From Marsupella aquatica (lineage: Eukaryota; Plantae; Marchantiophyta): a stretch of 64,000 nt of DNA. The position numbers and the translations under genes are program-made. The stretch is from assembly GCA_973895155.1 (NCBI GenBank), contig OZ316899.1, positions 14,905,874 through 14,969,873 of the forward strand, read 5' to 3'. Of this stretch, positions 1-64,000 are shown piece by piece (position 1 is the stretch's first letter; each line of letters begins with the position of its first letter). The notes beneath the pieces were generated by a model. It saw nothing but the letters and a program-made list of their open reading frames with translations. It did no database searches and was not told the origin of the DNA.

Positions 1-1078
1 AACAAATATGCACTCACAAATATGTGCGGCCAAACAAATGCAAAACAATGATAGAGGTGATACTTCATAGAATTACCCCAGAATTGATTCGGAGTGCCCT
101 AGTTTTCTGCCCCAACATCATCATATTGCTCTTCATCCTCATCACCAACATCAACAGGATCATAAATCTTTGCTTGGCCTGCTATACCGGAAGCAACCAG
201 GACAGAGGTGCCACATTTGGCCTTTCCCCTACTACGTGCCTATTTTGACTTATCTAAAAGAATTGAAACAATCATTATAAAGAGTTATGTGAGGAGACAT
301 TTTAATTTGACTAGTTTATGAAAAACAAATATTGAAAGAATAATTATAAGAAATTTAATGAAAAAACTGCACACCTTTTTAAAAGTGAAAAAAACACAAT
401 GCTTTAAGACAAGTGCATTAATTTCAAGGTACTAGTCAATGTACTTGTATAGGTGCAACACTTTATGATTCAAAGAGAAGAGAGTGAACTTTTTTACTTT
501 TTTGTTCTATTTGAGACTCTCTATTTAGTGACACTTGTTGATCAATAAATTATGAACAATATAAATTTTATAACCAATGGCATATAAGGTGCACTCATCA
601 ATAAATAGAATACTAGTTGCTTGGTTGAAGGGTCTAACCTTCTCATACAAGGTTTCATGTGTGGTTAACCTGGAGACGGGTCTTAAACCAAAGCCCTGGC
701 CGGTTAAGCCCGTTTTATGTATGTTAACCAGGAGATGGGTCTTTGTGACCCGTTTTAAACCAAAGCCCTGGCTGGTTACATCTGACCGAAAAGGGCCTTT
801 CTGATGTGACCGAGTAAACTTTTTGCCTTCGCGGGTGCCCGAAAATTTGCGGGTGTGTAAGTTTGAGACAAGACACCCTAATTATTTCCCTGTGTGTGGT
901 TCCTCTGCGGGTCGGATGCCTCTAGTTTTCTTGGCCTGAAGTTTCTCTACGCTTCGACAGCAGACGGTGTGGTAGCATTGTTACTGAACTGGGTTTAGAT
1001 ATCCTGTTCAAACCTCAGCTGAGTTTTCTTTACGAACGGTCTTCTTCAGCTTGTTCAAGTTGCTGACGGTGGGCTAGG

Positions 1079-4000
1079 ATGAGGCGCCGGAGCCCAAGTT
1101 TTAGTCCTCCGCTGAGGAGAGGAAGGGAGGGCAGGGATTATGGTGGACGGAGCAGGAGGAGTCCCAGTGCTTCAAGGGATCGTTATGGACGCCGTGGGGA
1201 TCCTCCAACTAGTCTCTTGGTTCGCAACATCCCTCGAGACTGCCGGTAAGCGCTCTATGGAAGTGGTAGCCTGGTAGATATGAATATTCTGACTCTTCCT
1301 GTGTTTGCTTGTTTCGAAGATTGTGTCAGCTTTCCCGTAAATTTTCTCTTGGGAGTATCTTCCCTACTTCTCCTATCAGATTTTCTAGTAAATGCATGCG
1401 AGCCACCGTTGAGATCGGAAAATTGGGAATTGAAGGTGATGCCTGATGTACCGCGTCGAGCGGAGGGCCCTGAAGGCGGAGTCGGCTGAAGCCAATCTTG
1501 TTTTATGCTTTAGCGGTGACCCGTATTACACCTATCCCTATTTGTCACCCATTTCTGTTCGGTATTTGACACCTTTTGTTGCTCTTGCTACTTTTTCGTC
1601 CTCTGTTAGCAGGTCCGAGGATCTGCGCTTACCATTCGAACGCTATGGGGTTGTGAAGGATATTTACTTGCCGAAGGACTACTACACGGGGTAAGGAAAA
1701 TGTTTTATTTACACCGGGTCCAAAGGTACGAGTCGTCTCGTACCCTGGCGTTGTGGTCAGTTGCCTTGCTGCCTCTAGTCACGCCTGGCGCTAATGGTTT
1801 CTTTTGTACTGTTCGGTAGTGAACTGGGACGTTCGTAATATTTGTCACTCTATTTCCATTCAAATTCGGTATTGTCGTCAACGTTGCCCATAGATCTCTC
1901 TGTGCTCCTTTGCTGTTCGTGGATCTGTGTAGGCATTTTTGTTCCGGAGGTTAGTTTAGAATCCATGTTATGCTCACATACAGGACCGTGATTGACGTTT
2001 AAGGTCTCAGCTACGGACCGTGTTGGCCGTCATCGTTGCCGAGAATTTACTTGATGTCATGTCAAACCTAAGGTTATCCAGTTCTCGTACAATTCTGGTG
2101 ATTAGTTGTGAGTCCGAAAGCCAGTGTAAGCTTTAGGGCTATGGACAGAATATACTGGCTCGTTCTCTTCACGGGCCAGTCGTGTCCTACTGTTCTCCAC
2201 GTCCATGGAAGGTGTCTTTGAATCGCAATTCTCGTCGTTGTAGCCGGGTCCTCCTTCTCTCTCTGGCCAGATGAGAATGTTGACGACTTGCCAGGTGTGC
2301 CCAAATAGGTGAAATATCGGAGGCTTATAGTGTCAGATCAGATCGTTCCTCCCTGTTCGCCAACCATGGCTTCATTACATTTGGCTCTTTGATCTCCAAC
2401 TACACGTCAGGTCTTCTGAATGAGAGCAGAAGGGTAAGTCGTTGACGAGGTGATGACTGCCTAGACACTTAGGCGTGTCCCCGAAATTGATCAGGATTTC
2501 AAGCCGTGTGGTGGGCAGCGCGTGGTCTAGCAACATAGCCAGTTGTTTTTCAAGACACTGGGACCTGCTAATCTGTAGTCCGTTAAAGCACCTTAGTAAT
2601 TGGTGTCTTTCCAGTAACCCTCTAGTACTTACAGCTAAATTTCTCAGCAGGGGAATTTGCTGCTTCTTGTACTTTTGTGCATCACGAATGTGGTTTGGAG
2701 TCCTTCTTAAAGGACTACACACCCACATCCCCGTGGCATTGAGACTTTTGAGAACCTAGGTGTAATAACTGCCCTAACAGGTGGCGTTTAAAGGCAGTAG
2801 AGCTGGCGTCGAAGGGAACTCTCACAGACTCTTTGTGGTTCAAGGGAGGGTAAGACATGAAGATAGTTCAATTGGACCCATGTGAAGAGAAGTGGTGGAG
2901 TGTTGAAGGAGGATGTCCAGGGGTTCATGCTTGCAAATCAAGTGACGAAATGTGAAGAGAGGAACAAGTTTGAAGTCACAACTCAATCAGTTCATACTGG
3001 CGATCGATAGGGCCCTTTTTTCAGCAAGGTCAGCAGCAAGAGCCCTGTGTGGTGCAATGGTTTGATATTTCTTATGGAGATTACCGGTAAATGCCGTAAT
3101 CTATTATGGTATGTATTATGTAATGTAGTAAATGGAAGGAGATGTCCAACCATAGGGCTTTGTCTTCTGTGTCATGGTAATCTCTGCAGCTCCTGGCTTG
3201 GTTATTCTACTCAGGTGCTATAATGTTGCTTTCGCTAAGTGGTGGTGGTGTTGGCAGGGAACCTCGAGGTTTTGGGTTTGTCCAGTACATGGATCCAGGT
3301 GATGCGGCAGAGGCCCAGTATCATATGGATCACCAAATCATTAATGGTCGAGAGATCACTGTGGTCTTTGCCGAGGAGAATCGCAAGAAGCCTCAGGAAA
3401 TGAGGTCCAAAGAGCGTACAAGGTAAGCATATTAAGGAAATACCGGTCCACCAGCTGTACATCGAGAATTTCCACGAAGGATGACATTTACGCTAAATTT
3501 ATGCTCCTCGTTAATGCATTTGATGATGCCGTGTTTAATCTTGTTTGAATCTTATACGTCTCATTCGGTTGGGAAAAACTTTAAACAGGAATTTTGGAAT
3601 GAAATAATTGTGTAGGGGAAGGACAGGGTATGGTGGATCTGTGCGCCGCAAGTCCCCTTATTATGGTATGGAACGTAACCACGGCCTATTACCGAAGGGA
3701 TTTATACGTGCTTCATTTCGTCGATTCAGTCTAAAATACAGGGGGCATTTGTGAAGAGTTCTTGATTTGTACCAGCCGGGCAGTAGTGAAATAGCTGAGG
3801 GAGAAGAGTTTATGTACAATTAGCGCACTCTAATTTGATGCTGGTGTTGTCAGTACGATCCTTCTCACGGTCTCCGAGGCAGTCAAGATCTCCAAGGAGA
3901 GAACGACTTTCAAGGCAATCTCGGTATACGATCATGTCCCTGCTGGCTCTGCGTGTGTAAATTTCGGCTGAATGCTGGTACCAAGATCAAACATTTTTAG

Positions 4001-4326
4001 TCATTTCGATCATGCCACATTACTGGCGTGATTTATACCTGAAAAGTAATCACAGAGAAAATGTCCTATGCTGCCGTGATTCTCTTAGCTGGAGCCTTAT
4101 TGTTCGTTCTGTGGATGTGTCTGTTGTGAGCAGGTCGTATTCACCACCAGAGAGGGCACGCGACCGATCCAGCTCACCTGCTCCCGGTTCAAGTCAACAT
4201 CGAGGTCGGAAATATTCGCACTCTCCTTCCCCTCCGCTCTCGTGGAAGGGTCCAGCTCGCAATGATACACCGGGGACAAAATTATCTAGTTCTCCTTCCT
4301 TTTACAAAGATGTACACCCTTCATGA
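1079..4326 (+). CDS. SCL: SC35-like (SCL subfamily) serine/arginine-rich splicing factor, 240 aa, 6 coding exons: 1079-1245, 1613-1690, 3258-3422, 3616-3665, 3854-3923, 4134-4326
   Basis: All introns are GT-AG and the exons sum to 723 nt in frame. The spliced product has an RS-rich N-terminus (MRRRSPSFSPP), an RRM (PTSLLVRNIPRDCRSEDLRLPFERYGVVKDIYLPKDYYTGEPRGFGFVQY...REITVVFAEENRKKPQEMR) diagnostic of plant SCL28/30/33 proteins, and an RS/SP-rich C-terminus. The exact paralogue cannot be assigned. Confidence 0.93.
2810..3092 (+). promoter_or_regulatory. GAAG-rich segment in the long RRM intron of SCL; candidate autoregulatory poison exon or splicing enhancer
   Basis: Clustered TGAAGA/GAAG motifs at about 2811, 2858, 2883, 2904, 2953 and 2971, followed by a donor-like CG|GTAAAT at 3087. 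Lies in the long intron splitting the RRM at YYTG|EPRG. Confidence 0.5.
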
Positions 4327-5325
4327 GGGACAAAAAATGAGGTACAGTGTCGGCTCAACACCCGCGTTGCAAGGGAAGGAGTATTAATTTGTAGAAGGAT
4401 ATTGCATGTATTTCATAGGTGGGAGTGAAGAGTTTTATGCCTAGTACAGATTAGTACAGATGCATCGAGTTGATAGGCTGTCAATCATTGCTCGTCCGGT
4501 ACACATAGCCAGGGTGACCTCCCGGTAGGGGGGGACTGCTCCCAGGGGGGGACCCGCAAGAAACCCCCTGCCCACCCGCAAGAAACCTAGCAAATAGTTA
4601 CTATTTGCGCTTCGCAGATGACTTTCTCATTGGAGTCATTGGTCCAAGAGCTCTGGCGGAAAGGATAGGCAGCTTGGTTATACAATTTATTGAAGTGCTG
4701 CTCAAGGTCAGCCTGGATAAGACTTGTGAAAGTGAAGCCTTATTTCTTGTAACGTTTTGTTTATGGCACATGACAATATAGTACTGGGAATTTGAATTTC
4801 AATAATTTCTCAAGTGAGTCGTCATTTCCTGTGAGATCTTGTTTAGGGTGTTAGGGGGCTAATTATCAAATTATCACATGATTCTCTGGCATTCAGCTAC
4901 TTCTGCTATATTGGATGATAATGAATTATTAATTTGGATGGAAATTGTGTCGTCAATAGTGAACTTATGTACGAGAGTTTTAGTTGAATAGAAATAAGAG
5001 AAGTGTCTATAAACTGGCTGACTTGTGGAATGGTAGAGAACCATGGATAAGTCCTAATTATCCAGACTAGAGAACTTTTCTGGCCCCTATAATAGGCACT
5101 TCATTGCTAATATGTCAAAACCTACACTCTTTACAGTTTTTAATGTCACGAAACAGATAGTGTCACACACACCAATTAGGGGTAACTCTTGATTTTCAGA
5201 CAAGTGACACTAATTATATCACCCTTAATTTTGGAAATTAAATTAATATATTGAAAAATATCTTTAATTAGAGGTGACAATGTTATTACCCTAAATTGCT
5301 CTCACTCCAAAGTTATTCAAATTAC

Positions 5326-5472
5326 TGTTATAACCCATAATATGACTTAACCCTAGTATAGGATAGGTTAACATTAACCCAACCATGTTAACCCTTCTGG
5401 ACTATATAAGTCCTTGGCATAATGGAAGTGAGTGGGGATTATTGACTACTATCATCTTGTGTATTCATAACA
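5326..5472 (+). repeat. 5' LTR of the Bianca-like copia (147 bp)
   Basis: TGTTATAACC...TTCATAACA, identical to 10920-11066. Confidence 0.97.
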
Positions 5473-5486
5473 CGTTATCAGCGCGA
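5473..5486 (+). promoter_or_regulatory. Primer-binding site of the half-tRNA type (anticodon arm of tRNA-Ile)
   Basis: CGTTATCAGCGCGA directly follows the LTR and has no TGG. It is complementary to the tRNA-Ile(IAU) anticodon arm UCGUGCUAAUAACG (recalled sequence), allowing I:C and G:U pairs. Confidence 0.7.
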
Positions 5487-6018
5487 CTTGCTCAATTACA
5501 TTTTTTTTACATGTGCTCCCTCCCCAAAATCTGACAACTCAATAGATCGAGGTCCACACAAAGAAAACAACACAATGTTGTGTGTTTTTTGCTCTAATGG
5601 CGAGAATAACCGCCTAACTACCTCCCGAGAATAGAGAAAACAAGCTTATGATCGAAGAACAAAGAACTGGCCATAGAGCGTCGAGCCTAATCATGAGCGA
5701 AGATTCTCAACCTTGAACGAAGGAGACAACGCGACGAGACGCGAAAAACAAAATAAAAGACATTGGCGAAAACTGAAAACTTTGAGGACCGCACACAAGG
5801 ACATACGAACGAACTCCATCGGGGACAATTTGGATGCGATTCAAGGGGCAGATGAGTCCCGTGCCTTGAGCGAAAGGATCGCTATCGTTTCTCTTTCTTT
5901 TGGTTAACTTGATCCATCACAACAGCCGATCGATCGGGCGGGACAAGGCGAAAGTCATAGGCATTTGATACAAAGGAACACCATATATTTATAAGGCCCA
6001 AAATCAGGCGAAATAGAC

Positions 6019-9000
6019 ATGGCGACATTGGAGAAGTTACATTTCCCAGCCCTACTAGTAGACGGCAGCAACTACTTGACATGGGCCGTAGATGCGGAAA
6101 CATACTTCGCATCGTTGGAGCTTGAAGATACATTAATCACAGACCAAAATCTGACTCTACAACAGAAGGCCAAGGCCGTGTTCCTTTTGCGCCAGCACTT
6201 GGTTCCCTCACTAAAATCCCAATACATGAACGAAGTCAATCCACAACTCCTGTGGGACAAGTTAAAGGCCCGATTCGACCATATGCGCGAAATATGGCTT
6301 CCTGAGGCTCGCCGCGATTGGTACAACCTACGAGTGATGGATCATACTTCCATTGCTAACTACAACAGCGCTCTATTTAAAATTACCTCTCAACTAGAAC
6401 TCTGCGGCCATCCAGTCCCAGACGCAGATAAGATCGACAAGACACTGAGTACATTCCCCGAATCAAACATTGCACTCGGTACACAGTACCGAAATATGCA
6501 ATTCACCACATATTCAGATCTTATCGCACATTTACTTGTAGAAGAGAAGCAACAGGTGGTCGCCATGCAAAACGCCCGAAAAAGACCTGCGGGAACAGAA
6601 CCACCACCACACAAACCAGAGATAAATTACTATCAGCGAGATAACATGGGACGAGGCCGACCAAGAGGCAGAGGCGGATACCAAGGCAGAGGTAGAAACC
6701 AATCCTACAGAGGTCGAGGATATCGACAATCATACAACACAAGAGGCAGGGGAGTAGGCGGCAGAGGCAGGATGAGTGATAATGCATCGGACAACACCAA
6801 AGATGACAGGATGTGCTACCGATGCGGAAAAATAGGACACCTGAAGAAAAATTGTTGGGCATCGGACCAAACAGCCAGGAAACATACAGAATCAAGAGCT
6901 AGACTCAAACAAAACCCAGCAGGGAACTACATGGAGCTAGAAGAAGCAATAGCCACCTACAAAGACCCCGAACAACCTCATGAAGTGGAGACCCACATAG
7001 TAACTCCAGCAAGAGGACCCTACACACTACAAGACCCCAATCTGGGCATAATTGACAGCGGTACGTCTCATACAATACTAAAGGACAAGAAATATTTCCA
7101 CTCAATTACCCCATCAGCCCGGCATATGACCACCATTTCAGGCACAAACCAGATTGAGGAGGGTAAAGGCACAGCCACGGTAATATTCCCAGGAGGCACT
7201 GCACTCGCCATCGAAGCAGCGATATTCGCCCCGCGAGCTACAAGGAACCTCATCAGCTTCCGAGACATAGTCGCAAATAAATATCAACTGCGCACAGTGA
7301 AAACAGACGAGGAAGATACCCTCCAAATCGTGGAGGTTACCGAACAAGGTATACATATTAAAGAAACCTTACCCCTTATACCACCAGGCCTCTACGCAAC
7401 TCAAATTCAAGCTCACTATGTCACTGCAGACTTACCTGATATCACATACTTATGGCACTGTCGACTGGGACACCCCGGAGTAAATATGTACCGCAGAATT
7501 ATTCATGACTCCCGTGGAATCCCCCAAGGAGTCAACCCATCAACAAAACAAAGGCAATGCCTGGCGTGCTCTCAGGGGAAGCTGATTACACGCCCACAAA
7601 TACAGAAGACAATCTATGCCATCCCGAACTTCCTGGAACACCTGAACGCAGATGTATGCGGCCCGATCCACCCACCAAGTGGACCGTTTAAGTATTTCCT
7701 GGCCATCATCGACTCTTCGACCAAATGGCTGCAAGTATCTCTACTCTCTACACGCAACTTGGTCTTCGCTAGGATACTGGCCAACATTCTAAAGCTTAAA
7801 GCACAATTCCCAGAACATCCAATTCGGAAACTGAGAGTGGATGGTGCAGGGGAATTCACCTCAAAAGCATTCGATGAGTTTTGCTGGGCAGCGGGCATTG
7901 ACACTGAATACTCAGTCCCATATGTCCATTTCCAAAACGGAATGGCAGAATCCGTTATCAAGCGTATACAGATGATAACCAGACCCCTGTTAATGAATTC
8001 AAAGTTACCCCTATCCACATGGGGACACGCAGTCCTCCATGCTGCCACACTGCTTCAATACAGACCATCGGCGTTCAACACAAAGACTCCACACCACTTA
8101 GCGTTCGGACTACCTCCAGACCTGTCACACCTGCGGGTATTTGGATGCAAAGTCATGGTCCCAATACTGGGACCCAAGCGTACAAAAATCGGACCTCAAA
8201 GACAAGAAGGAATCTACATCGGAAATGACTCATCCTCGATCATTCGCTACCTAGAACCGACAACAGCCGATGTGTTTAAGGCCAGACATACAGATTGTCA
8301 TTTTTACGAAGACACTTTTCCCACCCTAAGCATAGACAAACAAATGACAGGGGACTTGCACCCACACAAGATCAACTGGAACAGCAGAAACTTACTCAAC
8401 CAGGACCCGAGGACGAAACAAACGGATGCAGAAGTTAGACGATTACTCCACCTCCACGGGATGCTGGATAAGATCCCAGATGCATTTAATGATGCAGCAA
8501 ATGTTACAAAATCCCACAACGAGGCAACCAATGTACCAGCCAGAGTACAAATGAATACTCCTCCAGCAACAGTAGCTGCCCCTAAGGCGAAAAGAGGTAG
8601 GCCACCAGGATCACATGATACCCGACCCCGCCAAAGACGCCCCCATCAGGTAATTCCTGAAACTACTTTTCACTTCATTAATAATGAATCCGAGACACCA
8701 GACATATCGGGTAATGAGGAGATGTCAATTCAGTATAAGCATACAGGACAAATTTACACGAGACAAAACACTACTGTCGACGAACAATTTGCTTACCATA
8801 TAGCTCAAGAAATAACCAATGATACTTCGGACCCTTTAACAATCAAAGAAGCACAAACAAGGTCAGATTGGCCACACTGGAAAGAGGCCATTGACACAGA
8901 AATGGATGCACTAATCCGTCGACAAGTCTTCGGACCAGTCAAACAAGTTGATCCTAACAATGACTATACAGACAGCCGATTTACGTTCATTAAAAAGCGA

Positions 9001-10580
9001 AATGCAAAAGGTGATGTTATCAGATACAGAGCGCGGTTAGTAGCAAAAGGATACACCCAGATCCCAGGCAGGGACTATGATCTAACATATTCACCAGTAA
9101 TGGACGTGACGACATTCAGGTATTTAATTGCTTTCTCTCGCAAACACCAGTTATGCAATATCCTTATGGACGTAGTAACGGCATACCTATATGGAGTCTT
9201 AGACTCCGAAATTCATATGAAAGCACCAAAGGAATTACTCGAAAGAGTGGCAGAACACATTCAGGGGAAGCAATACCCGAACCTGAGCAAGGATATGAAG
9301 TCGGGAATTGACCAGATTATCCCTAATGATGATTGTAAAGGCCTTGTGTTGAGCAGTGGCAACACACAGAAAGCACCACTCCAGTACCCCGGAAAACGAA
9401 GGACTGGACAGCAGGCATTTGCTGTGCAAGTATTGAAATCCATAAACGGCCTGAAACAAAGCGGCCGTATATGGTACCAGAAATTTAAAACCGAAATACA
9501 AGCACTCGGATTTATTACAGAAGACATAGCGCCCTGTATATTCATCAAAAGAGTAGACACAGAGTTCATCGTGTTAGCGCTATATGTCGATGACATTAAT
9601 CTCTTCGGTACACAACGACTATTACGACAAACAATCAACACAATGAAGGGCATTTTCGAGATGAAAGAACTGGGAGAACCGACTTACTGCCTCGGCCTTC
9701 AGTTCGATCACCTACAGACAGGCACATTCATTAGCCAGTCTACCTATACAAACAAAATCCTCCAACAATTCAATATGCAAAAGGCATACCCGGTATCAAC
9801 ACCAATGGAGCTGAGATCCTTAGACACTGCGAAGGACATGTTCAGGCAAAGACAGGACAACGAACCAATACTAGATTCAGATAAGCCATACTTATCGGCT
9901 ATCGGAGCCCTCCTTTACCTGGCCAACAACACCCGACAATACGCCACTGGAACGGCATAAAACGAGTATTCCGATACCTCCAAGGAACAATTGACATGGG
10001 ACTATTCTTCCCCAACGAAAGCGAGGATGAACTTACAGGATACACGGACGCTGGATACCTCTCAGACCCCCAAGATTCAAAGTCGCAGACAGGATACGTC
10101 TTCTTGCAGGGTAAAACCGCCATATCTTGGAGAAGCACGAAGCAGAGCCTAACCACAACGTCATCGAATCACGCCGAAGTAATTGCCCTCTATGAGGCAT
10201 GCCGCGAAGCGATTTGGCTCCGTAGTATAATCACACATATACTCAAACAGACAGGAAAAACCTTACTCACAAATCCAACCACCATCTACGAGGACAATAG
10301 GGCATGCGTCGACCAGATAGTTACAGGCTACATGAAGACCGATCGAACCAAGCACATAGACCCGAAATTTTTCTTTACGCACGAACACAGCGGAAAGCAA
10401 ATACAAGTAAAGTGGATAAGCTCACAAGACAATTGCGCCGACCTCTTCACCAAGCCGCTACCAGCGACTACACATCGAAAGCACGTCAGCGCCATTGGAA
10501 TGCATCGTCTCTCCTCCCTAACCTCCTCGACTAACGACAACTCCCGACACGAACACACAGCCAACGCAAAATCGAAGTAG
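6019..10580 (+). pseudogene. Copia gag-pol polyprotein with a single frameshifting deletion near 9935 (ORFs 6019-9960 and 9996-10580)
   Basis: CCHC knuckle CYRCGKIGHLKKNC; protease IIDSGTSH; integrase WHCRLGHPG, DVCGP, RVDGAGEF, QNGMAE; RT RYRARLVAKG, YVDD; RNase H GYTDAGY, IYEDNRAC, NCADLFTK. Confidence 0.93.
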
Positions 10581-10919
10581 AACCTCGACAAACTACTAAA
10601 TCATAGTATCTAACGAACAGTTTACAGAGAGACACATGTTCCCCCGTCATGAATACAATACTACCCCGACTAGAGTAACAAATAAACGCTTACTTACTCT
10701 TAGCCCACTGGCTTAGACAGTAATAGGCTACTTTTAGACTTAGAGCATACACATTAGAGACTTTCTGAATTAGGGACCACAAATTGTAATGATGGTAGTA
10801 CTCTTCCTTGAGAGGAAAGCAGCAAGGTTTGATGAGGCTACATCATAAGTGACTCCCACTTTTAAACTAGGGTTAAATGTGTGGTTCCTTGACACCCCGT
10901 CCAAGTAACCAAGGGGAAG

Positions 10920-11066
10920 TGTTATAACCCATAATATGACTTAACCCTAGTATAGGATAGGTTAACATTAACCCAACCATGTTAACCCTTCTGGACTATA
11001 TAAGTCCTTGGCATAATGGAAGTGAGTGGGGATTATTGACTACTATCATCTTGTGTATTCATAACA
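10920..11066 (+). repeat. 3' LTR of the Bianca-like copia (147 bp)
   Basis: Identical to the 5' LTR; preceded by the PPT and followed by TSD ATTAC. Confidence 0.97.
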
Positions 11067-12097
11067 ATTACCAAGGACATCTCTTTTTGTGTATGTTCTT
11101 AAAAAGTTACTCTGTGTTTTATTTTGTGAGTCTTTGTGAAAGGAGGTTGATAGATTTATAACATGGTGGGAATGGATTGACCCCCATAGTTGAATTTGCT
11201 AACATAAGGGAAAGAGAATCAAAACTATGTCAAAATGTCACTTGTAATTAATCTACATCTCATGTGGCTTATCCTCCTACATTTCAAAAACCAATAAATG
11301 AAGACCCAAAAAATATGGGGACTGGGCCATGGGGCACATCTGGGAAATTGATAAATCCAGGCAAACACAAGGGCAAACATTTATTTTTGACATTGGCAAG
11401 GGACTTTGTAGCTAAGGTGAACAGTTCTGTTGACAGAAGTGACATGTCTTATGCACAAAATTCAATGATAAATATAGATTTGTCTCTAAATGTCAATGGT
11501 TTATAGTTTGAAAATCAACTTACACCTGAGCTTTAGAATATCATAGTAAAGTATCGAGTGAATTTTTAAGGGAGTCGAGTTGACCTTGACATTGATGCTA
11601 CTGTTGAAGTGGCTCCTAATATTGGTGAACCAGGTGAGGAGCCAGCTCAACCCTCTCCTCTTCGGGTTGTACGCCGTCTTGCAAGGATGAGACACAGGGG
11701 ACAAATTGGAGGAGATTGAAAATAATGTTAGTTTATAGCTTATGTGAGACAACGTGCTATTCATAGTTGATCGAAGTGAATCAAACAGATCTTGTTTGTT
11801 CAATGTGGTTCAAGAGTACTCCAAATTACAAATGTGAGCAGGAGTTATAAATTTCTGAAGTTTGCTCAATATTTGAGTAGTATATGGAAGGAATTATAAG
11901 TTTCTGAAGTTTTCTCAATGTTTGAGTAGTAAAATTTGTAAACTGTAATCAAACATTGTGCGCATTTTTTAATTTCTTATAAGCAACTTTTAACTATTGT
12001 CCATTCTTTGTTTTTAACTTTAAATGTGTGTGACACTATTTAACTTGTGACCACAATTAGTGTCATACTATATTAGTGTCACACACCTTAATTATCG

Positions 12098-12203
12098 TCA
12101 CTTACCTCAAATATAACCTCACACTAATTATAGTGTGTGAGACTAAATACTCACTTACCTCAAATATAACCTCACACTAATTATAGTGTGTGAGACTAAA
12201 TAC
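12098..12203. repeat. 53-bp perfect tandem duplication next to the right TIR
   Basis: TCACTTACCTCAAATATAACCTCACACTAATTATAGTGTGTGAGACTAAATAC occurs twice (12098-12150 and 12151-12203). Confidence 0.92.
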
Positions 12204-12708
12204 TGTAAAGAGTGTAGTTAAATGACAACTCCCTGTACTTTAATTTAACTTGGAGGAATGTTCGGCCATAATTCCATAATTGCTCAGCACGACAGACTAC
12301 AATAATTACTAAGTTTTGAAATGGATAAAATGTAAGCCAAAGATTTCATTGGAGATCTGACTTTTTGTGCCATATATTTGAAATGGATTCAAGCCAAGCC
12401 AAAGATCTCATTGAGATATGACTTTTCTACCATATAGACAAATGATGTGGACACTTCTGATAAAACATTTAGAGGCCGATTGATAAAAATTTAGAGCCCA
12501 TAAACAATGGATGGGAATCACTCAATTCACAAGGAAAACTTGGTTTTGTTTGATTTTTCAATGAAAACCCATCTATAGATTTCATTGATACTTAAGGGCC
12601 CTATGGAGAAAGTTTCTTACAAAACATTTGGAGCTCACTTTGAGTGATTTCACATTAACATGGAGAGATACACATAGTGTACCTCCCACTACAATTTTTT
12701 TATTTAAC

Positions 12709-13921
12709 AGTCGTAGATTTCAATTACCTTAACATTTAAATCTGGTGTCGTTTACTTCCACGCCGAGCTCCCCTATGATCCAGGTCTGGAACAACAATCC
12801 AAGAAGTATTTAACATGGGGAAACTTGTGGGCAATGAGGAGTGGCATTGGCAAAGGCAAGGCGTTAAGCTGATAACCCACTAAGGACTTAGACTAGCTAA
12901 GGACTGGTAGGGTCAAAGGGAAAGGGCCAGGCTCAAGGTCAACCGTCCAGATCTCCGAATGAATTTTGAGTTGGAGGGCTTGAGCGAGGGCTCCTCTTCG
13001 ACCCAAGGCAAATGGATTTTACTCCATGGGCAACGGACCCTTGGGGCACAAATTACAACTCGATCCAGGTTTGGCCAGTCGAGGGTCCTGAGCGACAATA
13101 GGACCTGAAGGCTTAGGCACTGGGTTGGCCCGATCACAACGGGCTAAGGCATTCCGTGTGCGGACGCCTAACTAGAAAGTTATGGGCATTGCCAGTTGAA
13201 ACGCGCCCACCCTCTTAATCTCATCTGGGTCTAGGGATGCCATGGGTTCTCAGGATTTGCGGAGGCCATCTCGCCCGCTTGCCAAATCTTGTCGAAACAA
13301 CAGCCAAGCCGTGTTTAGTCTCCCAAGGGAGCTTGCATTGGGGAGGCAAGGCCAAGTGAGCATGGAGGTTGAGTTCCATGGGCAATTGGCCCCTAGACCA
13401 TCAGGGGAGCAAGAACCGGGAGTTGGTTGCTAGAGTGGGGTCATTCCGGTCCCGATGTCTTGGGACAAGCTTTAGGACAAGCTACACTATTTGGGCCATG
13501 ACCGTCCGGGGGGCAGGGCGGTCAGTTGTTGATAGATAGGGACAAGGGGAAACCCGGGCTACGCCCAAGGAAGGAGCTGTTCTAGACGAACAGTGTGCAT
13601 CGGTTCTAGTTCCGGCTTATGGCATCAGGAGGACCTATCGCTGACCTACTTACCAATGTCTGTTGAGCTTGAGTTATGATGTTAGACTTGGGAGATCTAG
13701 ATTCTTATGGGTTACTTACCAAACTGCTTGGTTGCTTGTGCAAATAGTGAAGACCGTTGAGGGACTGTCGTGCTAGAGAGCAAGTGCAATTTTGTATGGG
13801 AGGGGTTGTAGGTGGTGTTGAGGGCACCAAGTCACTTGCTCAAGGAGTTCCATGGAGGCATTGGGCATCAAGGGCACATAGGCGTGGGTGCTGAGGGCGC
13901 TAGGTGGCAAGGTCCACCACT
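12709..13921 (+). mobile_element. Solo LTR of gypsy family A with non-canonical AGT...ACT termini
   Basis: TTAAC-AGTCGTAGA...GGTCCACCACT-TTAAC, a perfect 5-bp TSD. Homologous to 46335-47872, which is followed by a PBS, and to 37171-37857. Confidence 0.9.
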
Positions 13922-14765
13922 TTAACAAACCAAAAGTTACACACTCTTTCCCAGTGGACTCAAACTTTTAGGTTCCCTCCCAATGGACCTCTGGGCCCAT
14001 CTCCTAACAAGTATACCACACAGTTCTGGTTCACTGCGTATCTTGTGGACACCATGGTTGGTCATGTTTTGTAGGCCATCAATAATGTCAAAGTTCACAA
14101 GCGTCATAGCCCTTGGCCGCAATTGAGGGTCGTAGTGCCGCAACACCATGGCTTCCTAGTTTTGTTGAATACAATATGACTATTGTATTCAAAACTACAA
14201 TTAAACAAGTTTGCGGTAGCATTTGCGTGCCTTTGTGCCCCGACCTCAAAGTATTTCAAAATACATTCTCTCTTTAGTATTCAAGATACAAAGGGAAATA
14301 GTTTACAAATGCATTGGAGCTTGCAAGGGCCGTACCTCCCCCAACCTCCTTGCTTTTATGAAGACATGTCATCATGTTACAATATGTATACAATGACATC
14401 AATGTTTATGTGCGGAAGATTGGACTTTAGCTTGGACTCTCAAATCACATTTGGACTTAACGCATTTTATGAGAAAAAGAAATGTCCAAACAGTCTAATG
14501 GCACCTTCTTCAGCAGTTCTACCATCCAATATCCTAGGGGGCTTGAAAGAATAGGGTACTTTGACTTCACAAACATCACCTCTAGGTCCACAAATGCATT
14601 GAGTCATTGTCCTCCATGCTTGACACTTCCCTCTAAGCGTATTGTACACGTTAGGGGAGTGGAAACACTCATGACCCTACCATGCGAGCTCACGCGCAGA
14701 GCATGTGCATAAAAAACAGTTGTGTAGAATGAAAGGAACGTGCAAAAGTTCTGTAACATGTCAGT

Positions 14766-14886
14766 GATTTGGCAAGTCCTCTTAATACATTGTCTATAAT
14801 GTATTATGTTCAAGAAAGTTAAATATGCTTATATCTTGAACTGAATACATTATGGACAATGTATTAAGAGGAGGACTTGCCAAATC
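14766..14886. repeat. About 120-bp foldback inverted repeat
   Basis: GATTTGGCAAGTCCTCTTAATACATTGTCTATAATGTATT pairs with AATACATTATGGACAATGTATTAAGAG(gag)GACTTGCCAAATC; an inner GTTCAAGA/TCTTGAAC stem extends it. Confidence 0.8.
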
Positions 14887-16592
14887 CTAAGTTGTTTAAG
14901 TATATATAATCTGATACATGTTTTATACATTGATGTAATGTGTACACTGGTTTATATATGTTGTGGTCGCACTATGCCTTGTTCATCCAACATTGTGGTC
15001 CTTGTGTACAATGATGTCAATGTATACATGATCTAACTGTGAGGCTCTATGTTGTTGTGCAGCCTCACGGGGTATGCTTTGTTTGACATTACGGTTGATG
15101 TTTGTATTCATTGTGGTCAATGTATACATTGATTCACTATAAACTATGATTGTAGTCAACCGCATTCGGCGATGCGGTCAAACATTGAAGAACAGTAGAA
15201 CATGTTGTGTTTTATAGTGACAATCTCCCGTTATAAAATCTGCATAGTGCGTTAGAAGAGCATCTCACACAAAATGGAGGTCCATTAGGAGAGTGTGCAA
15301 CTTTTGGTCTGTTAAGTAAAAACTTTGCATTTGGAGGTCCATGAAGTATAGCTCTCCATTACCATGCTTGATTACAAACTGAAAGAATTATATTTTCAAT
15401 AAAAATAATGTAATTGTTCCTGTTTGTCCCTGCCCATCCCCGTGGACTGCATAAAGCCATTGTTGCTTTTGCACCAAAAGAAAAAAGTATTATCTTGGAG
15501 AGAAAGTAATCAAGACCTCATGGTGATCAGAGTAATGACATGTCAAATTCAATAATTGATTCAATAAGAGAAAAGTACTCGCAAGACTGAGAGGGGACGC
15601 GGAGGCGCTGACTTGTGCTCTCTCTCGAGAGAGCTTGGAATCCTCCACACTTGGATCAAGTGTGGTCTTTGCTTCCCAAGGGGGAAGATTTTGATACGCA
15701 TGAGACATCGCTTGCGAATGAACCCAATCTTGCTCACTCTCGACATTTCCACATTTGGGATGGCTCGGGAGATTTTTTGAAGATTTTAGGGTAGTTTTGT
15801 GTGCAGGAGAAGGGCGTCGAGCTTTGTATACACAGCCACGAGTGGTGTGGGATCGGAGGTGGTTACTCGCTGGTGAACTTTTACCTTTGTGATGGATGCT
15901 GGCAAAGGAGAGTTTTAACTGTTACACATTGGTGGTTTATCTGTGTGAGTCGGTGAGATTCGGTTCTGGGCTCGGATATAACCGAGAGTGGCGGAAAGTG
16001 AGGAGTGAATGGGCCAGGAGAGGAGATAGATGTGTAAGCGGACGGATGGTAGAGGGGATAGAGAGGACCAATCTCCCTGTTTTGGCTGAGCAGGCGGATT
16101 GAAGTGGCCAAAATGGTCTCTTCCGGAGGGACTGAGCCCGGAAATTCAAGGGAAGGTAATTGCATACGGAGGGTGAGGGGAGGCCTATGAGCTGAACGGG
16201 GATTGTAAGTGGCTCGGACACAGTGGGGCGTCCTTGACAATCAAGGCTTTGTCACGGACGGAGGGGAGACCTTTTGATGCCACCCACCGGCTTTGATTAT
16301 CTGGGCTGGAGCGGCGAGATGATTCTGGATGAATGAGTGGCAGCAAGAGGAGGGAGATTTGGGACGAGCTGTGAACTGTTTTAACGCTGCTACCTGCGAA
16401 AATAAGGGTGGGCGGGCATACACATTGGAGAAAAGGAGGACTGACCTTGGTGCGCTTTGGAGGTGGGGATGGCTGGAGAGCCTGCGGGATTTCGCGCAAT
16501 TGTCTGATCTTTAGGTGAGTATAAGAAGACCTTGACTCCTTTCTTCCTTATTGGTTGCTATGGTTGTAGAGTCAACGAAGGCCGATTGTATC

Positions 16593-18752
16593 ATGGAGGA
16601 ACAGGGGATCGACTATTATGGACCCTCGAGCCGCAGGAGCGCGCGGGGGGGACGTCTGGCTGGTGGACAGGTTGATCAGAGAACGTAGGGGGAGACGGAT
16701 GCTAGGATTGAGGCAAGGGGGGTGCCCGGTGAAGCTGTGGGGAGATCACCTGCGCAGGGTGTTATGGCCGGTGGAGCTGCATTGGGGTTCTTTGCACAAG
16801 ATGCGCGCTCTGGAAGGAACAACCTGAATTTGGATGCGACAAATGTAGCCCGATCTCAGATGTACTCTTTGGGTGGGAATGCGCGCCCGGCAATGGGACC
16901 TGGACCTGCGTTTCCGTCGGCAAGGGGAATGGAATTGCCTCGGACCATGCTGGAGAAGGAGGGAGCTGAGGTGAATGATGGCGACTCGTTGCCCTGGGGG
17001 CGTGACGCACCTGGAAGAAGGGCGAATGCTGTTAACCAGGAGGCAACGGTGGGGAGCGAGGTGCCACAAGAAAATGTGGAGATGCAGGACGCGTCAGTGG
17101 AGGTTGAAGAATCGGAAGAGTGTATCAGGACCCTGCAAGAGATTGCAATCAGGTCCAAAGGCGATCTTGACAAGCGGCTCTTTGCAGAAGTGGAATGGAA
17201 TCTACCAGAAGCAGCTCAAAATGTGAGGCAACTGTATAATTGCGCTCTTATTTGCTACTTCATGGGAAGAACGCCGCTCCTCACGGATTTTAGAGAATGG
17301 GTCGACGAAGTGATGACAAACCAGGAGGGATGGCCTGTACTTCAGGTTAAATTTGTAGGGAAGAACTTTTACATGATTGTTTTTGAGGATCCTAATCATA
17401 GAGATTTGGCACTCAACTACACACCCTGGTTTATGGAGAGACGATTTATATACACGTTTCCATGGGATCCATCCTTTGACGTTAAATGTGAGAACTTCAC
17501 TAAACTCCCTATTTGGATCGAGATCCCGTTTAGGGACCTGGTGCTAGAAGGCTGCAGAAGAAAGATCGCTTGCTCTTTAGGGACTCTGCTGTACTACATA
17601 CAGGGGAACAAATTCAGTTCTTATCCCCACGGTTGAGCTTGCATTCTTTGGGACACGGATAGGGAAGTCCCTGCCAGTGTCAAGATCCAAATTCGTGATG
17701 ACATTATAATATGGCAACCTGTGACGTTTAAAAATATCCCCTACCATTGCTTTCGATGCAACAAAAGAGGTCACCTGGCCCGGGAATGTAAAGAAATCTT
17801 AGAGACGGCTGGTGCTCTAAGGACGGGACCAGACCCGCCGGACGAGAAAGACGATGAGAGACACTCTGAGGCTGATCAGGAGGAGGTGCTGAGAGCCAAA
17901 GCTAATGCTGAAGCACGTGCTCTTTTTCGGGGAGCCACAATGTCTCCCGTGCGGGTGATACCCTTTTCAGTGGAGGAGGATATTGCTCAGGTGGAGTCGC
18001 TATTAGTTAATCCGGAACCTGGGGTGCTGGCGGTGCGGAGCTCTATTCCGCAACTGATGGTGAGCCCGGAATTGAGGGTGGAGGATTTTGCGTCGGGAGC
18101 CGGGGTGAGTAGGGGGGAGTTGCTCCGGTCTCCTGGGCTGGTTGGCTGCATTGGGGACTCACAAGATTTAGCGGTGGCTAGGATTCCACTGTTGGCTGAG
18201 GTTGTCCCATCACTTGGGAGACGGATCACTATGAGAAATTCAGCAGACAACGGAATAGATAGCCTTACTACTCCCAATTCGCGCGATGGAAATGATGAGA
18301 CCTTCTCTTTTCACGAGGAATCGGATGCTGAGATGTCTGAATATGAAGCTTATATTTCACACAGCAAATTCAAAGCGAGGGCCCGCAAGCAAGAACTTCG
18401 CACACCACCTTCTGAAAAGACTGAGAAGGCCAAAGGAGAGGCCAAGAAGCAAAGATCAATTAGATTCTCACGTGGTGCTTTGTCTGATGCAGGCAGTGCG
18501 GAGGGTATTGCGCTGGACAAGAGACTGCTATGCACCCTTCCTAGCAGGAGTGATAGTGATGCGCTGGTCCAGGGGATTGCTCCGTTAGGTGGTGGAGTGG
18601 TGAATCTGGCCTCCCCCATGCGTGTCTCTCCTGCAGGCTCTATAAATGGATATATGAGTGGACCTATGGGCCGGGATGTGATGGGGATGTCCCCTGGGGG
18701 ACGTCATAGATTAGGAGACGCAAGGAAGGGAGGTGGTTGTGCCAGGACTTAA
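16593..18752 (+). pseudogene. LINE ORF1 (DUF4283-like RRM plus CCHC zinc knuckle), with in-frame stops
   Basis: KFVGKNFYMIVFED, TFPWDPSFD, LPIWIEIP, YHCFRCNKRGHLAREC. Stops at about 16686 and 17634, same frame. Confidence 0.85.
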
Positions 18753-18776
18753 ATTTATCTTTGGCATAGCAGGAGG

Positions 18777-20042
18777 ATGGACGGAAGGCTCAGAGTAGCA
18801 TCTTGGAACGTTTGTGGAGTTTGCGAGCCCAACCGTAAGCATATTGTTAAGAATTGGGTAAGATCTCTGAAGGTACCTCTTGGGATTCTGGCCCTTCAAG
18901 AAGTTAAAACTGATCAATTTAGACTTGATATGGCTCTGCGGGCTATTCTCCCTTCATATCAGCACTTTTCTTCTGAGCCAGACGGAGGAAGGGGAGGAAC
19001 GGCTCTTCTAGTACACCCAGAACTGAGGGTGGTGGGCTCGGGAACACTGGATATGGGGAGGGCAGTATGGGCGGTGGTCGAGAAGGGAACGGTGACATTT
19101 GGAATTGCATGTATATATGCTCCCAATTCAGCGAGACTAAGGGCGCTGCTAAGGAATGATCTTAAGGTGATGTTGCCACACAACGACTGGGTGTTGTGTG
19201 GCGACTTCAATATGACAAAACGCAGAACGGACTCAACAAGTACATCGTCGCTGATCCGAGGTAGAGAGGCTGAGTTTTGGATATTTTTGAAGATGAGATT
19301 CAATTTGACAGACGCGTGGGACATTAGGGGAGGTGCTACAGGCCCACGCTTCACATGGAGGAGGAATAGGATTGGAGCGATGTCACAATCGTGACTTGAC
19401 AGGATTTACGTTAGTGAAAGGGGAGAATGGCTTTGAGAGGTGGAACTCTTACATGACGGGGGCTCGGCCCTCTCGGATCATGATCCAGTAATACTGAATG
19501 TGCGGCTCTCTGGACTGACAGAGACGGTGGAGAGAGGCAAAGTGAGATTGTTCATGGCCAACCCGGCGTTTCTAAGAAGAAGGGAGGACATTCTGCGGTT
19601 GGAAGCTGCTTGGAGGGTGGGACGGGGAGATTTTGTGGACCCGTGGCTGCGCTTTGCTAAGGGCAGCTGGAAAATGCGTCAAACACTAAAGGAGATACAA
19701 CCCAACCAAGGATGACTGAGATGGAGATGGCTGCGCAGCGAGCTCAGCTGCGTGTACTTAAGATGGCCATTATAGAGCACCATTCAGAGGGTGACATTGC
19801 AGAATTCATGGACGTGGAGGACACTCTACATGCCTCTGAGCTAGAGGAAGCGCACAGAGGAAGACGGCTAGCCAGAATTAAGTGGCTAAGTGAAGGAGAC
19901 GAATCAACGAAGTTTTTCTTTGCCACAGTGAAGGCTAAACGATCTCGTGAGTCTATGCCTTCATTGAGTAGGGAGGACGGGAGTACAGTATCTGACCCTG
20001 GGGGAATCCTGAAGGAGGTGGAAAGGTTCTGCCAAGCACTAT
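18777..20042 (+). pseudogene. LINE ORF2, 5' part: APE endonuclease
   Basis: VASWNVCG, ALQEVK, IYAPN, CGDFN, SDHDPV, WLSEGDESTKFFF; contains stops and a frameshift. Confidence 0.9.
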
Positions 20043-22481
20043 TGTGACGCCAATGACATGCTCCTTATTCTATAATCTGAGTAAGTAGGTTGCTGTATGC
20101 AAGGAGTAGCTATTGATATTGCATAACAATTAGCAAGATGGCAAGAATAAGGGCAATCATGGCGTTGAGTAGGGAAATAAAAGCTATGTCGCGGGTGGTT
20201 GCCGACCATATCTCTTTCAATATGTCACCAAATCCGGATCTATAAAGAGCATTGGAAATATCTGGTCAAGGCGAGTAAAATCGATATAAAACACTCTCAA
20301 AACGGAGGTGTATTAGGAAAGATATGATCTTATTAGTGTGACGGGTTAGTGTGTAACCCTGGATAGCGGATACGGATAGAGGTTAGCGGACACGGATAGC
20401 GGATACGGATAGAGGTTAGCGGACACGGATAGCGGATACGGATAGAGGTTAGCGGACACAAATAGCGGATATGGATAGAGGTTAGCGGATACAGATACCA
20501 GATAGTGGCTAATGGCTAGCGGATTTAGATTGGGGTTAGACTAAACCCGGGACAACGGATAGCGGACAACGGACACGGACAACGGATACGGACAACTGAC
20601 ACGGACAACGGACACGGATAGCGGACACGGACACGGATAGTGGCTTAGCCCGAGGCCACGGGTTAACTCTTCTAAGGTTAGATAGGATAGCTAGGCTAGC
20701 CAAACTCGGGTTAGCTATGTAACTCGGGTTAGCGTAGCAATGAGTACCCCCTCTCGGTTGCGGGGGCATAACTTTCTGTGTATTTTTCCAAATCGGCTAT
20801 AATTGACCTCGTTGGAAAGAGGAGCTCAAGCCGCTTCCAATGCTGCTATCCACGCAGCAAATGGTTGAATAGAGAAATTGGGAGAGGAGGCGCAAGCTCG
20901 CAAAAACCATGGAGGAGGGCCAAATCCGAAGTACATAGCCAATTCGAGATAGAAATAAAGTTACGAGTTAGGGTTCAGTAGCTGGAGATTGTGGCGGCTG
21001 TGTTAGGGCTGGGATGGGGCTCCAGGAGCGTAGTATCCACCCATTTGGGCTCAGTATGAGAGTATATAGAGCATCCCCCCGGTAGAGGCAAGGAGGGGGG
21101 GGACTTCAGTTGTGTGATCTCACTTAGACTGAGCAGCAGGGAGGAGCTCTGTGCAATCAAGGCTGGACTTGGACGCTGTGTGTTGGGGAGAGCTTGGTTG
21201 TGCTATTACTCAGGGAGTAATCAGCCAAGCTTCACAGCTGCAACGGGTTGTTAGGTTTGCGAGCTGGATTGTGGCTCTTTCTAGTGGGCAGCACAACTGG
21301 GTTCTTTTCCCCCGATACAGAGCCTTGGTGATAGGTGATGTATTGGTGATTGTAAACTGTGGGGAGGATGTCAATTTGATTTGTGGTGAGCACATTAGGG
21401 AGGCTGAGATACTGATTGAGGGGCAGCAGAAGGAGCATTTACAGTTTGGTCTGGCAAGGCTACGTGATCCATGGGGAGTCCCGGCCTTTGTCTGGTGGAG
21501 AGCACTAAGGGATTTATGGCCAGGGCTGAGCTTGCAAGGCAATCATGAGGCCGGGCCTCATTGCAGTCTGGGGTAGATCGCCGTTAGGCCTGGTACCAGC
21601 TTTGAAGTCGAGTCAACTATGCATGCGTAACTGGACGTTCTGAATTGGAGGTGTGAGATCTGTATGTGCCCCCAAGATTGAAGTGCAGTGAAGGAGGTTG
21701 GGTTCAGGATTGAGTTTGCAAGGCAAGTACGGGATTGGTTTGAGTCCAATCTGCCGTCGCAATCTGGAGTGAGTCGGGCTCAGGTTCAGGATTGAGTTTG
21801 CATGGCAAGCATGGGGCTTGCGGGGCAAGCACATCACAATCTGGAGGAGACAGCCTTCGGCCCTAGTGTTCGGATAAAGTGTTCTCAGTGAACTATTGTG
21901 CACATCTTTGAATCTAATTGAGTTTTCCTCTCAGGCCTCATTTCTCTCATGGATGTGTGTGTGTGAGGCAATCTGAGTGTATGATGGGACTAGCAGCGCC
22001 ACTGAGAGGTGTACAGGGTGCATTGAAGCGGGCTGGGTGAGGACTATCATAGCTCTGATTGCTGAGAGTGGAATGGCAGAGTGGTGGGGCAATGGCTTAG
22101 AAGTCCCTAAGCCGGGAATCAGTCAGGAGCCACTGGTTTATGGGTACATTCCGGCGGCGGAATAGAAACATACCTATGACAGTAAGCATATGTATAGACC
22201 TATGCGCACCGTAGTGCTAGGCCCTGTGTGTATGGGCCCGATATGAAGACCCCTTCTCACCAGAACTATCATGAGCGCAGATCTGATCCCCAACCTTGGT
22301 TCCTTGGGATTGAGCTTGGGTGATGTGTGATAGAGTCTTGCTATGATAGTCTGGTGTTAAGGGCATAAATTGGTGTTTACCGGCCTTCACAACATCCCTT
22401 CGTGATCCTCAGGTACAAGGAGATGGTTTTGGCACCCATAGTGACGTTTTTGGTGTTAAGACCCATGTCAATCGCGTGACA
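20043..22481. mobile_element. 2.44-kb solo LTR-like unit inserted in LINE ORF2
   Basis: Termini TGTGACGCC...CGCGTGACA; TSD ACTAT/ATTAT (1 mismatch). Removing it restores the ORF2 frame (QALYLPELQSE). Confidence 0.85.
20361..20640. repeat. Minisatellite: four 33-bp units plus a second block of 6-7-bp CGGAYA units
   Basis: GGATAGCGGATACGGATAGAGGTTAGCGGACAC at 20361, 20394, 20427 and 20460 (last one degenerate); GGACAAC/GGACAC/GGATAGC array at 20549-20640. Confidence 0.92.
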
Positions 22482-22486
22482 ATTAT

Positions 22487-25140
22487 ACTTGCCTGAGCTG
22501 CAATCGGAGGCGGAGTTGGCAGAGGTACGTGTGGCCAGAGACAAACTGCTTGGCAACACGCGGTTTGCGCTCTCGGGAGCGGTGATTCTGAGGATGGAGA
22601 GTCTCCCGTCATACCAAGAGGTGAAGGAGGTGCTGTGGCTCCTGCCTTGCGACAAAACTCCAGGACCTGATGGCATGACGACTGAGGTCTATAGAGCATG
22701 CTGGGAGTTTCTCGGGCAAGATCTGGTGGATATGATACAGGAGTTCTGGCTTACAGGTGCTCTGGACGCTGGCATTTGTGAAGAGATTGTGAAGTTCATA
22801 CCCAAGAAACCTGACAAAAGATTCTTAAGGGACTGGCGCCCCTTGACAATGTTAAATACGATTTACAAGCTCATTGCCAAGATCCTCCCTATTTGGCTCA
22901 AACCGATTCTACACATGATTATCAGCCCACAACAGACTGGATTTATACCTGGAAGACACATCCTTGAAAATATTTCCCTAGCCTGGCTTACCTGCGACTG
23001 GGTCCATAACAAAAAGAGAGAGACATTGTTCCTTACACTGGATTTTGAGAAGGCTTTTGACCGTGTTTCACATGACTACTTATGGGAATGCATGCACCTC
23101 CTGGGTATCAACGGACGCTTCACTATGCTGGTCAGGGCACTGCTGGCACAGGCGTCTTCCAGAGCCTTGGTGAACGGATTACTATCTAACACATTTGAGC
23201 TTAAACGAGGAGTAAGACAAGGCTGCCCACTGTCACCATTGTTGTTTGTCATCTCCACGCAACCTCTTATGGACTTTCTTGAAACTGAGATGGCGGAGGG
23301 CAGACTTAGAGGCTTATAGATCACCCCGGGATTCACTATCTGCTATAGACTGTTTGCGGATGATGTTGGAATGTTTGTCCCAGCCACAGAGTGCGCCTTT
23401 GAGGAAGCAACCACTGCTCTCAAATGCTATGAGAAGGCGAGTGGGGCCTGACTGAATCTGAAGAAATCCGTGGTGATTCCATTGTCAATGGAACGGATCC
23501 TTGAGTGGCTGAATAACACGGGCTGCCTTATCAGTCAAAGCGGTGAGATGCAGAAATACCTGGGGGCACCATTGGGTGAGAACTTGAGCACGGAACAACT
23601 GCACAAATTCTGCCTTGATAAGAGTTGTGCCAGGCTTTCAGTTTGGTCCAACAAACTCCTTTCCTTTACTGGCCGTTCACTACTGGTCAAACAGGTACTA
23701 CTTGCTATTCCGATCTACCGTGTCATGTATTGCAAGGTGTCCGTTGGCCTGGCGAAGAAGATAATTGCTTTGAGCAGAGAATTTTTATGGGGATACAATG
23801 CCACAAGTGGACGGAAGGTCCCCCTGGTGGCCTGGGATCGGATGGCTTTGCCACGTGTGGAGGGGGGGCTGGGATTCCGGGACTTCCGCTGTCACTCTGA
23901 TGCATTGCTCTCTCAGTGGTTTACTAAGGCACTTAACACGCCTGAGACGGAATGGTCTAGGATGCTGGCAGCCAACCTGACCTTGATGGGTTGGATGAAC
24001 TACAAGATTATTAGGCGCAATGGATACTCCTTTCAGGACCGGCTTCTGTTGTGCATGCCTCGTTCATTTAGTGGGCTGCCATACACGACTGGTCTCTGGA
24101 GAAGCTGGGAGCTAGTGAGAGCCCACTTATCCTTTGATCCTAGCCTGACGTGGCTGCCTTCCCGGTGGAGCATCATGGATACCCTCAGATGTATGGTTGG
24201 CTTTAATTCTCTTCCGAATAAGGCAATCATAGAGATTGCTGCAATTTGTGGCAGGTTGGGATTGAGGTCTATTGGTGATGGATGGTCGATGGAGGATGGA
24301 TGTTGGAAGGACCTCCCGTTACGTTGGCACAACATGCATGGCTTCTCTGAGGAGCATCGAACAATGGCACGCTCGTTCTTGGATTGCCTTTGGCGTGCTA
24401 ATAACTACCGATCTGAGTACTACTTGTATGCCAAGCAATGGAGATGGACAGATCAATCTGAGCCACTGAAGGACTTCAGAATCAAGAATTGTAGAGTGTA
24501 TGACTTCTTAAGGCCTAAGAGTTCTTCCCATGACTGCCTCAATAGGATCTGGTCGTTGTCCTGGCCTGAGATGCGCTGGAATGTGTGCTGGGCCAAGCTT
24601 TGGGGGTCTGATCTTCCAATTAGAGGCAAGACCTTTTTTTGGAGGATCATTGTAGGGGGCCTGTTCACTGGGGCTCGTGCGCTCAGAATGGAGGTTAGTA
24701 ATGGTGATTGCAAGCTTTGTAATGGCTGGCTTGAAACGATCCCCCACCTGTTTTTCCATTGTACACATGCTGTCCGCTGCTGGTGCCTCTGTCAGGCTGC
24801 GTTGAGGAGTCTGGGTTTGCCAATTGGACAAGGATTGATGGCTCTTTTAGAGGCGGCCTGCGGGAAGGAGCATGTTCAAGTGGCTCGGATCTTTGTCTTG
24901 CATCAAATTCTGTGGCGACTCTGGTTGGGAAGGAACACCCACATGTTTCAGCCAGGGGGGAGACGTGTGTTTGACTTAGGGCTGGTTCTGAATGAGGCAG
25001 CGGAGAATGCGTTTGCTGTTAGTTGGCGCTGCCCCCCGGGCAGGAAGTGCACCCGCCTGATTCGGGCCAAGGCATGGATTGATGACCTGCGTAGGGAATG
25101 GCTGGGCAGTGGCAGCACTGCTGTCAACTCTTTTGCTTGA
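22487..25140 (+). pseudogene. LINE ORF2, 3' part: reverse transcriptase plus C-terminal zinc-binding (zf-RVT) domain
   Basis: KTPGPDG, WRPLTMLNTIYK, LDFEKAFDRV, RGVRQGCPLSPLLF, LFADD, KYLGAP, CKLC...ETIPHLFFHC. Stops at 23319 and about 23450. Confidence 0.92.
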
Positions 25141-25765
25141 GCATGGTGACCGCGGCTCCGGGCTGATCTGAATGAACGAGGCCCTCTTATGATGCGCTTT
25201 GGCTTGTGTTGGAGACTGGTGTTCCCTTTCCCGCTGTTTTGTGGGCGGGGGGTTGCGTTTTTTGCGCTGGTTGCGTGTGCCTGTGCGCGGTGTTTTCGGT
25301 TTTGTTTTGGTCGCTTGGTCTGGCCTTTTGGTCTGTCTGTTTGCCCTCCCCGTGGGGCTTTTTGCGGGGGAACCAATAATTATAAAAATGGTCCCATTCC
25401 AAGGAATAATTGATTCAATAATGTAATTGACATCGGCTGCAAACATTGCAAGTACATTTCAATCAAAAATGTAAACAATATTATCTGAGTCAATTTAAAT
25501 GTTCTAGGAAAATCCATCCAAGCTTTGCCGGTCTATCGGGCCTTCATAGACAAAGTGGAAGTCCATCTAGCCTTAGTTTTGCAAAACACAAAAAAATCAT
25601 TTCTTCCAAAAAAAATTAAGGCCCACGTTATCAAAGCAAGAAAAAGTAAAAAAGAGTTTCTCCCAAAATTCTGAAAGGTCACTTTGAGTGGTCTTCACAT
25701 TATGTTTAGTTACAAACAGCCACATTGATATTTTTAATTAAAAATAACACAGTTGTTCATGTTTC

Positions 25766-25889
25766 ATACAAAAGCAAGAAAAAGGAAGTTAAAACCTGGA
25801 TTGATTTGCATGTTGTGAAGTTGCTATATACAAAAGCAAGAAAAAGGAAGTTAAAACCTGGATTGATTTGCATGTTGTGAAGTTGCTAT
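25766..25889. repeat. 62-bp tandem duplication
   Basis: ATACAAAAGCAAGAAAAAGGAAGTTAAAACCTGGATTGATTTGCATGTTGTGAAGTTGCTAT occurs twice. Confidence 0.9.
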
Positions 25890-26282
25890 ATGGTGAATCC
25901 ACTTTCATATTTTTTCTTATTCAGATTTTGTGTCCACTATTTTGATTTTAATGTGCCTTGACAAGGTGAATCATTTGTATTAATTTGATTTTGAATTCAC
26001 TTTTGAACCCCTTTTGATTTTAGTGAACTTAGAGTATTTTGAATGTATTTGACTCCCTTCATAAATGTTTAATCTTTTCTTTTCAATAATTCCTTAATGA
26101 ATTCTCTTTTTTCTCATGAGAGTGAGAGAAATGAATTTGAACAATGTGCACATCTGGTGTACTAAGTTCCCCTTGTGGTTTCCTTTACAAAATTTATGGT
26201 TTTAATTGAGTTGACTGTCATTACCTACAAGCAAGTGTACTCTATGTGCACAACTCTTTAGTACCTTTGTACTTTCTTGGTC

Positions 26283-29200
26283 TGTCACACCCAAATGATC
26301 CGTCCTTACATGGATTTTGGCTTAGGCTGGCATAAACTTTGTGAATATTGAGGGTTTGGGCAAGGAGGGATGTGAAAACTGTACTTTATTCTAGTAATAT
26401 AGCGCTAAGTGTGCCCGACTCTACCTATACACGTATCATAGGTATGCTTTGTATTTTGCTGTCGGAACGTACCTTAAGTTGATAGCTCAATTGACCCCGG
26501 CTTAAGGACTTCTAAGCCTTTGTGCTGTCCGCCTGTGATCCAGATCTGATGATACGGGTGGTCAACCCGGGCTCAGAACCACTATCCACAACTAACACCC
26601 CGTGCACTCGCATAATGCATTTGGCCAGGCGATGCTTACCCGTATACAAGATTGACAACTACGACTAGACTTCACAACACAAAATCTTGATTTACATGAA
26701 GGAAATGATGGGGAAAAGACTTTACTTCAGAATCCGTCATACACATACACACGATTGACTTGACTTTCTTCTGAACTAGCAGGCCCAACGGCAACAACTT
26801 GTACACTACAACGGAGCCCGGCTCCGCACTCGCCCGACAAGATTAGTCATACACTCACCCCTTGGTGCTCTCTATTCATGAAGGCCAGGACTCCCCGCAG
26901 ATCCTATGGATACCCGGTTTTGAACCTAAAATCCCCCCCTTGCCTCTACCGGGGGGTGCACTAAATATTGTCTAAGGGCTGCGGCCCGGAATGGCCACGA
27001 TGCCAAATCTAATTTATCCTAAGTTCATCTAATTGTCAGGCCAAAAAATGGCGCGTCCTATACTTAGATTCTGCTCTAATTGGGTTGGCCGGACAAGACA
27101 ATGTTGCTAGCTAGTTTTGGCGTTTGTCTCCAGCGTCCGTCCTTCCAATCTAATCCTGTCTCTACTCTAAACCTACTACCCCACCGCTAATGTCTGGCAC
27201 GCTTGCCAGACCCACCCAAATTGGACCTGGAACAGCCGTCCCGCTATCTTCTCAAACGGTCCATGTCTTGCTTGAGTAGTTGGACTTGATCCAAGAGAGG
27301 CTTGTTCCCTCATTTTGTTGCTTCCGTCTCCTTTGTGGCCTAACATGCCTCTTCCAACTGTTGGGCGTTGCTCGTCAATTGCGCCACTAGTTGGTCTTCC
27401 TTAGTGGCTTCTTGTAGAAGCCATGCCACCTCTACCTTCAGGGCGTCAACCTCCGCCGCATCTCTCTAGGCCCAAGCTTCGGCTTCCTCCAAGTCCTTTT
27501 GCTAGATGACAACTTGTCCTTTCAAGCTATCAATTTGTGTCCAAAGCCACGCAATCTCTACATCCTTTACAGCTCTGGCTTTTGCGGCCAAGGCCGGCTT
27601 GGCTTTGGGTTTGGTGATCTAGGCCAAGGTGGTTGCAAGCTGGGGCCGAAGAAGTTGAAGCTCAGTCTCTCGGGCTGAGGCTTCATTTAATAGTTGGGTT
27701 GCCTCACCTCAATACTGCTTTATTCTTCTTGTGGCTTTGGATTGTGCATGCCCTACCCTCATTGCTGCAACCAGTACTTGGCTGAAGAAGTACGCCACCT
27801 TCCGGGCCATAAACACCCCCACGTCTTGACCAACTTCTACAGAGAAGTTGCCAAGAAACCCATTTAAAAATGTACCCGGAGCAAAGAATTGTGGGTTCAT
27901 AGGTTGTGGCCGCTGGCTCTTGGGCACTGGCCTTCCTCCATCCAATCAGGGGTGGGGTCAGGCAAATCCACCTCTGGGATGGGGGCAGACAAATCCAGCT
28001 CTGGGGTGATTAGAATAGGGACAGGTGGATCTGCTAAGGAGGGGGGTTCCATTGGTGTTGGCGTGGGGGATGGAGGTGCTTCCTTTGTGACCAAGGCCTC
28101 CGGCTCCGGGCCGGCTTCCTCTTGGTTGGGCGTAATGGTTGCCCGCTCTTGAATCTGGGCGTCCAAGGCCGTGATGATTATTGTGTTTGGCAAGGAAGAT
28201 GAAGCCCCCCCAGCTGACTTTGGGATCGGGGCGGGGCTAGGGGCCACGGGCGCCAGGGCCCAGGCCTTGGGTTGGGCTCACCTCGCTTGAGATGGGAATA
28301 CCCACCTGGCCGGGGCAAGTTTGGGCTTGTTGCACCAGGGAAGGGTGCGGCAATCAAATGGGCATACCACTCCATGATGATTTCTATGGGACTTGCTAGG
28401 TACGCCTTTCCCCCAAGGTACAAAGTCTTCCTTCATCGCTCCATCTCCTTGTGGAACTTCTTGACAAAGAATGAAGCCCACTTCCTAGGCCGGTAATTAT
28501 TGACCTTAATCACTTGGGTGGCGGATTTCTCTCCTCGTGGATCCATCATTTGGAGCGCATACCGTTGGAACTCAAGCTGCTCCGCTACCTCTGGGATGAT
28601 GCAAGTCCGCATTAGGAAACCATTGTCCATGGACCCCTTGGGCAAGAAGCTAGCTCAGGAATGGTACTTGGCTCCCTTGCCCCTTGGTGCCCGCAACCCC
28701 ACCCAATCCTTTCCTTTGGGTAAGCCAAAGATGAGCTTTAACCGTGCTTTGTTCAAGGACATTACTCGTCCGTGCGCACGGGTCTATTGATAGGCTTCGT
28801 CAAAGTTTTGAATATCTGTCATATCCTGCCCGTAGTACCTGCAAGTGTTCCAAGGGAGAGTGGAGAGGTGCTCAAACCCTCGGGTCGTTAGGTAACATGC
28901 ATGCTTTGGGTGGAGAATGTTTTTGTGGACATTCTCCCCCATCCAATGCATGGTCAATTTGGCCACCGCGACGGTGGCTACAGGTAAGCCGGATACCAAG
29001 GTTGGCTCCTTCCGCTTCTTACCCCGAGAATAGTTCCCGGGGTGACTTGTTGAGGGGGACATCTCCCCGTCTTCCTTCTCTGGTGGAGACCGTATTGCTA
29101 CTGCCGTACATTAGTACTGGTGCCGGGGCTGCAACCTTCACCGTGTTGTCTACCAGGGCTGCCTCTCGGGTTTGGGCTTGCTGGGATGGTGGCGCGGTAC

Positions 29201-29987
29201 CCACCATGCATTGATGGGTACCCGGTGGATTGCGGACAAGGGGAGGGGGCTCCTCATCCTTCAAGCTCAGGTTGACCGCTTTCACCACGGATTGCACCCA
29301 AGCTGGTGGTGCAACCAGTGGTGGAGAACGGCTCGAGGGTGCTTGAGGTGGCATCTGTGCCTGGCTTGGCTCTAGGGAGTTGGTCGCATATGCTGCTGGA
29401 GGAGGTGCCATGGGTACTGAAGCTGAAGCCGTGTTAGGTCTTGGCTGGGCCAGTGTCCGCGCCTCCGTGAATACGGTGTCAAAGTGATGCCATTGCAAGT
29501 CTATGGTCCCCAAAATTTGGAAGACTTTGTATGCAATGTATGTTGGATCACTAAGGAGGGGCTGGGCTCAAAGCTGATGCGAGGAGTGAACTGGTGAAGC
29601 AGAGGCACGAAAGAGCTTGCCTTTTATACCCCTGCCGTGCGTTGATTGATCGGCCCCTCCTGCTCATGATAGGCCAAGCTTATCATGCCCGAGGCGTACC
29701 GGCCACTCGTTGGGTCCGGGTCAAAGCGTGCCAGAGGCTGCTACCAGTTCAGTTATACGGACCCAAGGTTGACTGCCATAATGCGATGATCCTAATCCGG
29801 CAGTACGTTAGGTGCCGCCCCGCCAGCCTGAGCGTGAACACCCATTATTACTAAACCTGTCCTAAACATCATGACTAGCTAATTTGGTGTCGTTATGCTA
29901 ATAACTACAGATTCCTACATCTACTTCGTACGTGCTTAATATGGATTAGTCGTATTACTGATTACCTGTTGTGCTAGCAGCGTCACA
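26283..29987 (-). mobile_element. 3.7-kb ORF-bearing solo LTR-like unit
   Basis: TGGTC-TGTCACACC...GCGTCACA-TGGTC, a perfect 5-bp TSD. On the minus strand it reads TGTGACGC...GTGTGACA, like the unit at 20043. No internal direct repeats and no gag/pol motifs. Strand given is that of its ORF. Confidence 0.88.
27230..29560 (-). pseudogene. Decayed accessory gene: Pro-rich region, conserved LPW...NGF domain, Pro-rich linker, coiled coil
   Basis: ORF fragments 29019-29513, 28784-29062 (TLPWNT), 28433-28645 (DNGFLMRTCIIPEVAEQLEF), 27897-28247 and 27709-27945. TATAAAAG lies on the minus strand at about 29625. Boundaries approximate. Confidence 0.65.
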
Positions 29988-30832
29988 TGGTCATAATGTG
30001 CTTTTCATGTGTACTTATGGTTTTGTGTGTTATGTGACTCACTCTTAATTAAGAGATATTAGTTTCTTGGCATATACTTTACATGTAACTACTTCTTTTA
30101 TCATAAATTAAATGAATTACATATCACTACAAGACAAAAAAGAGGCATGTTCCAGGATGAACATGTTATATGTCCATGAAGCTCTGATGAAACCAAATAT
30201 GGGGAGTGGATTAAAATAAGATATGTTTAGATATAATTATAAGCTTGGATATTGTTATTTACATTTCTATTCAGAAAATACACTATTAGTAACCAAATTA
30301 TCACTTTTGTCCAAATATTTTTCTTGCCATTAACTGTCACCACTTTTGTTCTAAATATATTTTGTAAGTCGTTAGAGCACTTTTAATTGAAATCTTTGTT
30401 CCATTCTCTCAATGCTCTTCCCCCCAACATAATTACTCTAACCATTTTTACTTTAATAAAAACTTAAATTGTGAATTACATTTAGGTCTTTGTATACCTC
30501 CTTAGTTAGTCATCATGGTAGATTTGAGTAGATTGAGTGTTTTACATTTTACTCATACCACCTCAAATAGTTTTCTCAATAGTAAAAAATAAAATGAATT
30601 TAATTTCCTCAAAAATATTTTTTGTGTTTATAAACCCTTTGAAAGAGGAACATCAAGCAGCGCAATGACTCGTGAACAAAGAAAACAATTTCCACCTGGG
30701 AGGCTAGGGGGGAAATTTAAAGCCCAAATAAACTCAATTTTTTAAATGAATTATAATTTTTCTTCACACTTTATTGAGATTCAAGGGCATTGATACTTTG
30801 TGACACGACTATACAACTTTCAAAAATGTTGT

Positions 30833-31200
30833 TGTCACACCAGAAATTTGCTCTAAGATATATACAACTCTTAAGACACAAACTTCATTAGTATTGAGAT
30901 TTTGGGCAAAGAGGGGCGTGTTGTCACGCCTTATACTATGCTTAGGCACACATATCTATAAGTGTATACTTATCTCAGGTATAGTTTGTGTTCCGTCACT
31001 GAAATCTACCCTTAATCGTTGGCATTGATTGACCCTGGCCTAAGGACAGATCATTGAACAATGCTCGTTTGATTCTTAGATCCAATGATGTGGCTCCCAA
31101 CCCAGGCTTGCAACCACAATCTGCAACGTGTATCCTCTATGTGTTCAAAGAGTGCCCTCAGCCAAGCGTCATTGGGATATGATCTAGACCAAATAAGACA
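30833..31200. mobile_element. Truncated end of a related giant-LTR-like unit
   Basis: TGTCACACC start, a GAGATTTTGGGCAAAGAGGG motif like that at about 26350, and the conserved AGGTAT...TTCCG motif at 30976-31010. The other end was not found. Confidence 0.5.
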
Positions 31201-31229
31201 ACATCAACATGTGTGAACATTCATCCATA

Positions 31230-31718
31230 GACTCCAACACTGAAAGTATGTGGTTCACCTTGTTTGGGCTATGTCCATGGCTGTGAAAGAAATCCAGTAA
31301 TGCAAAATGATTACACCCACCATAGCCAATGTGTTAGAGCTATCCTCAAGAGTGAACCTTCAAGTGTGAGCACAAGTGTTTGTTCCTCTTGTGTATACCC
31401 CCTCTCATGGTCTATGGAAACTTGGAACTCAAACTAGTGCTATCCTAGTCTACTAAAGTCTCGCTAGTACTATAGAAGTATATAGGTTATACTAGAGGCA
31501 TAACCTAACAAATCCCCCTTGACTCTAGTCCTCGGCTAACTATTTGGTAGTGTTGTTTCTAACTATTTGTTTGAATCACTTTGGGAAGTTGTAGAACGTA
31601 AAATAGGGAGTTTTCCCCCTACCTAAGAGCTAACTAGAACTAAGCCGTAGCTGACAAAGTGTCAAATAGACCAGACATACATAGAAATAAACTACCTATC
31701 TAGTACTAACTCTTCTAC
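31230..31718 (-). mobile_element. Copia-like remnant (PPT/3' LTR junction); host of the 31719 insertion, probably continuing at 36792-37150
   Basis: The minus strand reads ACTAGAGTCAAGGGGGATT-TGTTAGG at about 31505-31530, matching the PPT-LTR junctions at 43296-43321 and 58023-58049. Confidence 0.5.
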
Positions 31719-32201
31719 TGTGATGCCTAGCCAGGAATCACTAGGCCAGTTAAAATGGTAAAACCGGGAGTGTACCCTGAAAACACATTAGTATAGTAAC
31801 AAAACAAGAAAAATATAAACAATTAAGGATGACTATGGAACCCAAGCCGAGGCCGGAAGTAAGGATGCCACGGCAGGGAACACGATTAGGGTTAGGGTGC
31901 GCTAAGTGCCGGCGGCTAAGGGTAACCAACGGGAAGGAAGACCAGGCAAGGGGGGGTAAGGACCGATCACAAGGAATGGCGGCTCATTTGCGAAGCACAA
32001 ACTAAGCAGACGATTACGAGAAGCCAACTACTGTCAACTACTTAGGCAAGCACTCTAGGTGGGAGCAGATACCGACTATCAACTCAAGGAGGGTATGAGC
32101 AACGTCAATCAAGGTGCTCATTTCTGGGGATGCCTGTTTGAACGGGCAACTGAGTACAATGGGACCTACAAGGACGAAGAATCAGAAAGGGCAGCTCAAG
32201 A

Positions 32202-35200
32202 ATGGCAGGAGCTCGCTTGACTATGGGAACTGCAGAAGTTTGTCTTCCTAGGAGGAGAACTTATCAAGGCCGAGTTCTTGTGGAATCCTACTACCAATCA
32301 GCTCAACACCTTCTGTTTTGTGAGAACAGAATCGTCGGCATCCGGGAAGCCATCAACCGCTGCAACGACATACACTGGGAGTTGAAGGGTAGCACGGAGG
32401 TGTGGACAAAGGCAACCGTGCTTGGAGAAACATCCACAACAGCCGCTATGAAGAGGAAAGGGTCCAACAACAAAGAGGCCACCCCTGCAAAGAGAACAAG
32501 GTTGGCGGCACCAAGGAAGCCAGCCGAGCAGGGGAGGAGGAGGCAGGGAGAAGCTGAAGAAGAGGAGGTCGACCCAATCAATGTCGTTCCAATGAGGGAT
32601 GACACCTAGAGGGGCTGGGCGTTGACCCTCCCCAAGGAAGTGCAATTATACTTTGCACGAGAGGAGGATGCATGCTTTACAGCTATGCAGACTCAGAAGT
32701 ACCAGGGCTCCATGGCCGGATCTGGCTTGGAAGCCTTCATGAAATTACCGTGGCTAAAGCCGGAGGTGCCGGATTTTGACTTATTAGAATTCATGGAATC
32801 ATGGGGTCCCGAGACAAATTCCACAAGGGTGTATGGGAAGGATTTCTATCTCACTCCCCAGGTGATTGCCGATGGGCAATAAGACCAAAGTAGATACTAA
32901 GAAGACCTTGCCAGACAAGGAGTTCCGATTGTTCCCAGGGCCATCAACGAAGAATGGCTTCTTCCAGAACACCTACACCAACCCGCACATTGGGGAGATG
33001 ATCGCTTTCTTGCGGGTAACCATGCACTGCAACCTGCCAAGGCCAGAGATCGGCAAGGCATAGGTCTACCTAGCGGAGAGGCCAGACCCAAGCCGGGACT
33101 ACAATGGGTACCTCCTCACCCAACTAAAGAAGATCTTGAAGGAGGAACAGCGTGATAGGCCAGGGAAGCGTATCCCGCTTGGTTATCACATGCCGTTGTT
33201 GTGCCGGTATGCTCGGAGTTAGATCTTTGCCCCAGTACTTCCCCTATAGGGAAGGGCACTAGAGGAGGTTCCAAAATAGAGGCCGGTAGTAGAGAAACCC
33301 AACCAGCTTGGCAGTCCTACGGTCGAGCAAGTGTTTAGGCCGAGGACGGAAAACTTGCCGATGCAGCAACCAGGCAGGCAGAATCTTCTAAAATTGCTGG
33401 AAAAGGAAAAGAAGGTTGCAATGGCAACGGCACCAGTACAGGACATTGCTCAAGAGGTGGGCCTAAGCCAACTCACAAGAGAAAACCCCTTTACCGGAGC
33501 CAAGGAAAGAAGGAGGTCGGAACACGAGCTGGGGGTTCGGATGTATGTGGGAGCCGCAAGTCCAGAAGCCAAGGGAGAGCAGCCCAAAGCTCCTGGTCAC
33601 AATAAAGAGAAGGAGAGGACAGTCTGGAAGCCGGAGGAGGAACCAGGACCCGTGAGTTGTGTTCGGCAGGAGGCCGCATTTGCAGGGGTATGGCATGCGT
33701 GACAGTAAACAGGAAACAGGTTTACTGGTACCAGTAAAATTTTTCCTGTTACCAGCAAAAATTTACTGTTACCAGGAAAAATAACAATGTCAAAATATTT
33801 TCTAAAACGTCAAATTTTCCAAAAAAATTTAAATTATAACATTTTTTGGCTAGCTTTGGGCGCTAGCATTACCAGCGCCGGGCGCCATAAAAATTAGAAA
33901 AAATTCGAAGAAAAAAAAAAAAAAAAATTCCCAAAACAAAATTTCAAAAAAAAATTTCAAAAAAATTTTCAAAAAAATTTCCAAAAAAATTACCACTCAT
34001 TTCCTGTTACCAGTTTTTGTTTCCTGTTACTGTTTGCTGTTTCCTGTCGTTTGTAAATACCCCATTTGCAGCAAGATCAGGAGAGGAACGGGGGGAGCCG
34101 GTAGTCCAAGCCGGGGAGGAGGTGGTGGAGGACTACGGCAATCACGACTCCGGCTACAGGTTGGACCATCATGTCCCAAGAGTGAGGACATGTGGCCGTT
34201 TCATCCCCATGCTTCCTACAATAGTTTGAGGGGACCCCAACCAGCAGAGCAGCCCCGAGTCTCCCCCACCAGATGTCGCTCCCCCGAGATTCGATGGGAT
34301 AAAACAGACGGCACAGGAGTGTTAGGAGCGACTCAGGAAGAAGAGGAGGCAGCCCTGGCCAAGGAGAAGGATTTACCTGGGGGAGAATGGCTGGAGGATA
34401 TCTGGCGGCTTGCAGAAAGATGAAGCAGCCCTCCATCCACGATAGAAGAGGTCCAAAAGGCGGCTTGGGAACAATGGCCGCGGTGGGTGATGCCGAAGAC
34501 TACTACTCACTCCACCTATGCGCAAGACAGAGCCATGGAGTACGAGGAGATGTGTGGGGAACTTGCGCTCTCCATCTTTGGGGAGGAGTTGGAGCATGGA
34601 CCTTTTTTCTAGAGGGAGATGTTGGAAAAAATCCGATTGGAGGAAGCGGTGGCTTTGGAAAGGATGAAGAAGGATGAGGTCATCCGACGGCTTAGGGAGA
34701 AGGAAGCCAAGGTAGAAGACCTGAAGGCGGCCAAGAAAGTCCAAGATGAGCTACGGATTAAGCGGCATGAGCTCAACATCATGCAGGGGCAACTGGATAC
34801 CGCTCAGTCTGATAATCAAATTATCAAGGATAAACTGACTCGGACCCAAGGGGAGTTGGCCGATGCGGTCAAGGAAAAGGAGAAATGGAAACGGGAGTTG
34901 AAGGATGCAGAGCCCACATAGCAACCAACAATCAGGCCATGGCAGAGACACAGAGGAAGGAGAGGGCGCTGAAGGGGGAGCTCAAGGATCTCCGCGGAGC
35001 CCTTGAGCAGAAGGAGGCCGAGTTAGGGAAATCCTATCAAGGGATTATTGTGCTACAGCAGGAGCTTGCATCCCTGACGGCCAGCTTCAAGGCCGACCTG
35101 CGTAAGAAGGACGACATGCTCGATCAGACTTACGCCAAGATGAACCAGATGGAGTCTGAGGTTGTCCAAGAGCTCGACAAGGATCTGAGAGCAACCCAGG

Positions 35201-35886
35201 AAGAGAGGGCTGCCTTGCAGAAGGAATTAGAGGAAGTGCAGAAGGAGCTAGAGAAGGCGCGCGGGGACCTGGACAAAACGCAAGAGGAGTTGGAGGAAAG
35301 CACCTAGAAGCTGGAGAACTTACAACGGCGAGCCGACAACCAAATGGAGCGGCTGAAGAAACAAGCCGCAGTATTTAAGTGCTTGGCCTCATCAGTTCAA
35401 ACTCCAATTATGGCAACAAAGTTGCCAAGGGTAGTACTGGCCGAGGGACAAGCCGCGGCACTCGCAATGGTGCTGGAGGTAAGTGGCAAGGGGAAGGGAC
35501 CAGCTGCCAAACAAGGGAAGAAGAAGAAGCAAAAACCTTCCGGGTTAGGGAGCAACACGGCTTCTCAAGCCACCCTGACCAAGGAGGAGAATACGGCACC
35601 AGCCTCAAGCAAGGTCACGGTAGAGGATTCAACTGTCCTAGAAGGCGGGGATGGCAAGGCCGAGGCTGGGACGATCATTGATGAAGCCGGGGTAGCGGAT
35701 TCACCACTAGAGCAAGCCGGGGAGGCCGTAGCCAAAGCTGAGGCCAAAGCCAAGGGTGGACCCGATCAGGCCGCAGGAGAGTTGACTCGGTCTGGGGCAG
35801 GTAATCTGTTAGAAGACGGACCTACGGCAGTGGTTGCAGAGGAAGCATTGGGGGCGTCCATTGAGGATCAGCCACCGCTACCATGA
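32202..35886 (+). pseudogene. Decayed large accessory gene (about 1100 codons): basic N-terminus, plant-transposon-type domain, long coiled coil, acidic tail
   Basis: Collinear fragments including KRKGSNNKEATPAKRTR, KLPWLKPE..LLEFMESW..VYGKDFYLTPQVIA and KNGFFQNTYTNPHIGEMIAF, then a heptad region closely matching the intact 631-aa ORF at 62028-63923. Confidence 0.85.
33686..34062. mobile_element. MULE-like MITE, copy 1 (377 bp)
   Basis: 9-bp TSD CATTTGCAG; termini GGGTA...TACCC; subterminal CAGGAAACAG/TTCCTGTTAC repeats. Absent from the homologous ORF at about 63850. Confidence 0.88.
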
Positions 35887-37170
35887 CGGTGGTGGAGGGC
35901 CGCTCCTTTTAAGGAGGGCAAACATGGAGGGAGGAGGCGTGAGTGGGCAAGGCGGGTGCAAATCTCCAAGTTTAGAATTAGGATCAGGACCAAGAGGCGG
36001 CCCTGACACTTAGATTAGTGGGATTGCGGATCTGTTGGTAAGAGCAACACTTGTGCTCTTGCCTCGCTGTACATAGGTAGATTATAGATATGATAGATTA
36101 GGCTTACGCTGCAAGGAATTAGGAGGATCCACTGCCAGGATAAGTACCTGGGCAGCGGGGAGTTCAGGGTCTTCTTCTTTAGCAAGTTTTTAGTGCACCA
36201 ACAGGGTTGGGATCAAGTAGTAGAAGAAGCTCTCGGTTAGTTATACAGTGACCCTTGTGTATATTCATGTTTCCTCATGCCTAGGAGCTGAATAGAGTTG
36301 GCCTCATGGCTTAGTTTGCATATCTTGTGTATGAGAAGTAATGTTTGTATGGCAAGTGCATGGTATAACTCAGTCAAAAGAAGTCATTTTGCTATTTGTG
36401 TGTCGCATTAACTTGTTTGAAGATTGCCCACATCAACCAAGAGAGAAGGGAAGTAAGCAAAGTAGTAAGAGTTGGATGTGTCAAGCTGAGAGAGGTCTTA
36501 GCAGCTAACCCAAGCCAATTGGGGATCATTCCGGTGGCGGAATCCAAACATACCTAAAGGGAGACCAGGGGAGGAAGACAAGGGAAGGCATAGAATAGGC
36601 CGGCTACTTATCTCATGACCCGATGAAGGATCTGTCCAGTATATGTGTGTAAAATGTTAGTAGAAGAGAGTTAGCAGCGTCCCATGCCGATAAGCCGCGG
36701 AACCAGCCTTGCCAAGAGCAAAACCTATAGGAATCGGCTTGTGCAGGGGGGTTTCTTGGATTTAGGGAGCCATGGGACGCACCACATCTACCCATATGTA
36801 TCTCCTTGTAAAATTCTAGACAAAAAACCTATGTTTACCCCTTTTTATGAGGGTTAACTAGAATTAGATAGTAGTTGATACATACTTTTAGGTATGTACT
36901 CTTACGTCTAGGTTACAACATGTAACTATAGTTAGTCTAACCATAGTTAAAATGTGGTTAGGTTAACTAAGTTGCACACTATATCCTAAGCAGCATTTTC
37001 TAGGATGAGTGGAACTAAGGCTCAATGTTACGGAGCCACTTGAGAGATAACAAGAGCTTACACTATGGAGACTTGGTATGGCCAACGGGCTTAGAGTTCA
37101 ATAAAGCTCACTTGTGTATTCCCGTGAATGTAGCCTCAAGGAGGTGAACCCTAAAGGGGTGCCATGGTAG

Positions 37171-37857
37171 GGGTGCCATGGGTTCTCGGGGTTTGCGGGG
37201 GCTATCTTGCCCCCGATCTTGCCCACTTGCTAAATCCTATCAAAATAACAGCCAAGCCGCGTTAAGGGAGCTTGTGTTGGGGAGGCAAGGCCAAGTAGGC
37301 ATGGAAGTTGAGTTCCAAGTGCACTTGGCCCCTAGGCTATCAGTGGGGTGAGAACCAAGATTTGGTTGCTAGAGTCAGGACTATTCTGGTCCCGACGTGT
37401 TGGGACAAGCTTTAGGACAAGCTACTCTATTTGGGCCATGAGCAGGTCTTGGAGGTAGGGCAGTCAATTGGTTATGGATAGGTACAAGGGAGAACCCTGG
37501 CTGCACCCAAAAAAGGGTTGTTTTGGATGAACAGTGGGTGTTGACTCTGGTTCCAAAGAACCTATCACTGACCTACTTACTAATGTTTGTTGAGCTTGAG
37601 TTAGGATGCTAGACTTGAGAAGATCTATATCCTGTTGGGTTACTTATCAGGGTACTTGGTTGCTTGTGTAGATAGTAAGGACTGCTGAGCAACGATCATG
37701 TTAGGGGGCAAGTGCAGCTTTGTATGGGAGTGATTGTCGGGGGTGCAAAAGGCACCAATTTGCTTGCTCAGGGAGTTCCATAGAGGCGTTTAGGCACCAA
37801 GGGCACTTAGGCGTGGGTGTTGGAATTGGTGAGGGCGCTGGGTGGCAAGGTCCACTA
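37171..37857 (+). mobile_element. 5'-truncated copy of the family A (AGT..ACT) LTR; a copia is inserted in its last few bases
   Basis: Collinear with 13235-13920 and 47170-47870. Confidence 0.85.
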
Positions 37858-39204
37858 TGTTAGGAATTGACTCGAGTTCCCGACTATAGTTAGTTTGGCC
37901 TGGTTAATTGACCCTTGGTTAGTTTAGGGTAAGGTCCACTTATTTAGACCCACACATCCTAGTCCCCCTTGGGGGGTATAGGTTGGAGGGAGAGCATTCT
38001 CTCCCTCATTCTTCACATGTTCAATCTCATGAGCTATGGATCCTTCAGGAGTTTCTCCATGATCGTGGTGTCTTGTTGGTGTAGTGTGAGATTGAGTGCT
38101 CTCATGTTCCACATTGCTGTCTAGTCTGGAGCTGACAGTTTTCCTACAAGTGGTATCAGAGTTTCGTGTTTGACGTTCGGTTGCCTGGACAGTGGTGAGA
38201 GTGCTCTTTGTGTTGAATTGTGGTGACACATCAGATTGTTTTCAACAATTTGTGTGATTGTGTCACTGGTCGTTGTGCGCTAGAGGTTTTGTGTTCAGAA
38301 GGAGTGACGGTTTCCCAATTGAAACTTCACATCAGAAGTGTCGGATGTGTCTTTGGTTTTCTGAATGTACTGTCAAGCGGACAATCTTGCGTTTCATTGT
38401 GCGCATCGGCGAGCACTTTGTCTCGGTGAAATTTTCACAGCGTTTTATCCGGCAAGTGCGGAGCAATATCGTTTCACGTTTTGCTGTTTATAGCCTAATC
38501 TCTTTGGCTATGGAATCTTTGTGCTTGACTTGATCTCTTACGGGGTCTTGGTTTGATGTTTTCTAGGGAAAACGTTGATGTTCTTTTTTTTCTTCGTGGT
38601 TTTTCTCAATTTTTTCTTCGTTCACCTCTTGGGTCGCGTTGCACAACAATTTGTGGCGACACCGACAATTTGTGTGGTGAAGTACGAGTGGATTACGTAG
38701 CCGCCGGGCACTGTAGTGGTGAGGTGTGGTTGTTACTTAGGGCAAACAGAAAATGACAAGTGAATAGTGATTTTGTCCAGAAATCACGTCGTGTTTAGCG
38801 CTTGTTCTGAGTGGTGGTGAGAAATTTCACCCGCAAAACACTATTCCGTTGCAGCTCAGTGGTGGTGAGACAGTCTTCCGTGGAACACTGTTCCGTCGCG
38901 GTTTGTTGGTGGGAAAAAACAGTACCCACGGAACACCGTTCCGCGGCAATTTGGCGGTGGGAAAAAAATAGTGACCCACGAAACACTGTTTTGCGGGTGC
39001 TTTGAGGAGGAGAAAAAAACCTTTTTTCTGGATAACTTTTTTCAGAAACAGTTTTTTGCCAAATTGTTTTCAGATATTGGTAGTGTACCTTGCAGGCTAC
39101 GCGGTGGTGCATTACAGTTCCACTTTTGCCAACTTTCATTTTTTGGTGATTGTGTGTAGAGGTATTTTGGTACTTGTGTTTCCTGTGTGTTTGTGTCAGC
39201 ATCA

Positions 39205-42200
39205 ATGATTTCAAGAAAGCTTGCGGCGCCAAAGTTTGAGGTGGAAAAGTTTGATGGGAAGGTCAGCTTTAGCCTCTGGACTCTGAAGGTGACCAACGTG
39301 TTGATCCAGCAGGGTCTTGAGAAGACCATCACTGGAGTGAAGCCCTCGACTCTTACAGATGAGGAGTGGGAAGACATGTCGGTGTAGGCGTGTAGCACAA
39401 TTGAGTTGTTCTTGGCAAACAACATTCTCAAGAACGTGTTGGGGATGGATCGTAACGCCAAGAAAATTTGGGATACGCTTACTCAGCTATACCAAAGTAC
39501 TTCATTGAGTACTCGCATTTACTAGTTGGAGCGGCTATTCAGGTTGAAGTTGGAGGATGGTGGAAACATGTGTGATCATCTTAGTCTCTTTGATGAGATT
39601 GTGCACGAGGTGACCACGGCAGGAGATAAGTTGACTGATGTGTACCTTGCAATGCATTTGTTGATGTTGCTTCCGAAGAGCTTTTTGACGTTGGTAATGG
39701 TCATCGCGCATGACAAGACTACATTGAAGCTGGATGCGATGAAGGCTACTATTCTTGCAAAATGGAGCAAGCGACATCTATCTTCCCGTGATGATGACTC
39801 TGCTGCCTTAATGGTTAGAGGTAGATTCACTAAGCGTACTACGGATCAATCTAGATCTAGATCTCATAACAGATCTAAATCTAAGTCCCATAGTAAGAAG
39901 GTTCAGTGTTGGCATTGCCATGAGAAGGACCACACCAAGTGGTCTTGCCCTTCTTTAACCAAGCAAAAGCGTCCTGCTTTTGATGGTGCATCTTCATCTT
40001 CAGCTGGCATTGTCATTGTTGATCATGAGGATGGTGCTAAAGTGCTCTGTACTGGTGCTATTAATTCTGTGTATGACAATAAATGGATGTTGGATTTGGG
40101 TTCCTTTTATCACGTGTGTCCAACGCAATCTTATTTCTCTACTTACCAACCGTGTACTGGTAGCGTGGAAATCGGCAACGGGGTTTGATGTGAGATTGTT
40201 GGCATGGGGACTATCAAATTCCGGATGTTTGATGGTGTTGTGCGAGCATTGACGGAAGTCAGGCACATACCAGACATCTCTAAGAACTTGATTTCTCTTG
40301 GTGCTTTGGGAGCTGGTGGATATCATTTCACTGCACGTGATGGAGCACTCTTTGTTGTCAAAGGTGAGGTATCTTTGATTAAGGCGCTCCGACAAAATAA
40401 TTTGTACATCTTGCAAGGAGATGTCATTGCTCCTAAAATGGAGCATGTGGACTCTGTGGTGGAACGTTTGGATGCAATGGCATCGTTGGTTGCTTCAATT
40501 GAAGCACCATCAACATCTGGTCGCACACAGGCCATAGGTTTATGACATGCACGTTTGGGGCACTTGAGTGGTAAAGGATTGGCAGCCTTGGCAAATAGAG
40601 ATTTGCTGCAAGGCGCACAATCTGGAAAACTTTCTTTCTGTGAAGATTGCATCTATGGCAAGCAGAGGAGAGTGAGTTTCAGTTCTAGTTCCTACCATTC
40701 TCATGAGATTCTTGAGTATGTCCATTCGGATGTTTGGGGTCCAACGCCGGAGCCGTCGTTAGGTGGAGCTAGATATTTTGTGACATTTGTAGATGATTAT
40801 TCTTGAATGTGTTGGCTGTACTGCCGGAGCCGTCGTTAGGTGGAGCTAGATATTTTGTGACGTTTGTAGATGATTATTCTTGAATGTGTTGGCTGTACTA
40901 CATGAAGGAGAAGTCTCAAGTATTTGAGATCTTCAAGGAGTGGAAAGCCATGGTGGAGCTACAAACTGGGAAGTGTGTTTGGTTAGATAACGGTGGCAAG
41001 CATAAGTCCAATGAGTTTGACCAATTTGGTCGGGACCTTGGCCTCAAACATCATTACACTGTACCGGAGACTCCGCAGCAGAATGGAGTGGCAGAATAGT
41101 TGAATCGGACATTACTGGAGAAAACACGCAGCATGCTATGTAGGTCCAAGTTGCCCAATAATTTTGGGGCTGAAGCTGTCCACCAAGCTGCATACATTTA
41201 CAACTTGTCATCACACAGTAGTAAGTTGATGCAGACTCCATTTGAGTTGTGGTATAAGAGACCTGTTGATTACTCTAGACTCCGAGTTTTTGGGTGTGCT
41301 GCCTATGTTCACATTGAGCAGACACACAGGTCTAAGTTGGATCCCAAGTCTAAGAAATGTATTTCTCTAGGCTTTAGTCCAGGGCAGAAGGGCTACAAAT
41401 TGTGGGATCCTATCGATTGCAAGGCAGTTGTGAGCAAAAATGTTGTTTTTGACAAAGAATTGTTGTCAAGAACCCGGGATGATCAGGAGGAGCAGGTGGA
41501 GGAACCCACTACGATGGAGCTTGATGGTGTTGAGGAAGCTGTTGGTTCCTTTGGTAGAGGTGCAGTTCCTCAATTAAGGCGATCCAATCTTGGCCAACCC
41601 TTGATAGATTTGGTTTTGCAGATCCTCGTGTTCATGTTGTTGAGCACAACGATGATCCCAGTGTTATATTGCTCACTGAAGATGGAGACCCCTCTAGCTA
41701 TGAAGAAGCTATGGCCTCTCCAGAGAAGGATAAGTGGATGGAGGCGATGTTGAAGGAGATAATTTTTTTGAAGAAGAATTCAACTTGGCGCTTAGTGGAC
41801 ATGCCTCGCGGGAAGACACTGGTTCTGTGTAGATGGTTGTACAAGAAGAAGCAGGATGGCACTTACAAGGCACGCCTTGTGGCCAAAGGGTACACCCAGA
41901 AGGAGGGCTTGGACTACACGGAGATTTTCTCACCAATTGTCAAACTCGCTACTATTCGTGTTTTACTTGCAATTGTGGCATTCTATGATCTTGAGTTAGA
42001 TCAAATGGATGTAATATGGATTGCTTGATGTGGAGATTTATATGGCTCAGCCTCTTGGTTTTATTGACGAGAAGACTAGACACTTGGTGTGTCAGCTCTT
42101 GCGCTCGTTATACGGATTGAAGTAGAGTCCCAGACAATGGAATGAGCATTTTGATTCCTTCATGTTATCACAGGGGTTCATACGGAGTGAACATGATTGT

Positions 42201-43247
42201 TGTATTTACATGAAAGAGGTGGAGAATTACTCACACTTTGGTTACATTGTGCTGGCATTGTACGTGGATGACATGCTGATCTTGGCTGAGAATAAGTCTA
42301 ATGTTGCCCATCTGAAAGCAATGTTGAGTAAGGAGTTTTCAATGAAGGACTTGCGTCAGGCCAAGAAGATTCTAGGGATGGAGATTCATCATGATAGGGA
42401 GCGGAGGCAATTATGGTTGTCTCAAAGGCAATTTTTAGAGAAAGTACTTGCCAAGTATGGGATGGAGAATGCAAAACCAGTTGGTACTCCATTGACTTCC
42501 CACTTTAAACTCTCAAAGAATGATTGCCCTTCTAGTGAGAGTGATAGACTGGCGATGAAACATGTTCCCTATGATAGTGTTGTGGGTAGTTTGATGTATG
42601 CAATGACATGCACTAGACTTGACATTGCCCACACCGTTAGCATTTTGAGTAGATTTATGGCAAACCCTGGTACACTTCATTGGGAAGCAATGAAGTGGGT
42701 TTTGCGATATCTGAAAGGTACCTTAGATTGTGTGATTCTATTTGACAGTAAAGCATACTCTACATTAGAGTTGGGAGGTTTTGTAGATTCAGATTATGCT
42801 GGTAACTTGGATAATAGGAAGTCTACTACAAGCTATGTGTTTATGTTGGGTGGAGGTTGTATCAGTTGGAAGTCGGCAACTCAATCCTGTGTTGCATTGT
42901 CTACTACTGAGGCTGAGTACACGGCTATCTACGAGGCAACCAAGGAGCTGATCTGGCTACGGAGATTGGTGAGTGATTTGGGTTTTTCACCTGAAAGACC
43001 GGTGTTGTTGTGTGATAGTCAAAATGCTTTGCATCTGGCTAAGAACCCTGTGTTCCTTGTAAGGACAAAGCACATTGATATTCGTTATCACTTCATCCGT
43101 GAGGTGATTGAGATGAAGCAGATGTTTCTGGAGAAGGTGGCTTTAGAGGAGAATGCAGCAGACATGCTTACCAAAATTTTACCTACCAGTAACTTTAGTC
43201 ATTGTGTGGATATAGTTAATGTTAGGGCCAAACCAGAGACTATATAG
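39205..43247 (+). pseudogene. Copia gag-pol with many stops and frameshifts
   Basis: KFEVEKFDGKVSFSLW, CWHCHEKDH, WMLDLG, VHSDVWGP, TPQQNGVAE, YKARLVAKG, LYVDDMLI, GFVDSDYAG, CDSQNA, NAADMLTK. Confidence 0.93.
40746..40899. repeat. 77-bp tandem duplication inside the integrase coding region
   Basis: GCCGGAGCCGTCGTTAGGTGGAGCTAGATATTTTGTGAC...GGCTGTACT at 40746 and 40823. Confidence 0.92.
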
Positions 43248-43630
43248 ATATGTTACTTAGTTACATATTGTATATCACCTAACTCATTGTATGAACTAGA
43301 GTCAAGGTGGAGATTGTTAGGAATTGACTCGAGTTCCCGACTATAGTTAGTTTGGCCTTACTAGGGTTAATTGACCCTTGGTTAGTTTAGGGTAAGTTCC
43401 ACTTATTTAGGCCCACACATCGTAGTCCCCCTTGGGGGGTATAGGTTGGAGGGAGACCATTCTCTCCCTCATTCTTCACATGTTCAATCTCATGAGCTAT
43501 GCCCGGAGCTATGGATCCTTCAGGAGTTTCTCCATGATCGTGGTGTCTTGTTGGTGTAGTGTGAGATTGAGTGCTCTCATGTTCCGCATTGCTATCTAGT
43601 CTGGAGCTAACGGTTTTCCTACACACAATT

Positions 43631-44662
43631 GGATGACAAAGGGGATGATGCAGTATGGAGCCATCCGACAAAAGGAGTATTGGAATTTTATAGAGTTTTG
43701 CACCAAGTGGGTGATGATTAAGAGCAGATACCATCACACCATATTGCCCAGAATTGCAGTTGCAAGGGCTTTATTTGGAGGAAGTCTTCATCCCCTCCAA
43801 TTATGGAATGCTAATGTGTCCGCTATGATTGATTCAAAGGGAACACCACCAATTTGGCAAAGCTGGTGACTTTTACACAACGCCAAGTGTTTATAGGGAA
43901 GCCGATTTCCAACACTAAGGACCTACGCTACTGGTTAAGGGATTTAAAGGAAACCAAGGCATTGGCAAGAATTGTCATCATGGAGTCCAAAGGCAAGACT
44001 CGCAACTCAGGAAAGCTAAGGGTCGCACAAGAGAAGATTCAGTGGCTCTTTACAAAGTGAAAGGAGAAGGCTTTGGCCAGCAAGGAGACATGAAAGCAGC
44101 TGACAAAAATAGGGTATAGCGACAGAGGCAGGAAACAGGTAAGTAGGAAATTTGTTTAATTCTTGTTTTTAATATGCTATTACCAGCAAAAAAATTTGTT
44201 ACCAGGAAAAATGACAATTTAAAAATATTTCCTAAAAAATCTTATTTTCAAACAAAGTTAAAAATACAACATTTCTTGGCTAGTTTTGGGTGCTACTATT
44301 ACTAGTGCCGGTCGCTAGCAAAAAAAAGTTGTCGACCAAAAAAAAAAGCTTTTTTTCTGAAAAAAAAATCCAATTTTTTTTACCCATTTTCCTGTTACCA
44401 GTTTCTATTTCCTGTCGTTTGTAAATACCTCACAAAGATAGAAGAAGCACTAGACAGAGAGAAGAAGGAGAATAAGGAGGCAAAATCAGCCCTTTAGCAG
44501 GCTCAGGAAGAGGTCCGGACGAAGAAGGCCAGGGTACAATCATTGCGGTCTGAGTTAGGAAGGATCTAGCAAGAGAAGGGGAAGTTGCAAGAATTGTTGT
44601 CCGACAAAGAAGAAGAATGGGGTATGCACCTGATAGCCGCCAAAGATGAGGGGGTGGATTTA
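43631..44662 (+). pseudogene. Fragment of an accessory (domain plus coiled-coil) gene
   Basis: MQYGAIRQKEYWNFIEFCTKWVM..LHPLQLW matches 45636-45800; followed by K/E-rich heptads. Confidence 0.6.
44112..44431. mobile_element. MULE-like MITE, copy 2
   Basis: Homologous to 33686-34062; TSD ACAAAAATA/ACAAAGATA. Confidence 0.82.
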
Positions 44663-46334
44663 TGTCGCACCAACAACCTGGGCCTTAAATCCGGGTTAAC
44701 GCCTTGGGGCGTGCTCAACCACCAGTAAGGGTGAGGTTTTGGACAAGGATGGGTGTAGTGGCCCTGGTTAGTCTATTGGACTATACATATAGCAAAGTTG
44801 TGCAGACCCCAACCTTTTTGTCATTTATAGTAAAGCGCAATTATTATCCTAAAAATGGTTGGGACAACCATAATGGGTACTTAAGGTACCGCCGCCGGTC
44901 TGAACTTAAGGACATTTGTGTAACAATCACGTCAAGTGTTGTGCCTTCACTTGGTAATGATTAGAGGACAATTGTAAATAGCCCCTAGAGTAAAACCGTA
45001 TCTAGGGCCATCTTTAATGGGGCGCTTGACTAAGACACGCTCACGCTCGCACAGCGGAGGGCCGTCCCAACCTTTTGGTCCTTGAATGTCCAAAAGGTTG
45101 GATTTTGCCTCACAAGGCATTTGTGCACTCATTGTCTTTCACTTCCAACAAAAGCATTTGCTAGATTGCCACGCAACTATCCGCTCACTCCCCACTTACA
45201 CTAATAGTTACACCAAGCAAATGGAGGCAACATGAACAAGAAGGGTGGAAGTTCCCCCGACTAGGAACAAGAAGGGAGCTCTCTCTTTGGAAGAGAAGAT
45301 ACGCAACTCCATTGCAGAGGTACAACGCATCAAGGAGAGTTGAGCAATTCTTGACAGAACCATAATTTATGGCATGGTCCGGATGGACCGTTATCTATCA
45401 ACCACTCGAGCAAGAGAAATTTGCTCATAGATTACTAAGGTGACAATGTCACCCAAGGGGATGTTCATTATATACAAGGGGAAAACTAATACTTTCTCCA
45501 ACCCAAAGCTATGCCAGATGTTCAAACTACCTAGGGCGGGAGGATTGCCACTCACGTACCAGGTAGACCCAATCACATTAGAGGGCATGATGGCCTTCTT
45601 ACAACAGACAAAGGTCCGAATAGCCAGGGGAAATATGCAGTATGGGACCATCCACCAGAAGGAGTATCGGAACTTTGTAGAGTTTTGCCCCAAGTGAGTG
45701 ATGGTTAAGAGCGGATACCACACGCCACATTACAAGAATTGTTGTTGCAAGGGCTTTGTTCGTCGGATGTCTCCACCCTCTTCAATTATGGAAGGCAAGT
45801 GTATCCGCCATGATTGATTTGAGGGGCTGTCCAAAGTTCCCCTCACTCATAGCTTATCAGATGGGAAGAATAGTGCATAACGTATTTGGGGTCCAGGAGT
45901 CGCCCAATAGGGCTCCACCGGATGAGTCGGATTTGGGAGAGTCCAAAGGAGAAGATCAAGTAGAAGCCCAATGGACGGCACAAGTGGGGACTGCATTAGG
46001 ATCCACCACCAATGTCAATGTAGATGCCCGAAGTACGACAAGGAGGACTTTGAGGATGACAAAGTGGAGGAGGAGGGGGAAGCACCCCTGAATTTAGATG
46101 CAGAAAGCAAAGGAGGAGCAAAAGCTCTGCGAGCCCTCAGCAAACGGGCCAAACAATGTTATAAGAGTCGCAAGAGAAAGAGGAGGACGGTAAATCTCCC
46201 ACACCAAGACAAAGAAGAAAAATAAGAAGAAGAATAAAGGAGGGAAGCCACCTTCTAACAACCTACGTTGTCCAAATCTCCCGGAGACTATCAACCTGGC
46301 ATACTTAAAGACTTTTGCCCAATGCCTAACTTTT
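44663..46334 (+). mobile_element. Truncated giant-LTR-like unit with a decayed accessory ORF at about 45230-46260
   Basis: TGTCGCACC start with a GAGGTTTTGGACAAGGA motif as in the 26283 and 30833 units; ORF pieces YKGKTNTFSNPKLCQMFKLPRAGG and an acidic/basic tract. Cut by the gypsy at 46335; the other end was not seen. Confidence 0.5.
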
Positions 46335-47872
46335 AGTCGTGGAACTTGACTACCTTAACACTTAGCTCCGGTGTTGCTGACTCCAACGCCGAGCTCCCTT
46401 ATGGTCCAGGCCTGGAATGGCCATCCGAGGAGGATTTAGCATGGGGAGACTTGTGGACAAGGGGGAGTGGCACTGGCGAAGGCAAGGCGCTAAGCTGGTG
46501 ACACACACTAAGGACTTAGACTAGCTGAGGGCTGGTCAGGTTAAGGGGAAAGGGGAAAGGGCCGGGCTCAAGGTCAACCGTTCAAACCCCCGGACGGACT
46601 TTGAGTTGTGAGCGCCTGAGTGAGAGCTCCTATTGGGCCCAAGGCAAATGAAGTTTACTCCATGGGCAACGGACGCTTGGGGCACAAATAGGATTTCATG
46701 GGGCAAATAAGTTTGCGTAAATTATAGAGCCATTTACGGCCCGATCCGGGTTTGGCCGATTGGGAGTCCCGGGCGACATTAGGACTTGAGGGCCCAGATA
46801 TGAGCACTAGTTTGGTCCAATCACAACAGGCTAAGGCACTCCGCTTGCGAACACATAACTAGAAAGTATGGGCATTGCCAGTTGGTGGTGCGCCCAGACA
46901 TGCGGGTTGGGGTCCAGGTTGGGGGCCAAAATTTGGGGACCAAAGTAGGTCCGGGGGTGGAAGGTCTCCATAAGCATATATGAGGGGAGTGGTGTCTCCT
47001 TGGGGGCTAAGGGCGAGCCAAAGTCGTGGGCCGTGGCGGTCACAACACCAAAGGAAAATGCCAAATGGAAACAACAATAACTTCCCAATAGCAAATCCGT
47101 TGGAGGACTTCTTGGGTGCATTGGAAATGTCTCAAGGAGGACTACATCCTCCTGATCTCAGTTGGGTCTAGGAGTGCCATGGGTTCTTGAGGTTTGCGAG
47201 GGCTATCTTGCCCGCTTCCCCAATCCTGCCAAAATAGCAGCCAAGCCGCGTTTAGTCTCCCAAGGAAGCTTGCATTGGGGAGGCAAGGCAAAGTAGGCAT
47301 GGAGGTTGAGTTCCAAGGGTACTTGGTCCCTAGACCATTAGTGGAGCGAGAACCAAGAGTTGGTTGCTAGAGTGGGGACCATTTTGGTCCTGACGTGTTG
47401 GGACAAGCTTTAGGACAAGCTACTTTATTTGGGCCATGAGCATGTCTTGGGGGCAGGGTGGTCAGTTGGTGATGGATAGGTACAAGGGGGAACCTGGGCT
47501 GCACCCAAGGGAGGAGCTGTTCTCGACAAACAATGGGTGTTGGTTTTGGTTTTGGCTTATGGCATCGGGAGGACCTACCGCTGACCTACTTACCAATGTC
47601 TATTGAGCTTGAATGAGGATGCTAGACTTGGGAGATCTAGATCCTTATGGGTTACTTACCGGACTGCTTGGTTGCTTGTGCAGGCAGTGAGGACCATTGA
47701 GTGACAATCGTGTTAGAGAGTAAGTGTGACTTTGTAATGGGAGGGGCCATAGGTGGTGTTGAGGGCACCCAGTCACTTGATCAAGGAGTCCCGTGGAGGC
47801 GTTCGGGCACCAAGGGCACTTAGGCGTGGGTGTTGGGATTGTTGAGGGGGCTTGGTGGCAAGGTCCACCACT
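46335..47872 (+). repeat. 5' LTR of gypsy family A (1538 bp), AGT...ACT termini
   Basis: Homologous end to end with the TSD-flanked solo LTR at 12709-13921; 14-bp imperfect terminal inverted repeat. Confidence 0.88.
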
Positions 47873-48894
47873 TGTGGTATCAAAACAATTGTTGGCATAG
47901 ACACCGGGCCAAAGTTGTGTTAGGTCAAAATCCAAAAATCATAACGGAATTTTTGGGGACTAAGTGCGACGCGCTTGGTGGGTTGACTACGGGCACATTT
48001 GGTTGTTGGGGGCATGGTGAAGAATACTCAATCAAAGAGTGGCAAGAAGGCTCTTCCCGCCAAGGGAAGGGTCCCAATTCAGGATGAACAAAAAGAGGAT
48101 GGGTTGACTTCCCTGGATACAAGTAGGACAGTGAGGACATGGCGGCCGGACCGTCGGCCACGACAACAAACACGTCAAATGCAGAGCGCCATCAACTTAA
48201 GGGGAAGGGGGTGGCCAATCATCCAATGGACAAGTTGAGCAATGATAGCACCAACTCATATGAGAAAGACAATAACGCGGAAGCCAGATTAGAGGAAGCA
48301 GGTCATGACCCAGAAGAGGGATTGATCCTAGCCTTAAGAGGGTTGGATGCGGAACCAAAAGATGATGTTGAGCCATAAATCATCGTGGATAATTTGACCA
48401 AGCAAAACCAGGGTGATGAGGGTAATGCCACAACCCCGAGAGGTCATGGTGCCCACAAGGCATGGGGGGTATCACCAAAATCCACACGTGAACCTAAGAA
48501 TATAGGCAGCCCGCAAGGAAAAGGCGGCTGGATGACCGTCCTCATACAACCCACAAGGTCCCAGCCGCTGACGATGGTTTGGGTCCGTTGATTCAAGACC
48601 ATGTTAGGAATTGACTCTAGTTCCCGACTTAGTTAGTTTGGCCTTACTAGGGTTAGCTAACCTTGGATTACATTAGGATAAGATCCGATTAGTTTAGGCT
48701 CACACATCTTGGCCCCCTTGGGGGGTATAGGCTGGAGGGAGAGCACTATCTCCCTCATTCTTCACATATACTCTCATTTGCTATGGAGCCTTCAAGAGTT
48801 TCTCCACTCGAGGTGTCTTGTCAGTGTAGCATCTGATTGAGTCTCTCTCATGTTTCCGCATTACTGTCAGGTCTGGAGCTGACAATTTCTTACA

Positions 48895-49283
48895 GGTCAA
48901 GTGCAAGCTAGAGGGGTACCAAAGGAGTCCCCAAGGACTAGCTCAAAAAGGAGAGGGGAAGGACTAGAAATGTCATTAAGATTTAGTTGAGCACACTCCC
49001 AAAAAGGTTGGGCACACTTCCAAATAATTGGGGGCACTGCCAACAATGTTGTGCACACTTCCAAAAAATTCGGGCACACTTCTAGAATTCCAAAACATTT
49101 GGACACACTTCCAAATATTTGGCATGCATGATCTAACCTTTCAATCTCACCAAAACAATCCTGGCCATTCCATGTAACATTTTGGTCTTTTTGTCCTCTA
49201 GTGATTGCTTTTACCAAGGACCTATGTCCTTTTGGTGGAGAAAATGGAGATCCTTTCAGTACCCCTCTAGCTTGCACTTGACC
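48895..49283. mobile_element. MITE (389 bp) with a 25-bp perfect TIR at the LTR/PBS junction
   Basis: GGTCAAGTGCAAGCTAGAGGGGTAC...GTACCCCTCTAGCTTGCACTTGACC flanked by TACA/TACA; internal degenerate 21-22-bp GGGCACACTTCCAA repeats. Confidence 0.92.
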
Positions 49284-50609
49284 TACAAGTGGTATCAGAG
49301 CTTTGTGTTTGTGGTTCGGTGGCCTGGGCAGTGGTGAGAGCGTTTGTGTGTTGAATTGTGGTGGAAGATTGAATCGTCATCAACAATTGCATGATCATTT
49401 CACTAGCCGTTTTGCGTTGATTGTTTTGTGTTTGGAAGTGGTGATGGTTTCCCGATTGAAACTTCATTGAAGTATCGGACGTGTAATAGTGTTTCCAATG
49501 GGTACTGTTGGGAGGACAGTTTTACGATTTATTGTGTGCATCGACAGGCACTACATCATCTCGGTGAAAGTTTCATAGATTTTCATCCGGCGAGTGTGGA
49601 GCAATATCAATTTGCATATTGCTGATTAGAGCGCTAAGCTCTTGGCTATGGTGTAATTTGTGTATTGGTATTCCTTGTGGGGCCTGTGGGGTCCCGTTTC
49701 TCTCGATAAACCTTGTAGGAAGTGTTCGCTTGAAGTTGTATTTTCTACTTCCCTCAATTTTTTATTCAGGAGTTGTTGCGCAATCTTTTACGGCGGTGCG
49801 GCCGGATGCACTATAATGTACGGTGTATCATTGTATACTAATACAACTTGGTTTGGTGTGAGTGGGAGGTACAACTCTAATCCCGATACAAGTGTTGTAC
49901 TACACAAGAAGGTACGAGGCACTTAAGAGGAGAAGGTGAAGAGTTTCGGGTACATTTGGTACCATCAAGTACAGAGTAGGGTGAGCATTTATAAGTACAA
50001 GGGAGCATAAGCCTTAGGTGGTTTTTTGAAGGGAGGAAAGGTGTAGGTACACTTCCCATTTGTTTGGGGGAGCCATTATTGCTAGTCCCAAGTGTGAGGA
50101 GACCTCGTATGAGGCCCAAGGCACTTAAGAGGGGACTATAAATACAGGGATGTGCACCCTGTACTTGGTATTTTTAATTGTTGGCAAGGGGATGAGCCAC
50201 GAGGGCTAGTAGCCCTATGCAATTTTGAGTGGGACTAGGAGATCCAGGGCTGGCGCATGACCCTATGCACAAGGGGCGTATTATTTGCGAAAGAATTTGG
50301 AGTCCTGGAGGGGCGATCTTCGCCCTTGGCTCTTTTTGTCACTTGTTTAAATACAAGGGGCTTTCTTTTGCTGTTCTTCCTTTCTTTCCGTGATTGGACA
50401 GGTGTCAGCTCCATGTTCCTTCTGCTGGAGAATTCAACTGTACTTTTATTCCCTCCTAAAGGTACTTTTCCAGAGAGCTGTTTTTTGGCCAAAATTTTCA
50501 AATTCGGCGGTTGTCGAGGCAGAATTTTTTTGCACAACTTTGCAAGGGGATACTCAAGGGAGTTGAGCATGGGCTAGTGAAGTCAATTTGTGCATTGCTG
50601 TGATACCAC

Positions 50610-53600
50610 AGTTATAACTAAGGAAATTAAAAAGTAAAAAAAAAATGAAAATTTTCATCTTTTAGTGGTTAACGGAGTATACTAAGACCAGAAAGGACAA
50701 TTAAAACTAAATTGCAGAATGAAATCCAGAAATCTTCGAATAACACCCTTTTTGGAACTTTAAAGTAGCGGAACCATTGAACCATGAGAGAGGGCGTGGA
50801 AGAATGAATATTAAAACCATAAGTCTGACATTTGACCAAAGACCGGAAGTTGGTGATCGAGTTCTTAAGACCAAGCCAGATCGAGCATTCCTCACACCAC
50901 CAAACTACTATGGAAATCTTTTGCGAGAAGTCACAAGAGAGAATAGAGCCGAATGAGGCTGCCGATTCAAGGCATTAGTTGTAAGGAAGTTGGTTATGGG
51001 GGAAGTGGGTGATCGTTTGATTGAGTGGGGCAGTGGCACTTTGATTCCAAATTCCGAATCTGAGATTTCCGGAGTTTTGTGAAAGGGTTTGACATTTGTT
51101 TTCTTTACTTCCCTTGTTCATCATGGTGAAGCAAAGGATACGGATTTTGCCCCAGACAAATCCAGAATCCGGACGCTACCAAAGCGGGCAACTAAGGAGC
51201 GGATAGTCATTGTTAACAAGAAGCCGCTGCGTCCGGAGATTCCTACGGATCCGGAAAGGAAGGACCGTTTATAGAAGAACCTTGAGGCCATGGGCTGCGC
51301 AAAGTTGATGGAATTGCCATGGGGATATCAGAGTGCAGTGTTCATGAAGGAGGTCTGCCACCCTTGCTTTGGATTTTTTGGATTCTTTCAAAGGAAATCC
51401 GGAAAAGTGGACTGCGGCTGTCATCTCCTCATTGCTAGATGTGCCATTGAAGGGAGAGAGTTTTATGACTTTGAAGGAGAATTACGCTGACAATTACTTT
51501 GATGGTGAGGTTGATCCAAAGGATGGCTGGAAGATGTCTCAGTGCCTGAATGAGGAGTTCTTTGATGTCCTAGCCTTCTTGTTGCCCATTCTATCCCCTG
51601 CCAAACCTCGTCGTGTTCCGGATTGGGAACACCATTGCTGCTTACTACGTGGGTGAGAAGTAGATTTCTTGGGCGAAGGTGTTGGAGGAAGTCATTGCTA
51701 AAGAAGTCTGGAATCTTCACTTGAAGACTCCCACCTCCCTTTTGTGTTACCTAGCGAACCTCTACTCCATGGACTGGATTTTGACAGATGAAGAGGCAGA
51801 TGAATACGAGAACCAAGCCATGTTGGCTCAACTCGGAGATCCGGATCGACAACCATCTGAGGGGATTGAGTTAGAAGAAGAACCAGTTGTTGAAGTCCGA
51901 CCCCCTAGGAACCGGAAGAGGTTAGTTCAGAGTTCGGAACTGGAACCTGCTATCCAGAGACCGGAAAGCAGAGGAAGTCTTTCGGGCGTGACGGCATCAG
52001 CAGAGTTGGAGCATGTCCTGATTTTTGTGGAGAGTGCAACCGGAAAGACGAAGCAACTAGAGGAACTGGTTGGGAAGGTTGCCGAGATGCTTAACTGCAG
52101 TCTGGTTGTCATCATTTCCACTTTGGATATGGTGATTAAAAGTCAGGCCAAGAAGAGGATCTGGGACTTGGAAGACCAAGCAGACAAGGACAGAAGGAAG
52201 ATTGATTCCTTGGTGGACCAGTTGGATGTTGCACAGAAGAAGTTGGAGGAGCATCTGAAAATCCAAAAATTACTGAATGCAGCTGTCACTACTATTTAGG
52301 AAGCGCTTCGTGTTCCGACCTTGGACTTGGTTGAGACCAATCTGATTGATAAGTATTTAGCCATAGCCAACCCAGACACCCTTGCCAAGGTTATTGAGTG
52401 TAATAACCGGTTTGCTAAGAAGATCATAGGAGCATTCGACCAGATGGAGAAAGTTATTGCGAATGTGAAGTCAATGCTTGCACCTGCTCGAGTCCGGATT
52501 CCGGAAGCCGGAATGTCTGATGCAGAGGGCACTCCACCTAGATTTGAAAAGGTTAAGTTGAGTTCCATTTTCCATCCGTGTCGCCTTTGACTATCAGTCC
52601 CACACACAGCTTTACTTTGGATTTGAAGGATGTAGAAGCTACTACAAGTTTAGGGACGCCTACTTCCCAGGAGCCGACTTGTCCGGTTGATGGTACACAT
52701 GAGCCAATTAGAGTAGAAGTAGAAGATGATTCTCTAGTAGGTTAGTAGTTTTTAGTTAGTTAGTTAGAATTTCCAGATCCGGTTATGATTGAATTTTGGA
52801 TGTTTGTAGTAGACCCATAAATCCATTTCCGGATTTTGCCTCATACTCATTTCCGGATTTTAATGACAGTTACTTTTTCCCCCATAAAAACCGGAAATGG
52901 CACTTTGTCTTTTGGGATCTTTCCCCCTTTTCCTCTAGCATCTTAAGTAGGATGACAGTTAACTTTCCTTTTCAGGTTTTCAGATTCTGTTGGAAGCCTC
53001 GTAGCTCCTCCTCAAGTGCTCCTGTTGAGCCTGGACCTGTTTGGAGTAGAACTGGAACTCCTTCTCCTATTGAGAAGTAAAGATCTTAGTAATTTTGAGA
53101 CTCTATTTTGACAATTTGATGGAGATTTGACTTGCTTCATGTTGAATTCTTTGTGACATTCAAGTACCATTGTTGCGGTAATTACAATTGAATGTTAAAT
53201 TTCCATGACCATCAATCAAAATCAAATTGAGAAACTACTTGACAATTTAGTGATTGTAGTGTTGAGAAGTTATTAAATCAAGAATTTCAGTACCGCCCTA
53301 CTTTGTTGACCTGAAAGGATTCTTGGATTCATAGTTGTTGTTCTCCACTGCAATTTCTATTTAATGTGGTTATCCATTCTGAAATTCGGTTTAAGCTCTA
53401 ATGTATTTTGAATCTTAAAAGAACTAGGGTCCTGTTGATCTTCTGGAGGTCGTCAGATTACATTACCTTATGCTGCAGACCAATTGAAAGGATATTCTCA
53501 CTAGTCTTTTTCATGCCCTTTCTTTAATTGTTAGTTTTCTTCATTGATTGCTATCAATCCTCTGGAGAGAGAACTCTCTGGCGAGGTTATGCCAAATCAA

Positions 53601-53718
53601 CATCTTATTTGTTCTTTTCAGTACCACTTTGTTTTTCATTAACTCTTACAGGGTACAAATTCAGGTCTTTAGAAGTTAAAGTGTTATTTAACAATCTGAC
53701 CACTCTACCATAGTTACT
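50610..53718 (-). mobile_element. 3.1-kb 5' LTR (family B) with AGT...ACT termini, containing an antisense ORF; truncated internal region extends to about 49820
   Basis: Minus strand reads AGTAACTATGG (53718) ... TTATAACT (50610), then G, then PBS TGGTATCACAGCAAT (50608-50594). The segment is absent from the sister copia at 37858. Confidence 0.68.
51123..52590 (+). pseudogene. Decayed accessory gene (plant-transposon-type domain plus coiled coil) inside the family B LTR
   Basis: KLMELPWGY, FKGNPEKWTAAVIS, YFDGEVDPKDGWKMSQC..VLAFLLPILSPAKPRRV, then heptads (LEDQADKDRRKIDSLVDQLDVAQKKLEE). Confidence 0.75.
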
Positions 53719-53956
53719 ATTGCGGAATTTTTTCAGGACCTAAGATAGTTGACGGGGGTCAAAACGGCCATTTTGACCCCCCTCCGGTCTGGGTTGAATA
53801 AGTTTTTTGTCAAATCGTTTTCAGATCTTGGCAGTGTACCTTGCAGGCTACGCAGCGGTGCATTCTATTTCGACTTTTGCCAACTTTCATTTTTTGGTGA
53901 AGTTTTGGGTGGAGGTATTTTGGTTGTGTGTTTCCTGTGTGTTTGTAGCAGCATCA

Positions 53957-56900
53957 ATGACTTCAAGAAAACTTGCGGCGCCAAAGTTTGAGGTGGAGAA
54001 GTTTGATGGGAAGGTTAGCTTCAGCCTCTGGACTCAGAAGGTGACCAACGTGTTGATCCAACAAGGTCTCGAGAAGACCCTCACTAGAGTGAAATTCTTG
54101 AATCTAACAGATGAGGAGTGGGAGGACATGTCGGTGCAGGCGTGTAGCACAATTGAGTTGTTCTTGGCAAACAACATTCTCAAGAACGTGTTGGGGATGG
54201 ATCGTAATGCCAAGAAGATCTGGGATATGCTTACTCAGCTATACCAAAGTACTTTGTTGACTACTTGCATTTATCACTTGGAGCAACTGTTCAGGTTGAA
54301 GTTGAAGGATGGTGGCAACATGCGTGATCACCTCAGCCTCTTAGATGAGATTGTGCACAAGGTGACCACGGCGGGAGACAAGTTGACCAATGAGTATCTT
54401 GCGATGCATTTGTTGATGTCGCTTCCTCAGACCTATTCAACATTGGTGACGATCATCACACATGACAAGTCTACGTTGAAGCTGGATGAGGTGAAGGCGA
54501 CTGTTCTTGCAGAATGGGGCAAGTGACAACTTTTTGGCCATGACAATGAGTCTGCTGCCTTAGTGGTTAGAGGTAGATCGACGGAGCATACTGTCTACAG
54601 ATCAGTCTAGATCTAAATCACACAGTAAATCTAAATCCAAGTCCCGTAGTAAGAAACTTCAGTGTTGGCATTGCCATGAGAAGGGCCACACCAAGTGAAA
54701 TTGTCCTTCTCTGTCAAAGCAGAAGCGTCCTACTTCCAATGGTGCGTCCTCATTGTCAGTTGGTATTGTGATTGCTGATAATGAGGATGTTGTTGAAGTG
54801 CTATGTATTGGTGCTATGAATTATGTGTATGACAATAAATGGATGTTGGATTCAGGTTCCTCTTATCACGTGTGTCCAACACAATCGTATTTCTCCACTT
54901 ACCAACCTTGTACCGGTACTGCAAAAATTGGAAATGGTGTCCGATGTGTGATTGTTGGTATGGGCACTATCAAATTCCGGATGTTTGATGGTGTTGTGCG
55001 AGCATTGACGGGAGTCAGACACATACTAGACATCTCTAAGAAGTTGATTTCTCTTGGTGCTTTGGAAGCTGGTGGATCTCATTTCATTGCACGTGATGAT
55101 GCGCTCTTTGTCGTCAAAGATGATGTATCTTTGATTAAGGTGTTATTGAAAAATAATTTGTACATCTTGGAAGGAGATGTCATTGCTCCTAGAGTGGAGC
55201 ATGTGGATTCTGTGGTGGAACGTTCGGATGCAGTGGCAACATCTGTCGCAGAATCATCTTTGGCTGCTTCAATTGAAGCACCCTCAACATCTGGTCGCAC
55301 ACAAGCCATAGATTTGTGGCATGCATGGTTGGGGCACTTGAGTGGTAAAGGATTGGTAGCCTTGGCAAACAGAGATTTGCTGCAAGGCGCTCAATGTGGT
55401 AAACTCTCTTTTTGTGAAGATTGCATCTTTGGCAAGCAGAGGAGAGTGAGTTTCAGCTCTAGTTCATACCATTCTCATAAGATTCTTGAGTATGTATACC
55501 GATGTTTGGGGTCCAGAGCCAAAACCGTCCTTAGGTGGAGCCCGATATTTGGTGACGTTTGTAGATGATTACTCTTGAATGTGTTAGCTGTACTACATGA
55601 AGGAGAAGTCTCAAGTATTTGAGATCTTCAAGGAGTGGAAAGCCATGGTGGAGCTACAGACTGGGAAGGAGTTGAAGTGTGTTTGGTCAGATAATGGTGG
55701 CAAGTATAGGTCCAATGAGTTTGACCAATTTGGTCGGGACCTTGGCCTCAAGCGTCATTATACTGTACCAGGACCCCGCAACAGAATGGAGTTGCAAAAC
55801 GGTTGAATCGGACATTATTGGAGAAAGCACGCAACATGCTTTGTAAGTCCAAATTGCCCATTAATTTTTGGGCTGAAGCTGTCAACCAAGCTGCATACGT
55901 CTACAATCTGTCACCACACAATAGTAAGTTGATGCAGACTCCATTTGAGTTGTGGTATAAGAGACCTGCTGATTACTCTAGACTCCAAGTTTTTGGTTGT
56001 GCTGCCTATGTTCACATTGAGCTGACACACAGGTCTAAGTTGGATCCCAAGTCTAAGAAATGTATTTTTCTAGGCTTTAGTCCTGGGAAAAACGGCTAAA
56101 ATTGTGGGATCCTGTTGATTGCAAGGCAGTTATGAGCAAAAATGTTGTTTTTGACAAAGAATGGTTGTCAAGACCCCAAGATATTCAGGAGGAATAGGTG
56201 GAGGAACCCACTATGGTGGAGCTTGGTGATGATGAGGAAGTTGTTGGTCCCTCTGGTAGAGGTGCAGTTCCTCAACCAAGGCGCTCCACAAGGGCCAATT
56301 TTGGTCAACCCCCTGATAGATTTGGTTTGGAGATCCTTGTGTTCACGTTGTTGAGCATGATGATGATTTTGGTGTTGTTTTGCTCACTGAAGATGGAGAC
56401 CCCTCTAGCTATGAAGAAGCTATGGCCTCTCCAGAGAAGGATAAGTGGATGGAGGCAATGTTGAAGGAGATGAATTCTTTGAAGAAGAATTCAACATGGC
56501 GCTTGACTGACATGCCTCACAGGAAGACACTAGTTCCGTGTAGATGATTGTACAAGAAGAAGCAGGATGGCACTTACAAGGCACGCCTTGTGGCCAAAGG
56601 ATACATCCAAAAGGAGGGCTTGGACTACACAAAGATTTTCTCACCAGTTGTCAAACTCGCTACTATCCGTGTTTTACTTGCGATTGTGGCATTCTATGAT
56701 CTTGAGTTAGATCAGATGGATGTAATTACTGCTTTTCTACATGGATTGCTTGATGTGGAGATTTATATGACTTAGCCTCTAGGTTTTATTGACGAGAAGA
56801 CCAAACATTTGGTGTGTAAGCTCTTGCGCTTGTTATATGGATTGAAGCAGAGTCCCAGACAATGGAATAAGCATTTTGATTCCTTCATGTTGTCTCAGGG

Positions 56901-57975
56901 GTTCACACTCACTGAGTGAACATGATTGTTGTATTTACATGAAGGAGGTGGAGAATTACTCACGCTTTGGTTACATTGTGCTAGCACTGTACGTGGATGA
57001 CATGTTGATCCTGGCTGAGAATAAGTCTGATGTTGCCCATCTGAAAGCAATGTTGAGTAAAGAGTTTTCAATGAAGGACTTGGGTCAGGCCAAGAAGATT
57101 CTAGGGATGGAGATTCATTGTGACAAGGAGCAAAGGCAATTATGGTTGTCTCAGAGGCAGTATTTGGAGAAGGTACTTGCCAAGTATGGAATGGAGAATG
57201 CAAAACCAGTTGGTACTCCATTGGCTTCCCACTTTAACCTCTCAAAGAATGATTGCCCTTCTAGTGAGAGTGATAGGCTGGCGATGAAACATGTTCCCTA
57301 TGATAGTGTCGTGGGTAGTTTGATGTATGCGATGACATGCACTAGACCTGACATTGCCCACACTGTTAGCATTTTGAATAGATTTATGGCAAATCCTGGT
57401 AAGCTTCACTGGGAAGCAGTGAAGTGGGTTTTGCGATATCTAAAAGGTACCTTAGATTGTGGGATCTTATTTGACGGTAAAGCAAACTCTACATTAAAGT
57501 TGGAAGGTTTTGTAGATTCAGATTATGCTGGTAACTTGGATAACAGGAAGTCTACTATAGGCTATATGTTTATGCTCGGTGGAGGTTGTATCAGCTGAAG
57601 TCGACAACTCAATCCTGTGTTGCGTTGTCTACTACTAAGGCTGAGTACATGGCTGCCTATGAGGCAACCAAGGAGCTGATCTGGCTACAAAGATTGGTGA
57701 GTGATCTGGGTCTTTCACCTAAAAGACCGGTGCTGCTGTGTGACAGTCAAAGTGCTTTGCATCTGGCTAGGAACCCTGTGTTCCATGCTAGGACAAAGCA
57801 CATTGATATTCGTTATCACTTCGTCCGTGAGGTGATTGAGACAAAGCAAATGTATCTGGAGAAAGTGGCTTCAGAGGAGAATGTGGCAGACATGCTTACC
57901 AAAGTTTTACCTACTAGTAGCTTTAGTCATTGTGCGGATATTATTAATGTTAGGGCCAAACCGGAGACTATGTAG
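53957..57975 (+). pseudogene. Copia gag-pol (copy 2), disrupted
   Basis: Same motifs as 39205-43247 (WMLDSGSSYH, SDNGGKY, LYVDDMLI, TRPDIAH, RTKHIDIRYHF). Confidence 0.93.
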
Positions 57976-58439
57976 ATATGTTACTTAGTTACACATTGTA
58001 GATCACCTGACTCATTGTGTGAACTGGAGTCAAGGTGGAGATTGTTAGGAATTGACTCTAGTTCCCGACTTAGTTAGTTTGGCCCTACTAGGGTTAGTTA
58101 ACCCTGGATTACATTAGGATAAGATCCACTTAGTTTAGGCTCACACATCTTGGCCTCCTTGGGGGGTATAGGCTAGAGGGAGAGCACTCTCTCCCTCATT
58201 CTTCACATGTACTCTCATTTGCTATGGAGCCTTCAGGAGTTTCTCCACTCGGGGTGTCTCGTCGGTGTAGCGTCTGATTGAATCTCTCTCATGTCTTCGC
58301 ATTACTGTCTAGTCTGGAGCCAACGGTTTCTTACAGATCAAAGTCTCATTTATGAGCAATTGGAACACAACAAGGGGGCCCAGATTAAGTACTTACTAAG
58401 TCTAGATAGTCAGAGTGCGTCACGTCCCAAAGGGGGAAT

Positions 58440-60745
58440 GGTAGTTGGACAGAGTATGTTCCAAGTGAACCAGCTACCAACTCCTCCAACTTACAATGGG
58501 GCCTATGAATAACGTGGACAAACATTCTTGAGTTGGCTCTCCACAATGGAGATTCATCTCCAAGCATGCATAGAGCAATCCACTTGGGCTACCACAACCG
58601 CTCCTTACCTGAAGGACTATACCTTGACTTGGTGCAAGTCTTGGAAGAAGTCGCAAGAGGACTCCTCCTTGCCGTTAACTTGGGAAAACCCGGTTGAGGG
58701 TCTCCGTGCTCATGTCACCACTAAGTACCTAAAGCGACACGCGCAAAAATGTATAACAAAAATGAGCTTTAGTGTGATATCCAAAAGTTTATCACTTATT
58801 ACCAAAACCAGTTGGCGTGTATCCCGGCAGGGCACGAGACCCTACATACGCAGCTTCACAACTTTATAGTGAAGCTCCCGCTGTTGCTCAGGGAAAAATT
58901 ACAGGAAAAATGTCATGAGTTTAAAAAGCTTTTTGACGCCTTTGACAAGGCCACTACCTTGGTGAATAACCGGCCGGACTTGGCAAAGGTGGGTGTCAAG
59001 GGATCCAAAGGGGAAGTTGGGATAGCAAAAGGTCCCGGAAACAAGCATAAGCAACCTAAGGGGGCGGGGACCGGTGGTTTGGATCCTCAACCCCAAAATG
59101 GAGACGCAAAGCGTAACCGGAAAACCAACAACTTTAAGAAAGGACACTCATTGGCGCAAAAAGGAAAAAAGCATGTGCTCACGGAACAGAGGCGGGTAGA
59201 AGGCTCCCGCTTCACGTGTGGCGTCATGGGCCATCAAAGTAAGGATTGTCCCACAAAAGGTGGCAAGCCAAGCAGAGATGGGGGCATAAGAGCTTTATGG
59301 TAAGTATCGCTCTAACCAAACCCTTAGTAGTTGACGAGGTACCTGTATGGGATATTCTTGCCAAAGGGAAGGTATTGTTGCAAGAGAAAGTACCTATTTA
59401 AGGTTAAGACAATGGCTAAAATTTTATAAAAATATAAAATGATTCAAGGAAGACAATGGATCTTGACAAGCTCTGTGAATGTCACTTCTAACGATAATCT
59501 GGGTGTTGCTTTGGTGGATACAAGCGCAACCGCCTACTTCATAAGTAGGCAGGCGGCTGTATGTCTTGGGGTGGATGTGCAAGAGTTATTATAACCATTA
59601 GTGTGCAAGTTTGCCAACGACACAAAAGCGATAGTGTCGAGAGTGGTACATAGACTTTGAGTAGAGGTCATAGGCAAACAGCAAAATTTTGTTCGTTACA
59701 AGATGTTCTACGTTCTAGAAGGTCTAGCCATAGACTTCATTTTGTTGGTAGGTTATCTCAGAAAGTATAGTTGTAACCAGAGGATGAGGTGCTCAATTTT
59801 CCCAATAAGAGCGGTGAGCCCATTGTGGTACACAAAATTACTGAAAATAAAGAAAGATTTCATAAAGTAAGTAAAGTGTTGTGGTTTGTCTTTGTGTGTA
59901 TTGGTGAAGCAATGGTGGAAAGACTTCAAGGGTGGACATGAATGCTTCTTCTTTCATCTCCACCCAGTTAAAGAGGCTGCTAAGCAGCCAAAGGTTAAGT
60001 CAGTTAAGGTTGGGCCCAATTGCAGTTGAATTGAATTCCTGAAATTTTAGAGGAGTTCAATGACGCGCTCTCGTAGAAGCTACCTAAAGGTTTACCCCCA
60101 TGGAGGGAAGTGGATCACCAAGTTGAGTTGGAGCCAGGTTTGGCTCCTCAGGCTAAAGCTCCTTACCATCTAAACCTGAACAAACAAATGATGTTGAAGA
60201 ATGCCTTGGAAGAATTGATCGACCAAGGGTTTGTTTGTCCTAGTAAGAGTCCCTATAGCCAGTGATGTTTGTGTCCAAAAAAGATGGTACTTTGAGGTTG
60301 TGCAGAGATAATTGGGCCCTCAATAAGCAAACGGTAAAGAACAAGTACCCGTTACCTCATATGGATGACCTCTTTGATTGCCTCTCCGGGGCTAAGAAGT
60401 TTTCAAAGGTGGACTTGCAGTTTGGGTATATATTACCAAATCCACATGGCTAAAGGAGATGAGTAAAAGACCGCAATGCACACAAGGTTTGGATCCTACA
60501 AGTTTTTGGTTATGCCGTTTGGGTTGTGTAATGCAACTGCAACATTCATGAAAATGATGAATACCATCTTTCATGACTTGTTGGACCAAGGAGTGGTAGT
60601 CTTTATTGATGACACTTGATCTACTCAAAAATGTTGGAGGAACATGAGCAATTGCTCAGGGAAGTATTCTCTCGCCTTTGTAAGGCTTGTCTCTTTGCTA
60701 AACCTAGCAAGTGTGAGTTTGCGATGAAAAAGATCCTCTTTGACA
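58440..60745 (+). pseudogene. Gypsy gag-protease-RT remnants (chromovirus-like RT)
   Basis: LPTPPTYNG; knuckle FTCGVMGHQSKDCP; protease ALVDTSAT; [56 protein letters not shown]. Ends abruptly at about 60745. Confidence 0.88.
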
Positions 60746-60788
60746 TTAAAGGAGAATCTTGAGTTTCATCTTGGCGGCCTCTCTGAGA

Positions 60789-60869
60789 TTTCCTCAAAGT
60801 TCAGTTTCATCTTAGCGGTGAGTTTCATCTCGGCAAGCACCGCCAAGATGAAACTGAACTTTGAGGAAA
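60789..60869. repeat. 32-bp-stem hairpin built on AGTTTCATCTYRGC repeats
   Basis: TTTCCTCAAAGTTCAGTTTCATCTTAGCGGTG, a 17-nt loop, then CACCGCCAAGATGAAACTGAACTTTGAGGAAA (1 mismatch). Confidence 0.88.
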
Positions 60870-61115
60870 AACAACATGATTTGAGCACATAAAGAGAACA
60901 ACGCACTTAGATTATTTGATTGGCTTAGATAATGTCAACACTTTCATTATTCAAATTTTTTGGTACAAAATTAGTCCATCACGCTAAAACTGAAGGACAA
61001 GGTGATGGTAAATTAATATAATTTTGTAAACTAAACCGACGATGGAGGCTGATGGTCTGTGTGACCTCTATCACATTCCTGCTGAGTCAATGCAGCTAAA
61101 AATTGTCATGATTAG

Positions 61116-64000
61116 TGTGGTGCGTCCCATGGCTCCCTAAACCCAAGAAACCCCCCAGCTCAAGCCGATTCCCGCAGGTTTCGCGCTTGGCGAGGCCGTT
61201 TCCGCGGCTTAGCGGCATGGGATGCTGCTAACCTTCTACTACTACTATTAACATTTTACACACATATACTGGACAGATCCTTCATCGGGTCATGAGATAC
61301 GTAGCCGGCCTAATCTAGGCCTTCCCCTGTCTTCCCCTCCATCTTGTTAGGTATGTTTGGATTCCGCCGCCGGAATGATCCCCAATAGGCTTGGTTAAGC
61401 CGCTAAGACCTCTCTCAGCTCAACACATCCAACTCTCACTCCCCTGCTTACTTTCCTTCCTTTTGGTTGATGTGGGCACTCTTCACACAAGTTAATGCGA
61501 CACACAAATAGCAAAATGACTCATTCTGACTGAGTCATACCATGCACTTGCCATACAAACAGTACATCTCATACACAAGCTCTGCGAACTAAGCCGTGAG
61601 GCCAACTCTATTCAGCTCTTAGGCATGAGGAAACATGAATATACACAAGGGTCACTGTATGACTAACCGAGAGCTTCTCGTACTACTTGATCCCAGCCCG
61701 GCTGGTGCAAACTAAAAACTTGCTAAAGAAGAGGCCCTGAGCTCCCCGCTGCCCAGGTACTTATCCTGGTAGTGGATCCGCCATTCTTTGCATCGTAAGC
61801 CTAATCTACTTAACAGTAATCTACTTGCCCGAATCTACCTATGTACAACAAGGCAGGAGCACAAGTGTTGCTCCTACCAGTGGGACCGCAATCCCACTAA
61901 GCTAAGTGTCAGGGCCGCTCCTGGTCTTGATCCTAATCTTAAACTTGGAGATCAGCGCCCGCCCTGCCCACTCACGCCTCCTCCCTCCACGTCCGCCCTC
62001 CCTAAAAGGAACGGCGCCATTGCACCGTCACGACACCGGTGGTGGATCCTTAATGGACGCCCCCAACGCTTCCTCCTCAGCCACTGCCGTAGGTTCATTT
62101 TCTGACAGATTACCTGCCCTTGACTGAGTCAACTCTCCATCGGCCTGACTGGGTCCACCATCGGCGTCGGCATCGGCTCGGGAATCGGTTACGGCCTCAG
62201 CCTCGGCTACGGTCTCCCCGGCCTGCTCAAGAGGCGGATCTGGAATACCGGCCTCATTACTGAGTAGTTCGGCTTGGGCCGCACCACCCCCACCTGTGAT
62301 GATAGCGGGATCTATTGTCGTATTCATGCCGGAGGATGGTGCTGGTTCTACCTCCTTGGTCACCACGGCTTGTGGAGTCGGATTACTCCTTGACCCTGAA
62401 GGTTTCCGCTTTTTCTTCTTTTCTGGTTCGGCAGCTGGTCCCTTCCCCTTCCCACTTACTTCCGGCACTGGTGCAGGTGGCGCGGCTTTTTCTTCGGCCA
62501 GTACCACTCCTGGTAACTTGGTTGCCCCAATTAGAGTTGGGCCTGATGAAGACAAGCACTTAAATACTGCGGCTTGTTTCTTCAGCCGCTCCGTTTGGTT
62601 GTCGGCCCGCCGCTGGAGGTTCTCCATCTTCCTCGTGATTTCCTCCAACTCCTCCTGGGTCTCATCCAGGTCCTTGCGTGTCTCCTCTAGTTCCTTCTGG
62701 GCTTCCTCCCGTTCTTGTTTCAAGGTAGTCCTCTCCTCCCGGGTTGCTCTTAGCTCCTTGTCGAGCTCTGCAATGATGACAGACTCCATCTGGTTCATCT
62801 TGGCGTAAGTCTGTTCGAGCATCTCGTCCTTCTCCCTTAGGTCGGCCTTGAAGCTGGCCGTCAGGGACGCAAGCTCCTGCTGCAGCGCCATAATCCCTTG
62901 ATAGGATTTCCCTAACTCGGCCTCCTTCTGCTCAAGGGCTCCGCGGATTTTCTCGAGCTCCCCCTTCAACGCCCATTCCTTTCTTTGGGTCTCCGCCATG
63001 GCCCGGCTGTTGGCTGTTATGTGGGCCTCCTCTGTATTCTTCAGCTCTTGCTTCCACTTCTCCCTCTCTTTGATCGTGTCGGCCAACTCTCCCTGCGTCT
63101 GAGTCAGTTTATCCTTGATATTCTGATTATCAGCCTGCGCGGTGTCCAACTGCCCCTGCATGATGTTCAGCTCATGCCGTTTAATCCGCAGTTCATCTTG
63201 GGCTTTCTTGGCCGCCCTTAGATCTTCAATCTCGGCTTCCATCCTCCTAAGCCGCCGAATGACCTCGTCCTTCTTGCTTCTCTCTAAAGCCACCGCTTCT
63301 TCTAATTGGTGCTTCTCCAACTGCTCCCTATGGAAAAAGGGTCCTACCTCCAACTCCTCTCCAAAGATGCCGAGCGCAAGTTCCCCACACATCTCACCAT
63401 ACTCCATGGCTCTATTCTTAGCGTAGGTGGAGTAAGTAGAAGTGATCGGCATCGCCCATCGCGGCCTCTGCTCCCAAGCCGTCCTGCAGATCTCTTCAAT
63501 CGTGGCTAGAGGTTTGCTTCCTTTTTCGGCTAGCCGCCTGATGTCCTCCGGCCAATCTCCTCCTGGTAAATCCTTTTCCCTAGCCAGGGCTGCCTCCTCT
63601 TCCTGCCTGATTCGCTCCTGAAATTCCTGCACCGTCTGTTTTATGCCGTCAAAGCTCGGGGGAGCAACATCTGGTGGGGGAGACTCAGGGCTACTCTGCT
63701 GGTTGGGGTCCCCTCGCACTACCCTTGGAAGTGTGGGGACAAACCGGCCACAGGTCCTTACTCCTGGAACGTGATGGTCCGACCCATAGCCGGAATTATC
63801 ATGGCTGCAGTCCTCCACTGCCTCCTCTACTTCTTGGACGTCCGGCTTCTCCCTCTCCTCTTCGTCGGTAGGAGCTTCAGGCAATTCTGCCTCAGATTTG
63901 GAGCTTGAGATTCCCACATACATTCGAACACCTGGCTTGGATTCCGGTCTGATTCTCTCCTTGTCTCCAGCAAAGGGGTTTTCTCTTGTGAGCCGGTGTA
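61116..64000 (-). mobile_element. Younger copy of the 31719-36786 ORF-bearing unit; runs off the window
   Basis: Reverse-complement homology begins exactly at the shared terminus (TGTGGTGCGTCCC); flank is ATTAG. Confidence 0.9.
62028..64000 (-). CDS. Intact accessory coiled-coil protein, 5'-partial (at least 656 aa)
   Basis: The 631-aa ORF stays open upstream to the window edge (HRLTRENPFAGDKERIRPESKPGVR-MYVG, matching SQLTRENPFTGAKERRRSEHELGVR-MYVG in copy 1). About 250 aa of heptads, a KKKKRKP basic patch and an acidic tail. Confidence 0.85.
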   Translation of the reverse strand, partial: HRLTRENPFAGDKERIRPESKPGVRMYVGISSSKSEAELPEAPTDEEEREKPDVQEVEEAVEDCSHDNSGYGSDHHVPGVRTCGRFVPTLPRVVRGDPNQQSSPESPPPDVAPPSFDGIKQTVQEFQERIRQEEEAALAREKDLPGGDWPEDIRRLAEKGSKPLATIEEICRTAWEQRPRWAMPITSTYSTYAKNRAMEYGEMCGELALGIFGEELEVGPFFHREQLEKHQLEEAVALERSKKDEVIRRLRRMEAEIEDLRAAKKAQDELRIKRHELNIMQGQLDTAQADNQNIKDKLTQTQGELADTIKEREKWKQELKNTEEAHITANSRAMAETQRKEWALKGELEKIRGALEQKEAELGKSYQGIMALQQELASLTASFKADLREKDEMLEQTYAKMNQMESVIIAELDKELRATREERTTLKQEREEAQKELEETRKDLDETQEELEEITRKMENLQRRADNQTERLKKQAAVFKCLSSSGPTLIGATKLPGVVLAEEKAAPPAPVPEVSGKGKGPAAEPEKKKKRKPSGSRSNPTPQAVVTKEVEPAPSSGMNTTIDPAIITGGGGAAQAELLSNEAGIPDPPLEQAGETVAEAEAVTDSRADADADGGPSQADGELTQSRAGNLSENEPTAVAEEEALGASIKDPPPVS

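Follow-up and report, generated by a model that had tools for sequence, protein, structure and literature searches.

Within the window, that is the whole stretch of 64 kb of DNA which was analysed, the unit U1 is probably a solo LTR from a Ty3/gypsy family of very high copy number; the LTR of that family, about 4.7 kb long, would carry, in sense orientation, an accessory gene with a predicted VANC/PMD fold. Three other units were compared with it: U2, which represents a second family, U3, a further copy of the family of U1, and U4, a segment adjoining a PBS (Table 1). That the gene lies inside the LTR is very likely for U1 and U3, likely for U2 and a real if tentative possibility for U4.

Table 1. 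Positions in the window of the four units and of the features assigned to them.
Feature	Position	Strand	Remarks
U1, probable solo LTR	31719..36786	+	ends, TSD TCTAC, empty site, PBS behind right end elsewhere
TATA(A/T)A, sole + strand match in U1	31814..31819	+	upstream of gene; putative promoter
Decayed gene of U1	32050..35886	+	stops, frameshifts, MITE
Family N-terminal domain in U1	32682..33210	+	two frames; homologue HMM iE 0.0047, 4.9e-11
Nested MITE	33686..34062	.	9-bp TSD CATTTGCAG; inside U1
Conserved non-coding 3' part ending in U5 end	35887..36786	+	10% mismatch to U3
PPT-like purine run then TG, just after stop	35926..35941	+	vestigial or alternative LTR start; same in U3
U2, second family, probable solo LTR	26283..29987	-	TSD TGGTC; empty site
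TATA(A/T)A, sole minus-strand match in U2	29623..29628	-	upstream of U2 gene
Decayed U2 gene	27200..29500 (approximate)	-	Pro-rich start, N-terminal domain 28361-28957, coiled-coil-like end
U3, 3' portion of a further copy of the U1 family	61116..64000	-	82% identical, inverted
U4 segment, possible 5' LTR	50610..53718	-	AGT..ACT ends, no TSD; far end 53718 provisional
Met-type PBS adjoining U4	50597..50608	-	one mismatch to motif searched
Decayed U4 gene	51120..52740 (approximate)	+	antisense to PBS direction

U1 as an insertion and its right end

U1 measures 5068 bp, or 4682 bp after subtraction of the MITE, and its termini TGTGATGC..GCACCACA are of the TG..CA type and flanked by a perfect duplication of TCTAC; eight of ten letters agree between the left end and the inverted right end. 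As the window holds 2662 pairs of TG..CA ends with a 5-bp TSD, such a pair taken alone is cheap evidence. In the read contigs of four runs, the empty-site joint across U1 (31714 to 36789) was found in run X4, and letters resembling the left flank stand before 36789 in all four. The empty sites of U1 and U2 are paralogous, since the flanks are themselves repeats. U1 is a real insertion, and the bounds given for it in the preliminary description, TG..CA and TCTAC, were confirmed together with empty sites in the read contigs. The same description had the unit devoid of gag, pol and internal terminal repeats, which also held: none of the eight unit fragments scanned gave a gag or pol match in Pfam, and self-comparison found no terminal direct repeats in U1, U2 or U4. 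The best self-match of U1 (34 bp at 79%, E 0.075), reached by 2 of 200 shuffles, is non-terminal and is missing in the comparison with U3. A step in depth at the left edge (31713-31747 in three runs, 31616 in the fourth) was dropped as evidence for a family-wide end, since any insertion edge would give one.

The MITE nested in U1, which we take to be Mutator-like from the length of its TSD, is missing from the preliminary description. A joint that bypasses it, skipping 386 bases, was found in runs X3 and X4, and a related copy lies near 44110-44430 in the window.

The right end of U1 behaves as an LTR end. Depth drops across it 186- to 448-fold in all four runs, and the loose ends behind 36786 agree at 0.37-0.41 over 14, 13, 20 and 29 contigs in the four runs, which indicates unrelated flanks. 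Behind 36787 a PBS-type row, TTT-TGGCGCTAGATGGAGG, is common to four contigs in X1 (agreement 0.79) and to eleven in X4 (0.70); among the rows listed it appears in these two of the four runs, which come from two studies. The primer may be tRNA-Asn. A PBS motif of the U1 type after CACA was found at 54 metagenome loci, 32 of them with gag at most 2.5 kb downstream, and Tat/Retand-type domains are present in the scanned ORFs of loci with the motif. The PBS of the U1 family departs in a single letter from each of the 32 examples linked to gag and has a spacer of four bases instead of three; the eight metagenome loci with the letter of U1 itself gave no gag match (0/8). These eight T-variants among the 54 loci resemble GC-rich coding sequence, which raised the question whether the PBS-like loose ends are bacterial; this was rejected because the eight loci share only about five letters with the end of U1. 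The exact end sequence of U1 was absent from the metagenome contigs scanned, the tRNA-arm pattern from the viral contigs and any tRNA gene from the window, and the PBS motif was unmatched in a literature text search including the Neumann supplementary text, the large element table of which possibly fell outside it. The family of U1 is most likely a very high-copy one of the Ty3/gypsy type. No canonical poly(A) signal is present in the 3' part of U1.

The gene of U1 and its predicted fold

The gene of U1 is composed of an N-terminal domain, a linker, a long coiled coil and a low-complexity tail. It is in sense orientation relative to the PBS and takes up about 74% of the unit with the MITE set aside, in good agreement with the one large decayed gene filling about 70% described before. 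The start codon is uncertain, with ATGs at 31829-32095, and the copy in U1 itself is broken. A comparison of dN/dS among copies had been proposed; between U1 and U3 the ratio is 0.31 (0.24-0.40; 589 codons), the remaining two frames giving 0.97 and 1.53, and, as judged from these codons, the gene of U1 and U3 was under purifying selection. Weak Pfam matches of the U3 frame, all below the cut-off, were read as coiled-coil noise.

U1 and U2 have an N-terminal domain in common, the alignment of which beats all of 1000 shuffles; with an HMM built from homologues outside the window, 14 in number, U1 scores 4.9e-11 and the best reversed control 0.29. The named relatives of the U1 gene product are liverwort proteins. 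Word-index protein searches yielded no new relatives for the U3 frame (0 of 7996 scored), for the U4 piece (0 of 26) or for alignment A1, which returned its own first row only. The fold was modelled on a homologue, and the model used reached a mean pLDDT of 72.6, the other four 49.5-55.0. The top PDB match of this model is VANC21, both in Foldseek (probability 0.87, E 0.22) and in VIA-align (Z 7.1, rmsd 4.3, 192 aligned, the next match being at Z 2.1); 2 of 48,161 chains reach a Z of at least 2, that of VANC21 stays under 8, and identity to the matched fold is 10-12%. The leads in the Atlas are DUF1985 and PMD, at 0.88. The Pfam entries PF09331 (DUF1985) and PF10536 (PMD) matched none of the 14 homologues and none of the eight unit fragments, alignment A2 gave no PDB sequence match, and the viral folds searched yielded no named match at E 0.001. 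The domain of the family is predicted to fold like VANC, DUF1985 and PMD.

A DNA-binding domain of VANC/PMD fold joined to a coiled coil would, as predicted from the homologue, shield the element from silencing. On this model a DNA-binding role in chromatin is slightly favoured for the gene product, and a specifically anti-silencing one is somewhat doubtful. The protein could instead be, with the placement of the LTR unchanged, a nucleic-acid-binding or scaffolding accessory for particle assembly, nuclear import or integration, a reading which we hold to be rather unlikely. The long coiled coil, which spans some 250 residues in the frame of U3, would suit such a role, although VANC too is predicted to oligomerise by a coiled coil (PMC13547354). 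The low identity of the fold is in its favour, as a common fold proves no function; against it, the only solved structure to match clearly is that of an anti-silencing factor bound to DNA, and PMD proteins of hosts, similar in fold, counteract silencing by Polycomb (10.1101/2024.09.27.615353). The accessory reading is also consistent with the lack of target-motif arrays, no enriched 6-8-mers being found in any of the seven non-coding stretches of the units, and with the available part of PMC7264820, where the functions of plant extra ORFs are given as unknown.

The other units and the position of the gene

The TSD-bounded layout that had been described for U2 was found again, with TGGTC as TSD and flank-to-flank joints (26282 to 30001) in read contigs of all four runs. 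One end of U2 is the 10-mer printed for the LTR ends of Retrosat2/RIRE8, and a PPT-like run is absent from its 3' part. The region of U3, formerly counted as an independent case, turned out to be a copy of the 3' part of U1; it has an open frame of 656 codons (62028-63998), and its TSD is unreadable because the unit is cut by the end of the window. For U4 the abutment on a PBS stands (at 50608, minus strand), the match to the N-terminal domain of the family is weak (iE 2.9e-4 with the HMM; probability 65.6% over 38 columns) and the ORF is antisense to the PBS. Pairwise shuffle tests linked U4 neither to U1 (score reached by 290 of 1000 shuffles) nor to U2 (103 of 1000), and the ORF at 45.3 kb to none of the units (41-606 of 1000). 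A tblastn comparison of the units with one another (E 1e-3) connected U1 with U3 and with the MITE copy and gave no further link. Of the several families with a gene in the LTR which had been proposed, that of U1 and U3 is retained, that of U2, with the same domain and layout, probably so, and U4 is a tentative case.

With an LTR starting at 31719, each full element would hold two copies of the gene, and LTR-LTR recombination would leave one copy together with the promoter, which in U1 may be the only TATA box, close to the left end. The gene could have come to lie in the LTR when plus-strand priming shifted to a tract on the upstream side of a sense ORF in the 3' region; the purine run behind the stop would then be what is left of the old tract. 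For U1 and U3 the original suggestion of a solo LTR with the gene inside is directly supported by the PBS, by the matching ends with their TSD and by selection.

The purine run can also be taken as the start of a true LTR of only about 850 bp (35940-36786), in which case the gene would lie between pol and the 3' LTR as an ordinary sense ORF of the Athila kind, and U1 would be an insertion that is aberrant or has suffered a deletion. This is improbable. The left end of U1 matches the inverted right end and has a perfect TSD, and the internal TG site shows no such resemblance. The TSD-bounded layout recurs, with no purine run, in U2, whose DNA is unrelated to that of U1 but encodes the same domain, so that the same accident would be needed in two families. 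On the other side, a PPT-like run and TG follow the stop in both U1 and U3, the 3' part is better conserved than the gene, with depth over the last 900 bases of U1 about 1-3x that over the gene, the left end of U3 lies outside the window, and extra ORFs in sense orientation are, according to the available text of PMC7264820, often found between pol and the 3' LTR.

That the gene came as an element of its own, inserted into the ordinary LTR of a few copies, is very unlikely: nesting is rife across the window, but gene and ends have depths of one order, the two copies of 82% identity stay collinear from the gene to the end, neither a second TSD nor a terminal repeat was noticed on either side of the gene and, among the joints listed, the one skipping the gene (32663 to 36144) occurs in one contig only. 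The alternative offered in the preliminary description, a single-unit non-autonomous element moved in trans by a retroviral-type integrase, is hardly credible and for U1 largely refuted by the PBS shared behind the right end (15 contigs listed, two runs, two studies), although the window shows only single TSD-bearing units and most contigs leaving the right end have unrelated flanks, which are expected from solo LTRs too.

A gene inside the LTR would be doubled in each element and would outlast the main deletion route of the host. A VANC-like fold would be a concrete and testable answer to what the extra ORFs of plant retrotransposons do; it bears on the question whether retrotransposons carry anti-silencing factors, and on the origin of the PMD/VANC fold in the host or in a Ty3 element, left open by PMC5418596. 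The wider proposal, that several Ty3/gypsy families moved a VANC-fold anti-silencing gene into their LTR, we regard as unlikely. If true, each solo LTR made by the host, an early-diverging land plant, would stay a self-promoted expression cassette that unsilences intact relatives in trans. Among mobile elements, the VANC fold would then be much older and more widespread than its occurrence in dicot Mutator elements suggests.

Comparison with known systems

TRIM and LARD are non-autonomous elements with direct repeats at both ends. The units share with them the lack of gag and pol, TG..CA ends and the 5-bp TSD (for LARD, in the available passage of PMC6431247), and differ in having no terminal direct repeats inside. 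In the available parts of PMC6317226, PMC7264820, PMC11963269 and PMC3485330, the extra ORFs of Ogre/Tat/Athila and Tekay elements have, as predicted for the gene of U1, a PMD-type or SMC-like part, and the elements recall U1 in having LTRs of up to about 5 kb and a 5-bp TSD; their PBS is of the Tat type, and that of the U1 family agrees with the PBS of Retand-type loci but for one letter. Their ORFs are part of the internal region, ahead of gag in some and on the stretch from pol to the 3' LTR in others, whereas the gene of U1 lies between the two att ends. The Pfam entries PMD, Transposase_28 and ATHILA had no match among the unit fragments and homologues scanned. In Retand the extra ORF, TRP28, is antisense and located between pol and the 3' LTR (available parts of the same papers), in distinction to the sense gene of U1, which has no PF04195 match and no similarity to the TRP28-like ORF of L046.

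VANC21 and VANC6 of the VANDAL DNA transposons and the PMD of MAIN/MAIL would resemble the units in the fold predicted over about 190 residues and in a coiled coil (PDB 9LNJ/9LNK). According to PMC5735166 and PMC13547354, VANC is confined to dicots, is encoded by Mutator elements and has target motifs in tandem, whereas the units have an LTR as carrier, liverwort proteins as named relatives, low identity and no motif arrays in the seven stretches scanned.

The likeness of U1 to MMTV sag is an analogy of layout and implies no membership. MMTV is a retrovirus of animals, and the gene in the U3 region of its LTR acts on the immune system (available part of PMC4667437), whereas U1 and U2 are of plant origin and have a 2.3-3.5-kb gene downstream of the sole TATA match, with a predicted DNA-binding fold. 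As far as the available text of PMC4667437 describes it, sag resembles the gene of U1 in lying mostly inside the LTR, in being under purifying selection (0.289 for MMTV sag and sag-bearing betaretroviral solo LTRs) and in surviving chiefly in solo LTRs (490 of 527 contigs).

Units, their boundaries and their neighbours

The stretch is plant DNA rich in repeats, with copia, LINE and Ty3 remains. Unit U1 is an insertion unit; its ends, and those of U2, which represents a second family, lie where the preliminary description had placed them, each pair with a perfect 5-bp target-site duplication (TSD). Terminal direct repeats, reported there as absent, were indeed found in none of the units. TG..CA ends with a 5-bp TSD are common by chance, since 2662 such pairs at 1-8 kb occur in the window (17 for TGTG..CACA). 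The boundaries of U1 and U2 have independent support from read contigs. Family-level tests used Logan contigs of four of the five listed runs (X1 to X4), covering two coded organisms and two studies, one of them possibly the origin of the window itself. Position 26282 is joined to 30001, across U2, in all four runs (2, 4, 5 and 4 contigs), 31714 is joined to 36789, across U1, in X4, and letters resembling the left flank of U1 immediately precede 36789 in all four. As the flanks are repeats, these empty sites are paralogous.

The unit U3, first taken for an independent occurrence, is an inverted copy of the 3' 2.76 kb of U1 (81.6% identity) and therefore belongs to the same family. The summed depth of U1, which is not a copy number, is about three orders of magnitude above that of single exact-match contigs and shows that the family is very abundant. 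For U4 the adjoining PBS (primer-binding site) stands, and LTRs with AGT..ACT ends like those of U4 occur elsewhere in the window, but U4, with an antisense gene and no TSD, is only a possible LTR.

Units and neighbouring features in the window
Feature	Position	Ends or TSD	Remarks
U1	31719-36786 (+)	TSD TCTAC	probable solo LTR
U2	26283-29987 (-)	TSD TGGTC	second family
U3	61116-64000 (-)		cut by window end
U4	50610-53718 (-)	AGT..ACT	Met-type PBS adjoining; gene antisense; far end putative
AGT..ACT solo LTR	12709-13922	TSD TTAAC
AGT..ACT LTR copy	46337-47873		Met-type PBS follows
AGT..ACT member	37168-37855		non-canonical LTR family
MITE, 377 bp	33686-34062, in U1	9-bp TSD	skipped by contigs in X3, X4
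Related MITE copy	~44110-44430
Young copia element	5326-11066	TSD ATTAC	identical 147-bp LTRs; gag-pol frame 1321 codons, frameshift near 9900
One copia family, two copies	37858-43623 and 48602-58335		85-89%
Decayed LINE	16689-25140		DUF4283 in ORF1; tandem repeats at 20361-20637
Host gene with introns	~1600-4330

Both MITE copies lie within decayed coiled-coil ORFs. At 43625-46300 two related decayed ORFs, each with a domain followed by a coiled coil or an acidic tail, are possibly further accessory genes; no link to the U1/U2 domain was found for them. In the copia copy at 48602-58335 an inverted-repeat insertion (48894-49284) separates the LTR from the PBS, and the leader of this copy holds U4 and about 0.8 kb more. 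The gag-pol remains of the 46337-47873 copy reach to about 60700, interrupted by a copia element, and the reverse transcriptase of the AGT..ACT family looks chromovirus-like on visual reading. The host gene resembles, on visual reading, an SR-type RRM splicing factor.

The right end of U1 and the proposed layout of the LTR

Depth drops 186- to 448-fold across 36786 (region 36735-36835), and the contigs exiting at this base (14, 13, 20 and 29 in the four runs) are mutually discordant (agreement 0.37-0.41). One base further, exiting contigs share TTT-TGGCGCTAGATGGAGG in X1 (4 contigs, 0.79) and X4 (11 contigs, 0.70); the X2 row at this base (2 contigs) has different letters, and the motif is absent from the six rows listed for X3. 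These results are those of the rows listed, 42 further rows being in existence. The pattern of CACA, 2-4 bases and the motif was found at 54 metagenome loci, with gag at most 2.5 kb downstream in 32, as counted with two queries taken from two of the 54; seven misses have fewer than 400 bases downstream. Of ten ORFs scanned at such loci three matched Retrotrans_gag, two weakly matched Transposase_28, and at one locus RVT_3 precedes rve; together this is a Tat/Retand layout. On one metagenome contig identical LTR-end/PBS junctions recur 4.3 kb apart (427-449 and 4707-4729), perhaps a tandem element.

One letter of the motif is A in all 32 gag-linked loci versus T in the X1 and X4 contigs; the eight metagenome loci with T have no gag and resemble chance coding matches. 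The motif behind U1-type right ends is therefore taken as a PBS with one difference, its primer presumably being tRNA-Asn. A PBS directly after one unit end, the mark of an LTR proposed earlier, is thus seen in X1 and X4 among the rows listed, which orients U1, as a probable LTR, on the forward strand with its gene in sense.

The left end of U1 is an inverted match of the right end (8 of 10 letters). This match, the mismatch-free TSD and the existence of an empty site jointly indicate that an integrase probably used 31719 as an element end. U2 DNA is unrelated to that of U1, yet the layout is repeated: an end, a TATA match (the sole one, 96 bases from the end in U1 and 360 in U2), the gene, about 0.9 kb and an end. 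A purine run with TG after the stop codon (35926-35941) could instead be the real LTR start, leaving an LTR of only about 850 bp (35940-36786) and the gene outside it, as an ordinary extra ORF between pol and the 3' LTR. This agrees with the presence of the run in both U1 and U3 and with the depth of the 3' part of U1, 1-3 times that of the gene; against it, U2 has no such run after its gene despite the same layout. We read the run as the vestige of a former LTR start, which suggests a route of entry for the gene: the site of plus-strand priming would have shifted to a position ahead of a 3' sense ORF.

The gene, its relatives and the predicted fold

The open frame of U3 (656 codons) compared with U1 gave dN 0.160 and dS 0.519, a ratio of 0.31 (bootstrap 0.24-0.40; 589 codons, five stop codons excluded), versus 0.97 and 1.53 in the two other frames. 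The dN/dS comparison among copies suggested beforehand thus shows that the U1/U3 protein was under selection in the past. The in-frame stops listed for U1 (32607-33277) and U4 (51661, 52297) are TAG in seven of seven cases, as would fit C-to-T decay of methylated CAG.

The U2 N-terminal domain (stops read as X) has 14 relatives among 1.84 billion representatives, none with a Pfam match above cut-off. Of the relatives, ten were looked up; three have a named source, each being an unnamed protein from the liverwort Calypogeia fissa, and a bryophyte host may thus be surmised. The HMM built from all 14 relatives found U1 at 4.9e-11 and 0.0047 in two frames, so that the domain is common to both families, and U4 at 2.9e-4 (best reversed control 0.29); its score for U2, whose domain was the search query, is circular. 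With hhalign U4 matched the domain at a probability of 65.6% over 38 columns, but pairwise tests did not link U4 to U1 or U2.

A single-sequence model of the U3 frame has two long helices (223-330 and 339-482) amid disordered parts. One relative, P0009, was modelled from 18 sequences; one of the five models is good, with block pLDDT values of 61-96 across the domain. Its best PDB match with Foldseek is VANC21 with DNA (9LNJ, probability 0.87, E 0.22, TM 0.43 over the entire query) and with VIA-align again VANC21 (9LNK, Z 7.1, rmsd 4.3, 192 residues, 10% identity), where Z under 8 may mean a common arrangement. The 9LNK match spans the domain and stands isolated, the following row having only Z 2.1. 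Atlas returned DUF1985 (89% of cluster) and PMD (20%) at 0.88, as leads only. A VANC-like fold of the U1/U2 domain is a new lead drawn from this model of a relative.

Proposed mechanism and known systems

The feature is real and probably consists of solo LTRs carrying an extra gene of their own. We infer a 4.7-kb LTR, so that each element would hold the gene twice, as well as the origin of solo LTRs by recombination and TATA-driven transcription. Were transcription to start at the TATA box near the left end, the gene would fall within an R region of great length; a transcript terminated in the 5' LTR would then encode the accessory protein alone, and a solo LTR could produce this very mRNA. 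Should a second promoter lie in the last 900 bases instead, the gene would belong to the LTR's own U3 region. The predicted product is an oligomeric DNA-binding protein that would shield the family from silencing; that the solo LTRs act as anti-silencing cassettes we hold to be rather unlikely. Enriched motifs were found in none of seven non-coding stretches.

According to the respective papers, VANC binds short motifs and strips methylation from its own transposons (PMC5735166), the PMD domains of MAIN/MAIL are similar to the VANC DUF1985 domain (10.1101/2024.09.27.615353; PMC13547354), and PMD-A is encoded by Ty3 elements (PMC5418596) and by 57% of Ogre elements (PMC6317226). Among the papers listed on the subject, no title or abstract opening describes an ORF inside a plant LTR; most subscription papers fall outside this coverage, and absence from print is not implied. 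Phrases on ORFs inside LTRs occur in PMC1560396 and PMC6673714. As a layout, this has its precedent in MMTV sag, a gene that lies mostly in the U3 region and persists mainly in solo LTRs (PMC4667437).
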